Shown here: piece after piece, positions 1 through 64,000 of the stretch
Position numbering within the stretch: position 1 is the stretch's first letter
Layout of the letters: every line of letters begins with the position of its first letter
From: an uncultured Candidatus Sumerlaeota bacterium
Lineage (GTDB): Bacteria; Sumerlaeota; Sumerlaeia; MVZB01; JAJFLK01
NCBI GenBank assembly: GCA_964463045.1
Contig: CAYXAU010000011.1
Span: forward strand, 11,631-75,630
Direction of reading: 5' to 3'
Length of the DNA stretch: 64,000 nt
Position numbers and translations under genes: made by a program
Notes under the pieces: model-generated
What the model was told of the DNA's origin: nothing
Seen by the model: the letters and a program-made list of their open reading frames with translations, nothing else
Database searches by the model: none

Positions 1-1
1 C

Positions 2-634
2 GGCAACGGGGCCCGATGTCTGGCGCGCTTTGCCTACCTGATCGGCGCCGCTCCGGCGCGCATGGCTTTTGATACGCTCGCCGGGCCCTATCGGGCCGAG
101 GTGCTGGAGGGCGGCGACGTGATGCTGCACCTCGCCCCTCCGCGTCGCTTGCGGCAGGGCCTGCCGATCTCGATCGAGCCGCTCGCTCTGGAACGGATCG
201 ACGCCATCGACACGGGCGTTCCGCACGCCGTCGTTTTTGTTCGGGGGCTCGGCGAAGTGAACGTTGATCGCTGGGGCCGGGAGATTCGCCATCACCCGCT
301 CTTCGCCCCCGACGGGACGAACGTCAATTTCGCCGAGCCGCTCCCTGACGGTCGGATCGCCGTCCGGACGTTCGAGCGCGGCGTCGAGGCCGAGACGCTG
401 GCCTGCGGCACCGGCGCGGTTGCCGTGGCGCTCCTGGCGGCGCTCAAGGGCCTGGCCGAACCCCCCGTGGTCATCCAGACCTCCGGCGGCCCGACGCTCA
501 TCGTCGACTTCGCGCTCGACGCCTCCGAGGACGGGCCGATCTTTACCGGCGTCCGGCTCCGAGGCGAGGCCAGGCTCGTCTACGAGGGCCGCCTCGTGGC
601 CTCCGGCATTCTTCTACCCGTCGCAACAAGCTGA
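2..634 (+). CDS. dapF: Diaminopimelate epimerase, 5'-truncated at window edge (C-terminal ~210 aa present)
   Basis: The frame is open from nt 2 (GNGARC...). The DapF active-site region ETLACGTGAVA is present. Size is consistent with the C-terminal half of a ~280-aa DapF. Confidence 0.8.
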   Translation, partial: GNGARCLARFAYLIGAAPARMAFDTLAGPYRAEVLEGGDVMLHLAPPRRLRQGLPISIEPLALERIDAIDTGVPHAVVFVRGLGEVNVDRWGREIRHHPLFAPDGTNVNFAEPLPDGRIAVRTFERGVEAETLACGTGAVAVALLAALKGLAEPPVVIQTSGGPTLIVDFALDASEDGPIFTGVRLRGEARLVYEGRLVASGILLPVATS

Positions 635-649
635 GAGAGCGATCCGAGC

Positions 650-1441
650 ATGGACTACGGCATCCGGGGAAAGGTGGCGCTCGTCGGCGGTTCCAGCCAG
701 GGCATCGGCCGCGCCGCCGCGGCGGCGCTGGCAGCCGAGGGAGCCCGCGTCGTCCTGTGCGCGCGGCGGGAGGGGCCGCTGCGCGAAGCCGAATCCGCCA
801 TCCGGGCCGCCAACGGTGGCGACGTCCTCGCCATCCTGGCCGATCTCAGCCGCCCGGAGGCGATCGAACGGCTGCTCGACGGCATCGGCCAACGCTGGGG
901 GGAGATCGATATCCTCGTCACGAACACGGGGGGGCCGCGGCCGGGTCGGTTCTTCGATCTGGAACCCTCCGACTGGGACGTCGCTTACGAGCTGCTGCTC
1001 AAGTCGGCGCTCCGGCTGATCCGCGCCACGCTGCCCGCCATGCGCTCGCGCCGGTGGGGAAGGATCATCGGCGTCACCTCCGTGAGCGTCAAGGAACCGA
1101 TCGAGAATCTGATCCTCTCCAATGTCTTTCGCGCGGGGGTGACCGCCCTCTTCAAAACGCTCGCGCGCGAGGTGGCCGCCGACGGGGTGACGATCAACAC
1201 CGTCCAGCCCGGCCTGACCGACACCGATCGGCTGCGCGAGCTTTACGGCGAGCAGGCGCGGCGGCGCGGTGTCCCCACCGAGCAATTCATGGCCGATATG
1301 GCCCGCAACCTCCCGCTCAAGCGCCTGACCCAGGCCGAGGAACTCGGCCGAGCGATCGCCTTTCTGGCCTCGGAGGCGGCCTCGGCCATCACCGGTTCGG
1401 CCCTCGCCGTCGATGGGGGTCAGCTCCGCGCAGTGTTCTGA
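650..1441 (+). CDS. SDR-family short-chain dehydrogenase/reductase (3-oxoacyl-ACP reductase-like)
   Basis: N-terminal Rossmann motif GKVALVGGSSQGIGRA is present. Length is typical for an SDR (263 aa). It starts 16 nt after dapF. Confidence 0.85.
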   Translation: MDYGIRGKVALVGGSSQGIGRAAAAALAAEGARVVLCARREGPLREAESAIRAANGGDVLAILADLSRPEAIERLLDGIGQRWGEIDILVTNTGGPRPGRFFDLEPSDWDVAYELLLKSALRLIRATLPAMRSRRWGRIIGVTSVSVKEPIENLILSNVFRAGVTALFKTLAREVAADGVTINTVQPGLTDTDRLRELYGEQARRRGVPTEQFMADMARNLPLKRLTQAEELGRAIAFLASEAASAITGSALAVDGGQLRAVF

Positions 1442-1858
1442 GAAGGGAGACGTTCGGCGGCGTCACTCGGGCCGAACGAGCCTCCGAGGCAGTAAAATTA
1501 AACGTCGGTTTCCGTTTGTGGCCGGGCCGGGGTTCTGGTATGCCTAAGCCCGCCGGAAGGCGGATTCATCGGTCCCATGCCGAAGGGGAGCGGGGAAACG
1601 TGGAGGCAACCACCCGAAAAACTGGGCCGGGTTCGGCCGGGCTGAATGGCGGCTCGCTCGGCGGGGGCGTCGCTGAAGGGCGGCGGGGCCGCCTTCTTCA
1701 CGGCCCGGGTCTGCTCGAAGGGGCGATTCTCACGCTGGCGCTCGCCGCTCAGGGGGGGAGCGTCGCTGGGGCTGACGGGCGGGAGGAATCCGCGCCCGCC
1801 GATGCCCCGCACGAACGCCTGCGCCAGGAGATGAGTCGGTCGGTTCGCTCACGTCGAT

Positions 1859-2251
1859 TTGAGCCAGCCGGGCGAACTCGAAGCCGGCGACGTGTTTTGC
1901 TCGGTGAACCGAATGGGCGACTCCTATGAGCGTGCCCCGATGGTCGGCGAAGGTCGGATCGGCGGCATCGTGGCCAAGCCCCGCCGCGATTACGTGCCGA
2001 CGACGATGGGATGGGGTGGCGACAATCCCATGGCCGGCTTCGGGCAGCCGGTCTTTGACCCGGCGGGCCGGTTGGCCGGCCTGACGGTCGGTCTGTTCGA
2101 GACGGGCTCTGACTCGACCGATTCGATGGATGACCTGGGGTTCCTCCTCTCGCTTTCGTCTTCAGTGCTGAACATGGCCGTACTGATCATGCCCACGAGC
2201 GAGATTGAACGCGCCACGGAACGGGCGCTGGCGGCTGATGAAGCGCCGTGA
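1859..2251 (+). CDS. Hypothetical protein (possible gene remnant; no recognisable catalytic motif)
   Basis: 130-aa ORF in an otherwise gene-free ~800-bp stretch (1442-2294). The composition is protein-like but no domain is recognised. Confidence 0.25.
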   Translation: MSQPGELEAGDVFCSVNRMGDSYERAPMVGEGRIGGIVAKPRRDYVPTTMGWGGDNPMAGFGQPVFDPAGRLAGLTVGLFETGSDSTDSMDDLGFLLSLSSSVLNMAVLIMPTSEIERATERALAADEAP

Positions 2252-2294
2252 GGCGCGGCCCTTGCCGAGTCGCCGCCATCGAAAGGATCGCCGC

Positions 2295-2669
2295 ATGAAG
2301 CCGAGTCTGGCGCCGGGCCTGGAAATCGAAGAACGATACGTCGTCGAGCCGAAAATGGCGCCGCCGCATCTCCCCATGCCGGTCCTCTCCACGCCGTCGA
2401 TGATCGGCCTCATCGAGGGGACCTGTCTCAAGTGCGCGCAGCCGCACCTGGACGGGACCGAAACGACCGTCGGGACGCACGTCAACGTCAGCCACACCGG
2501 GCCGGCCCACTCCGGGGAGACGATCACGATCAAGGCGCGGCTCAAGGAGATCAACAAGCGGCGGCTTCTCTTTGAGGTCGAGGTCCTCTCCCCCCGCGGG
2601 CCGATCAGCGCCGGCACCCACGAACGCGCCATCATCGACCTCGCCCGCTTTGGCGGCGCGCCCGGCTAG
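2295..2669 (+). CDS. Hotdog-fold acyl-CoA thioesterase (FlK/thioesterase superfamily-like)
   Basis: Core MPVLSTPSMIGLIEGTC...HLDGTETTVGTHVNVSHTGPA...ITIKARLKEINKRRLLFEVEV matches the hotdog thioesterase pattern. The third in-frame ATG gives ~124 aa, typical for the family. Upstream Arg-rich residues are unlikely to be coding. Confidence 0.7.
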   Translation: MKPSLAPGLEIEERYVVEPKMAPPHLPMPVLSTPSMIGLIEGTCLKCAQPHLDGTETTVGTHVNVSHTGPAHSGETITIKARLKEINKRRLLFEVEVLSPRGPISAGTHERAIIDLARFGGAPG

Positions 2670-3014
2670 CCCTTTCCGAAGTTCGGCCGCAGGGGGCCTT
2701 TGTTGGGGAGGGATGGGTTGACGCTCGAAAGATTCAAAGCTGATCGGAGGGTAGGTCGGCGGGGGACGCGCAGTGGTGCCTTCGCCCCGAAGGTGGGCAG
2801 GGAGAAACCGTCGATCCTCTAAGGGGCCGGCCGGGGCGACCTCCCCAACCTCAGGGGATGAGATCAACGAGGCGCACGATCGGGCTTGAATCCGTCCGCG
2901 CCGCTGGGCTAACCTGATTGCTGTCAGGCTGTTGAATAGGGCCTGGAGGCTCCGCGCAGGCGGCGCCCGCGGCCCGTGATCCCGTTGACTGACGTTTGAG
3001 TTCCCGCAGTTGCG

Positions 3015-3833
3015 ATGAAGTCGCCGACGCTGCCGCTCGCCGTTGAGCGCGTGCCCGTCCTTTCGCGTCGCCCGTCGTGGGCCGGCGTGGCCGGTTTCCT
3101 CAAGCTCTCACTTCGCATTTCAGGGGCGCTCGGCCTGTTGACGCTGCTGGCCGGTTTCGCCTGGCAGTTCGATCGGTTCCTCCGCCGCTCGGACTTCTTC
3201 GCCCTCGCCCGGATTGAGATCGTCGGGGCTTCGGCCGTCCTCGAGGCTCAGCTCCGAGAAGCGCTCGCCATTGGCGGCGCCCCGGCCGCGAGCAATCTGC
3301 TCTCGCTCGACGCCGCGGGGATCGCCGCCGGCCTGGAAAGGCTACCCCGGCTGCGGGCCGCCCGGATCCTCAAACAATACCCCGCGACCCTGCGCGTCGA
3401 GGTCCAGGAACGTGTCCCCTTCGTGGCTGTGCTCCTCGACGAACTCTACTGGATGGACGCCGACGGCGTCCTGCTGGGCCCCGTCCCGACGGAGGACTGG
3501 AACGGCGAGGCGGGACCGATCCTGACGGGGCTCCGCGAGCTGGAGCCGCAGCCGGGCCGCCGGCTTCGTCAGGCTCGCCTGCCCGAGACGTTGCGCGCTC
3601 TCCGATACCTGGCGGACAACGACCCCCGGCTCGGCGCCCGGTTCGCGGAATGGCATCTGACCGCCGACGACGAGATCGTCGGCGTCTTGAAGGAGGGGAT
3701 CGAGGTGCGATTCGGCCCCGTTGACCCCCTGACGAAGATGGCCGTCCTCGCCGCCGTGTTGCGAGCCCGGCCCAACCTGTCGGACCTGCGCTGTTTGGAC
3801 CTGCGCTTCGAGGGTCAGGTCGTTTACTTCTGA
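3015..3833 (+). CDS. ftsQ: Cell division protein FtsQ (POTRA domain)
   Basis: It has an N-terminal TM segment and a POTRA-like region (FFALARIEIVGAS...). It sits immediately upstream of ftsA-ftsZ. Confidence 0.8.
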   Translation: MKSPTLPLAVERVPVLSRRPSWAGVAGFLKLSLRISGALGLLTLLAGFAWQFDRFLRRSDFFALARIEIVGASAVLEAQLREALAIGGAPAASNLLSLDAAGIAAGLERLPRLRAARILKQYPATLRVEVQERVPFVAVLLDELYWMDADGVLLGPVPTEDWNGEAGPILTGLRELEPQPGRRLRQARLPETLRALRYLADNDPRLGARFAEWHLTADDEIVGVLKEGIEVRFGPVDPLTKMAVLAAVLRARPNLSDLRCLDLRFEGQVVYF

Positions 3834-3869
3834 ACCCCGCTCCCGGAGAGCGGACGCCACGCCGTCTCG

Positions 3870-5186
3870 ATGCTCCGCCCTTTCTCCAGACTTCGACTGC
3901 GCCGGCGAGGCCAGATCCTGGCTCCGGCCGAACCGGCCCGGAGCCGCCGCGCGCCGCCCGGCCACGGGCGGAAACGGCGGGCTCGTCTGATCACCGGCCT
4001 CGATATCGGCACGACGAAGGTCTGCGCGATCATCGCCGAGGCCGAGCCGAGGGGGGACATCACGATCCTGGGTCTCGGGTCCAGCCCGTCGCCCGGCATG
4101 CGACGCGGCGTCGTCACCGACATCGACCGGACCGCTTCGGCCATCAGTCAGGCCTTCCTGCGAGCCCACGACCTGGCTCACCGGATCCCACGGGAGACTT
4201 TCGTCGGGATCGCCGGCGATCACATCGCGGGGGTCGAGGCGCGAGGATCCGTCGAGGTGGCCCATCCTAACGTCGGCGTGGACGCTCGGGATTGCCGTGA
4301 GGCGATCCGCCGCGCCCGCCAGATTCCCCTGGCGACGGACATGACGATCCTTCACCAGGTCGTACGCGAATACATCGTCGATGGGACGGCGGGGATTGAC
4401 AACCCCGTGGGGCTGTTCGGTCGCCGTCTTGAGGTCGGCCTGCATCTGATCACGAGCGCCGTCGCCGCCGGGAACAACCTGGCCCGATGCGTCCGGAAGG
4501 CCGGTCTCCGAACCAGCGGCATCGTTCTGGAATCCCTGGCGTCTTCGCTTGCCATCCTCGCCCCCCGCGAACGCGAGCTCGGCGTCGTCATGATCGACAT
4601 CGGCGGCGGAACGACGGACATCGCCATCTTCGCCGAAGGCGCCCTCCAGTACACGGCCGAGATCGCTCTCGGCGGCGACAGCATCACGCAGGACGTGGCC
4701 CGGATCCTCCGCTGTTCGCCTCACGACGGCGAGAACCTCAAAAAGAAATTCGGCCATGCCCTCCCGCTCAGCATCGACCCCGAGGAACGGGTCGATCTAC
4801 CCCATCCCCTGAAAGGAGGTCGGCGGATCACGTACGCTCGCCGCGAGCTGGCCGAGATCATTGAAGCCCGCGTCGAGGACATTTTCGAAAAGGTCAAAAA
4901 GGCGATCCGGCGTTCCGGCCACCTGGATCGCGTCTATGCCGGCGTCGTGTTGACCGGCGGGACGGCGCTGCTCGAAGGCATCGCTCCCGTGGCCGAGCGG
5001 ATGCTCGAATTTCCGACCCGGATCGGGCTGCCTCAGGGCCTGCGCGGCCTCGGCGAGATCGCCAGCAGCCCCATCTATTCCACCGCCGTCGGCCTGATCC
5101 GATGGGCCGTCGACGAAGGGCCCGGCTACCAGCCCGAATCCCGGCTGGTGCGCATCCTGAGAAAGGTGCTGGACATCTATGGCTGA
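3870..5186 (+). CDS. ftsA: Cell division protein FtsA
   Basis: Actin-fold motifs LITGLDIGTTKV and MIDIGGGTTDIAIF are present, and its end overlaps the ftsZ frame by 8 nt. The ~35-aa Arg-rich N-terminal extension depends on using ATG 3870, the only ATG before the conserved core. Confidence 0.9.
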   Translation: MLRPFSRLRLRRRGQILAPAEPARSRRAPPGHGRKRRARLITGLDIGTTKVCAIIAEAEPRGDITILGLGSSPSPGMRRGVVTDIDRTASAISQAFLRAHDLAHRIPRETFVGIAGDHIAGVEARGSVEVAHPNVGVDARDCREAIRRARQIPLATDMTILHQVVREYIVDGTAGIDNPVGLFGRRLEVGLHLITSAVAAGNNLARCVRKAGLRTSGIVLESLASSLAILAPRERELGVVMIDIGGGTTDIAIFAEGALQYTAEIALGGDSITQDVARILRCSPHDGENLKKKFGHALPLSIDPEERVDLPHPLKGGRRITYARRELAEIIEARVEDIFEKVKKAIRRSGHLDRVYAGVVLTGGTALLEGIAPVAERMLEFPTRIGLPQGLRGLGEIASSPIYSTAVGLIRWAVDEGPGYQPESRLVRILRKVLDIYG

Positions 5187-5322
5187 ACCTGATTCCCTGC
5201 CGCCGAGACCCGGCCGGGGCAACGGCTCCTTCAGCTTCGAGCCGGACCCGCCCGCCCCGGAGGCCCCACCGGCTCGCCCGCCCGCCGCCTTCCCTCGTGA
5301 AACCGCCGAACGGAGTCCGAAC

Positions 5323-6720
5323 GTGAGCAACCCCCTTGGGGAGACCCAAAGAGATCAGAAGCCGACGCGGATCAAAGTCATCGGCGTCGGCGGCGCCGGC
5401 TGCAACGCCGTCCAGAGCATGGTCGATCAAGGCTTCGAGGGCGTCGAGTTCTATGCCCTCAACACTGACGCCCAGGCCCTCAGCCGTTGTCGCGTGGCCA
5501 ACCGCCTCCAGATCGGCCAGGACCTGACGCAGAACAGCGGCGCCGGCGCCGACCCGGCCATCGGCGAAAAGGCCGCCCGCGACGCCGAACCCCGCATCCG
5601 CGAAATCCTCAAAGGGGCCGACATGGTCTTCATCACCTGCGGCCTCGGCGGAGGGACCGGCACGGGGGCCGCCCCCGTCATCTCCGAAATCGCCCGCGAC
5701 ATGGGCATCCTCAACGTCGCCATCGTGACCAAGCCCTTTCAGTTCGAGGGGACTCAGCGCATGCGGCGCGCCCTGGAGGGTCAGAAAAAGCTCGTCTTGC
5801 ACGTCGATACGCTGATCTCAATCCTGAACGACAAGCTGATCGAGGTCGTCGGGGCTAAAACGCCGCTGACCGAAGCCTTCGAAGTCGCCAACGGCGTGCT
5901 CGCTCAGGGCATCCGCGCCATCAGCGACCTGATCGCCATGCCCGGCCTCATCAACGTCGATTTCCGAGACGTCCGGACGATCATGGGCGAGACCGGCGGC
6001 GCCGTCATGGGCGTCGGCGTCGGCAAGGGGGAAAATCGGGCGGTCGAAGCCGTCCGCAAGGCCTGTCACAGCCCGCTGCAGGAGAAGATCGTCATCGACG
6101 GCGCCCGCGGCGTCCTGATCAACATCACCGGCCCGGCCGACGTGACCATGCATGAAATCAGCGAGGCCACCTCCCTGATCTACGAAATGGCCGACCCCGA
6201 GGCCAACGTCATCTTCGGCGTCGTCATCGACGAATCCATGCACGACGCCATGCGGGTGACCATCATCGCCACCGGCTTCCCCAGCGCCGACATCAGCGAG
6301 CAGGTCCTCGCCGCCCAGCCCGAACGCCTCCGGCCACGACCGGGCGCGTTAACCTCCCCGCCGGCCCCGGGCCGACTCACCCGGCCCGCCGATGCGGAGG
6401 CGCCGGAAGGTCCGAGCGAAATCCATCGGCCCGCCATCCTCACCAAGCGCGAGCGAGAGGCGACCCCTCCCGCGCCGCCGAGGATCGACTTCAAGTCGCC
6501 CGATAATCCCTTGCGCGAGCTCAACCCCGAGCGCGGCGCGGAGCCCGCCGACGAGCAACGCACGCCGACGGCCCGCGCCCTTCAGCCCGAGCCCTCCCCG
6601 GCCATCGCCAAGGGCTCGATCTTCTCCGATGTCGAAACGGCCGATGAGGCGCCGTCGAGCGATGACCCTTACGACATTCCCCCGCTGAGTCGGCGCCGCC
6701 GTCAACACCTGTTCGAGTAG
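5323..6720 (+). CDS. ftsZ: Cell division GTPase FtsZ (alternative start ATG 5179 would add a Pro-rich 48-aa extension)
   Basis: IKVIGVGGAGCNAV and the GGGTGTGAAPV tubulin signature are present. There is a long disordered linker and a C-terminal conserved peptide DIPPLSRRR. GTG at 5323 is preceded by GGAG 8 nt upstream. Confidence 0.9.
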   Translation: MSNPLGETQRDQKPTRIKVIGVGGAGCNAVQSMVDQGFEGVEFYALNTDAQALSRCRVANRLQIGQDLTQNSGAGADPAIGEKAARDAEPRIREILKGADMVFITCGLGGGTGTGAAPVISEIARDMGILNVAIVTKPFQFEGTQRMRRALEGQKKLVLHVDTLISILNDKLIEVVGAKTPLTEAFEVANGVLAQGIRAISDLIAMPGLINVDFRDVRTIMGETGGAVMGVGVGKGENRAVEAVRKACHSPLQEKIVIDGARGVLINITGPADVTMHEISEATSLIYEMADPEANVIFGVVIDESMHDAMRVTIIATGFPSADISEQVLAAQPERLRPRPGALTSPPAPGRLTRPADAEAPEGPSEIHRPAILTKREREATPPAPPRIDFKSPDNPLRELNPERGAEPADEQRTPTARALQPEPSPAIAKGSIFSDVETADEAPSSDDPYDIPPLSRRRRQHLFE

Positions 6721-6739
6721 GTCGCGCCCCCCAAAGGCC

Positions 6740-7687
6740 TTACGGTCGGCTGCCGTCGGGTGACGGGGGGGAAGTCTCGTCTCCCGCGAGGTCGATCAGT
6801 TGCGCCTCCACCGGCGGAACGTAGACGAAGTCGGCCGGCTGCAGCTCGGCGTTGAAGCCGATGTCATAAAACGTCAGCGTGATTTGCGGCAGCGTCAGCT
6901 TACGCCCGAGGGGAGGTTCCGGCGCATCGGCCGGGGGAGGCGCGGCCTGCGGGCGAGGGAACATCTCCAACCGGTGGAGGAACCGATCCTCCCGCCCGAT
7001 CGATAGCCGCACGCGGTCCATGAGGCTCTCCAACAGTTCCCGGTTGCTCAGCGGCGCGGCGGCGTCCACGGCCGCCGCCTCCGACGAATCCGTCCCCTCG
7101 CGCCCGAAACGGGCCAGGCTGCCGCCGCGGTAACGCCCGACCAGAACGTCCATCGGCTGCCCTTGCAATCGGTAGTCGGTCGCGGAGGCGTCGAGCTCGA
7201 ATTCAAACAACTCGCGAAGCTGGGTCATCAACTCCGAGGGAACCGTCTGTCCCCACAAGGCGGCCGAGGCCGGCTCCCCTCCAGCGGGTGGAGTCGCCCG
7301 CGCGCGGATCACGACGGGTGGCTCGCCGACGCCCGCCCGCGTCTCGGTATAGAGCAATGCTCCGTCGGTGATCGTGAGCGTGACGAGGGGCTCGCCGTCG
7401 GGGACGGGGATCGTCGTGCGGAGCCGGAGATAGGCCGGCCGCAAGTAGGCAAGTTCGCCGTCGGAAGTCATACTCACCTCGCCGACGGCGATTTCCGTCC
7501 TGATCCGGCACGTGTAGGCTCGCAATTCGCCGGCGGCGCTGATCGCCGCCTCGAGCGCTCTCTGGGCCGCCTCCCGTTCATCCGGCCCGACCGCACCCAA
7601 AACCAAGCCCCAGCCGATAAGCGCCGCCGGCCAGGCCCAGCCTCGCTTCACCGCGCGAACCCATGCCGAGCCTCCTGAGGGCCTCAT
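6740..7687 (-). CDS. Secreted hypothetical protein (LolA/outer-membrane-lipoprotein-sorting-like fold possible)
   Basis: It has an N-terminal signal-like hydrophobic segment (WAWPAALIGWGLVLGAVG). No catalytic motif is seen. It overlaps the upstream DUF1232 gene by 4 nt. Confidence 0.5.
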   Translation of the reverse strand: MRPSGGSAWVRAVKRGWAWPAALIGWGLVLGAVGPDEREAAQRALEAAISAAGELRAYTCRIRTEIAVGEVSMTSDGELAYLRPAYLRLRTTIPVPDGEPLVTLTITDGALLYTETRAGVGEPPVVIRARATPPAGGEPASAALWGQTVPSELMTQLRELFEFELDASATDYRLQGQPMDVLVGRYRGGSLARFGREGTDSSEAAAVDAAAPLSNRELLESLMDRVRLSIGREDRFLHRLEMFPRPQAAPPPADAPEPPLGRKLTLPQITLTFYDIGFNAELQPADFVYVPPVEAQLIDLAGDETSPPSPDGSRP

Positions 7688-8130
7688 GAGGTCTCCACGG
7701 GTGGAACCGTGATCACCATCGGGGGCTCGACCTCACGGGCGACAGTCCGACGACGCCGCCCGGCTCCGGTTTGGCCCCTGAGCCATTTGCGAGCGTACTG
7801 CCGATACGGCCGCATCACGTCGCTGCCGATGAAACGGATAAGCCCCATGGCGACCCAGAGGTCATCGGCGTAGCCCGGCACGCCGAGGAAATCCGGAATC
7901 AGATCGAGCGGCATGATGAAGTAAGCCAGCGTCGCCAGCACCGAGAGCTTGTGCTGCACCGGCGCCAGCTCCGAATTCATGTAAAGGTACAGGGCGAGCA
8001 GGTCCGAAACCCCGGGGACGCTCGCCGCCAGGCGCTTGAGTTTCGGCCAGAAGTTCTCCTCCACCCGTTGCCGATCGTAGCTCCGCGGGATGGGAATCGG
8101 GGGCTTCGGGGGGTCAAGCCGCTTCTTCAT
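7684..8130 (-). CDS. DUF1232 (YkvA-like) membrane protein
   Basis: The motif FIMPLDLIPDFLGVPGYADD matches the DUF1232 signature (DxIPDfiPviGylDD). Confidence 0.65.
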   Translation of the reverse strand: MKKRLDPPKPPIPIPRSYDRQRVEENFWPKLKRLAASVPGVSDLLALYLYMNSELAPVQHKLSVLATLAYFIMPLDLIPDFLGVPGYADDLWVAMGLIRFIGSDVMRPYRQYARKWLRGQTGAGRRRRTVAREVEPPMVITVPPVETS

Positions 8131-8339
8131 GTCCGGCTCTACGGCGGGGATTCAGGCCTCGCTGCCGCCGGCATTGTCCCCGCAGCCGGCGCGTCGGGTC
8201 AATCGGTCCGGCGGACCCCGGCTGACTCAACGCTTGAAGAACGAGCACCCGTGCGCCTAAGCTGGCGGCGTTCCCGACTCGCGGAGGACGTCCCGGAAAC
8301 GGCCGCGCCCGGCGTCTCGATCAAGGAGTCTCCCTGACG

Positions 8340-9773
8340 ATGGCTCGTTCCTCGACCGCCCCTGCCCGGCTCATCACCCTCGCCTGCCTGACGAGTTTCG
8401 CCCTGAGCGGGCTCGCGGCTCCGTTGCCGGCCGGAGCGGCCCCGACGGCGCTCGATCGCTACGTCGCCGAGCCGGACGCGCACTATCAGTGGCGCATCGT
8501 CAACCGGTTTGAGGGCGAGGGTTACGCGACGTTCGTCGTCGACCTCACGTCGCAGGCCTGGCTCACCGCCGCCGACGTGGACCGGCCGGAATGGCGCCAT
8601 TGGCTGGTGGTCGTCCGTCCGGAGGCTCCCCGGGGGACCACGGGCATGCTGATCATCGGCGGCGGGTCCAACCGGGGCGAGCCGCCGGCCCGGCCCGACG
8701 CGACCGCCGTTGCTTTCGCCAGGCAGACTCAAACCGTGGTGGCCGAGTTGCGGATGGTCCCCAATCAGCCGCTGGTCTTCGTCGGCACCGACCCGGAGAA
8801 GAAGCCCCGCTCCGAGGACGATCTCATCGCTTACTGCTGGGCGCGATTCCTGGAATCCGGCGAGGAACGATGGCTGCCACGTCTGCCGATGGTCAAGAGC
8901 GCCGTCCGAGCGATGGATACGATCCAGGCCCTTCTCCGGAGCCCCGAAGGGGGCCAAACGCCGCTGGAGCGCTTCGTGGTGGCCGGGGGGAGCAAGCGCG
9001 GCTGGACGACCTGGTTGACGGCGGCCGTCGACCCCCGCGTCGTGGCGATCGTCCCGATTGTCATCGACGTGCTTAACGTTGAACCCTCCATGCGCCACCA
9101 TTTCGACGCCTACGGCTTCTGGGCCCCGGCGATCGGGGATTACGTTCGCCACGGCCTCATGGACCAACTCGGGCGGCCGGAAATGACCTGGCTTCTCGAA
9201 AACGTGGACCCCTACGTCTATCGCGACCGGTTCAGCCTGCCCAAATACCTCGTCAATGCCACGGGCGACGAATTCTTCCTGCCCGATTCCTCCCAGTTCT
9301 ACTTCGACGACCTCCCGGGCGAAAAGTATCTCCGCTACGTCCCCAACGCCAAGCACTCGCTCGACGGCAGCGACGCCCGCCAGTCGATCCTCGCCTTTTA
9401 CCAGACCGTGCTGGACGGCCGGCCGCGCCCTCGCCCGGCATGGACGTTCGAGGCCGACGGCGCGGTCCGCGTCCAATCCGATCCGACCCCCTCGACCGTT
9501 CTTCTTTGGCAAGCGACCAACCCCGAGGCCCGCGACTTTCGCCTAGATTCCATCGGCCCCGCCTTCACAAGTTCCCTCATCGAGCCCGACGGCTCCGGCG
9601 TTTTCGTGGGCCGCGTCCCGCAGCCCGAGAAGGGTTGGACCGCCTATTTCGTGGAGATGAGCTACGAGACGGGGGGGCCGTATCCGCTCAAGCTCACGAC
9701 GCCCGTCCGGGTGACACCCGACACGCTCCCCTTCGAGTTTCGATTCCATCGCGATACGCTGCGCATCCGCTGA
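8340..9773 (+). CDS. Secreted PhoPQ-activated pathogenicity-related (PqaA/PF10142-like) family protein
   Basis: It has a signal peptide, and the overall size and several conserved blocks (GGSKRGWTTW, YVPNAKHSL) resemble the PhoPQ_related family. This assignment is from memory of the family and was not verified. Confidence 0.5.
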   Translation: MARSSTAPARLITLACLTSFALSGLAAPLPAGAAPTALDRYVAEPDAHYQWRIVNRFEGEGYATFVVDLTSQAWLTAADVDRPEWRHWLVVVRPEAPRGTTGMLIIGGGSNRGEPPARPDATAVAFARQTQTVVAELRMVPNQPLVFVGTDPEKKPRSEDDLIAYCWARFLESGEERWLPRLPMVKSAVRAMDTIQALLRSPEGGQTPLERFVVAGGSKRGWTTWLTAAVDPRVVAIVPIVIDVLNVEPSMRHHFDAYGFWAPAIGDYVRHGLMDQLGRPEMTWLLENVDPYVYRDRFSLPKYLVNATGDEFFLPDSSQFYFDDLPGEKYLRYVPNAKHSLDGSDARQSILAFYQTVLDGRPRPRPAWTFEADGAVRVQSDPTPSTVLLWQATNPEARDFRLDSIGPAFTSSLIEPDGSGVFVGRVPQPEKGWTAYFVEMSYETGGPYPLKLTTPVRVTPDTLPFEFRFHRDTLRIR

Positions 9774-9777
9774 AGCC

Positions 9778-11133
9778 ATGGCCGCCGGTCGCCGCCGCCC
9801 GCCCCTGTCCCGCCGTCGATTCCTCCGTCGCTCCGGGGCGTGGCTGGCGGCTCTCGGAGCCGGCGGGTGCGCCCGGGCGGTTCGCGCGCCGTCGCCGGCG
9901 CCGGGGCGCGTTCTCGGCGCCAACGACACGATCCAGATCGGCGTTATCGGCATGGGGATGCGCGGACCGGACCTCGTGAGGGCGATCCTCGCCGAGCGCG
10001 ATCAGCGTGGCCAGAGCGTCCGCCTGAGCGCCGTCTGCGAGATTTACGCCCCGCGCAAGGAGCGGGCGATGCGGCTGGCGGGCCTGGACCGTTGCCACCA
10101 CGCCTACGAAGACCTGCTCGCTCGGCCCGACGTGGACGCCGTCGTCCTCGCCGTCCCCGATCACTGGCACCGTCGCATGTGCCTGGACGCGATCGCCGCC
10201 GGCAAGGACGTTTATTGCGAAAAGCCGCTGACGCTCTATTGGGAAGAAGCCAAGGAAGTCGCCCAGGCCGCGCGCGACGCCGGGCGCGTTCTCCAGGTCG
10301 GCGCCACGGGGGCCTCCAACGACGTCTGGTGGCAGGCGCGCCGCCTGATCGGCGACGGCAAGACGGGCCTCATCGGCAAGCTTCTGCAATTCCAGACCAG
10401 TTATAACCGCAACGTGCGCGGCGGAGACTGGAATTACACGATCGACCCGGGCGTGACACGCCGGAATCTGGACTGGGGGCGTTTCCTGGGGCCCGCCCCG
10501 CGCCGGCCCTTCAACGACGAAGCCCTCGAACGCTACTTCCGCTTCCGCAAGTTCTGGGACTACTCCGGCGGCCTCGCCACCGACCTCCTCTACCACAACC
10601 TCTCGCGCTTCGCCGTCGCCCTCGGGTTCCCCTTTCCCAAACGGGTCTCGGCCGTCGGCGGCAACTACGTCCATTTCGACCGCGAGGTGCCGGACACGTT
10701 TACGATCCTCGCCGATTTCGAGGGCGATTTCTCAGGCATGCTCTTCGCCACTTCGGGCAATGACCGGGACATTCAGGACGTGATCCGCGGCGAGCACGCC
10801 ACCATGACGTTCGAGCGGGAGGCCGTCATCGTTCGCCCCCAACGCCCCTATGAGGACGCCGTCGCTCAGAAGGCCCGCGAGATCGAGGGAGCCGAAATCG
10901 TCGAAGAGCGCCGCGACGGCCGGACGGTCATCCGGGAAATTCGCCTCCACGCCGCTCCGCGCCCCGGCCACGTCGAACAGTTCCTGAATGCCCTCCGGAC
11001 CCGCCAACCGACGCACCTGGGGGCCGACGAAGGCTATCGCGTCATGACAACGATCGGCCTGGCCGTGGCGGCCTTTCGTCGCCAATCCGTCGCCCGGTTC
11101 GATCCCGCCCGCCAGAGGTTGATCTCCCTCTGA
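9778..11133 (+). CDS. Gfo/Idh/MocA family oxidoreductase with Tat signal
   Basis: Twin-arginine motif RRRFLRRSGAWLAALGA is present. The Rossmann region IQIGVIGMGMRG and the EKPL motif (YCEKPLT) are typical of Gfo/Idh/MocA. Confidence 0.85.
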   Translation: MAAGRRRPPLSRRRFLRRSGAWLAALGAGGCARAVRAPSPAPGRVLGANDTIQIGVIGMGMRGPDLVRAILAERDQRGQSVRLSAVCEIYAPRKERAMRLAGLDRCHHAYEDLLARPDVDAVVLAVPDHWHRRMCLDAIAAGKDVYCEKPLTLYWEEAKEVAQAARDAGRVLQVGATGASNDVWWQARRLIGDGKTGLIGKLLQFQTSYNRNVRGGDWNYTIDPGVTRRNLDWGRFLGPAPRRPFNDEALERYFRFRKFWDYSGGLATDLLYHNLSRFAVALGFPFPKRVSAVGGNYVHFDREVPDTFTILADFEGDFSGMLFATSGNDRDIQDVIRGEHATMTFEREAVIVRPQRPYEDAVAQKAREIEGAEIVEERRDGRTVIREIRLHAAPRPGHVEQFLNALRTRQPTHLGADEGYRVMTTIGLAVAAFRRQSVARFDPARQRLISL

Positions 11134-11153
11134 CGCGACTGGCGGAGGAGCCC

Positions 11154-12500
11154 ATGGTCCGGATCCGATTCGCAGGCTCCGCCGCGCTGGCCGTCCTGGC
11201 CCTAGGATGCGTCCGGCCGGAACGGACCCGCCGCGCGGTCGATCCGGCGGCGCTCGTCGGCTCGCGCCCCAACGTCATCATCATCCTTTGCGACGACCTG
11301 GGCTGGGGGGACATCGGCCCCAACGGCAACAAGGTGATCGTGACCCCTCATCTGAACCGTATGGCGCACGAGGGGGTCCGGCTGACTCAGTTCTACGCCA
11401 GCGGGAACGTCTGCACGCCGTCGCGCGCGGGGCTCCTGACGGGCCGCCTGGCCGTCCGGATGGGGCTGGAGCTTGTCTCCTCTCCTCAGCTCCCCATCGG
11501 AATCCCGACCGAAGAGATCACGCTGGCTGAATTGTTGAAGGGGGCCGGCTACGCGACGGCCTGCATCGGCAAGTGGCACCTCGGCCATCTGCCTCTATAC
11601 TGGCCCACACGCCACGGCTTCGACTACTACTACGGCCTTCCGTACAGCAACGACATGACGCCTCTGGCGCTTTATCGGATGGAAGAAAACATCGAGGAGC
11701 CGGTCCGCCAGGAAACGCTCACCGAACGCTACACCGCCGAGGCGATCGCCTTCATCGAGGCCCACCGCGACTCCCCGTTCTTTCTCTACCTCCCGCACAC
11801 GATGCCGCATGTCCCGCTCCACGCGAGCCCCCGGTTCGCCGGGCGCTCCCGCGCCTCGCTCTACGGCGACGTCGTCGAAACGATTGACTGGAGTCTCGGA
11901 GAGATCATGGCCGCCTTGAAGCGCCTGGGGATCGACGATCGCACGCTCGTCGTCTTCACCAGCGATAACGGCCCCTGGTGGGAAGGCGACGCCGGCGGTC
12001 TGCGCGACCGCAAGGGCTCAAGCTGGGACGGCGGTATGCGCGTCCCGTTCCTCGCCCGCTGGCCGGGGCAACTTCCCGCGCGGGCCATCTCCGAGGCCAT
12101 CGCCACCCATCTCGACCTTCTGCCGACCGTGGCTCGGCTCGCCGGCGTATCGCCCCCGACGGACCGGCCGATCGACGGGCGCGACATAACGCCCCTTCTG
12201 CTCGGGAGTCGGCAATCGCCCCACCCCTATCTGGTCCTCTTTAACGGCGCCGAGGCCATCGCCGTGAGAACTCAGGCGTGGAAACTCGTCGCCCAAAGCT
12301 ACTATCGGGCGAACACCGCCAACATCGGCCGTCCGGGCTACTACTATCACCCCGGTTTGCTCTTCGACATGCGGTCGCCGGCGCCCGAGCGGTATAACGT
12401 CGCCCGCGAGCACCCCGAAATCGTCGCTCAATTAGCCGCCTGGCTGGACGAAGCCCGCCGGACGATCGTCTTTGAATATCCCTCGCCAACCGGCCGCTGA
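11154..12500 (+). CDS. Arylsulfatase (sulfatase family, formylglycine-dependent)
   Basis: It has a signal peptide and the sulfatase signature CTPSRAGLLTGR (C-x-P-x-R). The metal-binding DDLGWGD is at the N-terminus and GKWHLG follows. Confidence 0.9.
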   Translation: MVRIRFAGSAALAVLALGCVRPERTRRAVDPAALVGSRPNVIIILCDDLGWGDIGPNGNKVIVTPHLNRMAHEGVRLTQFYASGNVCTPSRAGLLTGRLAVRMGLELVSSPQLPIGIPTEEITLAELLKGAGYATACIGKWHLGHLPLYWPTRHGFDYYYGLPYSNDMTPLALYRMEENIEEPVRQETLTERYTAEAIAFIEAHRDSPFFLYLPHTMPHVPLHASPRFAGRSRASLYGDVVETIDWSLGEIMAALKRLGIDDRTLVVFTSDNGPWWEGDAGGLRDRKGSSWDGGMRVPFLARWPGQLPARAISEAIATHLDLLPTVARLAGVSPPTDRPIDGRDITPLLLGSRQSPHPYLVLFNGAEAIAVRTQAWKLVAQSYYRANTANIGRPGYYYHPGLLFDMRSPAPERYNVAREHPEIVAQLAAWLDEARRTIVFEYPSPTGR

Positions 12501-12506
12501 AGCCGC

Positions 12507-12548
12507 GTTGCAACACGCCGTTGGCAACATGAGGGGTTCCGTTGCAAT
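12507..12548 (+). promoter_or_regulatory. Three GTTGCAA(C/T)-type palindromic boxes upstream of hsp20 (candidate operator)
   Basis: GTTGCAAC at 12507, GTTGGCAAC at 12520 and GTTGCAAT at 12541 lie ~180 nt upstream of the Hsp20 start. GTTGCAAC is a perfect 8-bp palindrome. Confidence 0.3.
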
Positions 12549-12726
12549 CCGGGGCTCCCGGCTCCAAAGGCGGCTCTCCAGCCAAGTCCGCCACTGAGAA
12601 CGGCCGACGGGCCGCGACCTCGCCGGGCATGACCTTTGCACTCCCTACGATTGAAACCGGGCAGGGGTTCCGTCTGAAGAACCGCCACGCCTCGGAAAAT
12701 TCTTCACGGCATGGAGGAAAGACGCC

Positions 12727-13155
12727 ATGGACCTCATCAAGTGGGATCCGTTCAAGGATCTCTTCCCCTTCCGCACCGATCTGAACCGTTGGTTCGGGCT
12801 GCCTTGGGCCGCCAACGGCGGCCGGGAGTGGACCCCCTCGGTGGACATCATCGAGGACGACAAGGCCATCCGCCTCAAGGTCGAACTCCCCGAGGTGGAC
12901 AAGAAGGACGTGAACGTCGAAATCGAGCAGGACTCGCTCACGATCCGGGGCGAGCGCAAGCTCGAAAAGGAGGAGAAGAAGGAGCACTATCGCCGGATCG
13001 AGCGCTGCTACGGCGCCTTCTCCCGCAGCTTCTATCTACCGGAATACGTCGATCGCAAGGCGATCACGGCCGATTATAAGGACGGCGTGCTGACGGTCAC
13101 CTTGCCGAAGACGAAGGCCCCCAAGCCGGAAAAGGTCGCCGTCGCCGTGAGCTGA
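12727..13155 (+). CDS. Hsp20/alpha-crystallin family small heat-shock protein
   Basis: An alpha-crystallin domain is present: VDIIEDDKAIRLKVELPEVDKKDVNVEIE...LTIRGERK...GAFSRSFYLP...KDGVLTVTLPK. Confidence 0.9.
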   Translation: MDLIKWDPFKDLFPFRTDLNRWFGLPWAANGGREWTPSVDIIEDDKAIRLKVELPEVDKKDVNVEIEQDSLTIRGERKLEKEEKKEHYRRIERCYGAFSRSFYLPEYVDRKAITADYKDGVLTVTLPKTKAPKPEKVAVAVS

Positions 13156-13280
13156 GCCTCCCGGCGCGCCCTTCGGCCCACGCCAGGCCCAACGGCCAGC
13201 GCTTCCCCCCTCGCAGGACGGCCCCCTCGTCGCGGGTCCCGTGACCGGTCAGACCGGTCAGCCCCCGGCGGGGCGGGCCG

Positions 13281-15869
13281 TCAGTATTTCCCCTCGGCCT
13301 CCCCCGCGCGGACCGGATAGGGGACGTCGTACCCCTTGACGGCGTGCCAGATGATCCGATTCAGCGTGTCCTCATCTGCCTCGTCGATCTCGTCAAGCTC
13401 TTCGGCCAGCGACTTCTCGGCCCAATAGCGCGCAGGGCCGGAGAGCGCCTCCAGCTCCGGGTTCATCTCATCCAGCGGAATCCGATGGGGCCGGGCCGTG
13501 TACGGCGAAAGGTCCGGTTCGTCCTGAAAGCAGCGGACCATCGGCGTCGCCGTCAGATCGATCTGGTTCATCGGCGTGAGCGCCAGGATCAGTTCCATCG
13601 TCCGTAGCATCCCCGTCTGGTTATAGTTGGTCGAATCGATGAACCCCCGCCGCGTGTAAGGACTGATGACATAGGCGATCGTCCGGTGCCCGTCCACGTG
13701 GTCGAGGCCTGCCTGGGGATCGTCCTCGGTGACGAAGATGCACGTCTGCGGCCAGAAGCGGCTGCGGGTGACGGCCTCCACGATGCGACCGAGGGCCAGG
13801 TCGTTATCGGCGACGGTCGCCCGGGGCGTCGGCCGTCCCGGCCGCGTCCCCATCGTGTGATCGTTCGGCAGCAGCATGACGATGAAGTGGGGCAGCTCGC
13901 CTTCGGTCTCGTACCGGCGGAGCTCGCGCAGAAAAACGTCGGCGCGATACTGGTCGGAAACGATGCCGGGAAACCCGATGTAATCCGGGCAGATGTAGGG
14001 CTCGATGGTTTTGAGGTGGGTTGTCGCCCGGATCCGCACCCGTCCCGTCCCCTCCTGATAATCCCGCCAGATGTCAAGGAACGTCAGCCCCGGCGGATCA
14101 ATCTGCGCCTGAACCATTTCGCCGTAATTCCGAAACGTCAGCCCGCGGGCAAGGACCTTGTCCCAGATGAATCCTCCGGCTGAATTGGCCAGCATGTCCT
14201 CGCCGTCATAGGGGTAGCTGCGCGGCCAGCCGCCGAAGGATTTCTCGAGGTAGTCGGTGGCGTAGGCCGCCGTGGCCCAATGGTGCCCATCGGCGCTCAG
14301 AATGCCCGAACAGTAAAAGTTATCAAAGAGCGTAAACTCCTCGGCGAGGGCGTGGTGGTTCGGCGTCACCTCTTCGCCAAACAGACACAAATTCGGATCG
14401 CCGTTGCCCTTCTTCAGGTCCCCCAGCACCTGATCGTACGTCCGATTCTCTTTGATGATATAGATCACGTGTTTGAAGACGGAGCGTTCTCCCTCGAACA
14501 ACGGCACGGGGACCGGCCGACGGCTCGGGCTCCGGCGAGCTTCCAACCCCGCGACGGACCAGATCGCGCCGTTGTTTCTCTGCACCTCTCGCGTCATGCG
14601 ACCGAGCCCCCCCCCGCCCGGCGCCGGAATGATCGAAACCGAGCCCAGGTGATCATGCGTATTGGAGCCCCCGGGGCTGCGCGCTTCGTCCAGGGACCCT
14701 ACCCCCTTGACGTTGGCCACGTAAAGTATCCGCCCCGTCGAATCCAGTCTCACGGCTCCCGGATACCATCCCGTGGGAACGAAACCGAGGACGCGGCTCG
14801 TGCCCGATCGGCCCCGCCCCGGAGAGGCGTCTCGCCCGAGTTCGACGACGGCCAGCGCGTTGTTCGATCCGTTGGCCACGTAGAGCCGCCGCTCTGAGGG
14901 ATCGAGCGCGAGCGCGTTCGGCGCGCTTCCGAAGGGAGAGCCCGTCTCCGGTCGCGTCGAGATCGTCTCGATTACGCGGCGGGCTTCGGTATCGATCACC
15001 GAGACCGTGTCGCTATTGGCGTTGGCGACGAAAAGTCGCGTCCCCGCCGGATTGAGCGCCAGACCCGAGGGATGGAGCCCCACCTCCACCTGCGCCACTA
15101 CCGTGCGCTCGGCCAGGTCCACGACCGAAACCGTCCCGCTGGCGCCGATAAACGTCGCCGGATCGACGACCATGCGCGAGCCGGAGGTCGGCCCCGTCGG
15201 ATCGGAGGGCTCCGGTCGGCGACCCGCCCAATTGGAAACGTAGGCCATCGCCCCGGCGACGACGACCCCGTAGGGGGCAATGCCGACCTCGATTTCCTCG
15301 ATGGCTTCCGTCGCCAGATCGACGATCCCGAGCGTATTGTTCCGGCTGAGCGCCACGAGCAATTGTCGCCCGGCGGCCGAAAGCGCCAGGCCGCCCGGCA
15401 CCGGCCCGTCCCGATCGCGCCGCGCCGCCGTCAGCGTCAACGCCCCGGCAAGACTCCACTGCCCGCTCGCGTCGGACTCCAGCACCGCGATCCCTTCGGT
15501 CGAACGGCTGACGTAGAGCCGCCGACCGTCGTCCGACGCCGCCAGCCCGTGAAAACTCGTCTCCCGCAACGGAATCGTCTGCCGCACCTTGCGCTCGCTC
15601 AGGTCGATCACCGTCACGTCGTGCAGATTCTTGACGACGAGCGTTCGCCCATCGGGCGACGGCCACAGGTCGACCGGCCGTCCGGGAAACTCAATCTGAA
15701 AGCCCGCCGGGCGGAGGATCTGATTGGTCGGGACGACCACCGAGCCATCGGGCCGACGCCCGACGGGAGCTTCCAGTCCGATCCGCTCGTCTCCCCGCAG
15801 GCACGCGCCGGCGATCAGGCCCCCGATGATCGGAACACAACAGGCCGCTGCGCGATTCACGTGGCTCAT
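13281..15869 (-). CDS. Bifunctional YncE-type beta-propeller / phosphoesterase (PF04185, phospholipase C/acid phosphatase family) protein, secreted
   Basis: The N-terminal half has repeated YVTN-type blades (LYVSRS..., LFVANANSDTVSVID, LYVANGSNNALAVVEL, ILYVANVKG). The C-terminal half has the phosphoesterase motif VIYIIKENRTYDQVLGDL and a DHVDGHR-type block. Start is set at the internal ATG (15869) preceding a signal-like segment; the ORF-track ATG at 16013 would overlap the upstream gene. Confidence 0.85.
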   Translation of the reverse strand: MSHVNRAAACCVPIIGGLIAGACLRGDERIGLEAPVGRRPDGSVVVPTNQILRPAGFQIEFPGRPVDLWPSPDGRTLVVKNLHDVTVIDLSERKVRQTIPLRETSFHGLAASDDGRRLYVSRSTEGIAVLESDASGQWSLAGALTLTAARRDRDGPVPGGLALSAAGRQLLVALSRNNTLGIVDLATEAIEEIEVGIAPYGVVVAGAMAYVSNWAGRRPEPSDPTGPTSGSRMVVDPATFIGASGTVSVVDLAERTVVAQVEVGLHPSGLALNPAGTRLFVANANSDTVSVIDTEARRVIETISTRPETGSPFGSAPNALALDPSERRLYVANGSNNALAVVELGRDASPGRGRSGTSRVLGFVPTGWYPGAVRLDSTGRILYVANVKGVGSLDEARSPGGSNTHDHLGSVSIIPAPGGGGLGRMTREVQRNNGAIWSVAGLEARRSPSRRPVPVPLFEGERSVFKHVIYIIKENRTYDQVLGDLKKGNGDPNLCLFGEEVTPNHHALAEEFTLFDNFYCSGILSADGHHWATAAYATDYLEKSFGGWPRSYPYDGEDMLANSAGGFIWDKVLARGLTFRNYGEMVQAQIDPPGLTFLDIWRDYQEGTGRVRIRATTHLKTIEPYICPDYIGFPGIVSDQYRADVFLRELRRYETEGELPHFIVMLLPNDHTMGTRPGRPTPRATVADNDLALGRIVEAVTRSRFWPQTCIFVTEDDPQAGLDHVDGHRTIAYVISPYTRRGFIDSTNYNQTGMLRTMELILALTPMNQIDLTATPMVRCFQDEPDLSPYTARPHRIPLDEMNPELEALSGPARYWAEKSLAEELDEIDEADEDTLNRIIWHAVKGYDVPYPVRAGEAEGKY

Positions 15870-15948
15870 CCTCGCTTTTCCCAATGGGATGGCGGCATTG
15901 TTTGCGCGGGGCGCGCCAACCGCAAGCCCAATCGCGCCCAGCCGAGCC

Positions 15949-18225
15949 TCAGCGGCCCAAGGCCGCCTTCTGGCGCGCCCGCGCCTCGGCCGACGGCCGC
16001 GGGGGGCCGTCATACGGGCGCGCCCCCGGGTTGCCCGAGATCGGCGGCGCGCTCCTCAGGCTGGGGTCCTCGACCGCGGGGGCCTGGATCAGGCCGTAAT
16101 ATCGCGCCTTCCAATAAGCGTTGAGCCACGCCGAGGGATCGAAGACCTTCCGCCCGCCGGAGCCGCCGTCCAGGTGAAAGGGATTGTGAGACCATCGCAT
16201 GGGGCCCCGCTCGCGGGGGGAAAGCACGACGGAACCGCCCGCGTAGGCCGTATGGCCCGCCCGCGGCCGCAAATCATGCCGGTGCGAGTTGCGATAAGAG
16301 TGGTCGATAAGGTCCAAAGGCCATTCACGTAGATGCTCGACGGCGGCTTCGATCTCCGCCTCAGCCCCGGTAAGGGCCGCGTAGGTGACGTTGAAGAACG
16401 GGTTCCGCTCGATCCGCTCAATCTCGAAACTGCGTTCGAGCCCCCGGCGGTGAAGCGAGGCGAGCCACGGGTCCGGTTCGTAGCGCAGGAGCGTGAAGTA
16501 GATGAAAAAGGCCATCCGATCGTCGGAATGATTCACGTCGTCGGGGGGAAAGACGAGCTTCTGCCGGAGCGCCTCCCGATGGTAGCGCATCGCCAGCAGT
16601 TGATCGTGCGCCCGATCGAATCGCGCCTCTCCCGTGAGCGCCCGCGCCGCCCGCATGTAAGCCATCGCCTCCATGCCGTTGAGTCCGCGGGCGTAATAGC
16701 CGACCGGCCGCTGCAGGTATTCCGGGTCCCACCGGCCCCACTTGGTCGGCAGGCCGTCCATGTCCCGGAGGACCCAACCGTTGTCGATGATGTGGGCGCC
16801 GATCCGGCCCAGATGCTCGGCGGCGCGCGCCTTATCCCGCCCCTGAGCGGCGAAATCGTGAAAGATGGCCACCCCATAAACCTGCGCGTCCACCTCGTCG
16901 CTCGACGTGTCGGCCTTCCATTCCCACAGGCCGTCGGGGGTCGGGTGCCATTCCGCCGGGCAACACCCCGACGTTCCCATCGACTTGACGCCGGTCTCGC
17001 CGACGGCCCAGATCGCCCGCGCCGGAAAGCCGGGGATCGGCGTGATCTCCTCGGTCCACTTGAGCGCCTCGAACGTGTCCACGGCCTCGGCGTAGGCGGC
17101 CGGGTCCCCCGTCACCGCAAACTTGAAGCTCATCGCCGCCAGATATTCCGCGCTCCAGCCGCCGTCGTTGTCGCTCACCTCGCGCAGCCATTCCGAACGC
17201 TCGTCCTCGCGCTGGATCTGATGAGTGAACCCGAGGCGCTTCTGCCCCCAGGCCTCCAGATGCCGCTCGTAATAGTCGGCCTTCTTGAGCAGCGTGTACG
17301 GCTCGTATTCGATCACGCCAAGGCCGCCGTCGGTGGCGACGTAAGCCGCCCGATCGGCCACGGCGATCTGATGCACCCGGTTGGACGGTAACCAGCGATC
17401 GGCGGCGAAGTATTGGAACGCCCCTTCGACGGCCCGGATGGCCCCCTCGGTCGTCCCGATCCAGAAATCGCTCTCGAATCCGGCGGCCAGACACGTCGTG
17501 TCCTCGTAACATAACCCCTGCTCACCGCCGATCCGCTTTAGCGCCATCCCGCGCAGAAGCCCGAGCCCGCGATCGGTCGCGATATAGAGCCGCCCACCGA
17601 TCGCGAGCAGGTCCCGCGCCCGCGACGAAGGGAGCTCTCCCCAATCGGCCACGTCGATCGTGTTGAAGCGATCGCCCTCGAAAACGGCCAGCCGTCCCGG
17701 CAGGAGCGCATAGACCGAATCGGCGTGCGTCGCCAGCCGGAGAATGGCTCCGGGAGCCTCCCCCCCGCCGACGGCGCGCCATTGACCGGCCTCGAGCCGC
17801 AGCAGTCGCGAACCCACGGCGCCATAGATGTCCCCGCGGAAAGAGCTGAGGTCGGTTACCGCCGCCTCGCCGTGCCGTTCCCATCCCGTTTCCCTGAGCC
17901 GGAACGGCCCTCGCGGCGTGAGCGCCCACAACGCCCCCCCGGCGACGATGAGTCGATCCACCGGACCGGCCACGCCCTCGACCGCCAACAGTTGATCCCC
18001 CACCAGCCGCAGCAAGCTCTCCTGCGAGCCCGCGTAAACCTTTCCCTGGTGAACCGCTACGGCCCGCAGGGACGACGAGGTCGGAATCTTGCGACCCACC
18101 TCCTGGAGGTAGACGTCGTCGGCGACCGATCTCCAGGGCGAAGGGACGGCGGTCGGATCGGCGGCGCCGCCGGGTGCGCCCGCAAAGAGCAACACCGTCA
18201 AGGCGATCCATCGAACGGCTTGCAT
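15949..18225 (-). CDS. Secreted hypothetical protein (N-terminal beta-propeller-like repeats, C-terminal alpha-rich domain)
   Basis: Signal peptide MQAVRWIALTVLLFAGAPGGAA. Repeated G/A/L-rich propeller-like blades are followed by an unrecognised C-terminal domain. It sits 80 nt upstream of the phosphoesterase fusion on the same strand. Confidence 0.55.
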   Translation of the reverse strand: MQAVRWIALTVLLFAGAPGGAADPTAVPSPWRSVADDVYLQEVGRKIPTSSSLRAVAVHQGKVYAGSQESLLRLVGDQLLAVEGVAGPVDRLIVAGGALWALTPRGPFRLRETGWERHGEAAVTDLSSFRGDIYGAVGSRLLRLEAGQWRAVGGGEAPGAILRLATHADSVYALLPGRLAVFEGDRFNTIDVADWGELPSSRARDLLAIGGRLYIATDRGLGLLRGMALKRIGGEQGLCYEDTTCLAAGFESDFWIGTTEGAIRAVEGAFQYFAADRWLPSNRVHQIAVADRAAYVATDGGLGVIEYEPYTLLKKADYYERHLEAWGQKRLGFTHQIQREDERSEWLREVSDNDGGWSAEYLAAMSFKFAVTGDPAAYAEAVDTFEALKWTEEITPIPGFPARAIWAVGETGVKSMGTSGCCPAEWHPTPDGLWEWKADTSSDEVDAQVYGVAIFHDFAAQGRDKARAAEHLGRIGAHIIDNGWVLRDMDGLPTKWGRWDPEYLQRPVGYYARGLNGMEAMAYMRAARALTGEARFDRAHDQLLAMRYHREALRQKLVFPPDDVNHSDDRMAFFIYFTLLRYEPDPWLASLHRRGLERSFEIERIERNPFFNVTYAALTGAEAEIEAAVEHLREWPLDLIDHSYRNSHRHDLRPRAGHTAYAGGSVVLSPRERGPMRWSHNPFHLDGGSGGRKVFDPSAWLNAYWKARYYGLIQAPAVEDPSLRSAPPISGNPGARPYDGPPRPSAEARARQKAALGR

Positions 18226-18522
18226 GACGCTTGCCTCCGTGGCTGGGCGTTTGGACCGGCCCGCCTCGCCCCCTGGGCTTCCGGCCCGCTGTGCTTCCCG
18301 CTCGGGGGGCATGCCGTCCCCACCCGGCCCCGGCGGGCGCCTGGTCCGAAGCGTCCGCCATCATAGCGACTTTCCGCCCGGGGGCCAGCCTCAACGTGCC
18401 CGCCGGCGATCCGCCGCCGGTTGAGATTCGCGCCTGAAGCTGGACAATGGGGCGCTTTCGTCGACGACGCCGGTAACGCCCTATCCCGACGCCGCCGGAC
18501 AGGACGCCAAGCCCCCGGACTC

Positions 18523-19950
<1,428 letters not shown>

Positions 19951-19978
19951 AGGCCGCCCCCGTCCACCGCACGGTTCG

Positions 19979-20929
19979 ATGAACCGCGAACACATCGCCT
20001 TCGTTTTCCCCGGTCAAGGGTCCCAATTCGTCGGCATGGGACGCACGCTGGCCGAGTCGAGTCCCGAGGCGCGAGCCGTCTTCGACGAAATCGACGCCGT
20101 CCTGGGCCGCCCCGTCTCCCGGTTGTGCTTCGAAGGCCCCGAGCCAACGCTCCGGCAAACCGCCGAGACCCAGCCGGCCGTCTTCGCCGCGAGCGTCGCC
20201 GCCTGGGCGGCGCTCCAGGCCGCCGGCGTCGAAGGCTCCATGACCGCGGGCCACTCGCTCGGCGAATACGCCGCCCTGGTCGCGGCGGGAAGTCTCGACC
20301 TGGCCACGGCGGCCCGGCTTGTGGAGATCCGGGGCCGCGCCATGGACGAGGCCGGTCGCCGACGTCCCGGCGCAATGGCCGCCGTACTGGGCCTGGCGGC
20401 CGATCGCGTCCCGGCCGTGGCCGAAGCGGCCGCGGCGGCCGGGCTGATCGTTCCGGCCAACTGGAACGCCCCCGACCAGGTGGTCTTCGCGGGGGAACCG
20501 GCGGGGATCGAGCGAGCCGTCGAGCTCGCGCGCGCCCAAGGGGCCCGCCGCGCGCTCAAGCTTAACGTGAGCGGGGCGTTCCATTCGCCGTTGATGGCGG
20601 CGGCGACCGCCCCCGTGGGCGAAGCATTGGCAGGGGCCAGGATTTTCAGTCCGACCCGGCTGCGGTTTATCTCCAACGTGACGGCCGACTTCGAGGACGA
20701 TCCGACGAAGATCGGCGAACTGCTGGTGAGGCAACTGACCTCGCCGGTCCGTTGGGTCGAGGTTGTTCAGAGGCTGGTCCGGTCGGGAGCACAGGTGATC
20801 GTGGAAGTGGGGCCGGGCTCGGTCCTGACGGGTCTGGCACGTCGGATCGACGCCGCGCTCAAATGCTATAACTTCAATGATACCAGTGACTTGGCGCGAA
20901 TGAAGGCCGAGATCGAGAGGGTACCCTGA
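19979..20929 (+). CDS. fabD: Malonyl CoA-ACP transacylase FabD
   Basis: FVFPGQGSQFVGMG and the active-site GHSLGEYAALVAAG are present, at ~316 aa. Confidence 0.9.
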   Translation: MNREHIAFVFPGQGSQFVGMGRTLAESSPEARAVFDEIDAVLGRPVSRLCFEGPEPTLRQTAETQPAVFAASVAAWAALQAAGVEGSMTAGHSLGEYAALVAAGSLDLATAARLVEIRGRAMDEAGRRRPGAMAAVLGLAADRVPAVAEAAAAAGLIVPANWNAPDQVVFAGEPAGIERAVELARAQGARRALKLNVSGAFHSPLMAAATAPVGEALAGARIFSPTRLRFISNVTADFEDDPTKIGELLVRQLTSPVRWVEVVQRLVRSGAQVIVEVGPGSVLTGLARRIDAALKCYNFNDTSDLARMKAEIERVP

Positions 20930-21180
20930 AGTCACCTGTCCCCTTCATCTTCTTAGACATAGAGCGTTTCGGAGGTAAGAGTCAGCCGGAAAGACGCTTA
21001 ACCGATTGGATGAGGGTTTGATTTAATCAGAATGAACCTGATTTTTACGCATTTAGCAATAGTATATTGCATTATGATATGAATAACGTTGATAATGTAA
21101 ATTGCAATGCGGTCATTTTTATCTAACTCTTTTATTTCCAATGGTTTAGCTTGGCCCCACGTTCCGGGCAGCGCTGGCAC
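20930..21180. other. ~250-bp AT-rich island (~35% GC) in a ~70% GC background
   Basis: There is an abrupt compositional drop immediately after the fabD stop. It contains the ATTGCA-repeat segment attgcattatgatatgaataacgttgataatgtaaattgcaatgc. Confidence 0.5.
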
Positions 21181-21236
21181 GGACCGTGCTCTATGATTGC
21201 CTTGGGTGGCGAATTTTCATGGACCGGGGGTCTGCG

Positions 21237-21428
21237 ATGTTATATCGATGTATTGTCAAGAATGGCCACCAGGGATCAGGGCGTCACGTCGAAAAGTCGA
21301 TCCTGGTCCGTGCCGAAACGGCCCTTGAGGCCATGGCCAAAGTCAAGCGCTTCTCGGGCGTCAAGAAAGGAAGGCTCCTCCGCAGCGGGGCCAGCGTCCT
21401 GAGCATCGAGCGCGCCGAGGAAGGATGA
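21237..21428 (+). CDS. Small hypothetical protein (~63 aa; alternative start 21186)
   Basis: It is a normal-GC ORF immediately downstream of the AT-rich island, with a helical, charged, protein-like sequence (CIVKNGHQGSGRHVEKSILVRAETALEAMAKVKRF...). A strong terminator lies ~140 nt downstream. No family is recognised. Confidence 0.3.
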   Translation: MLYRCIVKNGHQGSGRHVEKSILVRAETALEAMAKVKRFSGVKKGRLLRSGASVLSIERAEEG

Positions 21429-21570
21429 TTTCACTGGCGGGGAGGCCAACCGAATCATAATCGGATCGGCCCTCCGGTTCCGCCCGGGCCAGCAGGTCCG
21501 GTCGCCCGGGGCGGCGCTCCGATCTCAAGCGGTGAACTTCTTTTCCCGCTAAACCCACCACTTACACCTT

Positions 21571-21612
21571 GCCGCCGGCTCTTCTGACCCAAAAGACCGG
21601 CGGCTTTTTTTT
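21571..21612 (+). terminator. Rho-independent terminator
   Basis: The perfect 8-bp GC stem GCCGCCGG/CCGGCGGC has an 18-nt loop and is followed by T8 (21605-21612). Confidence 0.7.
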
Positions 21613-21672
21613 GCCCCCGCCTCGAATCCAGTTGGCTTGGAGGGGGCGACCCCTCGGAACCAGGGGCTCCGT

Positions 21673-23220
21673 TCAGCTCCCGGGGCGAGCCAATCGCTCG
21701 TAAAAGTCGGCCCGCCGCGTCGTCTCCTGCCGACTCAGCAGCGAGATCAGCGGCACCAGCAGGAGCGGCAGCAACGTCGTTGGATACGAGGGGTCGATCC
21801 CGCGACCTTGAAAAGTGAACAGATAAGCGAAGACGCGGGCCGGCCAGGCGGCGTCCTCGCCGGCCTCGAACTCGATCCGGAGCGCCTGCTTGATCAGGAC
21901 GAACCAGACCAGGCCCACGACGTAGCCCAACAGCATGCCCCAGAAGGCCCCGGCCTCCGTCGTCCGTTTCCAGTAAAAGACGAACCCGACGGCGATGGCC
22001 GGCGGGCAGACCATGGCGAACCCGAACAAAAGAAGGTCCAGGACGGAGATGCGGAAGTCCCGGATCAAGAGGGCGATGACGGCGGCGACGAGCCCATAGA
22101 CGACGGTGGCGATCCGGAAGGCCCGGAGCTTTCGGATGGGATCATAGTCGCGCGTGAATCGGAGCCAGTCCTGAACGAACAACGTGGCACTGGCCAGGAG
22201 AATCGGCCCCCCCGAGGAGATGATCGCCGCCAGCACGGCGGCCAGGGCCACCCCGCCGATCCAGGGATTGATGTCGGCGGCCAATTGCGTGATGTAGCGG
22301 TAGGAACTCAGGCCGGCGTGAGCCCCATAGCGGGCCAGCGTTTGAACGCCGATCCAACCGGCCAGCACCGGCATCAACGCCCCGATGGCCCCCCCGACGA
22401 AAAAGGCCGGAATGATGGCCCGTTCGCTGCGGGCCGCTCCGGCGAAGTTGACGTAGATCGAAGCCGCCGGCGTGTGGATCGTCGCCGAAAAGAACATCCC
22501 GATCACGCCTCCCCAGCCGGCCCCGATGAAACTCCACCAGGCCGCCGCCTCCTTGCCGTCCTCGGCCAGGCGACCGTTGACCCCCTCGACCACCTTCTCC
22601 CAGCCGCCCAGCTCGCGGACGCCCAACCAGCCGACGGCCAATAAACCCGACAAAATGACGGCACAGTGGATGAGGTTGGTCACGGCCGATCCCCAGAGGC
22701 CGCCGAGCGCCGTGTAGGTGATCAGGATGGCGGCGGCGATGAAAACCGTCACGGTGAACGGCAGCGGGGTCAGGGCGTCGAGGATCGCGCCGATCAGAAA
22801 GGCTTCGATGACGTCAACGATGAGATATTCCGTCTGAACGCAGAGACTCGTCAGCGCGACGCACCGTTCCGAGCCGAAGCGCTGGCGGAACACTTCCGAA
22901 ACCGTATGAAGCTGCAGGCGCCGGAAGGGAACGGCGTAGAACAGAGCCACGAGCGCCATGGCCAGAAAGGTGTTGATGCCGTACCACCAGAGGTTCCAGA
23001 CGCCGCCGTTGATGACGTCGCCGGCCACGCCATAGGTCCCCGCTCCGCCGATCCGCGTCCCGGCGATGCCGAAGGCGAGCATGATCGTCCCCATCCCGCC
23101 GCCGGCCAGCGCCCATTCGCGGGCGCTGCGGCTGCGCGTGGCCAGCAGGCTCCCGACGATCGTCACGATCACCATGTAGACAACGATCATCGTGACGGGT
23201 ATGGCGCCCATTGGAAGCAA
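21673..23220 (-). CDS. Sodium:solute symporter (SSS) family transporter
   Basis: ~13 predicted TM helices. The composition is typical of SSS/SLC5 transporters (GGMGTIMLAFGIAGT, SGGPILLASATL). Confidence 0.8.
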   Translation of the reverse strand: MLPMGAIPVTMIVVYMVIVTIVGSLLATRSRSAREWALAGGGMGTIMLAFGIAGTRIGGAGTYGVAGDVINGGVWNLWWYGINTFLAMALVALFYAVPFRRLQLHTVSEVFRQRFGSERCVALTSLCVQTEYLIVDVIEAFLIGAILDALTPLPFTVTVFIAAAILITYTALGGLWGSAVTNLIHCAVILSGLLAVGWLGVRELGGWEKVVEGVNGRLAEDGKEAAAWWSFIGAGWGGVIGMFFSATIHTPAASIYVNFAGAARSERAIIPAFFVGGAIGALMPVLAGWIGVQTLARYGAHAGLSSYRYITQLAADINPWIGGVALAAVLAAIISSGGPILLASATLFVQDWLRFTRDYDPIRKLRAFRIATVVYGLVAAVIALLIRDFRISVLDLLLFGFAMVCPPAIAVGFVFYWKRTTEAGAFWGMLLGYVVGLVWFVLIKQALRIEFEAGEDAAWPARVFAYLFTFQGRGIDPSYPTTLLPLLLVPLISLLSRQETTRRADFYERLARPGS

Positions 23221-23345
23221 TGCGACGGGGAATGAAGCGCGCAGAAAGCCCCCCCAGGCGCGGAGACCGGCTAATAAGGCACGTTCAACGGTCGAGGGTC
23301 AATGCCAATCGGGCCAAGGGCGGGGCCGGCGCGCCCGTGGCGGCT

Positions 23346-24953
23346 TCACTTCCAACGCAGCCGCCGCACGTCGATCGTCCCCATCGGGCTGAGGTCGTAG
23401 CCTTCCAGGTCAGGGGCGGAGAGATAGGGGTGGGTATAATGAAAAATCGGGATGATGACGAGCTGATCCATGAAGTAAGCCTCGGCACGGCGCAGGATCT
23501 CCAACCGGCGGGCCGGGTCGGCCTCGCGGCGAGAGGCCTCGACCAGCCGGTCGAACTCCGGATCGCTCCATTGGGTGTTGTTGTTGCCTGAGGTCGAAAG
23601 GAAAAGGTCCAGGAAATTGATCGGGTCGGCGAAGTCGGCGACCCAACCATTGCGGGCCAGATCGAAACGGCCCTGATTGCGGTTCTCGATCACGACGCGG
23701 AACTCCTGATTCTCCGGCGTGATCTCGATCCCCAGTTCCCGCTTCCAACTTTCCTGCAGGACCTGAGCGATCGCGCGATGCATCTCGAGGGTGTTGTACA
23801 GATACCGCAGCCGGGGAAAGCCTCGGCCGCCGGGGTAGCCGGCCTCGGCCATCAGCCGGCGCGCTTCTTCAAAGCGCCCGTCCTCGACGAAGCGGCGGGG
23901 GGGCAGCTCGCCGTAAAGCAACGGCGGGACGATGCCGTAGGCGGGTCGTTCGTCGGCTCGCGTCACGTTGGCGACGATCGCCTGGCGGTCGATCGCCAGA
24001 TTCAGCGCCTGACGCACGCGCCGATCGGCGAAGACGGGCAGCTTCATGTTGATATTGATGTAATAGGTTCCGATCTGTTCGGCGATCCGGAGGGCCGGGC
24101 TGCCGCGGAGTTGCGGAATGTCGGCCCGGGGTGCCAGGTAAGTCCCGTCGATTTCGCCGTTGTCAAAGGCGATGCGCTCGGTCGTCTCTTCCTCGATGAA
24201 TAGAAATCGGAGCCGCCGCATCGCGACGTTGGCCGAATCCCAGTAATCTTCCCGGCGGACGCCTTCGAGGAAATCGTTCGGATGATAGGCCGTCAAACGG
24301 AACGGCCCGTTGCCCACATACGTCTCCGGACGGAGGGCCCATCCCGGATGGGCCCGGTCCGCCGCGCTTGAGACCGGAAAGTACGTATGATGGGCGGTCA
24401 ATTGAGGAAAAAACGGGGCCGGGGCGACAAGCCGCACGCGCAAATGGAGGGGATGAACGGCCTCGACGCCCACCGCCTCGCGCGGCCCCCGCCGCTCGTA
24501 ATAGGCCTGCGCCCCCTCGATGTAGAAAAGCATGTAGCTGTATTCGGAACCGAAATCCGGGTTGAGCTGGCGATCCAGCCAGGCGTGGACGAAATCCTCA
24601 GCAGTGACCGGTTCCCCGTTGCTCCAGGAAGTCACCCGCAGTCGGAAGTCATAGAGGCGCCCATCGGGCGAGACGCTCCAGCTCTCGGCGATGTCCGGCT
24701 GGGGAAAGCCCCGGGCGTCGAGCACCGTAAGCCCACGGATGAAGTTCATGATGGCGCGCGTGGAGTTGATGTCCTGGCTCAGCCCCGGGTCCAATGTCTT
24801 CGGCGCGGCTCCGATGCTGATGATCACCTCCCCGGCTTTGCGCCGTTGCGCTCGCGTGTCGGCCCGGCAGGCTCCCAACGCTCCGCCGATCAAGCCGGCG
24901 GCGAGGGCAAAAGCCCAACCGGCGGCCCGGAGGAGACGGGCTGGCTTTTCCAT
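23346..24953 (-). CDS. ABC transporter substrate-binding protein, family 5 (peptide/nickel/oligosaccharide-type)
   Basis: A signal peptide precedes an SBP_bac_5 pattern (IISIGAAPKTLDPGLSQDINS..., ...GTYYININM). Start is chosen at the ATG before the signal peptide. It is divergent from trpD. Confidence 0.85.
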   Translation of the reverse strand: MEKPARLLRAAGWAFALAAGLIGGALGACRADTRAQRRKAGEVIISIGAAPKTLDPGLSQDINSTRAIMNFIRGLTVLDARGFPQPDIAESWSVSPDGRLYDFRLRVTSWSNGEPVTAEDFVHAWLDRQLNPDFGSEYSYMLFYIEGAQAYYERRGPREAVGVEAVHPLHLRVRLVAPAPFFPQLTAHHTYFPVSSAADRAHPGWALRPETYVGNGPFRLTAYHPNDFLEGVRREDYWDSANVAMRRLRFLFIEEETTERIAFDNGEIDGTYLAPRADIPQLRGSPALRIAEQIGTYYININMKLPVFADRRVRQALNLAIDRQAIVANVTRADERPAYGIVPPLLYGELPPRRFVEDGRFEEARRLMAEAGYPGGRGFPRLRYLYNTLEMHRAIAQVLQESWKRELGIEITPENQEFRVVIENRNQGRFDLARNGWVADFADPINFLDLFLSTSGNNNTQWSDPEFDRLVEASRREADPARRLEILRRAEAYFMDQLVIIPIFHYTHPYLSAPDLEGYDLSPMGTIDVRRLRWK

Positions 24954-25000
24954 GGCGGCGCAACTTACCATGGACCGAGGGGGGAGGGAAAGCCGTCTCG

Positions 25001-26032
25001 ATGAAGGCCATTCAGGAAGCGATCGCCCGCCTGGGCGAGGGCGATCCCGTCGGCGAGGAACTCGCCGGACGGGTAGCCGGGGAAATCCTCGCCGGAGAGG
25101 CCACGCCGGCCCAGATCGGAGCTTTCTTGACGGCTCTGCGCATCCGAGGGGAAAGGGCCGAGCACCTGCTGGGCTTCGCACGGCGCATGCGCGCCGCGGC
25201 CCGGCCGGTCCGTGTCGCCGACCCCCTCGACCTCGTTGATACCTGCGGGACGGGGGGGGACGCCGCCGGAACCTTCAACGTCTCGACCGCCGCCGCCCTC
25301 ATCGCCGCCGGGGCGGGCGTCCGCGTCGCCAAGCACGGCAATCGCGCCGTCACCGGCCGCTGCGGCAGCGCTGACGTCTTACAGGCCCTTGGGGTCGATA
25401 TCGAATGCCCCCCGGAGGCGGCCGAGCGATGCCTGCGTGAGGCGGGGCTCGCCTTCTTCTTCGCCCCGACGTTTCACGCGGCCATGCGCCACGCGGCCGC
25501 CCCGCGGCGGGAGATCGGGGTCCGGACGATCTTTAACATGCTCGGGCCGCTGGCCAACCCCGCGGGGGCGCGCCGCCAGCTTATCGGCGTTTACGACCAG
25601 CGGCTCGTCCCGCTCCTGGCCGAAACGCTCCTTGAGCTGGGCTCCATCCATGCTCTGGTCGTTCATGGGGAAGATGGATTGGACGAGATTACGGTTACCG
25701 GGCCGACCCACGTCGCCGAGCTCCGCGACGGAACGCTCCGATCCTACACGATCGAACCCGAGGCCTTCGGCCTCCGCCGGGCCTCGCCGGAAGCCCTGCG
25801 TGGGGGAGACGCCGCCTTAAACGCGGCGATCCTCCGGAGCATCCTCACGGGAGAAGCCGGTCCCCCGCGCGACGCGGCCGCGCTGAACGCCGCCGCCGCG
25901 CTCGTCGTCGGCGGGCGCGCCGCCGATCTCGCCGAAGGCCTCGCGCGCGCCGGCGCGGCCATTGAGAGCGGGGCGGCCGCGCGCGCGCTGGAGCGGCTCG
26001 TCGAAGCCTCGCGCGCCGCCCGTGTCGGATGA
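25001..26032 (+). CDS. trpD: Anthranilate phosphoribosyltransferase TrpD
   Basis: DTCGTGGD, the KHGNRAVTGRCGSADVL block and the overall glycosyltransferase-3 fold pattern are present, at 343 aa. Confidence 0.9.
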   Translation: MKAIQEAIARLGEGDPVGEELAGRVAGEILAGEATPAQIGAFLTALRIRGERAEHLLGFARRMRAAARPVRVADPLDLVDTCGTGGDAAGTFNVSTAAALIAAGAGVRVAKHGNRAVTGRCGSADVLQALGVDIECPPEAAERCLREAGLAFFFAPTFHAAMRHAAAPRREIGVRTIFNMLGPLANPAGARRQLIGVYDQRLVPLLAETLLELGSIHALVVHGEDGLDEITVTGPTHVAELRDGTLRSYTIEPEAFGLRRASPEALRGGDAALNAAILRSILTGEAGPPRDAAALNAAAALVVGGRAADLAEGLARAGAAIESGAAARALERLVEASRAARVG

Positions 26033-26850
26033 ACATCCTCGACCGCATCACGGCATACAAGATCGGGTTTGTCGAGCGCCGCCGGGCTGAGCGACCGGTC
26101 GAGGCCATCAAAGCTCAGGCTGAGGCCGCCGGGCCCGGCCGGGGCTTTGCGCGGCCTCTTCGGGGACCCAGAGACGCCGGCGGCCATCGTATCCCGGGCA
26201 CCGCGCCCCGCGTCGTGGCCGAGATCAAGCGGGCCTCCCCCAGCAAGGGACTCATCCGGGCAGAGTTCGACCCGGCCGCGCTGGCGCAGTCTTATGAGGC
26301 CGGCGGGGCGACGGCGCTCTCGGTCCTCACTGACGAAGCCTTCTTTGGCGGCTCGATCGACGACCTCGCGCGGGCGCGCGCGGCAAGCGCCCTGCCCATC
26401 CTCCGCAAGGAGTTTATGATCGACGCCTACCAGGTTTATGAGGCCCGCGCCGCCGGGGCCGACGCGATCCTGCTCATCGCCGGGCTGATCGACTGGCCCG
26501 CCCAGCGGGAACTGCGCCGGCTGGCGGCCGCCCTGGGCCTGGACGTCCTGATCGAGATTCACGCCAGGGAGGAGCTCGAACCGGCCCTTGAACTTGAGCC
26601 CGACGCCCTCGGCATCAACAACCGCGATCTGCGCAGCGATGATTTTCGCACTGATCTCTCGCGCACGGCGACCCTCGTGCCCGACGTCCCCGAGGCCATG
26701 ACGCTCATCAGCGAAAGCGGCGTCCACGCCCCGGAGGACGTGGCCCGCCTGGCCACGCTCGGCGTGGACGCCCTCCTGATCGGCGAACGCCTCATGCGCG
26801 AGCCGGACCCCGGCGCGGCGATCGCCGCGCTTCTGGCTCACGTCGGCTGA
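26029..26850 (+). CDS. trpC: Indole-3-glycerol phosphate synthase TrpC
   Basis: IAEIKRASPSKG, LSVLTDEAFFGGS and LRKEFMIDAYQ motifs are present. It overlaps the trpD stop by 4 nt. Confidence 0.9.
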   Translation: MNILDRITAYKIGFVERRRAERPVEAIKAQAEAAGPGRGFARPLRGPRDAGGHRIPGTAPRVVAEIKRASPSKGLIRAEFDPAALAQSYEAGGATALSVLTDEAFFGGSIDDLARARAASALPILRKEFMIDAYQVYEARAAGADAILLIAGLIDWPAQRELRRLAAALGLDVLIEIHAREELEPALELEPDALGINNRDLRSDDFRTDLSRTATLVPDVPEAMTLISESGVHAPEDVARLATLGVDALLIGERLMREPDPGAAIAALLAHVG

Positions 26851-26877
26851 CCGCCTGCCGCCCCCCGTCTCGGACGC

Positions 26878-27657
26878 CTACCAGAGAAAATCCTTCTCGT
26901 AACCGCAGTCGATCAGGAGATCGCCGAACATGAGCTTGAAGCCGAGGGCGTTTTCGGCGCTGAAGTGGTTCTTCCAATCGCCGACGACACCCTTGCGTTG
27001 GGGGGAGCGCGGATCCTCCTGCCCGACTTCGCGTCCGGACATCTTCTCAAAGCTCGTCTCCTCGACGATGTGACGGACCAGCGCCGCCTCGGCCTTGAAG
27101 CCCAAAGCGGCCAAGAGACGATGAAGTTCACCGACCGCGTCCGCCTTGAGCGCCTCGTAAGAAACCACCGGCACGCCCGGGACCGTCTTCCATACCTGGA
27201 CGTCGACGTAGCGCTTGCAGGAGGCGCACCAGCGCAGGAGATTCTCGGCCTTGAACAGCTCCTCCTTGCTCATCGTGCGAAAAAAAACCGGGGCGCGCTT
27301 GGGATTGAGCGACGAAAGGTGAAAATAATTGGAGACGACCACGTCTCGAAGGTCCCGGTAAACGTAAACGGCCCGGATTTCGCGCTCGGCGAGAATCTCA
27401 AATAGACCCGGCGAGGACATGATGTGCCCATGGAACACCTGGCCCGGCTGCAGATTCAGCAGCTCCTCCGGACGGGTCCCCTCCAGACGCTCCATCGGAA
27501 ACCGCTCGTAGCCCGGCAGCATCGAGAGCATGGCCACCGTCCAGGTGGTTCCCGATTTGGGAACGCTGTTAACGAGCAGCCGCCGCGGGGGGTTATCCCG
27601 CAGAAACGCCTGCCGGGCCCGCTCCAGTTCGGCCGTCGGGGCCGGCGTCGAATTCAT
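26878..27657 (-). CDS. PAPS-dependent sulfotransferase (eukaryotic-type Sulfotransfer_1 fold)
   Basis: The 5'-PSB loop PKSGTTW and the 3'-PB-like RDLRDVVVSNYFH are present. It is the last gene of the minus-strand glycan operon. ATG 27738 is an alternative start overlapping the upstream GT. Confidence 0.75.
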   Translation of the reverse strand: MNSTPAPTAELERARQAFLRDNPPRRLLVNSVPKSGTTWTVAMLSMLPGYERFPMERLEGTRPEELLNLQPGQVFHGHIMSSPGLFEILAEREIRAVYVYRDLRDVVVSNYFHLSSLNPKRAPVFFRTMSKEELFKAENLLRWCASCKRYVDVQVWKTVPGVPVVSYEALKADAVGELHRLLAALGFKAEAALVRHIVEETSFEKMSGREVGQEDPRSPQRKGVVGDWKNHFSAENALGFKLMFGDLLIDCGYEKDFLW

Positions 27658-27718
27658 CTCCCCCACTGCTCTCGCGGTCGATGACGGCCGCTCGCGGCCG
27701 TCGCCGGGGCCGGAACCT

Positions 27719-29644
27719 TCATCGCTGGGCGAGGGCATCGGTCACCTCCGTGGACGCCAGGGCCGGATGCGTCCGGCGCACCAGGTCCAGAAAGTCGCCG
27801 GCGGCCTCGGCGTCGGAAAGCGGCTCGACCGCCTTGAGGCCGTTCCGGACCAGTCGAGCGCGGAGCCCCGGCTCGCGCAGCAGACGCTCGACGGCCGCCG
27901 CGGCCCGGCCGACGTCCCCCACGGGAACGAGAAGCGCATTGACCCCTTGTTCGGCGTAATCCCGGACACCCCCGCTCTCGGACAGGACGCAGGCGGTCCC
28001 GCAGGCCATCGCCTCGACGCCGGAGCGGCCGAACCCGTGATGCCGCGACATTTCGAGAAACACGTCGGCGCGCCAGTAAAGGGGCGGCAGCTCCTCCGGG
28101 TTTACGCGCCCGGCGTTGACGAACGGAAAGTTCACCGTGAGCCGATCCAGCTCCGGCGAGCCGAACAGCACGATCTCGACAAGCGGGAGCCGCGCCGCGA
28201 CTTCCTCCAGCGTCTTCAGCACCAGATCGAATCCTCGATGCGGGTGGCCGAGACGACACATCGCCAGAACGGTCGGCGGGCGCCCCGGCTCCTTCGGCCG
28301 GGGATAAAAAAGGTCCAGGTTCATGCCAGGCCGGATCAGATGACAATGATTACCCTGGGAGGCCATGGCCTCGCACAGAAAGCGCGTCTTGGCGAATTTG
28401 ACCTCGATGCGGGCGTAGGATTCCTGGACGCCCTGACGCCGGACGGCATCGCCTTCGTCGTAAAAATTGGCCTCAAGGTCCTGGATAAAATAGTAAGCGC
28501 GCCCGCCGGCCGTCCGCGCGGCCAGCCGGGCCACCGGCTCGACCGTCTCCCACGAGGTGGCCAGTAAGACGTCGAATGGGCCGGGGAAGCGGTCCGGAAT
28601 CTCATCCCACGCCGGGACGTGCGCCGGCTCGGCGTAAAGCACGTGGGGATGGCGGTCGCACCGACTGAGCGAAACGATCGTCGCGTGATGCCCCCGCTCG
28701 ATCAACTGGTTCAGCAAATTGACGACGGAGATGACCCCGCCATAGGGATTCAGCGTCGGCAGCACACAAAAGATCTCCAGCGGACGGCCGGCTGCGGGTG
28801 AACCCCTGGCATTCGATGACAATTGCGGGGCCGCCGAGCCGCCGAGCCATCGCTCTTCCAGCCGAGCGATCGAGGCCGGTCGCTCAGCCGCGGACGGCGA
28901 GTCTCCCCAACGGCGCCGCAGGATCGCCGCCGAACGCTGAAGGGCCGCCTCCGGAGCGGCCTCGTGGGACGCGACGGCCGGACGGTAATAAACGTAAAGG
29001 TCGTCCAGGCAGCCGACGCGGAATCCGCGCCAGCGCATCCTTTCGGAAAGGTCCCGGACGGCCGACGGAAGATCGGCGAAAAGCTCATCGATCGGCCCCA
29101 CCTCCGCCAGAGCCCTCCGGCTCGCCACGAAGGCGAAGGCCTCGCCTTCGGCGAGATCGGGCGTCTGCGCAGGACCGAATGAACGCGCGAGTTCGCTCAT
29201 TCGGAGCAGGTCCGAACCCGGCCGCATCGGCACTCGGGCGCGCACCCCCCAAGGCGACAGGGGAGACGCCAGCCCCAGCCGCCCATCGCGTCCGAACGCC
29301 GCCTGAAGACAATCCAGCCAGCCGGGGGTGACGACGACGCACGGCGAAAGACAGAAAATCAGATCGGCCTCAAGCCCCCGCATCACTTCGGCGAAGGCGT
29401 GGACCGAGCCCAGGGGGCGGCGGCGGCGGATCAGACGCAAGCGGTCGGGGTTCAGGTCGGCGTAGGCCTTGAGGCGCCCGGCGATGACGTCATCATTGGC
29501 GTCGTCGACAACGGTCAGCCGCCACGTCTTCCCGCCGCCCCACTTGAGGAGCGCGTCCAGGCAGGGGCGCGCGCGATGCCAAAGCCCCTGGACGCAAACG
29601 ACAGCCTCGCAGGAGGCCGGCCCTGAATCGCCTGAGACCGCCAT
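27719..29644 (-). CDS. Two-domain glycosyltransferase (N-terminal GT2-like, C-terminal WsaF/GT4-like retaining GT)
   Basis: The N-terminal LTVVDDANDD... is GT2-like. The C-terminal half has FCVLPTLNPYGGVISVVN (WsaF-type N-subdomain) and the GT4 motif HGFGRSGVEAMACGTACV. Its start is 1 nt after the stop of the upstream 2117-aa gene. Confidence 0.75.
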   Translation of the reverse strand: MAVSGDSGPASCEAVVCVQGLWHRARPCLDALLKWGGGKTWRLTVVDDANDDVIAGRLKAYADLNPDRLRLIRRRRPLGSVHAFAEVMRGLEADLIFCLSPCVVVTPGWLDCLQAAFGRDGRLGLASPLSPWGVRARVPMRPGSDLLRMSELARSFGPAQTPDLAEGEAFAFVASRRALAEVGPIDELFADLPSAVRDLSERMRWRGFRVGCLDDLYVYYRPAVASHEAAPEAALQRSAAILRRRWGDSPSAAERPASIARLEERWLGGSAAPQLSSNARGSPAAGRPLEIFCVLPTLNPYGGVISVVNLLNQLIERGHHATIVSLSRCDRHPHVLYAEPAHVPAWDEIPDRFPGPFDVLLATSWETVEPVARLAARTAGGRAYYFIQDLEANFYDEGDAVRRQGVQESYARIEVKFAKTRFLCEAMASQGNHCHLIRPGMNLDLFYPRPKEPGRPPTVLAMCRLGHPHRGFDLVLKTLEEVAARLPLVEIVLFGSPELDRLTVNFPFVNAGRVNPEELPPLYWRADVFLEMSRHHGFGRSGVEAMACGTACVLSESGGVRDYAEQGVNALLVPVGDVGRAAAAVERLLREPGLRARLVRNGLKAVEPLSDAEAAGDFLDLVRRTHPALASTEVTDALAQR

Positions 29645-29645
29645 G

Positions 29646-32600
29646 TCATTTGAGGGCCATCGTTGGATTCAGGACAAAGCGGTGGATTTTTTCGAGCGCG
29701 TCCTCCCACCGCAGGGACTTAACCGTCTGGAGGCCGCCCTCGGCGATCCGCTGACGCAGCGCCGCGTCTTCGACCAGCTCGCCGAGACGCGCCGCCACGC
29801 AACTGACCGTCGGTTCGGTCAGAAGGGCGTTCTCCCGATCGCGCAGGAGCCAGAGATTGTGTTCGTTGTGGTTGGTGACCGTCGCGCACCCGCTCGCCAT
29901 GTACTCCAGCGGCTGATAGGAGGGGTGGGTCGTGAACATGAACACCAGCCCGACGTCGCACTGCCGATAAAGCGCGGCCACTTCCCCCAGATCGGCGAGC
30001 ACGCCCCGGTTCTCGATCACGCCGCCGAGGCCATGCTCGGCCACGTCGAACGCCCCTCCCGCGGAAATGATTTCAACCTTATCCCCATAAACGTTCTTGA
30101 CGCGTCGCAAGGCTTCGATCCCCAGGCGAAAGCCGTTACGCACGTTCCGCGGCCGGCCATAGAAGACGATCCGGACCGGCCCGCGCGACGCGCGAGGTTG
30201 AGGCGACGGGTAAAAAACCTCGCGATCCACGCCCGGAAGGAAGGATTCGACCCATGGGTTATATCGACGGTAGACCTCGGCCACGCCCGGCGTGTTGGCC
30301 AGGCCCACAAATCCAAATCGGTAGGTTTGCTCAATGAGGCCGAAGACCGAACCGGCGGGATAGAAAGCCGCCTCATAATCCTGATTGAAATAATACTTGG
30401 CCCGGCAGCGATGATATCGAACTAGATGGTAAGCCGAGTTCCAGAGCGTGCACAAGGCCGCGTCCGAAGGAGGAAGCTCCGCCGGATCGGCCCCGTCCGG
30501 CAGCGCCAGGAGATCAAACCGCAGCCGCGGGAACGCCTCCCGAATCTCCGGTCCGAGCGCCTCAAGATGGCGCGGCTGTCGGCCGTAGAAGACGATCGTG
30601 TTGTGCGTCCCGGACCTCTCCGAAAAATGCTGAGCCACGCGGAAGATCGTGTATATCCCGCCTCGATACACGTGATCGAAATAAGGGACGAACCAGAGCG
30701 CGCGCCGCAGCGTCAACCGCGGCTCGCGCGCGAACCGCGCCATCAGCGCTTGATTGGCCTCCAAAACGCGCGGACTGACGTCATAGAGAAGGACTTCGGC
30801 GTCCGGCCCGACGGCCTCGCCCCGCGGCGACGCCTCAACGAGCCGCGCCTCGATCCCCGATCGCGCGGCCTCGGCCGCCTCCCGCTCGCGCCGATATCGC
30901 TCGCGGAACTCCCGGTGCATCGGCGACCCGCCCAGATCGAGCCGGAGCGCCGACGAATTGTAGGAGAAGTGGGCGTTGAAGAAGGGGTCCCCCTCGTCCA
31001 GATAAGGTTGATAATGGATCAGAGAGAGACGGATATCGGCGTCGCGGACGCGCATCGGCTTCCGTGAGAGTTTCTCATGGTGAAACAGCCGCGCCTCGGG
31101 ATTGACCACGTTGCGGCATCCCCGCTCCATCAGCCGCAGCCCCAGCTCCACGTCGCTCCCCGTCACTTCAAACTGTTCGTTGAACCCGCCGATCTCCTCA
31201 AACAGCGTCCGCCGGATCGCCAGGCAAGCCCCGGTCACGGCCGTGACGTTGCGACGGTGTCGCGTCCACTCCGACGGAACGAGGGCTTCGTCTTCCCCGG
31301 CGAAGAGATGCCCGGCGAGCCCCCGTAAGCCGACGACCACGCCGGCATGCTGCAGGGCGCCGTCCGGGTAATAGAGCTTTCCGCCGACCGCCCCCACCCC
31401 AGGGCGCAGAGCGTCGCCGACCAGTTCCGCCAGCCAGTGAGGGGTGATGACCTCGGTGTCGTTGTTCAGGAAGACGAGCACGTCGCCGCGGGCCTCGCGG
31501 GCCGCGAAATTGTTGAGCCGCGAATAGTTGAAGGCCGGGCGATATTCCAGAACCCGCGCGACCGGATGGCCCTGGAGCGTCTCCAGGAAGCTGAGCGTCT
31601 CCGGTTCGATGCTGTTGTTGTTGACGAGCAAAAGTTCAAAGCGCGGGCGCTCCGTCAAGCGAAGAAGGCTCTCCACGCAGGCCCGGAGCGCGCCGACCTG
31701 ATCCCTGAACGGGATGATCACGCTGGCCATCGCCTCCGAGGTGTCATAAACGGGCCTGACGATCCCCGGGCCGCGCTCGACGGTCGCAAGCCGGGCTCCC
31801 TGTCGGCGCGCCGCCTCCCGGACGAACTCGGCTTCTTCCTCCCCGGCCCTTTCCGCTCGCTCTTGTGGACAATGCAGGCCGACGCGGTCGACTTTGACGA
31901 TCCGACGGCCCTTCTCCCACAAGCGCAAGAGGACGTCCCGCAAAAACGCACGCGGCCAGCGCGTCTCAAAGCCGCCGACCTCGACGACGGCGGTCCGATC
32001 GAGCCAGACCGCGTTGCCGACGTAATCATGTTCGAGCAGATAATCGGGAGAAAAACCGGGCTTGAAGCGTGGGGCGCAGCGACGCCCGTCGGGGCGCAGC
32101 GCGTCGTCATCAAAAACGATCACGGCGGGCCTCCGATCCGGCTCGACGGTTTCGAGCTGCTCGGCCAGCAAGCCCACGGCGGCCGGGTGGATCTCGTCCC
32201 CCGCCCAGAGCGCAATGACGTAGCCTTCCTCGGTCCGGCCGAGCCGCCGGTTCAGAGCGTCGATCATCCCGTCGTCGTCCCCCCCGTTCCAATCTTCGGC
32301 CTCGACGCGGCGCGCTCCGTCCATCTCCAGCGGCGTCCCCTGAGGCTTGATGAGAGTGATGGGAAAGTCGCGATGAATCCGGGCCAGCGAGCCCAGCGTC
32401 GCGCGCGCGCGCCCGACGGCTTCAGCCTCGGGGCACAAGATGAACGCGCGAACCGACGGCAGGGCCGGCGGCGGCGACACCGGACGCTCGCGCTCGTTCA
32501 GAAACCGCTGATACTCGTCCTCACGCTCGGCCTCCACCTGAGCCCGGTCAACCCGAGCTCGGCCCGTTTCAGCCGCCGTCTTCGCGTCGGCTCTCGAAAC

Positions 32601-35600
32601 CGGGGTCGAGGCGCCGGCGGCGGCGATCTCCCTCCGACGAGCCAGCCGAGCCCCCAATCGTGCGGCCATCGACCGGAGAGACGGTTCCTCGGCGGCTGCC
32701 TTCATCACGGCCGCCAACCGATCGGCGCCGTGCTTGGCCTTAAGCGCCGCCCACCCTTGCTCGGAAAGCGTCCGGCGCTGGTCGTGGCCGAAGCTTCGGG
32801 ATTTGGCGTGAAAGACGTAAACGTGATCGGCCACGGCGCAGGCGAACCCCGCCGCGCCGGCCCGGAGGCAGAAGTCGTTCTCCTCCCCGTAGCCGTTCGG
32901 GAACGTCGCCTCGTCCAGGTAGCCGATCCGATCGAGGAGCCCTCGCTTGATCAGAAAACAGAACCCGTTGATCACGGGCAGCCGAGGGAACCGCCGTTCG
33001 GAGAGGCGCTCCACCCCTTCGTCCATCGCCTCGATGCTCATCCCCTCGGGCAGCGCGTTGACCATCCACTCCCCGGCCGAGTCGCGACGGTCCGGGACGG
33101 ACTGCCAACTGGCCGCATTGGAGAGCGGCCCGACGATGCCGATCGCCGGATCGGATTCGGCGCACTCGATCAGCCGGTCCGTCCAGCCTGGCGGCACGAC
33201 CGTATCGCTGTTCAGCAGGATCACGTACGCAGCCGACGAGGCGCGCAACCCCTGGTTGGCCGCCCGCGTGTAACCTTTGGCCTGAGCGTTCTCGATCAGG
33301 AGGACCTCCGAGCGCCCTTGAGCAAACTGACGCAGGAAGGCCGACGTCGGGCCCTCGGAGCCGTCGTTGACGACAATCAACCGCCATGGGGACGGCGTCG
33401 CCCGGACGACCGAATCCAGACAGCGCCGCGTGTCCTCCAGGGCGTTGTGGACGCAGACGACGATATCGACCTCCCCGACAGCGGAGAAGGCCCCCGATAC
33501 ACTCCGCGGCGCCGCGGCGCCTCCGGGAGATGTCTCGATCGCCTCGACTTCAAGCGCCCGGTCCGGCTGCGGCTCGACCGGCTCGTCGCGTTGGGCAACC
33601 CGAAGCTTCGGATGCGCCGCAGGCGAGGGCGCTCGCGGAGTCGGCGTCGGCGTTGGCGCTCTGCCGGCCGGGGCGAGACCTTTTAAGCTCTCCAGCTCCC
33701 TGCCCGCTCGGCGCTCCAGGGCGAGCAGTCTTCGATCATGGTCTTCTTGCGCCCCGCAAAGCCGATCCAGCCGCGCCGCTGCCCGCCGGGCGAACTCCCG
33801 CCGCCAGCGCTCAAAGCGCCGGACAAAAATTTGCGCCTCGTCTGGGGCGAGAATGGGGGGCCGTGGGATGAGCTTCAGGCGCTCGGCCACGCGACCGGCC
33901 AGATTGCCGAGCTTCCACCGCCAGGAGTTGCTCATGAAAGCCATATCACGCGCCAGACGATCCACCCAGTCGACGAGTGTGACGGTCTCCTCGGCGAGCT
34001 GGGCCGTTTCCTTGCGCAGGGCGTCGATCCGGCCCGATCGCTCCAGCGCGGCTCGGCGGAGCATTTCGACGCGGGATACCGCGCCAGGGACTGATGGCGG
34101 AGCGTAGCGCTGCGGGAATCCCCTGAGGCGATTGGCTTCGCCCTGCCAGGCCTCAAACTCCGAGAGGACTCCTCGCGCGTCCTCAGGCGCCAGCACCGGG
34201 GGACGGCGGATCAACCGCAGACGCTCGGCGGCGCGCCCCACGCCGTGGCCCAGTCGCCACCGCCGGGATTTGCCCATGATATCGATGTCTCGATGGAGAT
34301 TATGAATCCAGCCGATCAGCTCCCGCTGGTCCTGGCCGCGCTCGCGCAGATCCGTCTCCAGTTCTCGAAGTAGGGCGTCCTTGGCGGCGACGAGCAGTTG
34401 CAGGAAGGCGGCCTCGTCAAGCTCCCGGAGCCCGCTTTCGCGCTGGATCAGGGCGGCCACGCGGCCCTCCAACTCGGTCTTTTCGCGGCGGGCCTCGTCG
34501 AGCTGGCCGGAAAGACGGCCGGCCTCTCCTCTCAAATTCTCAGCCTCGGCCTGCAGACCCTCGGCGCGGGCGTGGGACTCCTGATATTCGAGGGATTTCT
34601 GCTCGAGGGCCTCCCCAAGTCGGCCGATTTCCCTCTTAAGCTCCTCGGCTTCAGCTTGCAGACGCTCAGCGTGGGCTTGCGCGTCGATCAGCTTGAGGAC
34701 TTTCTCCCGGAGCGAGGCGGCCTGACGCCTGAGGAGTTCCTCTTCCCGGGCCAGCGCTTTCTTTAAATCGTCCTCGCGGGCCCGCAGGGTGTTAAGCTCG
34801 CCCTCCAGAGCCTCCAGGCGCGCCTTCGCCCGCCGGGCTTCCTCTTGCCGCTCCTTGAGGAGCCGCCCCATGGCCTCCTCTTGCAAACGCTTGAGCCGTC
34901 CGAGGGCTTCCTCCCCCTGGGCTCGCGCGGTTCGCAGATCGATCTCGTGATCGCGGGCGAGGCGTTTGCGCTCTTGTTCGGCCTGTTCCGCCTGGCGCGC
35001 GAGCTCCTCCTCCAACCCTCGCAGCGCCGCTTGCCCATCCCGGAGCCGACCCTCCAGACCGAGCTTCTCCTCCCTGAGCGCGGTCGAAGCCCCCTCGGCG
35101 GCCTGAAGCGCGTCGGACCGAGCGGCGACGTCGGCCCGCAGCTCCTCCAGCTCGGCTTTGAGGCTCTCCTCGGCGGCCTGGTGCGCGGCGACGCGTTCCT
35201 GAAGCTTGCCGAGCCAGGCCCGCTTCTCCGAACGGTCGACCTCGGTCTCCATCCGGACGGCCTCGGCCTCGTCGAAGACCTTGCGCAGGGCCGGCGTCGG
35301 CGTCAGGCGCCGCAGGAGGCCCGCCAGCGAACGGTTGCTCGCCTTCAGCTCCCTCGGCAACAACACCCCGAGGCCATTGATGGCCGGGATTCGGATGAAA
35401 TCGATCTTCTCTCCGCACTCCTCCAGGAAGTCCTCGATCGCCGTCAGTACGCCGTTCTGAAGGTCGTTCTCGTAGATCGAGTGATTCAGGTGCGGATTCA
35501 GCCCCCCGCGCTCGGCCAGGCCATCGAGCCCCGGCTTGACCCCGCGCTTCTGATAAGGCTTCCGGAACGCCGGCGGAATGGTCTCCGGATCGTAATACAG

Positions 35601-35999
35601 ATCGCGCCGGCCGTACGGCCAGCCGATGTCGTGGAGGAAGACCAGGGGGAAAGGCCGTCCCTCGCGCCGGGCCGCCCGCTCGATCAATTTGAGCTCGTTG
35701 TACGTCGTATACCAGTTATGGTCGCCGTCGATCAGGACAGCGTCCATCCGAGCGATCCGCGGCAGCGCGTTGAGGCTCAGCCCTTGATGAAAGTCGAAGC
35801 GTTCGCCGTGTTCCCGCTTCATGGCCTCGACGTCGAACTTGGGGGCGGGATCGATCGAATGAAGCGTCGCCCCCGCGCGCTGGCAAAACGCAAGCAGATT
35901 GCGCGTGTTCGCCCCCTGGTCGGCCCCGATCTCGACGACGTCGCGCGGCTCGAGCAGCGTGAGGACCGGCTCCAGCAGGGAATTCCATAAACGTTGCAT
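29646..35999 (-). CDS. Giant (2117 aa) multidomain glycan-assembly protein: N-terminal SAM methyltransferase, ~315-aa coiled coil, duplicated WRW-LG motif, three GT2 domains and a C-terminal WsaF/GT4-like domain
   Basis: The MT domain has VVEIGADQGANTRNL...VLIDGDHNWY (Methyltransf_24/CmcI-type). The coiled coil is a heptad-rich E/R/A/L segment at ~aa 245-560. GT2 DxD-type blocks are IVVCVHNALEDT...LIVVNDGSEG and ASVIIPFRDQ...LLLVNNNSIE...FLNNDTEV. The C-terminal domain has RGGIYTIF and FMFTTHPSYQPLEYMASGCATV. An RBS GAGGG lies 9 nt before the ATG. Confidence 0.8.
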   Translation of the reverse strand: MQRLWNSLLEPVLTLLEPRDVVEIGADQGANTRNLLAFCQRAGATLHSIDPAPKFDVEAMKREHGERFDFHQGLSLNALPRIARMDAVLIDGDHNWYTTYNELKLIERAARREGRPFPLVFLHDIGWPYGRRDLYYDPETIPPAFRKPYQKRGVKPGLDGLAERGGLNPHLNHSIYENDLQNGVLTAIEDFLEECGEKIDFIRIPAINGLGVLLPRELKASNRSLAGLLRRLTPTPALRKVFDEAEAVRMETEVDRSEKRAWLGKLQERVAAHQAAEESLKAELEELRADVAARSDALQAAEGASTALREEKLGLEGRLRDGQAALRGLEEELARQAEQAEQERKRLARDHEIDLRTARAQGEEALGRLKRLQEEAMGRLLKERQEEARRAKARLEALEGELNTLRAREDDLKKALAREEELLRRQAASLREKVLKLIDAQAHAERLQAEAEELKREIGRLGEALEQKSLEYQESHARAEGLQAEAENLRGEAGRLSGQLDEARREKTELEGRVAALIQRESGLRELDEAAFLQLLVAAKDALLRELETDLRERGQDQRELIGWIHNLHRDIDIMGKSRRWRLGHGVGRAAERLRLIRRPPVLAPEDARGVLSEFEAWQGEANRLRGFPQRYAPPSVPGAVSRVEMLRRAALERSGRIDALRKETAQLAEETVTLVDWVDRLARDMAFMSNSWRWKLGNLAGRVAERLKLIPRPPILAPDEAQIFVRRFERWRREFARRAAARLDRLCGAQEDHDRRLLALERRAGRELESLKGLAPAGRAPTPTPTPRAPSPAAHPKLRVAQRDEPVEPQPDRALEVEAIETSPGGAAAPRSVSGAFSAVGEVDIVVCVHNALEDTRRCLDSVVRATPSPWRLIVVNDGSEGPTSAFLRQFAQGRSEVLLIENAQAKGYTRAANQGLRASSAAYVILLNSDTVVPPGWTDRLIECAESDPAIGIVGPLSNAASWQSVPDRRDSAGEWMVNALPEGMSIEAMDEGVERLSERRFPRLPVINGFCFLIKRGLLDRIGYLDEATFPNGYGEENDFCLRAGAAGFACAVADHVYVFHAKSRSFGHDQRRTLSEQGWAALKAKHGADRLAAVMKAAAEEPSLRSMAARLGARLARRREIAAAGASTPVSRADAKTAAETGRARVDRAQVEAEREDEYQRFLNERERPVSPPPALPSVRAFILCPEAEAVGRARATLGSLARIHRDFPITLIKPQGTPLEMDGARRVEAEDWNGGDDDGMIDALNRRLGRTEEGYVIALWAGDEIHPAAVGLLAEQLETVEPDRRPAVIVFDDDALRPDGRRCAPRFKPGFSPDYLLEHDYVGNAVWLDRTAVVEVGGFETRWPRAFLRDVLLRLWEKGRRIVKVDRVGLHCPQERAERAGEEEAEFVREAARRQGARLATVERGPGIVRPVYDTSEAMASVIIPFRDQVGALRACVESLLRLTERPRFELLLVNNNSIEPETLSFLETLQGHPVARVLEYRPAFNYSRLNNFAAREARGDVLVFLNNDTEVITPHWLAELVGDALRPGVGAVGGKLYYPDGALQHAGVVVGLRGLAGHLFAGEDEALVPSEWTRHRRNVTAVTGACLAIRRTLFEEIGGFNEQFEVTGSDVELGLRLMERGCRNVVNPEARLFHHEKLSRKPMRVRDADIRLSLIHYQPYLDEGDPFFNAHFSYNSSALRLDLGGSPMHREFRERYRREREAAEAARSGIEARLVEASPRGEAVGPDAEVLLYDVSPRVLEANQALMARFAREPRLTLRRALWFVPYFDHVYRGGIYTIFRVAQHFSERSGTHNTIVFYGRQPRHLEALGPEIREAFPRLRFDLLALPDGADPAELPPSDAALCTLWNSAYHLVRYHRCRAKYYFNQDYEAAFYPAGSVFGLIEQTYRFGFVGLANTPGVAEVYRRYNPWVESFLPGVDREVFYPSPQPRASRGPVRIVFYGRPRNVRNGFRLGIEALRRVKNVYGDKVEIISAGGAFDVAEHGLGGVIENRGVLADLGEVAALYRQCDVGLVFMFTTHPSYQPLEYMASGCATVTNHNEHNLWLLRDRENALLTEPTVSCVAARLGELVEDAALRQRIAEGGLQTVKSLRWEDALEKIHRFVLNPTMALK

Positions 36000-36013
36000 C
36001 GGCTTGCCCTCGT

Positions 36014-36775
36014 TTACTTGCGGATCAATTCGGCCTCGGCGCGGGCTTTATCTTTCCTCAGCATCTGGGTAAAGGCGACGTAACGGGCGACGACCTCCTC
36101 GGCGGAGCCTTCGGCCTGGGTCACGCCGTGCTCGATCCAGACGGCCTGATCGCAGAGGTCCTTGATGCTGGCGGCGTTGTGCGAGACGAGCACGATCGTC
36201 TTGTCCGAAAGGAGCTTCTCGCGCAGGACGGCCGCCGATTTCTCGCGGAAGGCCGCGTCCCCCACCCCCAGCACCTCGTCGATCAGCAGAATGTCCGGGT
36301 CCATCTGAAAGGCCACTGAGAACCCCAGCCGGGCCGTCATGCCTGAGGAGTAAGTATAGATCGGCCGATCGATGAAGTCCCCCAATTCGCTGAAGTTGAC
36401 GATGTCGTCCATCCGCGCGCCGATCTCCGCCTTGTCCAGCCCCAACAGCATCCCGCTCAGGTAGGCGTTCTCCCGTCCGGTCAGGTAGGGCAGAAACCCC
36501 ACCTGGAGCGAAAGCACCGAGGCCTGGTAGCCGTGGTTGATCATCGAGCCCCGGTCCGGCTCGATGATCCCGGCCATCAGTTGGAGCAGCGTCGTCTTGC
36601 CCGCCCCGTTGCGCCCGATGACGCCCAGGGATTGCCCCCGACGCAACGTCAGCGAGACGTTCCGGAGCGCCCAGATCGGCTCGCGCTTGAGGTAACCGCG
36701 GCGCACCCAGTAGCAGACGCCGACTTTCGTCAGCTCGATCAACGGCTCGGCGGCCAGGGCCACGCGGTCGTTCAT
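36014..36775 (-). CDS. wzt: Polysaccharide ABC exporter ATP-binding protein Wzt/TagH-type (short form, no C-terminal carbohydrate-binding module)
   Basis: Walker A GRNGAGKTT, the signature YSSGMTARL and Walker B LLIDEVL are present, at ~253 aa. Its start ATG overlaps the wzm stop by 1 nt (TGATG). Confidence 0.85.
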   Translation of the reverse strand: MNDRVALAAEPLIELTKVGVCYWVRRGYLKREPIWALRNVSLTLRRGQSLGVIGRNGAGKTTLLQLMAGIIEPDRGSMINHGYQASVLSLQVGFLPYLTGRENAYLSGMLLGLDKAEIGARMDDIVNFSELGDFIDRPIYTYSSGMTARLGFSVAFQMDPDILLIDEVLGVGDAAFREKSAAVLREKLLSDKTIVLVSHNAASIKDLCDQAVWIEHGVTQAEGSAEEVVARYVAFTQMLRKDKARAEAELIRK

Positions 36776-37653
36776 CAGGAGGCCACCCTCGGGTAAAGTC
36801 GGTCGTACCGCCGCAGGAGGTAATTGCCGGCGACGATCCCCGCGACCGAGAAGGAGCCGATCCAGACGAGCCCGCTCCCGTCCGGCCATCGGTCATACAT
36901 CAGCACCTCCCGATAGGCCTCGATCAGGTTGGCCATCGGGTTCAAATAAAAGTAAGGCCGGAGCCCATCCGGCAGCGAGGCCCCCGCGTAAAAGACCCCC
37001 GAGAGATAGAACGCCACTTGCAGGGCGTGATCGATCGGGATAAGCAAATCCGGGACGAAGGGATAGACGGCCGCCAGCGGATAGGCCAGGGCCGCAATCA
37101 GCAGGAGATGGATCAGCAGCAGGACCGGCAAGGCCAGGTAAGGCGCCCCGGGCCGGAACCCATAAACCCACAGGAAGGCCATCAGCATCAGAAAGGCGAC
37201 CAGAAACTTGCACGTATCTTTGAGAATCGTCGTCGACGGCAGCACGAACTTGGGCAGATAGACCTGGCGCATGAGCGTCTTATTGGCCGGGACCTGCACG
37301 GCGGCCCCGCGGACGGTCGTCTGAAACCATTTCCACGTGATCACGCCGATCAGCAGAAAGGGGACAAAATCCTCCGTCCCCCGGTGGAGGATCAGTTTGA
37401 AAACCACGTAAAAGACGAGCATGTTGATTACCGGTTCGATGATCCACCACAGAAACCCGATGTAAGTCCGTTGGGATTCGGCCTTGAGCTCGGCGTAAGT
37501 CTTGTAAAGGATCAGGTCCACGTAGCGGCGGGTGGGCCGCCGACGTTGGCCACGGGCTTCGGTCCCGGCCCGGGAGGCCCCCATGGCCATCGCCCCCTCC
37601 GCCTCGCCCGATCGGGCCGCCACGGAAACGCTCGATGTCGCAGGGGCTTTCAA
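36775..37653 (-). CDS. wzm: Polysaccharide ABC exporter permease Wzm/TagG-type (ABC-2 family); true start probably at internal ATG ~37584-37590
   Basis: Six predicted TM helices with an ABC-2 permease pattern (YIGFLWWIIEPV...). It is translationally coupled to wzt. Confidence 0.8.
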   Translation of the reverse strand: MKAPATSSVSVAARSGEAEGAMAMGASRAGTEARGQRRRPTRRYVDLILYKTYAELKAESQRTYIGFLWWIIEPVINMLVFYVVFKLILHRGTEDFVPFLLIGVITWKWFQTTVRGAAVQVPANKTLMRQVYLPKFVLPSTTILKDTCKFLVAFLMLMAFLWVYGFRPGAPYLALPVLLLIHLLLIAALAYPLAAVYPFVPDLLIPIDHALQVAFYLSGVFYAGASLPDGLRPYFYLNPMANLIEAYREVLMYDRWPDGSGLVWIGSFSVAGIVAGNYLLRRYDRLYPRVAS

Positions 37654-38048
37654 GTCAATGGCCTCGGGTGTCGGTTCGCATCACGGTCGAATGGCGCATG
37701 ACCGCCCCCGGGGGGCCAAGGCCCCCTGCCGGGAGCAGGGGGGGTCGGGCTCTCAGACGCCCCTTGGGCTTGGCTTACACGCTCGCCGACAGGAACACCC
37801 CAACGGGGGGCATCGCTGGATGAAAAGAGCCATCTGAGCGGGAAGCCGGCTCCCTCCCCGGCGAATTATAACAGGGTCCTTGGGCATCGCAACTTTAATG
37901 ACATCAATCGGCTGCGGTCATCCGCCCGCCGAGCTTGTCGAGTCTCCCGCGACGGTTATAGGATCGGGAGCCCAGGCGGGACCGGGACTCTCGGCCCCTT
38001 TCGTCGCGCCGTCCCGGCCCGTTCCGAACCCGTTTTCAGGGCAGGGCG

Positions 38049-38585
38049 ATGAAGGTCAAAACCATGACTCAGAGGCGCGGCCAGCGGCGGGCTCCGGCCT
38101 CAGCCGCCTGGGTTGGCCGGCCCTGGGGGGCGGGGCTTCTGGTTCTGGCCGGGATCACGGGCGCCGTGGCCTGGTGGCAGCGTCCGCGTGAGAGCGCGCC
38201 CTTGCGGATCGTCATCGTCGACGAGACCGGACGGCACGACCGGGCGGTGGCGCGCGCCCTGGAGGCGGAGGCCGCCGACTGGGCGCGGCCGCTCGAGGTG
38301 GATCAGGCGAAACTCACCCGCCTCGTCACGGTCGCGGATGTTTTGGAACGTCTGACCGAGCTCGTCCGCTCCGGCGATCTCGACGGGTTTTTGCATCTCC
38401 CCGCCGACTTTGATCAACGCGGCGTCGCCCTTTATTACCGGGCGGGCCGCGGCGGGGACGCGCTCACGCCATCGCTCCGTGCGGCCCTGGTTTCGACGGC
38501 GGGGGTCAGCCGCTCAGGCGCCCAGTCAGACCTGGAAAGCCCCCCGGCCTCCAAGATCCGGCTTGAAATCCGACGCGTGTCCTGA
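38049..38585 (+). CDS. Hypothetical membrane-anchored protein
   Basis: An N-terminal TM segment (GAGLLVLAGITGAVAWW) is present, and the ORF looks coding by composition. No family is recognised. Confidence 0.35.
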   Translation: MKVKTMTQRRGQRRAPASAAWVGRPWGAGLLVLAGITGAVAWWQRPRESAPLRIVIVDETGRHDRAVARALEAEAADWARPLEVDQAKLTRLVTVADVLERLTELVRSGDLDGFLHLPADFDQRGVALYYRAGRGGDALTPSLRAALVSTAGVSRSGAQSDLESPPASKIRLEIRRVS

Positions 38586-38673
38586 AACCCGCCATCCGCT
38601 GATCGGAACTGACTTTCCCCCCCGACGGGGCTAGACTTTCCTCGGAAACGACGAGCCGGGCCGAGGAGACGAC

Positions 38674-40503
38674 GTGGTGATCTGCCATACCGCCGCCAAG
38701 GGGCTGAGTCTGATGGTGCTGGCGGCCATCGGAGCCGCCGCGGCGCGCGGGCTGGACGCTCCCGGCCCCAGGGGCGCCGGGCCGGCCCAATGGATCAACG
38801 ATCTGACGCCCATCGGGCCCGAGGATTGGAGTTACGACCGGGCGGCGCATTTGCTGGAACGGGCGGGCTTCGGCGGGCGGCCGGAGGAAATCGCTCGCCT
38901 GGCCTCGATGACCCCGAAGGCCGCCGTCGCCTTCCTCGTCGATTACGAAGCGATCGACAACTCTCATCTCCCTCCCTTCGACGAATCGGGGATCTTTGAT
39001 CCAGCGATGGAGCCCTTCCCGGAAAGCCGCGCCGAGGCCGTCCGCCAGGGGCTGGAACGGGGCCAATCCATGGGCGTCAAGGTCCGCCCGTCGGGGGAGT
39101 ATCGCCTGCAGCCGATCGTCAACCGCTACTTCTATCGGCTCTCGGCGGCGCGGTTGGAAATTCGTCGTGCGGCTCAATGGTGGGCCGGTCGCATGCTGAA
39201 CACCCGGCGGCCGCTGGAAGAAAAGCTCTGCCTGTTCTGGCACGGTCACTTCGCCACTTCCGACGCCAAGGTCAACGATTATCGCAAAATGCTTATCCAG
39301 CTTGAGACGTTTCGCGCTCACGGCGCGGGCAATTTCCGCGATCTCCTGCTCGCCGTCACGCGGGACCCGGCGATGCTCGTCTATCTGGATAACGCCCAGA
39401 ACCGCAAAGGCCACCCCAACGAGAACTTCGGCCGCGAGGTGCTGGAAATGTTCTCCATGGGGCCGGGCCATTACACTGAGGACGACATTCGCGAGGCCGC
39501 CCGCGCCTTTACCGGCTGGACCGAAGAGCGGCTCCGGTTCGTCGTCCGCCCCGAGGAACACGACGACGGCGTGAAGCGCCTCTTCGGGCGGGAAGGCCGC
39601 TTCGACGGCGCCGACGTGATCGACCTGATCCTGGCGCAGCCGGCCACGGCCGAGTTCATCGCCGCCAAGTTTTACCGCTTCTTCCTCCGGGATGAGCTCG
39701 ACCCGGCCCTCCAGGCAAATCTGGCGGAGACGTTGCGCGAAAACGGCTATGAAATGAAGCCGCTGTTGCGCCGGCTCTTCCTATCGCGGGACTTCTATAG
39801 CCCAGCCTCGTGGGCCACCCAGATCAAAGGCCCCGTCCATCTGGTCGTCTCGACCTACCGGAAGCTCGGGCTCTCCGAGATCCCCGGCATCCCCGACTTC
39901 AACGCCGCCACCGGGGCCCTCGGCCAGTCGCTCTTCCATCCGCCGAGCGTGGCCGGCTGGGAGGGAGGGCGCTCTTGGCTGACGCCGGCGACGTTGCTCG
40001 AACGGGGCAATTTCACCCGCGAGGTCCTGCTGCCCGACGTCGACGGCTTCGTCCCGCCGGATCGGCGCATGCCGGGCATCTACCGCAACGTCAAAGAGCG
40101 GCTGAACGAGGGGATGGACATCAGGGCGGCCACGATGGAGGGGGACTCCGCCTTCAACACCCTGGCCCGGACGCAGGAGGACTACAACACGCGCTACGGG
40201 GCCTATTACGGATGGGCCGAGGCGTTCCGCCGGGTCAGGCCGATCCCGCGCGACGTGGCCCGCTTCAGCCTGACCGAAATGGTTCGGGGGGCCAAGGCCA
40301 CGACGCCGGCCGAGGCCGTCGAGGCCTTTGTCCGGCGGTTTCTCCTTGTTCCCCTCGACGCCGAGGAACGCCAAGCCATCGTCGAATTTCTGACCGAACG
40401 GCTCCGATCCGCCGAGTTGGACTTCGCCGATCCTTATCTCGAGGACGCCCTGCGCGAGACCCTTCACCTGATCCTCGGCTCGCCTCACTATCAGGTAGGA
40501 TGA
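38674..40503 (+). CDS. DUF1800 family protein
   Basis: DUF1800 motifs are present: LFWHGHFATS, NENFGREVLEMFSMG and TGWT. It is paired with a downstream DUF1501 gene, as is typical. Confidence 0.8.
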   Translation: MVICHTAAKGLSLMVLAAIGAAAARGLDAPGPRGAGPAQWINDLTPIGPEDWSYDRAAHLLERAGFGGRPEEIARLASMTPKAAVAFLVDYEAIDNSHLPPFDESGIFDPAMEPFPESRAEAVRQGLERGQSMGVKVRPSGEYRLQPIVNRYFYRLSAARLEIRRAAQWWAGRMLNTRRPLEEKLCLFWHGHFATSDAKVNDYRKMLIQLETFRAHGAGNFRDLLLAVTRDPAMLVYLDNAQNRKGHPNENFGREVLEMFSMGPGHYTEDDIREAARAFTGWTEERLRFVVRPEEHDDGVKRLFGREGRFDGADVIDLILAQPATAEFIAAKFYRFFLRDELDPALQANLAETLRENGYEMKPLLRRLFLSRDFYSPASWATQIKGPVHLVVSTYRKLGLSEIPGIPDFNAATGALGQSLFHPPSVAGWEGGRSWLTPATLLERGNFTREVLLPDVDGFVPPDRRMPGIYRNVKERLNEGMDIRAATMEGDSAFNTLARTQEDYNTRYGAYYGWAEAFRRVRPIPRDVARFSLTEMVRGAKATTPAEAVEAFVRRFLLVPLDAEERQAIVEFLTERLRSAELDFADPYLEDALRETLHLILGSPHYQVG

Positions 40504-40573
40504 CGGGACCGACCGACGCCGCGGGCCAACGCCTGCCCCTCCCGGACCTTGAAATGGAAGGGAAGCCGAAACC

Positions 40574-41839
40574 ATGATGCCTGAGATTATTCGAAGCCGC
40601 CCCCCCTGCTGCCGCCGGGATTTTCTTCGCGCGGGCCTGGGGGCCTTGGGCGTCGGCTCGGCGCTGCCGCTCGTGTTGCAACGGACGGCCTCGGCCTTGG
40701 CCCGGCGCGCCCTGGAAACCGAAGACGCCCCCCATCGGGAGAGAATCCTCGTCGTCATCGAGCTTTCCGGCGGCAACGACGGGCTCAACACGGTCGTCCC
40801 CTACGCCGACGACGCCTATTACCGCGCCCGCCCGACCCTCGGCATCCCTCGCCAGGAATTGATCCTCCTCGACGACCACTTCGGCTTTCACCCATCCCTG
40901 CAAGGCTTCGAGGAACTTTATAAAGACGGACGGATGGCGATCGTCCATGGCTGCGGCTACCCGCAGCCGAATCTGTCTCACTTCGTCTCCATGAGTTACT
41001 GGCACACGGGAGCCCCCAACAGCGGGGATCAACTGGGTTGGCTCGGGCGGGTGGCCGACGAACTGGAGCCGGAGCCGACGCCCAACGTGATCGTCAACAT
41101 CAGCGGCGCTCAATCGCTCGCCGTTCGCAGCCGCCGCCACGCCCCCCTGGTTTTCGACAACCCGGAGCGGTTCCGCCGCAAGGCCTCGCCGGAGCAGGCC
41201 GCCGTCTGGGAGAAACTGAGCCGGGCGGGCGCGGGGGGGCCGACGGGGCTCGATTTCGCCCGCCAGATGGCCGCCCATGCCGCCTCCGGCTCGGCGTTCG
41301 TCCGCGAGGCCTGCGCCCGATACCGGACGCCCGTCGATTACGGCCTGGCCGGCGGGCTGGCCGAGAATTTGAGGAAAGTGGCCGCGCTCATCGACGCCGG
41401 CCTCCCGGCGCGCATCTATTACGTGAGCTACGCCGGCAATGCCTTCGACACGCACGTCTTCCAGGCGGACCTCCACGCCCGGCTTCTCATGTACACGGCT
41501 GACGCCGTCCGAGGTTTCGTCCGGGACCTCGCCCGGCTCGGGTGGCTCGATGACGTCGCCGTGATGATGTTCACCGAGTTCGGCCGGCGCGTGGAAGAGA
41601 ACGCCAGTCAGGGAACCGATCACGGCACCGCCACGCCGATGTTCGTCCTGGGCGGGGGGGTCCGCGGCGGCTTCTACGGCGAGCCGCCGAGCCTCACCGA
41701 CCTCGACGACGGCAACCTGAAGATGACGACCGACTTCCGCCGCGTCTACGCCACGATGATCCACCCCTGGATGGAGCTCCCGCCCAGCGAGGCGCTCCTC
41801 AAGGGGGACTTCCCTCCCCTGGACGGAATGTTCGTCTGA
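40574..41839 (+). CDS. DUF1501 family protein (sulfatase-like fold) with Tat signal
   Basis: RRDFLRAGLGALGVGSA is a Tat motif. DUF1501 blocks are present: LVVIELSGGNDGLNTVVP, SHFVSMSYWHTG, FTEFGRR and DHGTA. Confidence 0.85.
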   Translation: MMPEIIRSRPPCCRRDFLRAGLGALGVGSALPLVLQRTASALARRALETEDAPHRERILVVIELSGGNDGLNTVVPYADDAYYRARPTLGIPRQELILLDDHFGFHPSLQGFEELYKDGRMAIVHGCGYPQPNLSHFVSMSYWHTGAPNSGDQLGWLGRVADELEPEPTPNVIVNISGAQSLAVRSRRHAPLVFDNPERFRRKASPEQAAVWEKLSRAGAGGPTGLDFARQMAAHAASGSAFVREACARYRTPVDYGLAGGLAENLRKVAALIDAGLPARIYYVSYAGNAFDTHVFQADLHARLLMYTADAVRGFVRDLARLGWLDDVAVMMFTEFGRRVEENASQGTDHGTATPMFVLGGGVRGGFYGEPPSLTDLDDGNLKMTTDFRRVYATMIHPWMELPPSEALLKGDFPPLDGMFV

Positions 41840-41873
41840 CCGGAGCGTCCGGCCGGCCGCCGGCCCCCGCGGG

Positions 41874-43958
41874 TCAGGTTGTTTCGGCGGCGACCTGGCT
41901 CTGGGCGATGATCTTCTCCTGCAGCTCGGCGGGGACCCGTTCGTAGTGGTCGAAGTCCATCTCATAGACGCCGCTGCCGCGCGTCATTGAGCGCAGGTCC
42001 CGGCTGTAGGTGAACATCTCGGCCAATGGAACCTGAGCCTTGATCAGTTGCTTTTTCCCGGCGGCCTCCATGCCCAGGATGCGCCCGCGCCGGCCGTTGA
42101 GGTCCCCCATGACGTCGCCCATATAGGTTTCCGGGATCGTCACCGTCACCAGGTAAATCGGCTCCAAGATGACCGGCCCGGCGTTGGGGAGCACGTTCTT
42201 GAAAGCGAGCGAAGCGGCCACCTTGAAGGCCAGCTCGGAGGAATCCACCGAGTGATGCGAGCCGTCGTAACAAACGGCCTTCAGGCCGACCGTCCGATGG
42301 CCGGAGAGCACGCCGTGTTCCATGGCCTCGATCAGCCCCTTCTCGACCGAGGGCTGATATTTCGTCGGGATCACGCCGCCGACGATCCCCCATTCGAATT
42401 CGAATTCGGAATCTCCCCCGAGCGGCTCGAACCGAATCCAGCAATCGCCGTACTGCCCGCGCCCGCCGCTCTGCTTCTTGTACTTGCCTTGACCCTGGGC
42501 CGTTCGCGTAATCGTCTCCCGATACGGCACTTTGGGGAAGACCAGCTCGACCTCGACCTTGGCGATCTCCTTAAGCCGCGCCACCGCCACGTCCAGATGG
42601 CCGTCGCCCATCCCCGTCAGGATCGTCTGGCGCACCTCGGGGTCCCGCGCCAGGTGAAGCGTCGGGTCGGCGTCGATGAGCTTGCGGAAGGCCAAGCCGA
42701 TTTTTTCCTCATCGGCCTTGGACTTGGGCTTGACCGCCATCCGCACGGTCGGCTTCGGCAGCGGGGCCGGGACGGCGGCCAGCCGGGATTGAGCGTCGGC
42801 CGAAAGCGTGTCCCCCGTGCGCGTGTGGTCGAGCTTGGCCACGGCGCCCAGGTCCCCCGCGGGCAGCGAGGCCACGTTCTCGAACTTCTTGCCGCAAACG
42901 TGAAGCAGGTGCGCCAGGCGCTCGCTCTTGCCCGCGTTCAGGTTGGCGAGCGAGGCTTCGCTCTGCAGGCTGCCCCGCATCACCTTGAAGAAACTCAAGT
43001 GGCCCGTATAGGGGTCCGTCACGGTCTTGAAGACGTAGATCAAGGCGGGACCGTCCGGCGCGGCCTGGATCGTTTCTATCTCGCCCGTTTCCAGGTGCTT
43101 GAGCGTCAGCGCCGTCCCCGCCGTCGGATCGGGGAATCCCTCCCGAATCAGGTCCAGAAGCGGGGCGAGCCCCTTGAGCAGGGCCGCCGAGCCGGCCAGC
43201 ACCGGCAGCAACCGCCCCTGGGCGATCGCCCCCCTGAGACCGCGCCCGATTTCCTCCTCCGTCAGCGGCTGATCTTCCAGGAACTTCTCCGTCAGCTCGT
43301 CGTCCCCCTCGGCCGAAGCCTCGACAAGTTGGGCTCGCGCGGCCCGCGCGGCCTCGGCGAGTTCCGCCGGCAGGTCGGCGTAGCTCGTCTTGCGGTCGTC
43401 TTCCTCGACGACTTTGAGCCGGATCAGATCGACGACGCCGCGGAAGCTCGGCCCTTCGCCGGCCGGCAGCGTGAGCGGGACGGCACGCCGGCCGAACGTC
43501 TCGCCCGCCTGATCCACAACACGCCGGAACGACGCCTCCTCCTTCTCCATCTTATTGACGAACACCGCGCGCGGACCCACGCCCAGCTCATCGGCATACT
43601 CGCGGAAAAACTCCGTCCCGACCTCGACGCCGGCGACGGCGTCGACGACGAACAGCGTCGCGTCAGCGACGCGCAGGCAGCCCTTGGCCTCGCCGACAAA
43701 GTCCCGCCGCCCCGGCAGGTCCAGCAGGTTGATCTTGCACGGGCCGGCCTCGATCGGGATCAACGCCGCGTTGATCGAATGCCGCCGACGGATTTCCTCA
43801 GGATCATAGTCGGCGACCGTCGTCCCGTCGTCCACGCGCCCCAGCCGCTCCGTCACCTTCTGCGCGTAGAGGAGCGCCTCGGCCAGCGAGGTCTTCCCCG
43901 CCCCGGAATGCCCGACCAGGGCGACGTTGCGAATCTGCGCGGTTTCGAACGACTTCAA
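41874..43958 (-). CDS. Elongation factor G family GTPase (EF-G paralog, not in an rpsG/tuf context)
   Basis: G1 VGHSGAGKTS, the DLPG G3 motif and NKMEKE (NKxD) are present. Full EF-G domain II-V architecture, 694 aa. Confidence 0.85.
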   Translation of the reverse strand: MKSFETAQIRNVALVGHSGAGKTSLAEALLYAQKVTERLGRVDDGTTVADYDPEEIRRRHSINAALIPIEAGPCKINLLDLPGRRDFVGEAKGCLRVADATLFVVDAVAGVEVGTEFFREYADELGVGPRAVFVNKMEKEEASFRRVVDQAGETFGRRAVPLTLPAGEGPSFRGVVDLIRLKVVEEDDRKTSYADLPAELAEAARAARAQLVEASAEGDDELTEKFLEDQPLTEEEIGRGLRGAIAQGRLLPVLAGSAALLKGLAPLLDLIREGFPDPTAGTALTLKHLETGEIETIQAAPDGPALIYVFKTVTDPYTGHLSFFKVMRGSLQSEASLANLNAGKSERLAHLLHVCGKKFENVASLPAGDLGAVAKLDHTRTGDTLSADAQSRLAAVPAPLPKPTVRMAVKPKSKADEEKIGLAFRKLIDADPTLHLARDPEVRQTILTGMGDGHLDVAVARLKEIAKVEVELVFPKVPYRETITRTAQGQGKYKKQSGGRGQYGDCWIRFEPLGGDSEFEFEWGIVGGVIPTKYQPSVEKGLIEAMEHGVLSGHRTVGLKAVCYDGSHHSVDSSELAFKVAASLAFKNVLPNAGPVILEPIYLVTVTIPETYMGDVMGDLNGRRGRILGMEAAGKKQLIKAQVPLAEMFTYSRDLRSMTRGSGVYEMDFDHYERVPAELQEKIIAQSQVAAETT

Positions 43959-44128
43959 ATCCCTCAGCCTCCGGGACCCGCTCCCGCCCTGGCGGGGCGC
44001 TCAGCCGGAACCTCCAGCCACCGGCGTGCGAAGATCCGGCGCGATCATAGGGTCGGCCTCCGTCTCTGGCAAGACCCTTGAGCCGAGAACGCCTCCGGCG
44101 GCCCTTTCGCCGACCGAAGCGGCCGGCT

Positions 44129-45151
44129 TCAGGACCCCGATCGGCGGGCCGCTGAGCTTCGCGCGGGGACCCCCGGGCGCGAGACGCGCGCCGCGGCCTT
44201 GCGTTCGATCACGCTTTGGATTCGCAAATCGAAATCGCGGGCGACGTTCACCCCGCGGGCCCGCAACCGTTGCGTCAACGCCGAGACCTCGATCAGTTGG
44301 GAAATATTCCGGCCCGGCTCGACCGGCAGGACGATCTGCGGCACGCGCGCGTCGCAAAGCGTGATGAACTGCTCGGCCAACCCCAGCCGTTCGTATTCCT
44401 TCTCCGGATCCCACGTCTCAAGCTGGATCACGAGAGCGATTTCACTCTCCTCCCGGACGGATCGGGCCCCGAACAACCGCTCCACGTCGATGATCCCGAT
44501 GCCGCGGATTTCCATATGGTGTCGCAAGTGCGGCGAAGGCTCAGCGTAGAGCCGTCCCCGCCCCGTGCGCCGGACGATCACCACGTCGTCGGCGATCAAG
44601 AGATGCCCCCGTTCCACCAGATCCAGGCCGCATTCGCTCTTGCCGACGCCGCTTTTCCCCTGGATCAAGACCCCCAGACCGAAAACCTCCACCATGACGC
44701 CGTGAACGACCCATCGCGGGGCGAGCCGCCGTTCCAGATACTGCCCCAACTCGGCCTGGAACGACGTCGTCAGGTGATTCGTCCGCAGGAGCGCAATGCG
44801 TTGCTTCTTGGCAATCCGGATCAGCTCCAGCGGCACCGGCAGCGAGCGCGTGATTACGAAGCACGGCACCGACAACTCGAACGTCCGCCTTAGCCGTCGA
44901 TTTCGCTCCCGAATGGACAAGCTTTGCAGGTACGAAATCTCCGTCAGCCCGATAAGCTGGATGCGATCGGTGGAGAAAACTTCGTAAAAGCCGGCGAGCG
45001 CCAGACCGGGCCGGTTGAGCTCAAACGTCGTGATCAGCCGCTCAAGCCCGTCCTTCCCCGCCAGCAGCTCCAGCTCCCACTCGGCCCCCCGCGCCTCCAA
45101 TAACTCCCCGACCGTGATCGGAGCGATCGTCCTGGCGGTCTCAGGGGTCAT
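44129..45151 (-). CDS. hprK: HPr kinase/phosphorylase
   Basis: The P-loop GKSGVGKSE and the HprK C-terminal signature LRHHMEIRGIGIIDVERLFG are present. Confidence 0.85.
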   Translation of the reverse strand: MTPETARTIAPITVGELLEARGAEWELELLAGKDGLERLITTFELNRPGLALAGFYEVFSTDRIQLIGLTEISYLQSLSIRERNRRLRRTFELSVPCFVITRSLPVPLELIRIAKKQRIALLRTNHLTTSFQAELGQYLERRLAPRWVVHGVMVEVFGLGVLIQGKSGVGKSECGLDLVERGHLLIADDVVIVRRTGRGRLYAEPSPHLRHHMEIRGIGIIDVERLFGARSVREESEIALVIQLETWDPEKEYERLGLAEQFITLCDARVPQIVLPVEPGRNISQLIEVSALTQRLRARGVNVARDFDLRIQSVIERKAAARVSRPGVPARSSAARRSGS

Positions 45152-45362
45152 GGGAGGACCGGGCCGGGCGAGCGAGCCTCCCCTCGGCGGCTCACGACAA
45201 GTTACGCCGTTCCGGCTTCAAAGATCAAACCGATCGGCGGCGGCCCGGCACGCGCCGGACCGGACGGCCGGCCCCCCCTTGCGCCCGGGACTTGAACTCC
45301 CCCCCTGCCCTGAAAAAGACTGGTCCGGCGCGGCGCGATCGACGCCGTCGGAGGTTCACCCC

Positions 45363-46865
45363 TTGACGCGACTTCTCGTGTTGGGGACGGGCCCGCTGAT
45401 CGAGCCCGGCATGAGGCTCTTCAGCGCTCACTGCCTGAGAACGTCTCACTTTGTCGAGCCCTTGCGAGAGGCGGGTCATGAAGTCCGCCTCTTCACGCTG
45501 CCCATCCCCGCCGAGGACCCCGCCACTCAGATTCAGGCCGGCGTCGAAGAACGCCGATTCGGAGCGTTCGCCTACGTCAACTTCCGCAATAACAACGACG
45601 CCTATAACCTGGAGCGTCTGGCCGAGGCGGCCCGCGCCTTCCAGCCTCAGGCCTTGCTCGCCGTCAATTCTTATCCCTGCGCGCTTCTGTCGCGTCTGCC
45701 ATGGCAGGCGCCGCTCTGGGCCGATCTCAACGGCTCGGTCGTCGTCGAGGGCCAGGTCAAAGCCGCCGTCGAGGCCGACGACGCCAACCTCGGGCTCTAT
45801 TGGGCCATGGAAGAGGCGGCGCTGCGCCGGGCCGACAAGTTCTCCGTCGTCTCTCGCCGGCAGCTTTATTTCCTCTACGGCGAGCTGGCCGCCGTCGGGC
45901 GGCTCAATCGCTTCACGGCCGGCTACGCCTTCGCCCATCACGTTCCCAACGCTGTCAATCCTTTCTTCGCCCGGCAGCCGGGCCCGACGGCCGGGTCGGA
46001 GCGCCGGCTCCGGGGGCGGCTCGTCCCGGAGACGGCCTTCATCACGCTCTGGAGCGGCGGCTACAACACGTGGACCGACCTGGAGACGCTCCTCACCGGC
46101 TTGGAACGCGCCATGGCCGCCTGCCCCGAGATGCATTACGTCTCGACCGGCGGCGGGATCCGCGGCCACCACGAAGCCACCTATGACCGCTTCCAGACGC
46201 GCGTCCGCCGGTCTCCCTTCGCCGATCGGTTCCATCTGCTGGGCTGGGTGGAGGCCGCCGATCTGCCGGGGATTTACGCCGAGGCTGACCTCGGGCTCTG
46301 CATCGACGCGCCCAACACGGAAACCACCTTCGGCGCGCGCAATCGCTCGATCAACATGGCGGCCGCCGGTCTGCCCGTCCTCGCCTGTGAAGGGGCTGAG
46401 ATCAGCGAGGAGATGCTGGCCGCGGGCGTAGCGCTCGGCTGTCGGCTGGGCGAACCGGAGGATTTCGCGCGGGCGCTCATCGCCGCCTGCCGGGACCGCG
46501 AGAACCTGCCGGCGCTGGGGGCGAAGGGGCGCGCCTACGTGCTCGAGCAGTTCAACGCGCATCGAACGGTCGAGGCCCTCCTGGCGTGGGTCCGATCGCC
46601 CGCCTTCGCTCCCGATCATGCCCGCCGCATCGAATCCGCCCCGGCCGGAACCGATCCCTTCGCGTTTCCCATGAACCCGATCGAGGAACGGTGGGCCCGG
46701 CAGGCGACCGCAACCCCGGGCGGCGGCCATCCCACGCGGAACAGTTGGGCGGGCGTTTTCAAGCGAGGGCTCCGAACGGCCCTCGGCCCCGCAGCTTACG
46801 AACGCCTGCGCCGCCTCAAGCGCCGGCGCAGCGACGGCTCCGATCCCGGCGCGGCTCACTCATAA
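45363..46865 (+). CDS. Glycosyltransferase family 4-like (GT-B retaining)
   Basis: C-terminal GT4 features are present (HLLGWVEAADLPGIYAEADLGLC..., AAAGLPVLACEGAEISE). Start is tentatively TTG 45363 (MTRLLVLGTGPL); ATG 45408 is an alternative. Confidence 0.65.
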   Translation: MTRLLVLGTGPLIEPGMRLFSAHCLRTSHFVEPLREAGHEVRLFTLPIPAEDPATQIQAGVEERRFGAFAYVNFRNNNDAYNLERLAEAARAFQPQALLAVNSYPCALLSRLPWQAPLWADLNGSVVVEGQVKAAVEADDANLGLYWAMEEAALRRADKFSVVSRRQLYFLYGELAAVGRLNRFTAGYAFAHHVPNAVNPFFARQPGPTAGSERRLRGRLVPETAFITLWSGGYNTWTDLETLLTGLERAMAACPEMHYVSTGGGIRGHHEATYDRFQTRVRRSPFADRFHLLGWVEAADLPGIYAEADLGLCIDAPNTETTFGARNRSINMAAAGLPVLACEGAEISEEMLAAGVALGCRLGEPEDFARALIAACRDRENLPALGAKGRAYVLEQFNAHRTVEALLAWVRSPAFAPDHARRIESAPAGTDPFAFPMNPIEERWARQATATPGGGHPTRNSWAGVFKRGLRTALGPAAYERLRRLKRRRSDGSDPGAAHS

Positions 46866-49800
46866 AGCGCCCACCGCCGGGCCCGATTCGGCGGCTCGGT
46901 CGGGATCGGCGTCGGCGAAGGCGTCGGGCCCGTCTTCGAAATCGTGAGCACCGACCCCACCGGCGTGGGGCTGCCGATCGTGTAGACCAGCGTCACCTGG
47001 GTCAACTGCGTCGTCCCCACGAGCGCCGGACGTTCCGGCGGGCACAACGTTACCTGGATCGTCTGGCCAGGCTGTCCCGCGCCGGTCAGGTCAGCGGCCA
47101 CGAGCCAGGTGCGGGTCGTCCCCGATACATAGGTCTCCTGCAGCCCCGAAAATACCACGGGGCCGTCGTTGGCGCTGATCGTTGTCGAGCGGATCAGCAC
47201 GTCGCCGGCGGGATTGACCAACCCGTCGCCGTTATCGAGATAGAGGTGAACGGCGGTCACTCCGGTCGTTTCATCGACCGTGCCGGCGGCGCAGAGGGCC
47301 AGCTCCGTGATCGTCACGGCCTCCAGGTTGGACACCACCTGAACGGCGAGCTGCATGAGAGAGGCTTGCTGCTGATTCGGGAAAACGAAGTGATTGGGCT
47401 GGTTGTTGGACCCGCGCTTGAGCGTCACGCGACCGTTGCTGAGCGTGACGACGCGCCCGCTGATCGCTTCGGCCGGGTTGGCCGTCACCGAGCCGGCCTG
47501 ATCATTGAGCGTGACGACGACGGGGGCCCCCGTCAGCCCACCGGACCCGATCACGGCGCCTGCGTTCTCCAGGTTGAACTGAAGCGTCTGGCCCACGACG
47601 GCGTTGGCCGGGTTGAGCGCGATGTCGAAAGAAAGCTGGTTCCCGGAGTTTCCCCCCGCCGCGACCCGGAAGTTGAGCCCCCGCATCATGGCCAGACCGT
47701 CGTCGGTCGTGAACTGGCCCACCCCGATAGTCGTTGTGCTGCCGCTCTGACGCCGGTTCAGGATGACGGCCCCGTTCTCCGACACGCGCGTCTCGTCGGC
47801 CGTCCCGGCTCCCCGAAGGCGGACCTCGTTCAGCACGATCTCCTCGGTCCGCGTGGCCGTCAGCCGAAAGGGCTGAATCTGCGCGCTGCCGCCGGCGGGG
47901 ATGGGCAGAATGAAACCGTCGGGATCATCAAATCGCACGTTCAGCGTCCCCGGTCCGAACCGAATCGTCGGATTGAGGAACGGCGTCTCGGGCAGCATCG
48001 TTTCGATCGGCAGGCCGCTACTCACGCCGAATACTTCAAGATCGGCGATGGCGAACGTGAGGTCGATCGTCGTGCCCAGTTGGGCCGTCCCGCTGCCCGT
48101 CAGCGCCACGCGGATATCGGCCGGGGCCCCCTCGCTGGTCAGTGTGATGGTCCCGGGCAGGTCGGCCAGGCGGACCTGCCCGTTATCGGCGTTAAAGGAC
48201 CCGCCGGCGATCCGATTCTGCGAGATGATCGTCCCCTTAAAGAGTTCGACGCCCATGTCGGCCAGGGCCAGGTGGTCCATCGCCGTCCCGGAGACCCGGA
48301 GCGTCAGGCCGCGGAAGAAGATGTCCTCGACGGCCGTGGCTGACATGTCCAGACGCATCACCTCATAGCGGACCGCCGACGGGGCCATCACGATCACGGG
48401 CACGTTATCCGGGTCATTATAAAACCCGCCGTCCCGGGCCACTCGCACCGCCCCCCGCTGGATCGTGACGACGCTCCCCGTCAGCGGCGGCAACGTCGGG
48501 TACGTGATCTCGAAGCCGACCTGATAGGGAACGAGGCTGCAGGCGCCGCTGGCCGTCAGGTCGCCGGTCGACTCCAGGGCGAACTGGATCGTGGCCCCGT
48601 CCGGCGCCGTCGGCTCCAGATCGACGGTAAGGAGAAACTGATCATAGCGGGGAATGCCGAAAGGAAACGTGTGGACGGTGTTCCCGAAGCCGCTGACGTA
48701 ATCCGGCTCACGGAAGACGATCCCCCCGTTATCCTGCGCGGGTGGGTCCAGGACGGCCCAGAGACGCTCTCCCCGCTCGGTCGTGTCCAACCGCCCGTTG
48801 CGATTGGTGTCGATGTAGATCTTGATGCCTTGCGGGCGGATGTGGAGCGCTTCATTGAGCGTCCCCACCGGCCGGAGCCGAAGCTCATCAATAGCGACGT
48901 CCTCGAGGACCGAGGTTCTCAGCCCCAGAGCGAAAACCTCGACGTCGGTCGCGTTGGGGGGCGTCGTCGTCCGTTCGATGGGCTGAAGCGTGACGTCGAG
49001 CGTCCCCTTGTCGAACGTCATCGTGGGGCCGGAATCGTCCCCCGGCGGGTTCGAGACCTCAAGCGGCCGGCCGCTGCGCGCGCCGACCCCTTCCAGCACG
49101 AGAGGCCCCGCCATGTGAATCTGGACGTTTCGCCCGAGCTGGGCCTGAGCCACGGCGGGCTCGGGGGCCGCAAAGCCCAACCCGACGGTCAGTTCGAACA
49201 GCGCGTTCTTGGCCACCGTCCCCTGATCCCGCGACGGCCCCGGAAAATGCTGAAACTCGATCACGCCTTCGCCGTTGTCCGTGGCGACCGGCGAAGAAGC
49301 CACGTGCACGCCGAACGGCGTCGACGTCAGCACCCCCTCGTTCGTGTCGATGAAGAAATTGCGGTTGCGGTCGTTCCAGGCGACGCCGCCGGCGATGAAC
49401 TGCGCGTCATCGAGCGTCCCCGTGACCTGAAACCGGACGCGGTTGAGGATGATGTCCTCCCCTTGAGGCGTCCGGAACACCAGTCCCATGAGGCCGTAGG
49501 TGCCGTTTATGCAGCCCAACACTTGCGTCCCTCGACCGTAATGGGCGAGCTCGACGCGAGGGTTGAGAAACGTTCGGGAGACCGACGCCGGGAAGGTCGG
49601 GGCCGTGAAGCGCGCCTGCGCGGTGCTGGCGACCCCCACGGCCATCACGTCGTCGTTGGCCGCCACGCCGATCATGAAGGTTTCTGTTCCATCGCCGGCC
49701 AGCGTTTGGCTGAAATCGGCGAAAATACCGAATCGCTGGCTGGCTCGCTTGGCGATCGTGATCCCCTCCATCTCAGGGACGATCCATTCGACGACGTAAG

Positions 49801-51652
49801 CTCCATCGGCCGCCGTCACAATCGCCTCCGCCCCCAATCGAACGTCCTGGCCGTCGTGTTGGCCGTTGCCATTGATGTCCCGCCAGAGCGTGAGCCGCGT
49901 GAAAAACGCCGCGGCGTTCAGATCGCTCGTGATCGTGAAGCGGCCCCCCTTGAAGAGGAGGTCCTCGTCGTTGCCGTTGGCGATGGTGAAGCCGAGGAGC
50001 GGGCAATCGGTCGCCCCCGGCGGCAACTGCTGGGGGTACTGATTGACGTCGGTGTTGAATGTGAGCTGGGCTCGGGGTTGACCCACCGTGCGCGTGTTGC
50101 CCAGGAAGGGGCTCGGGTTCATGGCCCCATTGGCCATCGAGGTGTTCCCGATGATGACCATGTCATCGCGGCTATTAAGAAAAACCGAGGCCGTCTGACC
50201 GTCCTGGGCCGTGCCGTTGAGATTATAAGCCACCACGAAATTGGCCGTTCCGGCGACCCCCAGGTTGACCGGCGCTGAAGCGAAATCAAACCGGACAAAG
50301 CCGTTGTCGGCGTTATACGTCCGCGTGTCGAGCAGCACGTCATTGTCGGAGACCTTCCCCAGGGGGGGCAAATCCCGATAGAGCTGCACGGACTCGATCG
50401 CCGTCAGATCATTCAGCGTCCCCAAGGCCCGGAAGGTGAACCCCCGGACCTGAGCCGTCTCGCTGCGCGCCACCGTGTCGTTCTGCACGCGGAAGGAGAT
50501 GATGTTATAGTTTCGCGCCGTGGCCGGCATCAGCACTTGGCCCGGATCGCTCGCCAATGAGAACCCAATCGGATTGTAGTTGAATTGCCAGGGGGGGCCC
50601 GTGATCGGCGCGCCGATCACCTGAGCCGGCGGATCCGTGCTCATCGCTCCGGCCGCCGCCAGAGGGCTCGCTTGCGGCAATTGAACCTGATACACGCTGC
50701 CGATGACCCCCTCGGCCTCGCTGACACAATCGACCGTGAACCAGAGTTCGACCCGATCGTTCCGAGGGACGACGACCGGCTCGCCCGGCACGAGCGCCGC
50801 CCGCCCGTTATCGGCCGGGAACGAGGCCGACGCCAGAGCCGCCGCCGGGTTCGTCGGCGCCGCGGTCGCGAGAAACAAGCGCACCGAGCCGGGAACCACG
50901 CCCGTAACCCCATGGGCCGTCCCGACGTCGAGGATATCAATCAACGTCAAGCGGATGTCCTCCACGTCGTTGGCCAGGAACCGCAATCGCAGAAGCGGCA
51001 ACAGCGTCCGGTTCGGAATGGCCGTCGCCCCGTCCGGGGACTGAGTGACCCGAACGATCGTGAGTGTCCCGGACCCGATCGTGCGCAGGAAGCCCTCGAC
51101 GGGCGCCCCCGTCACGGCCACCGGCTGCATCGTCGAGGCGTTGCGGACGGCGATGTCGGCGTTGGCGGCGACCCGCGCCCGATACGATTTCCCCGCCGTC
51201 GCCGTGGGCCCGAACGTATAGACCACGAGGAGATTCACCTGCGCCCCGCCGTTGATCGTCTGGCTCAGCCCGCCGATCGTCGCCCGTCCCGTCCCGTCGA
51301 AGCTCCCCTGCCCCAGGGCGAGGTCGGGCTGCGTACCCGTCGTCGTGAGGCGGCCGTCATTGTTCCGGTCCAGATAGAGCGCCACCCCGTCGGCCGCCAG
51401 ATCGGCGGCGCTGTCGCCGGTCCCCTCGGCCCCGGCCGAAACGGTCAGGCTCGTCACCTCGACCGTCGGCTGGCCGGAGGGATTGCGCAGATTGATCTGG
51501 AGCATCGGCTCCAGGACGGCGTTGCGGGCCACCGTCTCGATGAAGATCGTGTTCGCCCCTTCGTTGGCGGTTACGTCGGCGCCGGCGCGCCCGGCCGTCG
51601 CCAGGATGCTCAGGATCGCTCCCCCTACCGGCAGCATCGCTCTGCCGAACAT
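46856..51652 (-). CDS. Very large (~1.6 kaa) repetitive secreted cell-surface protein with recurring LYxDxNxNGxxD calcium-binding-like loops
   Basis: Signal peptide MFGRAMLPVGGAILSILATAGRAGA. Composition is T/G/A/V/N-rich and beta-rich. There are at least 6 occurrences of the h-Y-x-D-x-N-x-N/D-G loop (e.g. LYLDRNNDGRL, LWRDINGNGQHD, IYIDTNRNGRLD, LYLDNGDGLVN). A PT-rich linker lies near the C-terminus. No LPXTG or PEP-CTERM is seen. Confidence 0.65.
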   Translation of the reverse strand: MFGRAMLPVGGAILSILATAGRAGADVTANEGANTIFIETVARNAVLEPMLQINLRNPSGQPTVEVTSLTVSAGAEGTGDSAADLAADGVALYLDRNNDGRLTTTGTQPDLALGQGSFDGTGRATIGGLSQTINGGAQVNLLVVYTFGPTATAGKSYRARVAANADIAVRNASTMQPVAVTGAPVEGFLRTIGSGTLTIVRVTQSPDGATAIPNRTLLPLLRLRFLANDVEDIRLTLIDILDVGTAHGVTGVVPGSVRLFLATAAPTNPAAALASASFPADNGRAALVPGEPVVVPRNDRVELWFTVDCVSEAEGVIGSVYQVQLPQASPLAAAGAMSTDPPAQVIGAPITGPPWQFNYNPIGFSLASDPGQVLMPATARNYNIISFRVQNDTVARSETAQVRGFTFRALGTLNDLTAIESVQLYRDLPPLGKVSDNDVLLDTRTYNADNGFVRFDFASAPVNLGVAGTANFVVAYNLNGTAQDGQTASVFLNSRDDMVIIGNTSMANGAMNPSPFLGNTRTVGQPRAQLTFNTDVNQYPQQLPPGATDCPLLGFTIANGNDEDLLFKGGRFTITSDLNAAAFFTRLTLWRDINGNGQHDGQDVRLGAEAIVTAADGAYVVEWIVPEMEGITIAKRASQRFGIFADFSQTLAGDGTETFMIGVAANDDVMAVGVASTAQARFTAPTFPASVSRTFLNPRVELAHYGRGTQVLGCINGTYGLMGLVFRTPQGEDIILNRVRFQVTGTLDDAQFIAGGVAWNDRNRNFFIDTNEGVLTSTPFGVHVASSPVATDNGEGVIEFQHFPGPSRDQGTVAKNALFELTVGLGFAAPEPAVAQAQLGRNVQIHMAGPLVLEGVGARSGRPLEVSNPPGDDSGPTMTFDKGTLDVTLQPIERTTTPPNATDVEVFALGLRTSVLEDVAIDELRLRPVGTLNEALHIRPQGIKIYIDTNRNGRLDTTERGERLWAVLDPPAQDNGGIVFREPDYVSGFGNTVHTFPFGIPRYDQFLLTVDLEPTAPDGATIQFALESTGDLTASGACSLVPYQVGFEITYPTLPPLTGSVVTIQRGAVRVARDGGFYNDPDNVPVIVMAPSAVRYEVMRLDMSATAVEDIFFRGLTLRVSGTAMDHLALADMGVELFKGTIISQNRIAGGSFNADNGQVRLADLPGTITLTSEGAPADIRVALTGSGTAQLGTTIDLTFAIADLEVFGVSSGLPIETMLPETPFLNPTIRFGPGTLNVRFDDPDGFILPIPAGGSAQIQPFRLTATRTEEIVLNEVRLRGAGTADETRVSENGAVILNRRQSGSTTTIGVGQFTTDDGLAMMRGLNFRVAAGGNSGNQLSFDIALNPANAVVGQTLQFNLENAGAVIGSGGLTGAPVVVTLNDQAGSVTANPAEAISGRVVTLSNGRVTLKRGSNNQPNHFVFPNQQQASLMQLAVQVVSNLEAVTITELALCAAGTVDETTGVTAVHLYLDNGDGLVNPAGDVLIRSTTISANDGPVVFSGLQETYVSGTTRTWLVAADLTGAGQPGQTIQVTLCPPERPALVGTTQLTQVTLVYTIGSPTPVGSVLTISKTGPTPSPTPIPTEPPNRARRWALYE

Positions 51653-51933
51653 CGTCGAACCCCCTTGCCCGCCCCGGGCCTTCAGGGCGTAAGTGAAGAT
51701 GCGCCAGGCCCCCACGGCCCCTCGGGTTCCCCAAGCGGCGCCGTCAGGAAGCCGGCTTAATTGGTCGCGGTATTATCTTCGTCCTCGCGGCGGTGTTGTC
51801 AACGCCCAACCCGGCGCCCTTGGCGAAGCATGGCCCCGCGCTCCAAGGCGCAGGCATGGCCTGCGCATTCCAATCGAGAGGCGTTGCTTCAGACGTCCGT
51901 CGCGGCCGGGAGGCCTCCGCCCACGAGAGGCCG

Positions 51934-51962
51934 AGGAAAAAATCGACCCCGCGTTCAACGCG
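51934..51962 (-). terminator. Weak candidate intrinsic terminator after the GGCT-like gene
   Basis: On the minus strand CGCGTTGAACGCG forms a short hairpin (CGCGTT/AACGCG with a 1-nt loop) that overlaps the stop codon. It is followed by TTTTTT. Confidence 0.2.
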
Positions 51963-52353
51963 CGAAATAGTCCCCGGAATCGATCCGTTGGGCCGAAGGG
52001 ACCGACCCCTTCAGAAAATAACACCAGGCGGTCAGCTCCCCTCCCGCCTCCAACCGAACCGGAACCACCCGCCGCTCATAAAATCCGCTCTCGATCCCCT
52101 CGTAAGCGTCCAGCCAGGCCAGCGTCTTCGCCCCGTCCTCAAGCCGGTAAACCTCCCCGAGAACCCACGCGTCGCCCCGCTGAGCCGCCTTCATCCCGGG
52201 ATAGCGGCCCAGGTCATACAGCCGCCCCGGCGCGCGCGCCGGTCCCACCCATGCCGCCTCCATCAAGAGCCGGCGACCCTGAGGCGTCCCCGCCTCGCGC
52301 CGCAGCGTGCCATAAACGAATAGGTAAGCGCCGGGCTCCCCCGAGCTACTCAA
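51955..52353 (-). CDS. Gamma-glutamylcyclotransferase-like (AIG2/GGCT fold) protein
   Basis: The FVYGTLRR N-terminal motif and a conserved Glu region (AYEGIESGFYERRVV) are present, at ~132 aa. A TTG start is chosen because it is fused to the upstream stop (TTGAGTAG). The ORF-track ATG further upstream would overlap the neighbouring gene by >200 nt in low-complexity sequence. Confidence 0.55.
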   Translation of the reverse strand: MSSSGEPGAYLFVYGTLRREAGTPQGRRLLMEAAWVGPARAPGRLYDLGRYPGMKAAQRGDAWVLGEVYRLEDGAKTLAWLDAYEGIESGFYERRVVPVRLEAGGELTAWCYFLKGSVPSAQRIDSGDYFAR

Positions 52354-52888
52354 GGGCGATCTCGGCCTCGGGCGCGTGCTCCCGGAGGAAGCTCTCGATC
52401 CGCGCCTTGATGGCCTCGACGATCGCCTCCGGCGGTTCGACCGCCGGCAGGGCCAAGGGATCGCCCGTGGCCGGATTCTCGAAGACGACGGTCGGCCGAC
52501 CCCGTTCATCCCGCCCCCGTCCCCGCCATTTGAGCCCTCCCCATCGGAGTAACAGATGGGCCAGGACATATAGGTGGTCGTCCAGATCCTCCCGTTCGCG
52601 CTGATCCCACAGGCTCTCGAAGAGCGCCCGGACGGCCAGCGCCTTCTCCCGCCGCGAAAGTCTCGGCGTCGGCGGCTCCGGCTTGAGCCGCCGCGTGACC
52701 CAATAGGAATGATACGCTTCGGATCTGACGAGGTCCCAGCAATCGGGGCAGGTGTCGCGCCGCAGCGGCGCCTCGGCCAGCAGAATCAGCCGCGTCGGAT
52801 GTCGCTCCAGATCCTCCAACGGGGCGTTGCATTCGCTGCAATGGGCCCTCGGCCGTTCGATCCCCAACCACGGCTCGCGCTCCAGCAT
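52346..52888 (-). CDS. Hypothetical protein with N-terminal C4 zinc-ribbon (CSEC...CPDC)
   Basis: Cys pairs at residues 17/20 and 47/50 are present. The C-terminal region is acidic and helical. It is translationally coupled to the downstream GGCT-like gene. Confidence 0.45.
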   Translation of the reverse strand: MLEREPWLGIERPRAHCSECNAPLEDLERHPTRLILLAEAPLRRDTCPDCWDLVRSEAYHSYWVTRRLKPEPPTPRLSRREKALAVRALFESLWDQREREDLDDHLYVLAHLLLRWGGLKWRGRGRDERGRPTVVFENPATGDPLALPAVEPPEAIVEAIKARIESFLREHAPEAEIALE

Positions 52889-53019
52889 CGTCGGGAACTT
52901 TCTCTACGGGTTCAGAACCTCATCAACCGCCGGCGCCGCCGGCCGGGACGACTATACCGGCGCGCGGTCCGGGATTGCAAGCCGCTCGCCCCGATTGTTA
53001 GCATCCCCTGACGTGGACG

Positions 53020-54516
53020 ATGCCTCTCCATCCTAGCTCGCCCGCCGAAGGAGAGGCTCCCGCTTCGCCGCCGCCGTTGAATCCCTCGCGCGTCGTCATC
53101 CTCGGCGGGGGGGTCGCCGGGCTGACCGCCGGCTGGCGCCTGGCGGCCACCGGGCGCTTTCGTCCCGTCATTCTGGAGCGTGAGCCCGAGCCGGGGGGGC
53201 TCGCTCGGTCCCTGCACTTCAAGGGCGTCTCCACCGATCTCGGCCCGCATCGGCTGCACACGGAAATTCCCGAGATCGCCGCCCTCGTCGATTCGATCGC
53301 CGCTCCTTCTCTCTACACGATCCGGCGCCGCAGCCGTATCTATCTCCAGGGGCGCTTCCTCACGTATCCTCCGAGGCTCGGCGAGGTGCTGGCTCACCTG
53401 GGCCCGCTGCGCTGCCTCCGATTCGGGCTGAGTCTTCTGGGCGAGTCGCTCCGGCCCGCCCGCGGTCCGGAAACCTACGAATCCCTCATGCGGCGGGCGT
53501 TCGGACCGGAACTCTACGCCTTCCTTCTGCGCCCCTATAGCGCCAAGGTCTGGAAGACCGACCCGGCCCAGATTCATCCCGACACGGCGCGCGTCCGCGT
53601 CTCCGCCGGGAGCCTCGCCAAGCTCGCCCGGCGCTGGATCGGCCGCGAAGCCGAGAGCAACCCCACGGCGCTCCGGCAGTTTCGGTACGTTCGCGGCGGC
53701 GTCGAAACGCTCGTGCGTCACCTCCGCGAGCACGCCGAAGCCGCGGGCGCCGAATTGCAGCTCGCCGAACCGGCAACGGCGCTCGACCTGGAGCCGACCC
53801 CCGGGCCGGCGGGCTGGCGCGTGGCGGCCGTCCGCTCCGGCCGGACCGAAGACCACCGCCGGCAATCCGACGCCGTGATCTCGACCGTGCCGCTACCCAT
53901 TCTGCTCGGCCGCCTGCTCCCGCCGGAGCCGGGCCTGGCTTCGGCCCGCGAGGCCGCCGCCGGGCTCACTTACCTGAACATGATCTTCGTCTGCGTGATC
54001 GTCCGCCGGAAAGTCATCTCCGGCGAGAACTGGCTTTACTTCCCGGAGGCGGAGTTCATCTTCAACCGCGCCTATGAGGCCAAGACCTTCGACCCCGCGA
54101 TGGGCCCGGAAGATCGCTCCGTCCTCTGCGTCGAACTGACCGCCCGACCCGACGAGGGGATCGAAACCGAGCCGGACGCCGCCCTGGCCGCCGAGGTCAT
54201 CGCTCAGCTTGGGCGCACGGGGCTCTTCGGCGCCGACGAGGTCGAGGAATGGGTGGTCTACCGCTTGCGGTACGGCTATCCCCTCTACGCGCTGGATTAC
54301 CGCGAGCGCCTGGCCAGGGTTTTCGACGGTCTCAAACGCATCTCCAATCTCCTGACGGCGGGCCGCCAGGGTTTGTTCAATCACAACAACACCGATCATT
54401 CGATGTACATGGGCCTGCGGGCCGCCGACGCCCTCGCCGCCGAGACCCCCGCCCCCGCGGCCGAGCGGTGGTATGCCGAAGTGGAAGCCTTTAAGCACTT
54501 CCGGATCGTCGATTGA
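53020..54516 (+). CDS. NAD(P)/FAD-dependent oxidoreductase (amine-oxidase / UDP-galactopyranose-mutase-like Rossmann N-terminus)
   Basis: Dinucleotide-binding motif VVILGGGVAGLTAGWRLA...ILEREPEPGG is at the N-terminus, 498 aa. Confidence 0.7.
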   Translation: MPLHPSSPAEGEAPASPPPLNPSRVVILGGGVAGLTAGWRLAATGRFRPVILEREPEPGGLARSLHFKGVSTDLGPHRLHTEIPEIAALVDSIAAPSLYTIRRRSRIYLQGRFLTYPPRLGEVLAHLGPLRCLRFGLSLLGESLRPARGPETYESLMRRAFGPELYAFLLRPYSAKVWKTDPAQIHPDTARVRVSAGSLAKLARRWIGREAESNPTALRQFRYVRGGVETLVRHLREHAEAAGAELQLAEPATALDLEPTPGPAGWRVAAVRSGRTEDHRRQSDAVISTVPLPILLGRLLPPEPGLASAREAAAGLTYLNMIFVCVIVRRKVISGENWLYFPEAEFIFNRAYEAKTFDPAMGPEDRSVLCVELTARPDEGIETEPDAALAAEVIAQLGRTGLFGADEVEEWVVYRLRYGYPLYALDYRERLARVFDGLKRISNLLTAGRQGLFNHNNTDHSMYMGLRAADALAAETPAPAAERWYAEVEAFKHFRIVD

Positions 54517-54546
54517 AGAATCGGCAGCGGCCCCTGACCGCTTGCC

Positions 54547-55116
54547 CTAGAGTCGAATGAGATCGTTGATCAGGGCCTGAAACCGGCGGATATAAATGGG
54601 TTCCGCGCCCGGGCCGGGCGTGATGAGTCCGCCGAACCGCCGCAGGAGCGGCTCCCACTCCGGCGCGCTGACGGGCAACGGCTGATCAAGAATCCCCAGT
54701 CGCGTCCCGTCGCGCAGCTCGACCCCGACGCCGGGAAACCCCGCGATCGGCCCCTCGACCCGAGTCACCAGTCCCGCCGCGCGCAATTTTTCGATCACCC
54801 CGTCGCTGAAGCACCCCTCGGCGGCGGGGGAGCCCGGCGCACCGGAGACGTCGGCGGGCGCCGGCGTCCGATCGGCCCCGCCCACGTCGCCGACCGAGGG
54901 TTCAGCCCCCTGGGCCTGAGCAACTTTGTCGGGCGGGGCGGGTTCCCCAGGCGGTCGGCCGCCGCCGATCGCCCGGAGCACTTCGTGCTCGAAGACGAGC
55001 GCCTCGGCCTCCTGAGCCGCTCGAAGCTTGCGCAGCCGGTCCTGCGCGATGAGAATCCCCGCCAGGGCGACCAGCAGGATGCCTCCAACAAGGCCGAGCA
55101 AGAGCGTCCAATGCAT
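54547..55116 (-). CDS. Hypothetical single-pass membrane protein
   Basis: TM segment LLLGLVGGILLVALAGILIA, followed by a Pro/Ala-rich linker and a C-terminal globular region. No family is recognised. Confidence 0.4.
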   Translation of the reverse strand: MHWTLLLGLVGGILLVALAGILIAQDRLRKLRAAQEAEALVFEHEVLRAIGGGRPPGEPAPPDKVAQAQGAEPSVGDVGGADRTPAPADVSGAPGSPAAEGCFSDGVIEKLRAAGLVTRVEGPIAGFPGVGVELRDGTRLGILDQPLPVSAPEWEPLLRRFGGLITPGPGAEPIYIRRFQALINDLIRL

Positions 55117-55173
55117 CGAACCGGACCGTCGCGATCGGCGCCTCGCGCACGATCTCATCCGGCCCACGCGGCG

Positions 55174-55950
55174 TTGACAATCCTAAAACGCTTCGACGAC
55201 GGTTGGCGACGGCGGCGAGGCGTGGACCTCGTCGCCGGCCTGGACGAGGCCGGGCGGGGGGCCCTGGCCGGACCCGTCGTCGCCGCCGTCGTCATCCTCG
55301 GCCCCAGCGTCCGCCTGCCGGGGGTGGACGATTCCAAGCGGCTGCGACCGACGGCGCGCGAGGCGCTCGTTCCGGCCATCCTGGCCGCGGCCGCCGACAT
55401 CGGGCTGGGGCTCGCCACGGCCGAAGAAGTCGATCGGTTGAACGTGCTCCAGGCGACGCTGCGGGCCGCCGCCCGCGCCCTCGGCGATCTCCGCCGACCC
55501 CCCTCTTTCCTGCTGACCGATCATCTGCGCCTGGCCGGGGGGGCCGCCGAGGTGATGGCCCTGCCAGGGGCCGACGGCGCCTCGCTGGCCGTCGCCGCTG
55601 CTTCCATTCTGGCCAAGGTGACCCGGGACCGGTTGATGATCGCGCTTGAAGCCGAGTATCCGGAGTATGGCTTCCTGCGTCACAAGGGTTACGGGACGGC
55701 CGATCACCTGGCGGCGCTGGCCCGGCACGGACCGTCAGCCGCGCACCGGAGCAGCTTCGCGGGCGTTCGCTGGTTTGGAGAGCGCCCGGTTCTACGCTGC
55801 CTCAGTGGGCGGCGAGGGGCGCTGCCCCTCCGGCCGCCGCCGGCGCTCCCGCTCAGAGAGTTGCTCAGGAGCGGGCTCCCCCCGGGGGCGATTTTGGGAT
55901 GGCTCCCTGAGGCGGAGTTTGCGTCCGGGTGGTGCGGCCGGGGCGCCTGA
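55174..55950 (+). CDS. rnhB: Ribonuclease HII
   Basis: Catalytic motifs AGLDEAGRGALAGPVV and DDSKRL are present. Start is chosen at TTG 55174 (MTILKRF...) to avoid overlapping the minus-strand gene; ATG 55111 is an alternative. Confidence 0.8.
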   Translation: MTILKRFDDGWRRRRGVDLVAGLDEAGRGALAGPVVAAVVILGPSVRLPGVDDSKRLRPTAREALVPAILAAAADIGLGLATAEEVDRLNVLQATLRAAARALGDLRRPPSFLLTDHLRLAGGAAEVMALPGADGASLAVAAASILAKVTRDRLMIALEAEYPEYGFLRHKGYGTADHLAALARHGPSAAHRSSFAGVRWFGERPVLRCLSGRRGALPLRPPPALPLRELLRSGLPPGAILGWLPEAEFASGWCGRGA

Positions 55951-56028
55951 GGCGTGGCGCGCCTTGCCCACCCGCGGTCGCGGGGGATATGCTCGTCCGG
56001 GAGCCGCCGGCTCCCGGCGAGAGGGACG

Positions 56029-59000
56029 ATGGAGCAGGAGCTGGCCGATCGCCTGAGGGAGCGTTTCGCCCGCGCGCCAACGGTCGGGCGCGTCGAGGAG
56101 GCCATCGCGCGCGGCGATAATAATCTAGTTATCACCAACGCGGCGGGCGGGAGCCCCGCCCTCCTCGCCGCTCACCTGGCCGCCCGCGCCGAACGCCCCC
56201 TTCTCATCCTCACCGGCACGCTGGAGGCCGCCGAGGCCCTCGCCGACGGCATGAGCTTCTTCGGCGTCGAACCGCTCCTCTTTCCCCCCCTGGAAACCCT
56301 CCCTTTCGAAACCGCCGAGCCCGCCCTGCACGTCGCCGCCGCCCGCGCCGCCGTCCTCACGCGGCTCGTCGCGGCGGCTGACCCCGAGGCCTCCCCGCCG
56401 ACGATCGTCGCCCCGATCGACGCCCTCCTCGTCCGAATCCCTCCGGCGACCGTCTGGCGCGAGCTTGCGCTCGATCTTCGCTGGGGCGAGACGGTCGATC
56501 TGGACGCCCTCGCCGCGCGGCTGACGCGGATGGGCTATGCCCGCCAGGCGCTCGTCGAAAGCCCCGGGGAATTCGCCATCCGCGGAACGATCCTCGATCT
56601 CTTCCCGCCTGAAGCCGACCTTCCCTGTCGTCTGGACCTCTTCGGCGAAGAGATTGAATCCATCCGCCGGTTCGATCCCCGGACGCAGCGATCGCTCCCG
56701 GCCGAAGGCGAAATCGAGCGCCTTAAAGCTCTCCCGCGCGCCCTCCTGGAGCCGGCTCGGGACGTTCTGGCAGCCGGCGGGCGCCTGACCACGTTCCTGG
56801 ACCTCCTGCCGCCGGAGACGCTCCTCATCCTGGCCGGTCCCACGCGCCTGGAGCAACGGCTGGAGCATTTTGAGCAGGTGGCCGAGCGTCATTGGGCCGA
56901 AACGCTCAAGCCCGCTGACGGCGAGCCGCCGAACTTCTTCCACCAGCGCGGCTTGCGCCCGGAACACTGGATTCTCCCCCCGGCCGAAGCCCGCGCCGCG
57001 CTCGCCCGATTCCCCGCCGTCGCCTGGGCCGACCTGGAGACCGAAGCCGGCCACCCCGACGGGCCCAGAACCCGCATCGCCGTCGGGGCCCAGGGGCTCC
57101 AGACCGTCCCGTCGGATTTCGCGACCTACGCCGAACTGATCCGAGAGAAGCAACTCGAGGGCTACCGGATCGCCATCGCCTGCGACAATTTCGGTCAGGT
57201 CCAGCGTCTGGAGGAGCTCCTCTGGGAGGCCGGCGTTCCGGCCATGGCCGTCGGCGCTCCCCCGCGTGGGGCGGCCGACGGCCGTCAACCTCGGGCGCCG
57301 CTCCCGCTGGGGGCGCACGACGTCGCGCTCGTCGTGGGGGAGCTGCACGAAGGGTTCCTTTTCCCTGCGGCCCGCCTTCTTCTGATCACCGATCGAGAGA
57401 TTTTCGGACGCTATCGCCGCCGCCGAATCTACCGCAAGGCCTTCCGGGGGAAGATCGTCTCGGCGCCGTCGGAAATCGAGCGGGGGGACTTCGTGGTTCA
57501 TCGGGATCACGGTATCGGCCGGTTCGAGGGGATTCGCCGCCAGCAGGTGGACGGCCGGCTCGGCGAATTCCTCGAAATCGGCTACCAGGACGGCGACAAG
57601 CTGCTCCTACCGATCGATCGGCTCCATCTGGTCCAGAAATACGCCTCGGTCGACGGCAGAGAGCCCGCGCTCGACAGGCTCGGCGGCCGCCTCTGGAGCC
57701 GTCGCCGTCGCCGGACCGAGGAAACCGTCCGTCGCCTCGCCGGCGAGTTGCTGGAGCTCCACGCTCGGCGCCGGACCGCCGAGAAAATCCCCTGCGGCCC
57801 CGATTCCGTCTGGCAACAGGAGTTCGAAGCCTCCTTCATCTATCAGGAAACCCCGGATCAGCTCCGCGCCATCGGCGAAATCAAGACCGATCTGATGAGC
57901 CCCCGCCCGGCCGACCGGTTGCTCTGCGGCGACGTCGGGTTCGGCAAGACCGAGGTCGCCATTCGCGCCGCCTTCAAAGTCCTCCAGGAAGGGCGTCAGG
58001 TCGCCGTCCTTGTCCCGACGACGATCCTCGCCCAGCAGCACCATCGGACCTTCTCCGAGCGCCTGGCCGGTTATCCCTTCGTCGTCGAGATGTTGAGCCG
58101 CTTCCGCAGCCCGGCCGAACAGAAGGCCGTCGTCGCGGGCCTCGCCGCCGGCCGGGTCGATCTCGTGATCGGGACGCACCGGCTTCTCTCGCGCGACGTG
58201 CGTTTCGCCGACCTCGGCCTGTTGGTGATCGACGAGGAGCAGCGTTTCGGCGTGGCGCAGAAGGAACGGATCAAGTCCCTGCGCGCCTCGGTCGACGTCC
58301 TCTCGATGACGGCCACGCCGATCCCTCGAACGTTGCACATGGCGCTTTCCAAGCTGCGCGACCTGAGCATCATCGAGACGCCCCCCGCCGATCGGCTGCC
58401 GATCAAGACCCGGACGATCTATTTCGAGCGGGACCCGATTGAGGAGGCGCTGCTGCGGGAGCTCAATCGCGGCGGCCAGGTCTATTTCGTCCATAACCGG
58501 ATCGAGTCCATCCACGAGGTCGCCGAGACGCTGCGCCAGATCGTCCCCCGCGCCCGGATCGCCGTCGCCCACGGCCGGACGGACGAGGCCGAGCTCGAAC
58601 GCCTGATGCTGGACTTCATCGCCGGGAACTATGACATCCTCCTCTCGACCACCATCATCGAGAACGGCATCGACATCCCCAACGTCAATACGATCATCGT
58701 CAACCGCGCCGACGCCATGGGGCTCGCCCAGCTTTATCAGCTCCGCGGCCGCGTCGGCCGCGACGTCCGCCAGGCTTACGCTTATCTCGTCCTCCCCCGC
58801 GGGAGGCCCATCACGGACACGGCGCTCAAGCGGCTTCAGGCCCTGGAGGAGTTCTCCGAGTTGGGAATGGGCTTCGCCATCGCCATGCGCGACATGGAAA
58901 TCCGGGGCGCCGGCAACCTCTTGGGGCGCGAGCAAAGCGGGGCGATCGCCGAGATCGGCTTCGACCTTTACTGTCAATTGCTCGAAGAGGCGGTGATGGA

Positions 59001-59562
59001 ACTTAAGGGAGAGGGACCCGCCGAGCCGCTCTGGCCCACCGAGATCAAATGGCCCGCCGAGCAATGGCTCCCCGAGCCCTACGTCCCGGTCGAGGCCCAG
59101 CGGATTCACGTTTACCGCGCCCTGGCCTCAGCCCGGGGTCTGGAGGACCTCGACGCGATCAGCGAGGAACTCCGCGATCGCTATGGTCCGCTCCCGGCCG
59201 AGGCCGTGAACCTCCTGAATGCCTTCCAGGTCCGGCTCGCCCTGGCCCCCTGGCGGGTGGACGTGGTCCGAGGCGAATCGACCGGCCAGATTCGCCTCGT
59301 CGGCCGGAACGTCGCCCCGGGCTTGCTGGCCGCGCTGGAATCGCGCCGGGCGGACGCGCCTGGCCTCGAACGTCTCGCTCGCCGCGGCGAGGATCAACTT
59401 ATCCTCAGCATCGCCCCCGAGCGATGGCATCCCGAACGAGCCTTGGCCGAGTTGGCGGCCTGGCTGCGGGAGCTGCCCCCGCCGGAGCCTCAAGCCGGCG
59501 GCCCGAAGGCCGAGGCGATCCGCGCCGGCCGCCGCCAAGGGAACTCTCAGGCGCGCCCTTAG
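56029..59562 (+). CDS. mfd: Transcription-repair coupling factor Mfd
   Basis: It has a UvrB-homology N-terminus and an RNAP-interacting domain. The SF2 helicase motifs GDVGFGKTEVAIRAA, DEEQRFG and QLRGRVGR are present, and a TRG motif region is recognisable. ~1177 aa from ATG 56029. Confidence 0.9.
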   Translation: MEQELADRLRERFARAPTVGRVEEAIARGDNNLVITNAAGGSPALLAAHLAARAERPLLILTGTLEAAEALADGMSFFGVEPLLFPPLETLPFETAEPALHVAAARAAVLTRLVAAADPEASPPTIVAPIDALLVRIPPATVWRELALDLRWGETVDLDALAARLTRMGYARQALVESPGEFAIRGTILDLFPPEADLPCRLDLFGEEIESIRRFDPRTQRSLPAEGEIERLKALPRALLEPARDVLAAGGRLTTFLDLLPPETLLILAGPTRLEQRLEHFEQVAERHWAETLKPADGEPPNFFHQRGLRPEHWILPPAEARAALARFPAVAWADLETEAGHPDGPRTRIAVGAQGLQTVPSDFATYAELIREKQLEGYRIAIACDNFGQVQRLEELLWEAGVPAMAVGAPPRGAADGRQPRAPLPLGAHDVALVVGELHEGFLFPAARLLLITDREIFGRYRRRRIYRKAFRGKIVSAPSEIERGDFVVHRDHGIGRFEGIRRQQVDGRLGEFLEIGYQDGDKLLLPIDRLHLVQKYASVDGREPALDRLGGRLWSRRRRRTEETVRRLAGELLELHARRRTAEKIPCGPDSVWQQEFEASFIYQETPDQLRAIGEIKTDLMSPRPADRLLCGDVGFGKTEVAIRAAFKVLQEGRQVAVLVPTTILAQQHHRTFSERLAGYPFVVEMLSRFRSPAEQKAVVAGLAAGRVDLVIGTHRLLSRDVRFADLGLLVIDEEQRFGVAQKERIKSLRASVDVLSMTATPIPRTLHMALSKLRDLSIIETPPADRLPIKTRTIYFERDPIEEALLRELNRGGQVYFVHNRIESIHEVAETLRQIVPRARIAVAHGRTDEAELERLMLDFIAGNYDILLSTTIIENGIDIPNVNTIIVNRADAMGLAQLYQLRGRVGRDVRQAYAYLVLPRGRPITDTALKRLQALEEFSELGMGFAIAMRDMEIRGAGNLLGREQSGAIAEIGFDLYCQLLEEAVMELKGEGPAEPLWPTEIKWPAEQWLPEPYVPVEAQRIHVYRALASARGLEDLDAISEELRDRYGPLPAEAVNLLNAFQVRLALAPWRVDVVRGESTGQIRLVGRNVAPGLLAALESRRADAPGLERLARRGEDQLILSIAPERWHPERALAELAAWLRELPPPEPQAGGPKAEAIRAGRRQGNSQARP

Positions 59563-59609
59563 GGACACGCCGCGACCGGCCCGATCTTGGGCCCCCGCAA
59601 AAAAAGCAC

Positions 59610-59641
59610 TTGACCCTATAGTCAGGTACTGGGCGTAGGGT
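59610..59641 (+). promoter_or_regulatory. MerR-type promoter/operator: TTGACC-N20-TAGGGT with dyad ACCCTA-N17-TAGGGT
   Basis: The -35 TTGACC and -10 TAGGGT are separated by an over-long 20-bp spacer. The -35/-10 elements are themselves arms of a perfect 6-bp inverted repeat. It lies 19 nt upstream of the merR-like ATG. Confidence 0.5.
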
Positions 59642-59659
59642 CATCCTCGGAGGCGGATC

Positions 59660-60073
59660 ATGGAAAGCCTCAAGATCGGTCAGGTCGCTCGAAGCGCGGG
59701 CGTGAACCTACAGACGATCCGGTACTACGAGCGCCGGGGGCTCGTTCCCCAGCCGCCCCGTAGCGGCGCCAACTACCGCCTCTACTCCGACGAGACCGTC
59801 CGCCGCGTCCGCTTCATCAAGCGCGCGCAGGAGCTCGGCTTCACGCTTAAGGAGATTCAGGAGCTGCTTTCGCTGCGGGCCGCTCCTCGCGCCCGCTGCG
59901 CCGACGTGCGCCGTCGCGCCGAGGCCAAGGTCCGCGACATCGATCAGAAGCTCCGCCGGCTTGAAAGCATGCGCCGGGCGCTGGGGCGCCTCCTCGCCGA
60001 GTGCTCCGGCGAGGCCCCGGCGACGGAATGTCCCATCCTCGAAGCGCTCGACCCGGAAGAGGAGGAAGCCTGA
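59660..60073 (+). CDS. merR: MerR-family transcriptional regulator with Hg(II)-MerR-type cysteine triad (Cys80/Cys115/Cys124)
   Basis: The HTH IGQVARSAGVNLQTIRYYERRGL is present. The cysteine spacing (35 and 9) is identical to Tn21 MerR (C79/C114/C123). The dimerisation helix is present. Confidence 0.8.
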   Translation: MESLKIGQVARSAGVNLQTIRYYERRGLVPQPPRSGANYRLYSDETVRRVRFIKRAQELGFTLKEIQELLSLRAAPRARCADVRRRAEAKVRDIDQKLRRLESMRRALGRLLAECSGEAPATECPILEALDPEEEEA

Positions 60074-60855
60074 TGCCTCGCGTCGAATTGATCTATGACG
60101 CCGACTGTCCCAACGTCGCCGAGGCCCGCCGGGCGCTCCTGGAGGGCTTCGCCCAGGCGGGGCTCCCGCCGGTCTGGACCGAGTGGGATCGGCGGGCGCC
60201 CGAAAGCCCCCCCCACGTCCGACCCTACGGCTCGCCGACCATCCTCGTCGACGGGCGCGACGTCGGCGGGTGGAATCCCACGGCGACGTCCGAAAGTTGT
60301 CGGGTTTACTGTGAGGAAACCTCCGGCCTCCGCCGCGCTCCGTCGGCCTCGCGGATCGCCGCCCATCTCCTGAAGGCTCCCGCAGGCTCGACCGCAGGGA
60401 GCGACCGCTTGAGGGGTCGATGGCGCGGGCTCGCCCTCTTCTCGACCCTGGGCGCCTCCGGGGCCGCCTTGCTGCCGGTGGGCTTCTGCCCGGCTTGCTG
60501 GCCGGCTTATGCGGGGGTGCTGGGGGCGGTCGGATTGGGGTTCACGCTGAACTCGGCGTTCGTGCTGCCGGTGACCGCCGGATTTTTCGGGTTGGCGCTC
60601 TTCACGCTGGCATGGAGAGCCCGCGCCCGCCGGGGTTACGGCCCTCTCGGGCTGGGCATCGTTTCCGCGGCGGGGGTCCTGATCTTCAAATTCGCTTATC
60701 CGATCAACGCATGGCTTTACGCCAGTTTGGCCGGCTTTGTCGCGGCCGCGATCTGGAACGCCTGGCCGAGGGCCCTCCAGGCGGCCGAACGCTGCCCGAA
60801 CTGCCGCCCCGACGAATTGAGCGAGCCCGCCGAAACCCCACTCGAAAGGAGGTGA
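60073..60855 (+). CDS. Thioredoxin-fold domain fused to a MerT/MerF-like mercuric-ion transporter membrane domain
   Basis: The membrane region ALFSTLGASGAALLPVGFCPACWPAYAGVLGAVGLGF...ALFTLAWRARARRGYGP aligns by eye with MerT TM1-TM2 (ALFAGGLAAILASACCLGPLVLIALGF...ALFFAWRRIYRP). The vicinal CC is replaced by CPAC and a C-terminal CPNC pair is present. The N-terminal ~100 aa resemble the downstream Trx_3 protein (VELIYDADCPNV vs IEIFSAGCAAC). Its ATG overlaps the merR stop (TGATG). Confidence 0.55.
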   Translation: MPRVELIYDADCPNVAEARRALLEGFAQAGLPPVWTEWDRRAPESPPHVRPYGSPTILVDGRDVGGWNPTATSESCRVYCEETSGLRRAPSASRIAAHLLKAPAGSTAGSDRLRGRWRGLALFSTLGASGAALLPVGFCPACWPAYAGVLGAVGLGFTLNSAFVLPVTAGFFGLALFTLAWRARARRGYGPLGLGIVSAAGVLIFKFAYPINAWLYASLAGFVAAAIWNAWPRALQAAERCPNCRPDELSEPAETPLERR

Positions 60856-60860
60856 GGGCT

Positions 60861-61124
60861 ATGCCAGCGAAGCGCAAGATCGAGATCTTCAGCGCCGGAT
60901 GCGCGGCCTGCGAGGAGACGATCCAACTGGTCAACCGCCTGGCGTGTCCCTCGTGCGAAGTCAGCGTGCTGGACATGCGTCAACCCGACGTGGCGCGCCG
61001 CGGGAAATCCCTCGGCGTCCGCGTCGTCCCCGCCGTGGCGATCGACGGTCGGCTGGCCGAGTGCTGCGCCGGGGGGCCGCAGGAAGCGGCCCTGCGCGCC
61101 GCGGGCGTCGGCCAACCGGCCTGA
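60861..61124 (+). CDS. Small thioredoxin-like (Thioredoxin_3-type) protein with CxxC (GCAAC) and a MerA-tail-like vicinal CCAG motif
   Basis: 87 aa. KIEIFSAGCAACEETIQLV is a thioredoxin-fold CxxC. The C-terminal ...RLAECCAGG resembles the MerA C-terminal Hg-handoff Cys pair (...SCCAG). An RBS GGAGGTGAGGG lies 6 nt upstream. Confidence 0.6.
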   Translation: MPAKRKIEIFSAGCAACEETIQLVNRLACPSCEVSVLDMRQPDVARRGKSLGVRVVPAVAIDGRLAECCAGGPQEAALRAAGVGQPA

Positions 61125-61168
61125 CCCCCCGGGGGGGAAGCCGTGGTCCAGGGAGCGCGTCGTTTCGG

Positions 61169-63022
61169 TCAGGCGCGCTCCTGGGGCTTGTTCACGTCGG
61201 CCACTTCAAAGACGACGTCGGACTCCTTGCCGATCCGCATGGCGTGAATGGCCGAAGCTTCCAGGAAGACGGATTTGGCGTTGCGCTCGGCCTCCTCGAT
61301 CAGGTCCCATTGATCCTGATTGAGGGCGACCTCGAGTTTGAAGAACGCCTCTTTAATCCGCTGCTCCAGGTCGCCGCCGAGCGGCCCGCCGTGGCGGATC
61401 ACTTCCATGGAGGACTCCATTTCCTCCAGGCGCCGCCGGACGGCGGCCTTTTGCATGAAGAGGCGATCCTCCTCGGCGTGTTCGGCCGCCGCCCCGATCG
61501 CCCGCTCCACCTCGGCCTCGGCCCCGGGCAGATAGGATTCAATCTTGACCTCTTCGGCGCGGCCGCTCGTCAGGTCCTCGGCTGAGACCGTCAGGATGCC
61601 GTTGGCGTCGATGGCGAAGCTGACCTGGATTTCAGGGATCTCCTTCGGCGCCGGGGCGATCCCCTTCAATCGAAAGTGAGAGAGCGAACGGTTCTGCGAG
61701 GCCCGCTTGCGTTCACCTTGAAGCACGTGGATTTTGACCGTGTCCTGATTGTCGGCCACGGTCGTGAATTTGCGTCGGACCGTCGTCGGCACGTTGGCGT
61801 TGCGCGGCACCAGCACGGAGAACACGTCGTTCGTCAGCTCGATCCCCAGCGACAACGGCACGACGTCCAGCAGCAGCACTTCTTCCAGATCGCCCGTCAT
61901 GATCCCGGCCTGGATGGCGGCCCCGGCCGCCACCACCTCGTCGGGATTGATCGAAACGTCGGGCTCGCGCCGGAAAATCTCGCGGGCCAGGGCGCGGACG
62001 GCCGGGATGCGCGTCGAGCCGCCGACCATGATGATGTTGGCCAGGTTCTCGGGTTTGATCCTCGCGTCGGCCATCGCCGTTTCGCACGGCGGGCGAAGCC
62101 GCGCCAGGATCGGCTCGATCAACGTCTCGAACTCCTCGCGCGTGATCTCGCCGGAGTAGTGCTTCGGCCCCGTCTCGTCGGAGACGATGAACGGGAGCGA
62201 GATCATCGTCTTCGACAGCGTGGAGAGTTCGCATTTGACTTTCTCGGCGGTTTCGGAAATCCGTTGCAGCGCCTGGGGGTCCGGCCGCGGGTCCAGCCCT
62301 GTCGCCTCCCGGATGCGCTCGGCGATCCACTCGATCAGAATGTGATTTATGTTGTCCCCGCCGAGGAAGGTGTCTCCCCCCGTCGACTTCACCTCAAAAA
62401 TGTCCCCGTCGATCTCCAGGATCGTAACGTCGAACGTCCCGCCGCCGAAATCGAAGACGGCGACCTTGGAACGCTCGCGTTTGGCGAGCCCATAGGCCAG
62501 CGCCGCCGCCGTCGGCTCGTTGACCAGCCTCAGCGCCCTCAAGCCGGCCTTCTCGGCGGCCAGCTTGGTCGCCTGACGCTGGCTGTCGTTGAAATGAGCG
62601 GGAACGGTGATGACGGCGTTCTCGATCGGCTCGTTGACGAACGCTTCGGCCGTCGCCTTCATTTTGAGCAGCACTTGAGCCGAAATGTCCTCCGGACGAT
62701 ACGGCCGGCTCCCCACGCGGACCGTCACCATGCCCTCGGCGTCCGGCTGAACCTCATAGGCGATCCCTTCAAGCCGATCCGTCACTTCGTCCCAACGGCA
62801 CCCCATGAAACGTTTGACGGAATGAACGACCCGCTTCGGAGCCGTGATGCGCTGGCGCTGGGCCAACTCCCCGACGACGATCTCCCCGCCGTCGGCGAAA
62901 TAGATGACCGAAGGGGTCGTTTTGCGCCCCTCGGCGTTGGGGATGATCTCCGGCCGATTGGCTTCCAGTACCGCCACGACCGAATTCGTGGTCCCCAGAT
63001 CAATCCCGACAACCTTCGACAT
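61169..63022 (-). CDS. Hsp70-family chaperone (DnaK paralog; no grpE/dnaJ adjacent)
   Basis: VVGIDLGTTNSVVAV, DFGGGTFDVTILEI and the IVLVGGSTRIP-type block (IIMVGGSTRIPAV) are present. ~617 aa from the MSKVVGIDLG start. Confidence 0.85.
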   Translation of the reverse strand: MSKVVGIDLGTTNSVVAVLEANRPEIIPNAEGRKTTPSVIYFADGGEIVVGELAQRQRITAPKRVVHSVKRFMGCRWDEVTDRLEGIAYEVQPDAEGMVTVRVGSRPYRPEDISAQVLLKMKATAEAFVNEPIENAVITVPAHFNDSQRQATKLAAEKAGLRALRLVNEPTAAALAYGLAKRERSKVAVFDFGGGTFDVTILEIDGDIFEVKSTGGDTFLGGDNINHILIEWIAERIREATGLDPRPDPQALQRISETAEKVKCELSTLSKTMISLPFIVSDETGPKHYSGEITREEFETLIEPILARLRPPCETAMADARIKPENLANIIMVGGSTRIPAVRALAREIFRREPDVSINPDEVVAAGAAIQAGIMTGDLEEVLLLDVVPLSLGIELTNDVFSVLVPRNANVPTTVRRKFTTVADNQDTVKIHVLQGERKRASQNRSLSHFRLKGIAPAPKEIPEIQVSFAIDANGILTVSAEDLTSGRAEEVKIESYLPGAEAEVERAIGAAAEHAEEDRLFMQKAAVRRRLEEMESSMEVIRHGGPLGGDLEQRIKEAFFKLEVALNQDQWDLIEEAERNAKSVFLEASAIHAMRIGKESDVVFEVADVNKPQERA

Positions 63023-63275
63023 CGCGCCCATCCCTCCCGCTCGGCGGCCTCGGACCCGACACCCCCGCGCCACCGCCCGGTTCACCCTCGCCGCCAGAAC
63101 CGATCTTATATCATCGCCCCCCTGATGAGTCACGCCCCGATCCGGCCTTCGGCCGCCGGCTTCTCGCCGCCCATCGGCCTCCCCCCTTTACGTCCGCCGT
63201 CGCCGATCGTAGACTGACCGGCCGACCGCCCTCGCCGGGGCCGGGCAGACGTTCGAGCGCAGCCGGCGTCCCGTC

Positions 63276-63986
63276 ATGCAAAAGCACCCGCCCGAGCTTC
63301 ATCGGGTCATCGTTTCGACCGCGGGGTATTTCTACCTCGACCCCGGAACGCAGCGGCCTGCCCCGGCGCTCGTCGGACTGCACGGCTACAGCCAGACGGG
63401 CCGGGATTTCCTTCGAGTCCTCCGCAACGTCGCCCCGGCCGACTTCGCCGTCGTCGCCCCTCAAGGGCTCAACCAACTCTGGGACCCCGCTACCGGCCAG
63501 ATCCGCTTCTCCTGGATGACGGCCTTCGAGAAAACCGACAACATCGAACGCAATACTCGGCTGATCGGGGCCGTGTTGGATCGGCTCATTGAGCAGAAGG
63601 AGATCGACCCCGGAGGCGTCTTCCTCCTCGGTTTCTCGCAGGGCTCCTCCGTGGCCTATCGCTTCGCCCAACGCCATCCGGATCGCCTGCGCGGCGTCAT
63701 CTCCGTCTGTTCGGATCTCCCGCCCGACGTCCGGGAGAATCTGGCCCCTCTGCGACCCCTCGGCTTCCTCATCCTCTACGGCGAGCAGGATCCGCTGGTC
63801 CCGGCGGATCATCCCAAGCAGGCCTACGAAGCCCTGCGGGCCGCCGGCCTCGGGGTCGACCTTCGGGCCTTTCCCCGCGGCCACGTCCTCCCCTCCTCGC
63901 TGGCCCCGTTGGTGGAAGACTGGATGCGGCGCCGCCTGAGGGGGCCCGAGCGCCCGGCGCTGCCGAGTCTGCGGGCGGCCGGTTGA
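63276..63986 (+). CDS. Alpha/beta hydrolase, phospholipase/carboxylesterase family
   Basis: The nucleophile elbow GFSQGS is present. The Asp/His region (...DPLVP...PRGH) is consistent with the esterase family, ~236 aa. Confidence 0.75.
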   Translation: MQKHPPELHRVIVSTAGYFYLDPGTQRPAPALVGLHGYSQTGRDFLRVLRNVAPADFAVVAPQGLNQLWDPATGQIRFSWMTAFEKTDNIERNTRLIGAVLDRLIEQKEIDPGGVFLLGFSQGSSVAYRFAQRHPDRLRGVISVCSDLPPDVRENLAPLRPLGFLILYGEQDPLVPADHPKQAYEALRAAGLGVDLRAFPRGHVLPSSLAPLVEDWMRRRLRGPERPALPSLRAAG

Positions 63987-64000
63987 TCGCCCCCCGACGC

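Follow-up and report, generated by a model that had tools for sequence, protein, structure and literature searches.

A glycan operon from an uncultured Sumerlaeota bacterium that probably belongs to the known 'coiled-coil terminator' kind

The closest precedents for the large protein described here are WbbB of Klebsiella pneumoniae O12 and Raoultella terrigena, ORF6 of K. pneumoniae O7, and WsaE of Geobacillus stearothermophilus (PMC11231755, PMC2943079). WbbB carries its terminator, a GT99 β-Kdo transferase, at the N-terminus, distal to the polymerase and together with a coiled-coil ruler in one protein, and its Wzt has a carbohydrate-binding module (CBM) that recognizes the cap. ORF6 begins with a methyltransferase(-kinase), followed by a coiled coil in the middle and a pair of GT2 rhamnosyltransferase modules at the C-terminus (PMC11231755). 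Between methyltransferase and coil it has a kinase domain and an Ig-like CBM, and the cap that it adds is methyl-phosphate. WsaE, from the S-layer glycan system of strain NRS 2004/3a, combines a methyltransferase with two rhamnosyltransferase domains and has WsaF as its partner (PMC2943079; PMC3898925 is a further precedent for the mechanism).

In the WbdD/WbdA systems of Escherichia coli O9a/O8 and K. pneumoniae O3/O5, the terminator and the multi-module polymerase are separate proteins. In WbdD the catalytic domains come first, then a coiled-coil ruler, and a membrane anchor lies at the C-terminus. The cap is methyl (O8/O5) or methyl-phosphate, assembly depends on Wzm/Wzt, and Wzt has a CBM. 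A terminator placed at the end of a coil, apart from the glycosyltransferases (GTs), is the hallmark of the terminator-ruler strategy, and all terminated O-polysaccharide examples have a Wzt with a CBM (PMC11231755). CBM-less transporters are tied to non-terminated systems, namely K. pneumoniae O1/O2 (PMC11231755). These O1/O2 systems have no coiled-coil terminator protein, and export coupling determines their chain length.

The stretch of DNA analysed here (the 64-kb window) contains five minus-strand genes at 26878-37653 that probably constitute an ABC-transporter-dependent glycan operon of the known 'coiled-coil terminator' kind. The genes and the parts of the 2117-residue product are located as follows.

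36775..37653, minus strand: wzm, a 292-aa ORF from TTG; ABC-2 type permease of a glycan exporter
36014..36775, minus strand: wzt, 253 aa, read from an internal ATG; ATP-binding subunit
29646-35999, minus strand: the 2117-aa ORF, starting 14 nt past the wzt stop
35280..35999, minus strand: residues 1-240, SAM-dependent O-methyltransferase domain of the Methyltransf_24 type, candidate chain terminator
34245..35273, minus strand: residues ~243-585, coiled-coil-like helical spacer, candidate molecular ruler
34125..34319, minus strand: residues 561-625, post-coil motif copy 1 (W..L..D...S.RWRLG...RPP)
33780..33977, minus strand: residues 675-740, post-coil motif copy 2
33495..33671, minus strand: residues 777-835, Pro/Thr-rich flexible linker (14 prolines in 777-831)
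32670..33494, minus strand: residues 836-1110, GT2 module a (Pfam Glycos_transf_2 at 846-1023)
31800..32447, minus strand: residues ~1185-1400, divergent GT2/GT-A-like domain (hhalign only)
30900..31754, minus strand: residues 1416-1700, GT2 module b (Pfam Glyco_tranf_2_3 at 1426-1638, E 4e-28)
29646..30899, minus strand: residues 1701-2117 and the stop codon, WsaF-like GT4 (GT-B) module
27719..29644, minus strand: GT2+GT4 fusion, 641 aa, 1 nt past the stop of the 2117-aa ORF
26878..27738, minus strand: PAPS-type sulfotransferase, 286 aa (Pfam Sulfotransfer_1, E 7e-26)

The coordinates and gene order agree with the original prediction, as does the single base shared by the TGA of wzm and the ATG of wzt (TGATG) when wzt is read from the internal ATG. 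The true start of wzm may lie further downstream than the TTG. The sulfotransferase gene overlaps the GT2+GT4 gene by 20 nt, or is 61 nt away from it if Met28 is the true start. Scans for promoters (one promoter-like site versus 1.0 expected) and terminators (12 terminator-like sites versus 8.8 expected) gave results at chance level. The one promoter-like site lies upstream of wzm (37892-37865, minus strand) and was given no weight. The same operon is found in independent ENA and Logan contigs, in the order wzm, wzt (241 aa), a 1791-aa homolog, and a fused GT2+GT4+sulfotransferase gene, and a relative with 43% identity has an operon identical in make-up.

A very long ORF with low-complexity Pro-rich and Glu/Arg/Ala-rich stretches, which could hide errors, invites the suspicion that an assembly or frameshift artefact has joined separate genes. 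However, the ORF is one uninterrupted frame in which codon position 2 has the lowest GC content in all 21 blocks of 100 codons, while the other two frames contain 39-45 stops. A near-identical protein, also of 2117 aa, is on record from JGI (P0001), differing from the window translation in at least one residue (S226 versus P), and each domain junction is seen again in homologs from independent, unrelated assemblies. Uniform codon-position GC, stops in the other frames and recurring junctions therefore exclude a misassembly or frameshift for practical purposes, and we regard an artefact as extremely improbable. Had the domains always been separate in orthologs, misassembly would have been suggested. 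The outcome is the opposite: more than 100 homologs share the methyltransferase-spacer-GT order, so the ORF is real and also not unusual.

Pfam and hhalign searches support a domain order of Methyltransf_24, a proline-free helix with heptad periodicity (about 270-340 residues), GT2, divergent GT2-like, GT2 and WsaF-like GT4, largely as originally proposed. The N-terminal assignment held: residues 22-124 match Methyltransf_24 (E 2.9e-13), and residues 1-240 combine this family match with a Rossmann-type SAM methyltransferase fold of class I, cation-dependent type. The domain has an E-x-G motif at residues 23-25 and an invariant D91-G-D93-H-N95 motif, and its nearest folds are O-methyltransferases of the COMT/CCoAOMT type. 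A profile of the methyltransferase family gave only chance matches to PDB sequences (E>0.5). In ORF6 of O7, by contrast, the SAM-binding glycines are G91/G93 and the nearest fold is CgnL. The two methyltransferases are probably not orthologous, since both the position of the SAM motif and the nearest folds differ.

No proline occurs in residues 237-599, and heptad registers are held over residues 265-343, 381-420, 436-516 and 541-580. A single-sequence AlphaFold2 monomer model (pTM 0.31) predicts helices at 256-355 and 362-521 (pLDDT 70-84) and shorter ones to about residue 585, with a break at 356-361. This region also has weak matches to SMC, Rad50 and CENP-F. The coil had been predicted to be continuous over ~315 residues. 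It is indeed long, but it is not strictly continuous over that length because of the discontinuity near 356-361, and it may fold as an antiparallel hairpin, which would halve the predicted length, instead of one extended rod. The two copies of the post-coil motif are 48% identical, and 41 of 120 homologs carry the motif where the coil ends on its C-terminal side. The linker at 777-835 is modelled with pLDDT <40 and no secondary structure.

Of three GT2 domains originally predicted, two are found by Pfam (module a as Glycos_transf_2, whole-protein E 3.5e-41), and the third is a divergent GT-A-like domain. GT2 module a is 46-59% identical in most homologs, and module b is 53-61% identical in the relatives P0002-P0007. 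Residues ~1185-1400, searched alone, match nothing in Pfam even at E<=10. They are recognized by hhalign with profiles of GT2b (97.8%, E 7.6e-13) and GT2a (95.4%). This domain reads IKPQG where the GT2 modules have VNDGS/VNNNS, so that the first Asp motif is absent, and the DXD position is occupied by GDE. In P0002-P0007 it is invariably found ahead of GT2b. The domain is possibly non-catalytic.

A WsaF-like domain at the C-terminus was also anticipated correctly. WsaF_C matches residues 1943-2072 (Pfam, E 7.8e-27), and the module matches the WsaF structure 2x0d with E 2.8e-12. In the alignment to 2x0d, WsaF residues D171, F176, Y247, R249, R254, H326, Y329 and E333 are kept, those equivalent to K302 and Y308 are not, and the rhamnose signature PHPSYPPLE reads THPSYQPLE. 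By sequence, this module is a probable dTDP-L-rhamnose-dependent rhamnosyltransferase.

With these parts, the protein displays the arrangement that marks the terminator-ruler strategy: the methyltransferase occupies residues 1-240, the heptad helix follows at ~243-585, and the GT modules begin at residue 836. It resembles ORF6 of O7 in having an N-terminal SAM methyltransferase, here a candidate terminator, a coil and C-terminal GT2 modules in one polypeptide. ORF6, from cluster MN173773.1, is also encoded beside wzm/wzt and needs an extra stand-alone GT. Unlike in ORF6, the coil of the window protein directly follows the methyltransferase, and there are four GT or GT-like modules where ORF6 has two. 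The organization of WbbB is similar, although there is no sequence similarity between the two proteins. The WsaE system shares the wzm-wzt-wsaE gene order and overlapping stop/start codons, and WsaE, by its domain description, shares an N-terminal O-methyltransferase followed by rhamnosyltransferase domains. WsaE is established biochemically as an enzyme that caps with 2-O-methyl-rhamnose. WsaF, a GT4 rhamnosyltransferase that the C-terminal module matches in structure and signature motif, is a separate protein in G. stearothermophilus, whereas its counterpart is fused in the window protein. In addition, the window protein has a long coil, which is not mentioned for WsaE in the literature examined, and rml genes are not adjacent in the window. 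The WbdD/WbdA systems have in common an enzyme, here a candidate, that adds the cap from the tip of a coiled-coil ruler, a multi-module polymerase and dependence on Wzm/Wzt. No WbdD chain appeared in phmmer and profile searches of the PDB or among the top 50-60 fold matches, and no kinase domain was found. The 2117-aa protein has no transmembrane-like segment, and a membrane-anchored form was rejected.

The methyltransferase belongs to a family of at least 1,201 clusters at 50% identity and at least 592 genome loci, found in Gram-negative and Gram-positive bacteria, CPR bacteria and methanogenic archaea. Its members are named 'GT2 family glycosyltransferase' or 'hypothetical protein' in databases and are almost entirely unnamed otherwise. 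In some members the methyltransferase stands alone, while others add a coil, or a coil followed by GT modules; wzm/wzt genes are frequent neighbours. Among the best 150 of the at least 1,201 clusters, lengths reach 2188 aa. The methyltransferase always forms the extreme N-terminus and is 41-63% identical, and most large members have a coil, very variable in length, before the GTs. The spacer to the first GT ranges from 53 to ~690 residues (median 287). A conserved methyltransferase joined to so variable a spacer would be ruler-like behaviour in the family, and lends indirect support to a ruler function. An Anaerobacillus locus (L041) encodes a 1119-aa methyltransferase+coil+GT protein after wzm-wzt, which is at most suggestive of WsaE-type kinship. 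No protein named WsaE is found among the cluster members of ten family proteins of ~1110-1140 aa.

These relatives bear on whether the locus could represent a categorically new, self-contained 'ruler-polymerase-terminator' architecture. No characterized protein was found with the combination Methyltransf_24+coil+GT2+GT2-like+GT2+WsaF-like GT4. However, the principle has been published for WbbB and ORF6-O7, at least 1,201 clusters share the methyltransferase, seven of the nearest 120 homologs have at least 2000 aa, and P0002-P0007 have the same order from the methyltransferase through GT2b to the WsaF-like module. The supposition that WbbB works with separate polymerases was mistaken, since WbbB of Klebsiella O12 carries terminator, coil and polymerase on one chain, and the claim that such an architecture had not been described is refuted by these precedents and relatives. 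A new architecture is thus very improbable. The functional reading itself, a protein that polymerizes, measures and terminates, fits every domain-level test. The 2117-aa protein is one large member of a known design with over a thousand relatives, and no new kind of system.

Two real deviations from known systems are a Wzt that lacks a CBM and a sulfotransferase that serves as a conserved accessory gene. The exporter itself is typical: an ABC-2 permease gene and an ATPase gene, of the Wzm/Wzt/TagGH/KpsMT type, lie next to each other in a GT cluster. Wzm matches ABC2_membrane (Pfam, E 2.2e-11) and the NCBIfam models KpsM and galactan Wzm/RfbD, and has several transmembrane-like segments. Wzt matches ABC_tran (Pfam, E 4e-21) and the NCBIfam models galactan Wzt/RfbE (6.7e-56) and TagH. 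Its 253 residues are a nucleotide-binding domain (NBD) only, without a C-terminal CBM, and align end to end with NBD-only Wzt proteins. The Wzt of K. pneumoniae O1/O2 likewise consists of the NBD only. Short Wzt proteins 59-61% identical to it are found in three loci (L001, L032, L034). At least eight loci of the methyltransferase family have a CBM-less Wzt, and other loci have a tandem double-NBD Wzt. In contrast, the Geobacillus Wzt is proposed to bind the methylated cap.

The NBD-only Wzt is compatible with length control by export coupling. The methyltransferase would then decorate the chain internally or terminally without stopping growth, the coil would be only an oligomerization scaffold or spacer, and length would follow from the ratio of transporter to synthesis complex, as happens in K. 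pneumoniae O2a, where the CBM is also missing. Some members of the methyltransferase family are stand-alone proteins of ~230-260 aa without a coil, and the family is therefore not intrinsically a ruler-coupled terminator. However, the invariable N-terminal methyltransferase with a variable coil before the GTs is the marker of the terminator-ruler strategy (PMC11231755), and methyltransferase+coil-only proteins of 300-490 aa, a WbdD-like format, adjoin wzm/wzt in other loci. We consider export-coupled length control unlikely. It is possible, if doubtful, that the locus encodes a terminator-ruler machine without the CBM checkpoint of Wzt, in which a coil of 40-50 nm together with a methyl cap would determine chain length, and export would be ungated by the cap or gated otherwise, for example by sulfate.

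The two genes after the 2117-aa ORF are conserved partners. The 641-aa protein has Glycos_transf_2 at residues 22-122 and Glycos_transf_1 at 452-603 (Pfam). A GT2+GT4 gene 44-46% identical to it directly follows the big gene in two loci (L001, L084), making it a candidate adaptor-forming or additional repeat-unit transferase. In L001 a sulfotransferase domain 58% identical to that of the window is part of the GT2+GT4 protein. Across the 64 kb of the window there are no genes of the rml type or for PAPS synthesis, an initiating transferase or a ligase. Genes of the rmlA/B/C/D type are located beside homologous genes in L084 and L085.

Under the favoured coiled-coil terminator reading, the product is probably an L-rhamnose-rich, methyl-capped, sulfated glycan whose length would be set by the coil. 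Points against this reading are the CBM-less Wzt, the lack of rml, PAPS-synthesis, initiating-transferase and ligase genes in the window, the loss of the WsaF K302 and Y308 equivalents, the break in the coil model and the coil-free members of the methyltransferase family. The 641-aa GT2+GT4 protein would probably build an adaptor or add one linkage. GT2a, the GT2-like domain with GT2b, and the WsaF-like GT4 would polymerize the repeat unit. We infer dTDP-L-rhamnose as the most likely donor from the WsaF signature residues and from the rml genes in loci of relatives. By analogy with WbdD, WbbB and ORF6-O7, the N-terminal methyltransferase at the far end of a ~40-50 nm coil would add a methyl cap, a terminal rather than an internal modification, and would therefore reach only chains that have grown long enough. 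The sulfotransferase would decorate the chain, and Wzm/Wzt would export it towards a presumed final acceptor. This last step would differ from that of characterized terminated systems: without a CBM on Wzt, recognition of the cap probably plays no part in gating export.

The value of these findings is mainly one of annotation, in that a very large and almost unnamed family can be identified as methyltransferase-coil-GT assembly proteins of Whitfield's Klebsiella kind. Glycan length could become predictable from sequence alone, through the length of the coil. The recurrent CBM-less (or double-NBD) Wzt offers a testable exception to the rule that terminated glycans are always exported via a cap-recognizing CBM. 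If the CBM-less reading is true, capping and export quality control would be separable, and the uncultured phylum Sumerlaeota would have a sulfated, methyl-capped, polyrhamnan-like surface polymer.

The five minus-strand genes noticed in the original prediction are confirmed, and all assignments are backed by both Pfam and NCBIfam. The window has a GC content of 67%, and the set lies beside a trp gene pair as follows.

36775-37653, minus strand: wzm, the exporter permease
36014-36775, minus strand: wzt, the exporter ATPase
29646-35999, minus strand: ORF of 2117 codons
27719-29644, minus strand: GT2+GT4 fusion, 641 codons
26878-27738, minus strand: sulfotransferase, 286 codons
25001-26850, plus strand: trpD-trpC pair, convergent with the five genes

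The other flank is formed by divergent genes, the first at 38049. The wzm stop and wzt start have one base in common (TGATG), 14 nt separate wzt from the 2117-codon ORF, and a single nucleotide separates that ORF from the GT2+GT4 fusion. The sulfotransferase ORF overlaps the fusion by 20 nt in a different frame (27719-27738, minus strand); with Met28 as the true start, a 61-nt gap would separate the two instead. The wzm ORF is preceded, at a distance of about 210 nt, by a sigma-70-like site (TTGCGA-16-TATAAT with an upstream TG; 37865-37892, minus strand); it is the only one in 26500-38300, a count not above shuffled expectation, and is no evidence by itself.

Elsewhere, the window carries an ftsQ-ftsA-ftsZ cluster, together with genes for sulfatase, DUF1501/DUF1800, PhoPQ-related and GFO/IDH/MocA proteins. 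The host appears to belong to Candidatus Sumerlaeota / BRC1, the phylum of the best named relatives of the window's FtsZ (5179-6720, plus strand; 58-66% identity). Pfam gives nothing at E<=1e-4 for two ORFs with good coding statistics, 46856-51715 (minus strand, 1619 aa) and 15949-18312 (minus strand, 787 aa). The longer adjoins the gene for a 616-aa GT4-type glycosyltransferase (45015-46865, plus strand).

The 2117-aa ORF is real. GC is lowest at codon position 2 in 21 of 21 consecutive 100-codon blocks, and the other two frames contain 39 and 45 stops. Databases already contain a nearly identical protein of the same length, P0001, and every domain junction is bridged by homologs from unrelated assemblies. 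The nearest relative, P0002 (43% identity over 72% of the query), is encoded in a wzm-wzt(241 aa)-P0002(1791 aa)-[GT2+GT4+sulfotransferase fused, 896 aa]-methyltransferase operon that is seen on independent contigs from ENA and Logan. Directly downstream of a homolog of the large ORF, two loci have a gene whose product shares 44-46% identity with the 641-aa GT2+GT4 protein. At locus L001, GT2+GT4 and sulfotransferase form one 896-aa fusion protein, to whose sulfotransferase domain the window enzyme is 58% identical.

Downstream of its N-terminal Methyltransf_24-type methyltransferase and a long coil, the large protein contains these features.

561-835: post-coil region
561-625 (34125-34319, minus strand): post-coil motif, copy 1
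675-740 (33780-33977, minus strand): post-coil motif, copy 2
836-1110: GT2a (Pfam)
1416-1700: GT2b (Pfam)
1701-2117: WsaF-like module (Pfam WsaF_C, E 7.8e-27)

The coil occupies residues ~243-585 within a proline-free stretch (237-599). Heptad registers are constant over 265-343, 381-420, 436-516 and 541-580, and several blocks have heptad scores above the 95th percentile of shuffled sequences. Single-sequence AF2 modeling gives helices at 256-355 and 362-521 (pLDDT 70-84), with shorter ones to ~585. Coiled coils usually rise ~0.148 nm per residue; a parallel unbroken rod would thus span ~39 nm over 256-521 or ~49 nm over 256-585. The basic/aromatic motif duplicated after the coil, W..L..D...S.RW[RK]LG...RPP (copies 48% identical; also written L..W[IV]..L...S.RW[RK][LIV]GN..G...R.P), is found one to three times where the coil ends on its C-terminal side in 41 of the 120 best homologs, and could be a membrane-proximal anchor or docking site. 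The copies are followed by a disordered Pro/Thr-rich linker (777-835). No TM-like segments are found in the protein, and the AF2 model predicts no beta-rich CBM-like domain in residues 225-840.

The region between GT2a and GT2b (~1185-1400) has no Pfam match even at E<=10. It aligns to the GT2b profile (hhalign 97.8%, E 7.6e-13) and the GT2a profile (95.4%), reads IKPQG in place of the VNDGS/VNNNS of the GT2 modules, has GDE at the DXD position, and is always upstream of GT2b in relatives. These features suggest a divergent GT-A-like domain, possibly non-catalytic. The WsaF-like module matches the WsaF crystal structure (E 2.8e-12) and retains positions whose alteration cripples WsaF (D171, F176, Y247, R249, R254, H326, Y329 and E333); K302 and Y308 are not conserved. 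The proposed proline-rich rhamnose signature PHPSYPPLE reads THPSYQPLE.

The 120 best homologs (1171-2605 aa; seven of at least 2000 aa) have an N-terminal methyltransferase, a spacer, and variable numbers of GT2/GT4 modules. The spacer before the first GT ranges from 53 to ~690 residues (median 287), and that of the window protein, at 595, ranks 113 of 118. The methyltransferase-domain profile matches at least 1,201 50%-identity cluster representatives among 1.84 billion at E<=1e-30; in the best 150 of these (259-2188 aa) the domain nearly always begins at the N-terminus or only a few residues from it. Family members occur as methyltransferase only (~230-260 aa), as WbdD-like methyltransferase plus coil (300-490 aa), or as methyltransferase plus coil plus GT modules. 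Scanning one genome per species gives at least 592 loci, from Syntrophales, Desulfobacterales, Rubrobacteraceae, Planctomycetota, Myxococcota, Firmicutes, CPR Peregrinibacteria and Methanobacteriaceae. Some loci (L034, Thiobaca trueperi DSM 13587; L044 and L050, Methanobacteriaceae) have two or three methyltransferase-coil members. In Thiobaca, one wzm-wzt pair is flanked by a methyltransferase+coil+GT protein of 1419 aa and a methyltransferase+coil protein of 483 aa, which suggests one exporter common to two terminators or rulers.

Wzm/wzt genes adjoin the methyltransferase-family gene in many loci, and Wzt takes three forms. Some consist of the nucleotide-binding domain (NBD) only (229-253 aa), the window Wzt among them; others add a 170-200-aa tail the size of a carbohydrate-binding module (CBM). 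About 12 loci (L010, L013, L014, L017, L019, L026, L030, L033, L038, L039, L041 and L084) encode a tandem double NBD in one protein (~505-575 aa), each NBD being 37-47% identical to the window Wzt; it takes the place of the single NBD that is usual, whether or not a CBM is attached. No CBM is found on the window Wzt by Pfam, next-gene spacing or comparison with relatives' Wzt. Wzt also lacks one in L001, L032, L034, L046, L047, L048, L052 and L085.

No nucleotide-sugar or PAPS genes are present in the 64-kb window. Our best guess is that the polymer is L-rhamnose-rich, based on the WsaF signature, rhamnose O-methyltransferase fold neighbours, and the rmlA-, rmlB/D- and rmlC-type genes adjoining wzm/wzt in L084 and L085 (the latter from a Methanobacteriaceae MAG), relatives that have the GT2-like/GT2b/WsaF block in common with the window protein.

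Similar designs have been described. Klebsiella pneumoniae O12 WbbB both polymerises and terminates, with a coiled-coil ruler, and O7 ORF6 has a methyltransferase(-kinase) at its N-terminus and two GT2 rhamnosyltransferase modules at its C-terminus, with a coiled coil between them (PMC11231755). WsaE, a methyltransferase with two rhamnosyltransferase domains, is encoded after wzm-wzt with overlapping codons and is partnered by a separate GT4 enzyme, WsaF (PMC2943079, PMC3898925). The statements in the original prediction that WbbB uses separate polymerases and that the architecture is undescribed are therefore wrong, and the claim of novelty falls. The window protein follows the logic of WbbB and ORF6-O7, although the methyltransferases of WbdD and ORF6-O7 are of a different type, and it looks like a WsaE-WsaF fusion plus a long coil. 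A mechanistic reading as ruler, polymerase and terminator is plausible.

Features that differ here are the four GT or GT-like modules, including the fused WsaF-like domain; the sulfotransferase as a conserved accessory gene; and a Wzt without a CBM, recurrent in the methyltransferase family, whereas Wzt bears one in all terminated examples (PMC11231755). The protein is a large, newly found representative of an already known design, and only the CBM-less transporter merits re-examination by specialists.

Follow-up and report, generated by a model that had tools for sequence, protein, structure and literature searches.

The genes at 59660-61124 of the window, by which we mean the whole 64-kb stretch of DNA analysed, are a genuine three-gene unit assembled from mercury-resistance parts. 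The genes, designated R, F and T, are translationally coupled and lie downstream of a MerR-type promoter at 59610-41. We put the probability at roughly 0.55 that R-F-T is a self-regulated Hg(II)-responsive operon, in which MerC-type uptake would deliver the metal to a relay of cytosolic cysteines, with sequestration or hand-off as its last step. The identity of the metal, the direction of its transfer and the end point of the relay are what we infer from the following features.

59610-59641, forward strand: MerR-type promoter/operator, with -35 TTGACC (59610-15), a 20-nt spacer and -10 TAGGGT (59636-41)
59660-60073, forward strand: R, a 137-aa MerR-family metal sensor with Cys80, Cys115 and Cys124, the first gene of the operon, with SD GGAGG at 59649-53
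60073-60855, forward strand: F (whole gene), 260 aa, co-oriented with R and T
60073-60372, forward strand: N-terminal domain of F (aa 1-100), thioredoxin fold, predicted cytosolic
60427-60855, forward strand: four-helix MerC-like membrane domain of F (aa ~119-235) and its predicted cytosolic tail
60861-61124, forward strand: T, an 87-aa Thioredoxin_3 protein, with SD GGAGG within the 3' end of F

The coupling of F to R follows from the TGATG overlap of the two genes. An initial annotation of this DNA had described a small operon of mer-like parts that has no MerA, MerP or MerB, and a thiol-relay-like unit for a thiophilic metal. The first description stands, except that the operon is no peculiarity of one genome, being found in at least several hundred species; the second is backed by a merO-like operator, by MerC homology and by an N-terminal domain whose identifiable fusion partners are exclusively mer parts, with Hg as the most likely metal. 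There is no sign of recent horizontal acquisition in the source genome, as GC and GC3 equal those of the flanking mfd and hsp70-like genes and mobility genes are absent.

Position 59610 is the first base of the -35 hexamer, and the spacer behind that hexamer carries, as read from the sequence, an imperfect 7-4-7 dyad, CCTATAG-TCAG-GTACTGG. The right arm of this window copy is degenerate, with 4 of 7 positions complementary, which counts against the mercury reading. The arrangement itself, a dyad between -35 and -10 hexamers that are 19-20 nt apart, is that of Hg(II)-responsive MerR proteins. Aligned upstream regions of about 60 orthologues give the consensus cTTGACTCTGTAGTAnGGTACAGGGTnTAnAnT, with the pattern TTGAC(T/C)C(C/T)GTA(C/G)-N4-GTAC(A/G)GG, a 20-nt spacer and a TAnAnT -10. 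For comparison, Tn21 merOP is TTGACTCCGTACATGAGTACGGAAGTAAGGT and its merO dyad TTGACTCCGTAC-ATGA-GTACGGA, and the family-consensus operator of these loci nearly equals that dyad (TCCGTAC-N4-GTACGGA). No ordinary sigma-70 promoter with a 16-18-nt spacer is present in the upstream stretch examined. A conserved A-tract or UP element upstream of the -35 was considered and rejected, as it was seen in just 21 of 61 loci.

R has both the HTH and the coiled-coil dimerisation helix of its family, with PF13411 (MerR_1), PF09278 (MerR-DNA-bind) and PF00376 (MerR) all above their cut-offs. Its cysteines had been noted to have the 35/9 spacing of the Hg(II) triad of Tn21/Tn501 MerR, and alignment with solved MerR proteins bears this out. 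Among solved structures, R is closest to Bacillus MerR (4UA1, E 3.6e-31) and Tn501 MerR (5CRL); Cys80, Cys115 and Cys124 fall in the columns of the three Hg(II) ligands of both (C79/C114/C123 in Bacillus, C82/C117/C126 in Tn501) and are invariant across 76 R orthologues, and an 8-residue loop separates the second from the third. They match the cysteines of PbrR (5GPE) equally well, however, and since PbrR has the same triad and loop length, the triad is not exclusive to mercury sensors and sensing of Pb or Cd is possible. As to the metal class of R, which the initial annotation had proposed to fix by alignment, MerR is the best match in both NCBIfam and the PDB, but PbrR shares the triad and the equivalog cut-off is missed. 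The top NCBIfam model, TIGR02051 (MerR), gives 142.8 bits against a curated equivalog cut-off of 150.85, and none of the 76 orthologues reaches that cut-off (E 2e-44; best E 5.1e-44), which counts against the mercury reading.

The same architecture could instead serve another thiophilic metal (Cd, Pb, Zn, Au or Ag), with R a PbrR/CadR/ZntR-like sensor and with F and T trafficking the metal, possibly together with nearby pumps. Besides the PbrR triad and the missed cut-off, it favours this explanation that the CueR and ZntR models score just 14-20 bits below the MerR model for R, and that heterologous expression of MerC has been reported to raise Cd accumulation. We nevertheless consider it unlikely. 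At E <= 1e-36 the MerR model matches 66 of the 76 orthologues, against 30 for ZntR and 22 for CueR, and is the top model for most of them; the operator is a merO-like 7-4-7 dyad with a GTAC core; and the N-terminal domain of F occurs fused to MerT and to MerB, a strictly organomercury enzyme. If R-F-T is the mercury operon we favour, homology and operator identity suggest that R would bind the metal through Cys80 from one subunit and Cys115/Cys124 from its partner, remodel the over-spaced 20-nt promoter and switch on R-F-T.

The membrane domain of F is, by sequence homology, a divergent subfamily of MerC. An earlier alignment with TM1-TM2 of MerT could not be sustained: the F family profile reaches 37.5 bits (E 7.5e-13) with Tn21 MerC, aligned to its residues 12-122, and 3.1 bits with Tn21 MerT, and by BLASTP Tn21 MerC matches F in 51 of 81 loci and Tn21 MerT in none. 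MerT identity was rejected as well on the lack of any Pfam or NCBIfam MerT match (PF02411), on a CxxC in place of CC and on the four helices, rather than three, seen in an AF2 model of an F homologue. Against the curated MerC models F scores 18.4 bits for PF03203 (gathering score 27.6) and 23.7 bits for NF010318 (cut-off 170), and most family members have precomputed PF03203 matches. Arg-rich segments lie ahead of TM1 and between TM2 and TM3. The CPAC of F (139/142) is in the first hydrophobic segment, TM1, where it aligns with the CAAC of Tn21 MerC and is conserved in the family. The motif had been seen correctly but read as a replacement for the vicinal CC of MerT; it is no such departure, since a CxxC in TM1 is the MerC signature. 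A C-terminal CPNC pair, likewise pointed out before, is indeed present and family-conserved (C241/C244, at least 90%), with CxxC spacing where Tn21 MerC has CxxxxC. By analogy with what is established for Tn21 MerC, the TM1 CPAC of the MerC-like domain would pick up periplasmic Hg(II), and thiol exchange would carry the ion on to the CPxC at the cytosolic C-terminus.

The N-terminal domain of F has a thioredoxin fold, with an invariant Cys12-Pro13 (CPN replacing CxxC), an invariant Ser54-Pro55-Thr56 at the cis-Pro loop and an invariant Cys76-Arg77-x-Tyr79 carried by an additional beta-hairpin; unlike the CPAC and the C-terminal CPNC, Cys80 of F lacks conservation in the family. Because the second cysteine of CxxC is missing (CPNV), the domain is not a classical dithiol reductase. 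The proposal that it is paralogous to T found no support beyond the common thioredoxin fold (hhalign E 0.019, probability 2.4%), with only fold landmarks in register. At best, the domain may be a distant relative of the DF family (seleno)protein NF049942, against which the F domain scores 39.8 bits and the Nocardia MerB-fusion domain 45.4, both short of the curated cut-off of 70.

Most members of the N-domain family are F-type or stand-alone proteins. When ten proteins of odd architecture were scanned, five had an identifiable partner, in every case a mer part, namely MerC (P0427), MerB (P0428), MerT plus HMA (P0470), HMA (P0497) and MerR (P0399), and the other five were without a Pfam match. 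An additional N-domain-MerB fusion is found on Nocardia pNF2, and in Actinobacteria the domain is a stand-alone gene that overlaps a MerR gene with the same operator. The MerR and MerB fusions place the domain in the cytosol, where Cys12/Cys76 might receive the metal from the carrier in the role that NmerA plays classically. Like NmerA and MerP, the domain in this proposed role would be a soluble two-cysteine acceptor of the carrier's Hg(II) that passes it onward; those proteins, however, have a ferredoxin-like HMA fold with GMTCxxC, and the N-domain, unlike NmerA, is tethered to a transporter, MerB or MerR and not to MerA. It would thus be a putative fourth kind of soluble Hg-handling module, alongside HMA/MerP/NmerA and TRASH/MerH.

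T proved to be, as first annotated, an 87-aa Thioredoxin_3-like protein with a CxxC (PF13192, 29.5 bits against a cut-off of 24.8). It carries three cysteine pairs, CAAC (14/17), CPSC (29/32) and CC (68/69), the CxxC starting helix 1, and a cis-Pro loop at V56-P57. T is 70-80% identical across more than 15 phyla, and in 47 homologues of that identity C14, C17, C29, C32 and C68 never vary, whereas conservation of C69 is about 90% or above. What had been called a C-terminal CCAG motif is there as CC-AG, but it is not a tail, with some 18 residues beyond it, and its second cysteine is the less conserved C69. By Foldseek and HMMER, T matches 2K8S, 1FO5 and 1NHO, the closest solved structure being NE0084 (2K8S), which is without the second and third cysteine pairs. 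With NE0084, MJ0307 (1FO5), MTH895 (1NHO), 'ArsE' and SaoT it shares an ~85-aa minimal fold and a CxxC, and like ArsE and SaoT it is encoded beside Cys- or Sec-bearing metal or metalloid transport genes; it differs from this group in its two further conserved pairs and its MerR/MerC context. Natural F-T fusion proteins (P0045, P0047) join T to the predicted cytosolic tail of F and, with the kept R-F-T gene order, suggest that F and T act together. An AF2 model of a natural fusion has disordered linkers and a pTM of 0.43, so that its inter-domain geometry is unreliable and neither the docking of T on F nor a Cys-to-Cys path can be read from it. In the mercury relay, the metal would pass to T as an abundant, highly conserved acceptor with three cysteine pairs.

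T also bears on a different explanation, a thiol-redox repair module induced by thiol stress, in which T and the N-domain would act as disulfide reductases to keep the cysteines of F, or periplasmic and membrane thiols, in reduced form, with F relaying reducing equivalents in the style of CcdA/DsbD. The canonical CxxC at the start of T helix 1 and the place of T in the MTH895/MJ0307 small-thioredoxin group suit this idea, and CcdA/DsbD likewise works by pairing a cytosolic thioredoxin with a membrane protein that bears two TM cysteines. In ars-type loci (NCBIfam name 'MTH895/ArsE family') and SAO loci (SaoT; bioRxiv 10.1101/2022.07.06.499078), permeases with cysteines repeatedly come with a small Thioredoxin_3 partner. 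We think a repair module decidedly unlikely, nonetheless, because the CPNV of the N-domain is missing the second cysteine, the membrane domain is homologous to MerC and not to CcdA/DsbD, and the additional CPSC and CC of T would be superfluous for disulfide reduction. R, moreover, combines a metal triad with a merO-like operator and scores far lower with the SoxR and NmlR models than with the MerR model.

F was matched in 394 species, mostly uncultured bacteria of groundwater, sediment and soil, and the R-F-T order is kept in ~74 of the 80 best loci among these matches, across more than 15 phyla. About 25% of loci adjoin Cu/Ag- or Zn/Cd-type RND pumps, P1B ATPases or CDF transporters, with multicopper oxidase and CusF also among the neighbours, and at two loci (L020, L032) cusCBA-F-T-R is contiguous. 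These neighbours count against mercury and in favour of another metal. Their weight is reduced by the mixed specificity of the adjoining pumps, which usually lie 0.6-2 kb off with other genes between, a layout to be expected of metal-resistance islands. Specific coupling to a single efflux type was considered and rejected: TM4 motifs of both the Cus type and the HME1 type occur among the RND pumps nearby, and most of these pumps are separated from the cassette. Full-length F is absent from 72,556 PLSDB plasmids, in which only the N-domain is matched, in actinobacterial MerB fusions; a motif search found no hgcA close to cassette loci.

Across all 64 kb of the window, tblastn found no homologue of MerA, MerP, MerT or MerB, which agrees with the earlier statement that MerA, MerP and MerB are missing from it. 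Nor is there a MerA within 8 kb of the 80 best loci, by the motif C.N.GC.P[ST]K or by BLASTP with Tn21 MerA. The same neighbourhoods hold just three class-I flavoprotein disulfide reductases, at ~32% identity, which we rejected as MerA because the C-terminal CC is missing in the two C-termini that can be read (L048, L049). By its gene content, R-F-T is outside the class of MerA-centred classical mer operons. Engineered E. coli that imports Hg(II) but has no reductase (merT/merP/merC-only constructs) becomes hypersensitive, which counts against the uptake operon that we favour. Lacking a reductase of its own, the relay could stop at T and the N-domain, which would sequester the metal stoichiometrically, as may suffice at environmental Hg levels; alternatively, low-molecular-weight thiols or a MerA encoded at another locus could take the metal over.

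A bolder proposal, which we advance only tentatively and regard as somewhat doubtful, is that R-F-T and the actinobacterial core (MerR plus the thioredoxin-like domain) are an autonomous, MerA-independent mercury defence that works through an unnamed mer-specific Hg(II)-handling domain and T. Protection would then rest on sequestration or trans-thiolation, with dithiol-driven reduction or transfer to efflux as less probable routes, and the survival of the many MerA-less and MerB-only genomes in the face of Hg(II) would be accounted for. A complete new detoxification pathway would go further still, with T, whose CC is next to its CxxC, reducing bound Hg(II) to Hg(0) with dithiol electrons and being recycled by thioredoxin reductase, or with F delivering cytosolic Hg(II) outward into the periplasm for RND efflux. 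It would account for the lack of MerA around 80 of 80 loci, for the contiguous cusCBA-F-T-R arrangements and for the extreme constraint on T, which is more like that of a catalyst or tight-docking partner than of a passive chelator, and genomes that have MerB without MerA are common and unexplained (PMC8261052). Such a pathway seems very improbable to us, given that a flavin or NAD(P)H domain is absent, that an adjacent pump is missing at most loci and that export by F against cytosolic thiols should be thermodynamically unfavourable, MerC-type carriers having no energy coupling. Moreover, reduction of Hg(II) by thiols alone is, to our knowledge, not an established enzymatic reaction.

Of the known systems, Tn21/Tn501 mer (merR-merOP-merTPCAD) shares with R-F-T a three-Cys MerR, a near-identical operator dyad in an over-spaced promoter and an inner-membrane MerC-type carrier with a TM1 CxxC and a cytosolic C-terminal cysteine pair. 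R-F-T differs in having no MerA, MerP, MerT, MerD or MerE, in an R that is co-transcribed first where merR is divergent, in a spacer of 20 nt against 19, and in the N-terminal thioredoxin-fold domain of its MerC, which the Cys-rich mini-thioredoxin T then follows. In Gram-positive mer (Bacillus RC607/Tn MERI1), merR heads the operon it controls, as R does, and 4UA1 is R's best solved relative; those operons have MerA, often MerB, MerT/MerE-like carriers and MerP, and none has a thioredoxin-MerC protein or T. The chromosomal merR-merC and merC-merA of Acidithiobacillus ferrooxidans have merC as sole Hg carrier and, like R-F-T, a merR-merC apart from merA, but that MerC has no thioredoxin domain or mini-thioredoxin partner, and there is a MerA in the genome. 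The actinobacterial pairs of MerR with a stand-alone 'CPN...GSPT...CRLY' protein, and the Nocardia pNF2 thioredoxin-MerB protein, contain the same domain with the same invariant residues; the pairs have the same MerR type and operator, a 1-4-nt overlap with merR and no MerA nearby, but neither a MerC domain nor T.

Teaching and surveys of mercury resistance usually put MerA at the centre. Large mer censuses begin from MerA or MerB (PMC3466566, PMC8261052) and are therefore blind to MerA-less units. The occurrence of the same R-F-T unit in hundreds of mostly uncultured species suggests an undescribed way of handling mercury; a full-text literature search found no description of the cassette or the N-domain, which is absence of evidence only. 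With the cassette, MerC-type carriers would extend far beyond Beta- and Gammaproteobacteria, and hundreds of environmental lineages would carry a predicted Hg-inducible uptake or binding unit to which no reductase is linked. If R-F-T is autonomous, it bears on the Hg(II) tolerance of MerB-only and MerA-less organisms and on the entry and buffering of Hg(II) in environmental bacteria, and hence on bioaccumulation and on the availability of Hg for methylation. R with its operator, F and T may also offer compact parts for biosensing and for the engineering of bioaccumulation.

Finally, a recurrent mis-annotation came to light: NCBI often gives the name 'alkylmercury lyase' to the stand-alone, thioredoxin-like N-domain proteins of Actinobacteria, from which a MerB domain is missing.

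The R-F-T cassette, which encodes a MerR-family regulator (R), a protein joining a thioredoxin-fold N-terminal domain (the N-domain, residues 1-100) to a MerC-like membrane domain (F), and a mini-thioredoxin (T), is a real, widespread and uncharacterised unit, and full-text literature searches found no description of it. In the window it forms a single tight unit on the forward strand:

55954-59562: mfd, adjoining the cassette upstream
59610-59615, + strand: -35 hexamer TTGACC, upstream of R
59636-59641, + strand: -10 hexamer TAGGGT, after a 20-nt spacer
59660-60073, + strand: R, 137 aa
60073-60855, + strand: F, 260 aa
60861-61124, + strand: T, 87 aa
61169-63133, - strand: Hsp70-like gene, convergent with T

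The R stop and the F start have one base in common (TGATG), a GGAGG lies six bases upstream of the R ATG, and the GGAGG Shine-Dalgarno sequence of T falls inside the final codons of F. The GC content of the cassette (0.70; GC3 0.83-0.86) resembles that of mfd and the Hsp70-like gene, no mobility genes lie near it in the window, and identical R, F and T proteins are also found on a 473-kb contig and on several metagenome contigs. The 44-nt gap between T and the Hsp70-like gene contains a palindrome composed only of G and C, CCCCCCGGGGGGG, at 61125-61137; no T-run terminator was found there.

When one genome per species was scanned, 394 species encoded a relative of F, and among the best 80 loci about 74 kept the R-F-T order and orientation (three have F-T-R and one R-T-F). 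The hosts, almost all metagenome-assembled genomes, belong to the Acidobacteriota, Myxococcota, other 'Deltaproteobacteria', Alpha-, Beta- and Gammaproteobacteria, Planctomycetota, Gemmatimonadota, Armatimonadota, Verrucomicrobiota, Nitrospirota, Spirochaetota, Actinomycetota, Binatia, Latescibacterota, Omnitrophota, Hydrogenedentota, Krumholzibacteriota and 'Glassbacteria'. Full-length F occurs on none of 72,556 plasmids. Identity across phyla is 70-80% for T, 45-60% for F and 45-70% for R. Clustering of all flanking ORFs revealed no other universally linked gene.

The recognisable parts of the cassette are MerR with merO, MerC and Thioredoxin_3, whereas MerA, the defining member of a classical mer operon, is missing from the assembly. 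As first annotated, the 64-kb window contains no mercuric reductase, MerP or MerB, and MerT and MerE are absent as well. Around the best 80 loci, neither a search by motif nor Tn21 MerA as a BLASTP query found MerA; they returned three flavoprotein disulfide reductases, approximately 32% identical, which were judged not to be MerA, and the two whose C-termini were read have no terminal CC. Published mer censuses take MerA or MerB as their starting point (PMC3466566, PMC8261052), merC has been reported solely from Beta- and Gammaproteobacterial operons (PMC3466566), and genomes with MerB but without MerA have been noted and left unexplained (PMC8261052).

R matches three MerR-family domains in Pfam. 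Among NCBIfam models it scores highest with TIGR02051, the equivalog for Hg(II) MerR (142.8 bits, slightly below the curated cut-off of 150.85), followed by CueR (128.8), ZntR (123.7) and CadR/PbrR (112.8 bits). None of 76 R orthologues reaches that cut-off, and MerR is nevertheless the model best matched by most of them (66 at E <= 1e-36, versus 30 for ZntR and 22 for CueR). The closest solved structures are Bacillus MerR (4UA1, E 3.6e-31) and Tn501 MerR (5CRL, 1e-25), whose three Hg ligands align with Cys80, Cys115 and Cys124 of R, residues invariant in the orthologues, and whose eight-residue loop is matched between Cys115 and Cys124. The mercury-type triad of the initial annotation is thus present; the same triad and loop also occur in PbrR (5GPE), so the cysteines by themselves are no proof of mercury. 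That the cassette serves another thiophilic metal, a reading on which this shared triad bears, seems to us rather unlikely, and the operator bears on the same question.

A scan upstream of R found no ordinary sigma-70 promoter with a 16-18-nt spacer, which is what a MerR-type promoter predicts. DNA upstream of R was aligned from 75 related loci, 61 of which align on one motif with the consensus cTTGACTCTGTAGTAnGGTACAGGGTnTAnAnT. Many copies are perfect palindromes (e.g., TTGACTCCGTACCTAGGTACGG in locus L005), whereas in the window operator, CCTATAG-TCAG-GTACTGG, the right arm is degenerate and complementary at 4/7 positions. Tn21 merOP, as read from plasmid R100, is TTGACTCCGTACATGAGTACGGAAGTAAGGT; the two share the 7-4-7 dyad, the GTAC core and a start at the same -35 base, and differ in the spacer, 20 nt in the cassette promoters versus 19 nt in Tn21. 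The operator is also shared by the unit's relatives in actinobacteria. Of the individual lines of evidence, this merO-like operator, read from sequence, speaks most strongly for mercury as the putative ligand. An A-tract, AAAAAAA, lies at 59593-59599, approximately 10 nt 5' of the -35 hexamer; it may be an UP-like element, weakly conserved, and 21 of the 61 orthologous promoters have a run of at least four A within 30 nt 5' of the -35.

The membrane domain of F had been described as MerT-like, with CPAC replacing the vicinal CC, and neither description survives. F of the window matches MerC weakly in Pfam and NCBIfam, most F homologues (n > 1,000) have precomputed PF03203 matches, and the family membrane-domain profile scores 37.5 bits (E 7.5e-13) against residues 12-122 of Tn21 MerC versus 3.1 bits against Tn21 MerT. 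In BLASTP, Tn21 MerC found F in 51 of 81 loci and Tn21 MerT in none. On this evidence the domain is to be classed as MerC-like, not MerT-like. CPAC (139/142) aligns with CAAC in the first membrane helix (TM1) of Tn21 MerC, so a CxxC is expected there. The CPNC pair at the C-terminal end (241/244), conserved at 90% or more, is the positional counterpart of the cytosolic C-terminal cysteine pair of MerC. An AF2 model of an F homologue has four membrane helices. MerC has an established N-in/C-in topology, and F has Arg-rich stretches consistent with it ahead of TM1 and in the loop from TM2 to TM3.

T exceeds the Pfam Thioredoxin_3 threshold (29.5 versus 24.8), and its closest solved relatives are NE0084 (2K8S), MJ0307 and MTH895. 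Five of its cysteines do not vary (Cys14, Cys17, Cys29, Cys32, Cys68) and a sixth, Cys69, is conserved at 90% or more; 2K8S has the first pair alone, so CPSC and CC are additions particular to the T family. The proposed MerA-like CCAG tail is right in its letters, which are those with which Tn21 MerA ends (...SCCAG), but the motif is internal in T, with about 18 residues after it, and is a likeness of motif rather than homology. T is conceptually akin to SaoT, a small thioredoxin of the proposed organometal-handling SAO locus (bioRxiv 10.1101/2022.07.06.499078). In the natural F-T fusions P0045 and P0047, T is attached to the cytosolic tail of F; when P0045 was modelled with AF2, three domains came out confidently, but with disordered linkers and a pTM of 0.43, and the model says nothing reliable on docking.

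The thioredoxin-fold domain of F and the three-pair T are new as mer parts, and the greatest novelty is the N-domain. Across F-type and actinobacterial copies its invariant residues are Cys12-Pro13 at the thioredoxin CxxC position (CPN, a single Cys), the cis-Pro loop Ser54-Pro55-Thr56, Leu58, Gly61, and Cys76-Arg77-x-Tyr79 on a hairpin. It aligns with T in fold register (CPN with CxxC, SPT with VPA), at E 0.019 and 2.4% probability, so that the paralogy first suggested is unsupported. The domain belongs to no Pfam family and matches the NCBIfam 'DF family (seleno)protein' weakly (39.8 bits, cut-off 70). Searching 1.84 billion representatives exhaustively (E <= 1e-3) gave 981 cluster representatives, the top ones mostly F-length or short. 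A Pfam scan, limited to ten proteins of unusual length or domain position, identified a partner in five, in each case a mer part, and had no match in the other five:

P0427: N-domain and MerC
P0428: N-domain and MerB
P0470: N-domain, then MerT, then a C-terminal HMA/MerP-like domain
P0497: N-domain and HMA
P0399: MerR fused to the N-domain

The architectures of P0399, P0470 and P0497 are rare. A further fusion with MerB, adjoining merR, is found on Nocardia farcinica pNF2 (L081 4600-5999). The fusions with MerR and MerB place the domain in the cytosol. In actinobacteria it is mostly a stand-alone gene of about 100-120 aa overlapping the merR stop, a two-gene unit seen in L092-L099 (around 3600-4360), frequently within ars or P-type ATPase islands and with no MerA, MerB or transporter nearby. 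At NCBI such proteins are often labelled 'alkylmercury lyase', though they lack a MerB domain. We conclude that the N-domain is an unnamed soluble module dedicated to mer, which by analogy likely acts as a two-cysteine Hg(II) acceptor/donor in the role of NmerA, from which it differs in fold. That the cassette is a thiol-redox repair or electron-relay module is distinctly unlikely.

We suggest instead, with a probability of roughly 0.55, that R-F-T is an Hg(II) relay. By homology, Hg(II) bound between subunits at Cys80/Cys115'/Cys124' would switch R on the merO-like dyad and activate its own operon. By comparison with Tn21 MerC, F would catch Hg(II) at the TM1 CPAC and pass it by ligand exchange to its cytosolic CPxC tail, from which the tethered thioredoxin-fold domain (Cys12/Cys76) would take it and hand it to T, which could offer up to three dithiol sites. 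Because the unit has no reductase, either T and the N-domain would form an Hg(II) sink, plausible at environmental pM-nM mercury since their synthesis would be Hg-induced, or they would pass the ion on to thiols of the cell or to a MerA whose gene lies outside the unit.

Tripartite HME-RND pumps adjoin about a quarter of the loci, CDF transporters eight and P1B ATPases roughly six. The RND pumps have mixed Cus-type and HME1-type signatures and usually lie 0.6-2 kb off; the exceptions are two contiguous arrangements:

L020 2586-9449: OEP-CusB-CusA-F-T-R, one strand, contiguous
L032 43-6446: the same

Here F starts overlapping the end of cusA or within about 60 nt of it, and R, placed last, is the variant nearest Tn21 MerR (approximately 50% identity). 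In some lineages, these arrangements hint, the MerC/thioredoxin pair may be functionally connected to RND efflux. We take the proximity to pumps in general to mean that the cassettes reside in metal-resistance islands, a minority of them perhaps with such a connection. That the cassette represents a truly new chemistry of detoxification or route of export, a reading to which these neighbours are relevant, is very improbable.

In L064, a membrane-anchored thioredoxin-like ORF lies directly 3' of T (1475-~2090, + strand), with an in-frame TGA at codon 71 in 'LLSPA*PVCRQG' (UxxC-like) and about 135 more codons in frame; its product may be a selenoprotein. Next come genes for a membrane protein rich in Cys and for a P1B ATPase with two HMA domains. 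In three Planctomycetota loci the cassette is adjoined by a small secreted Cys-rich protein that repeats the motif ...DCPGK[VL]xCPLTGExVC[KR]D[QE]CPL... and has CC at its end:

L009 4094-4516: Cys-rich repeat protein gene
L011 7111-7437: Cys-rich repeat protein gene
L049 8949-9497: Cys-rich repeat protein gene
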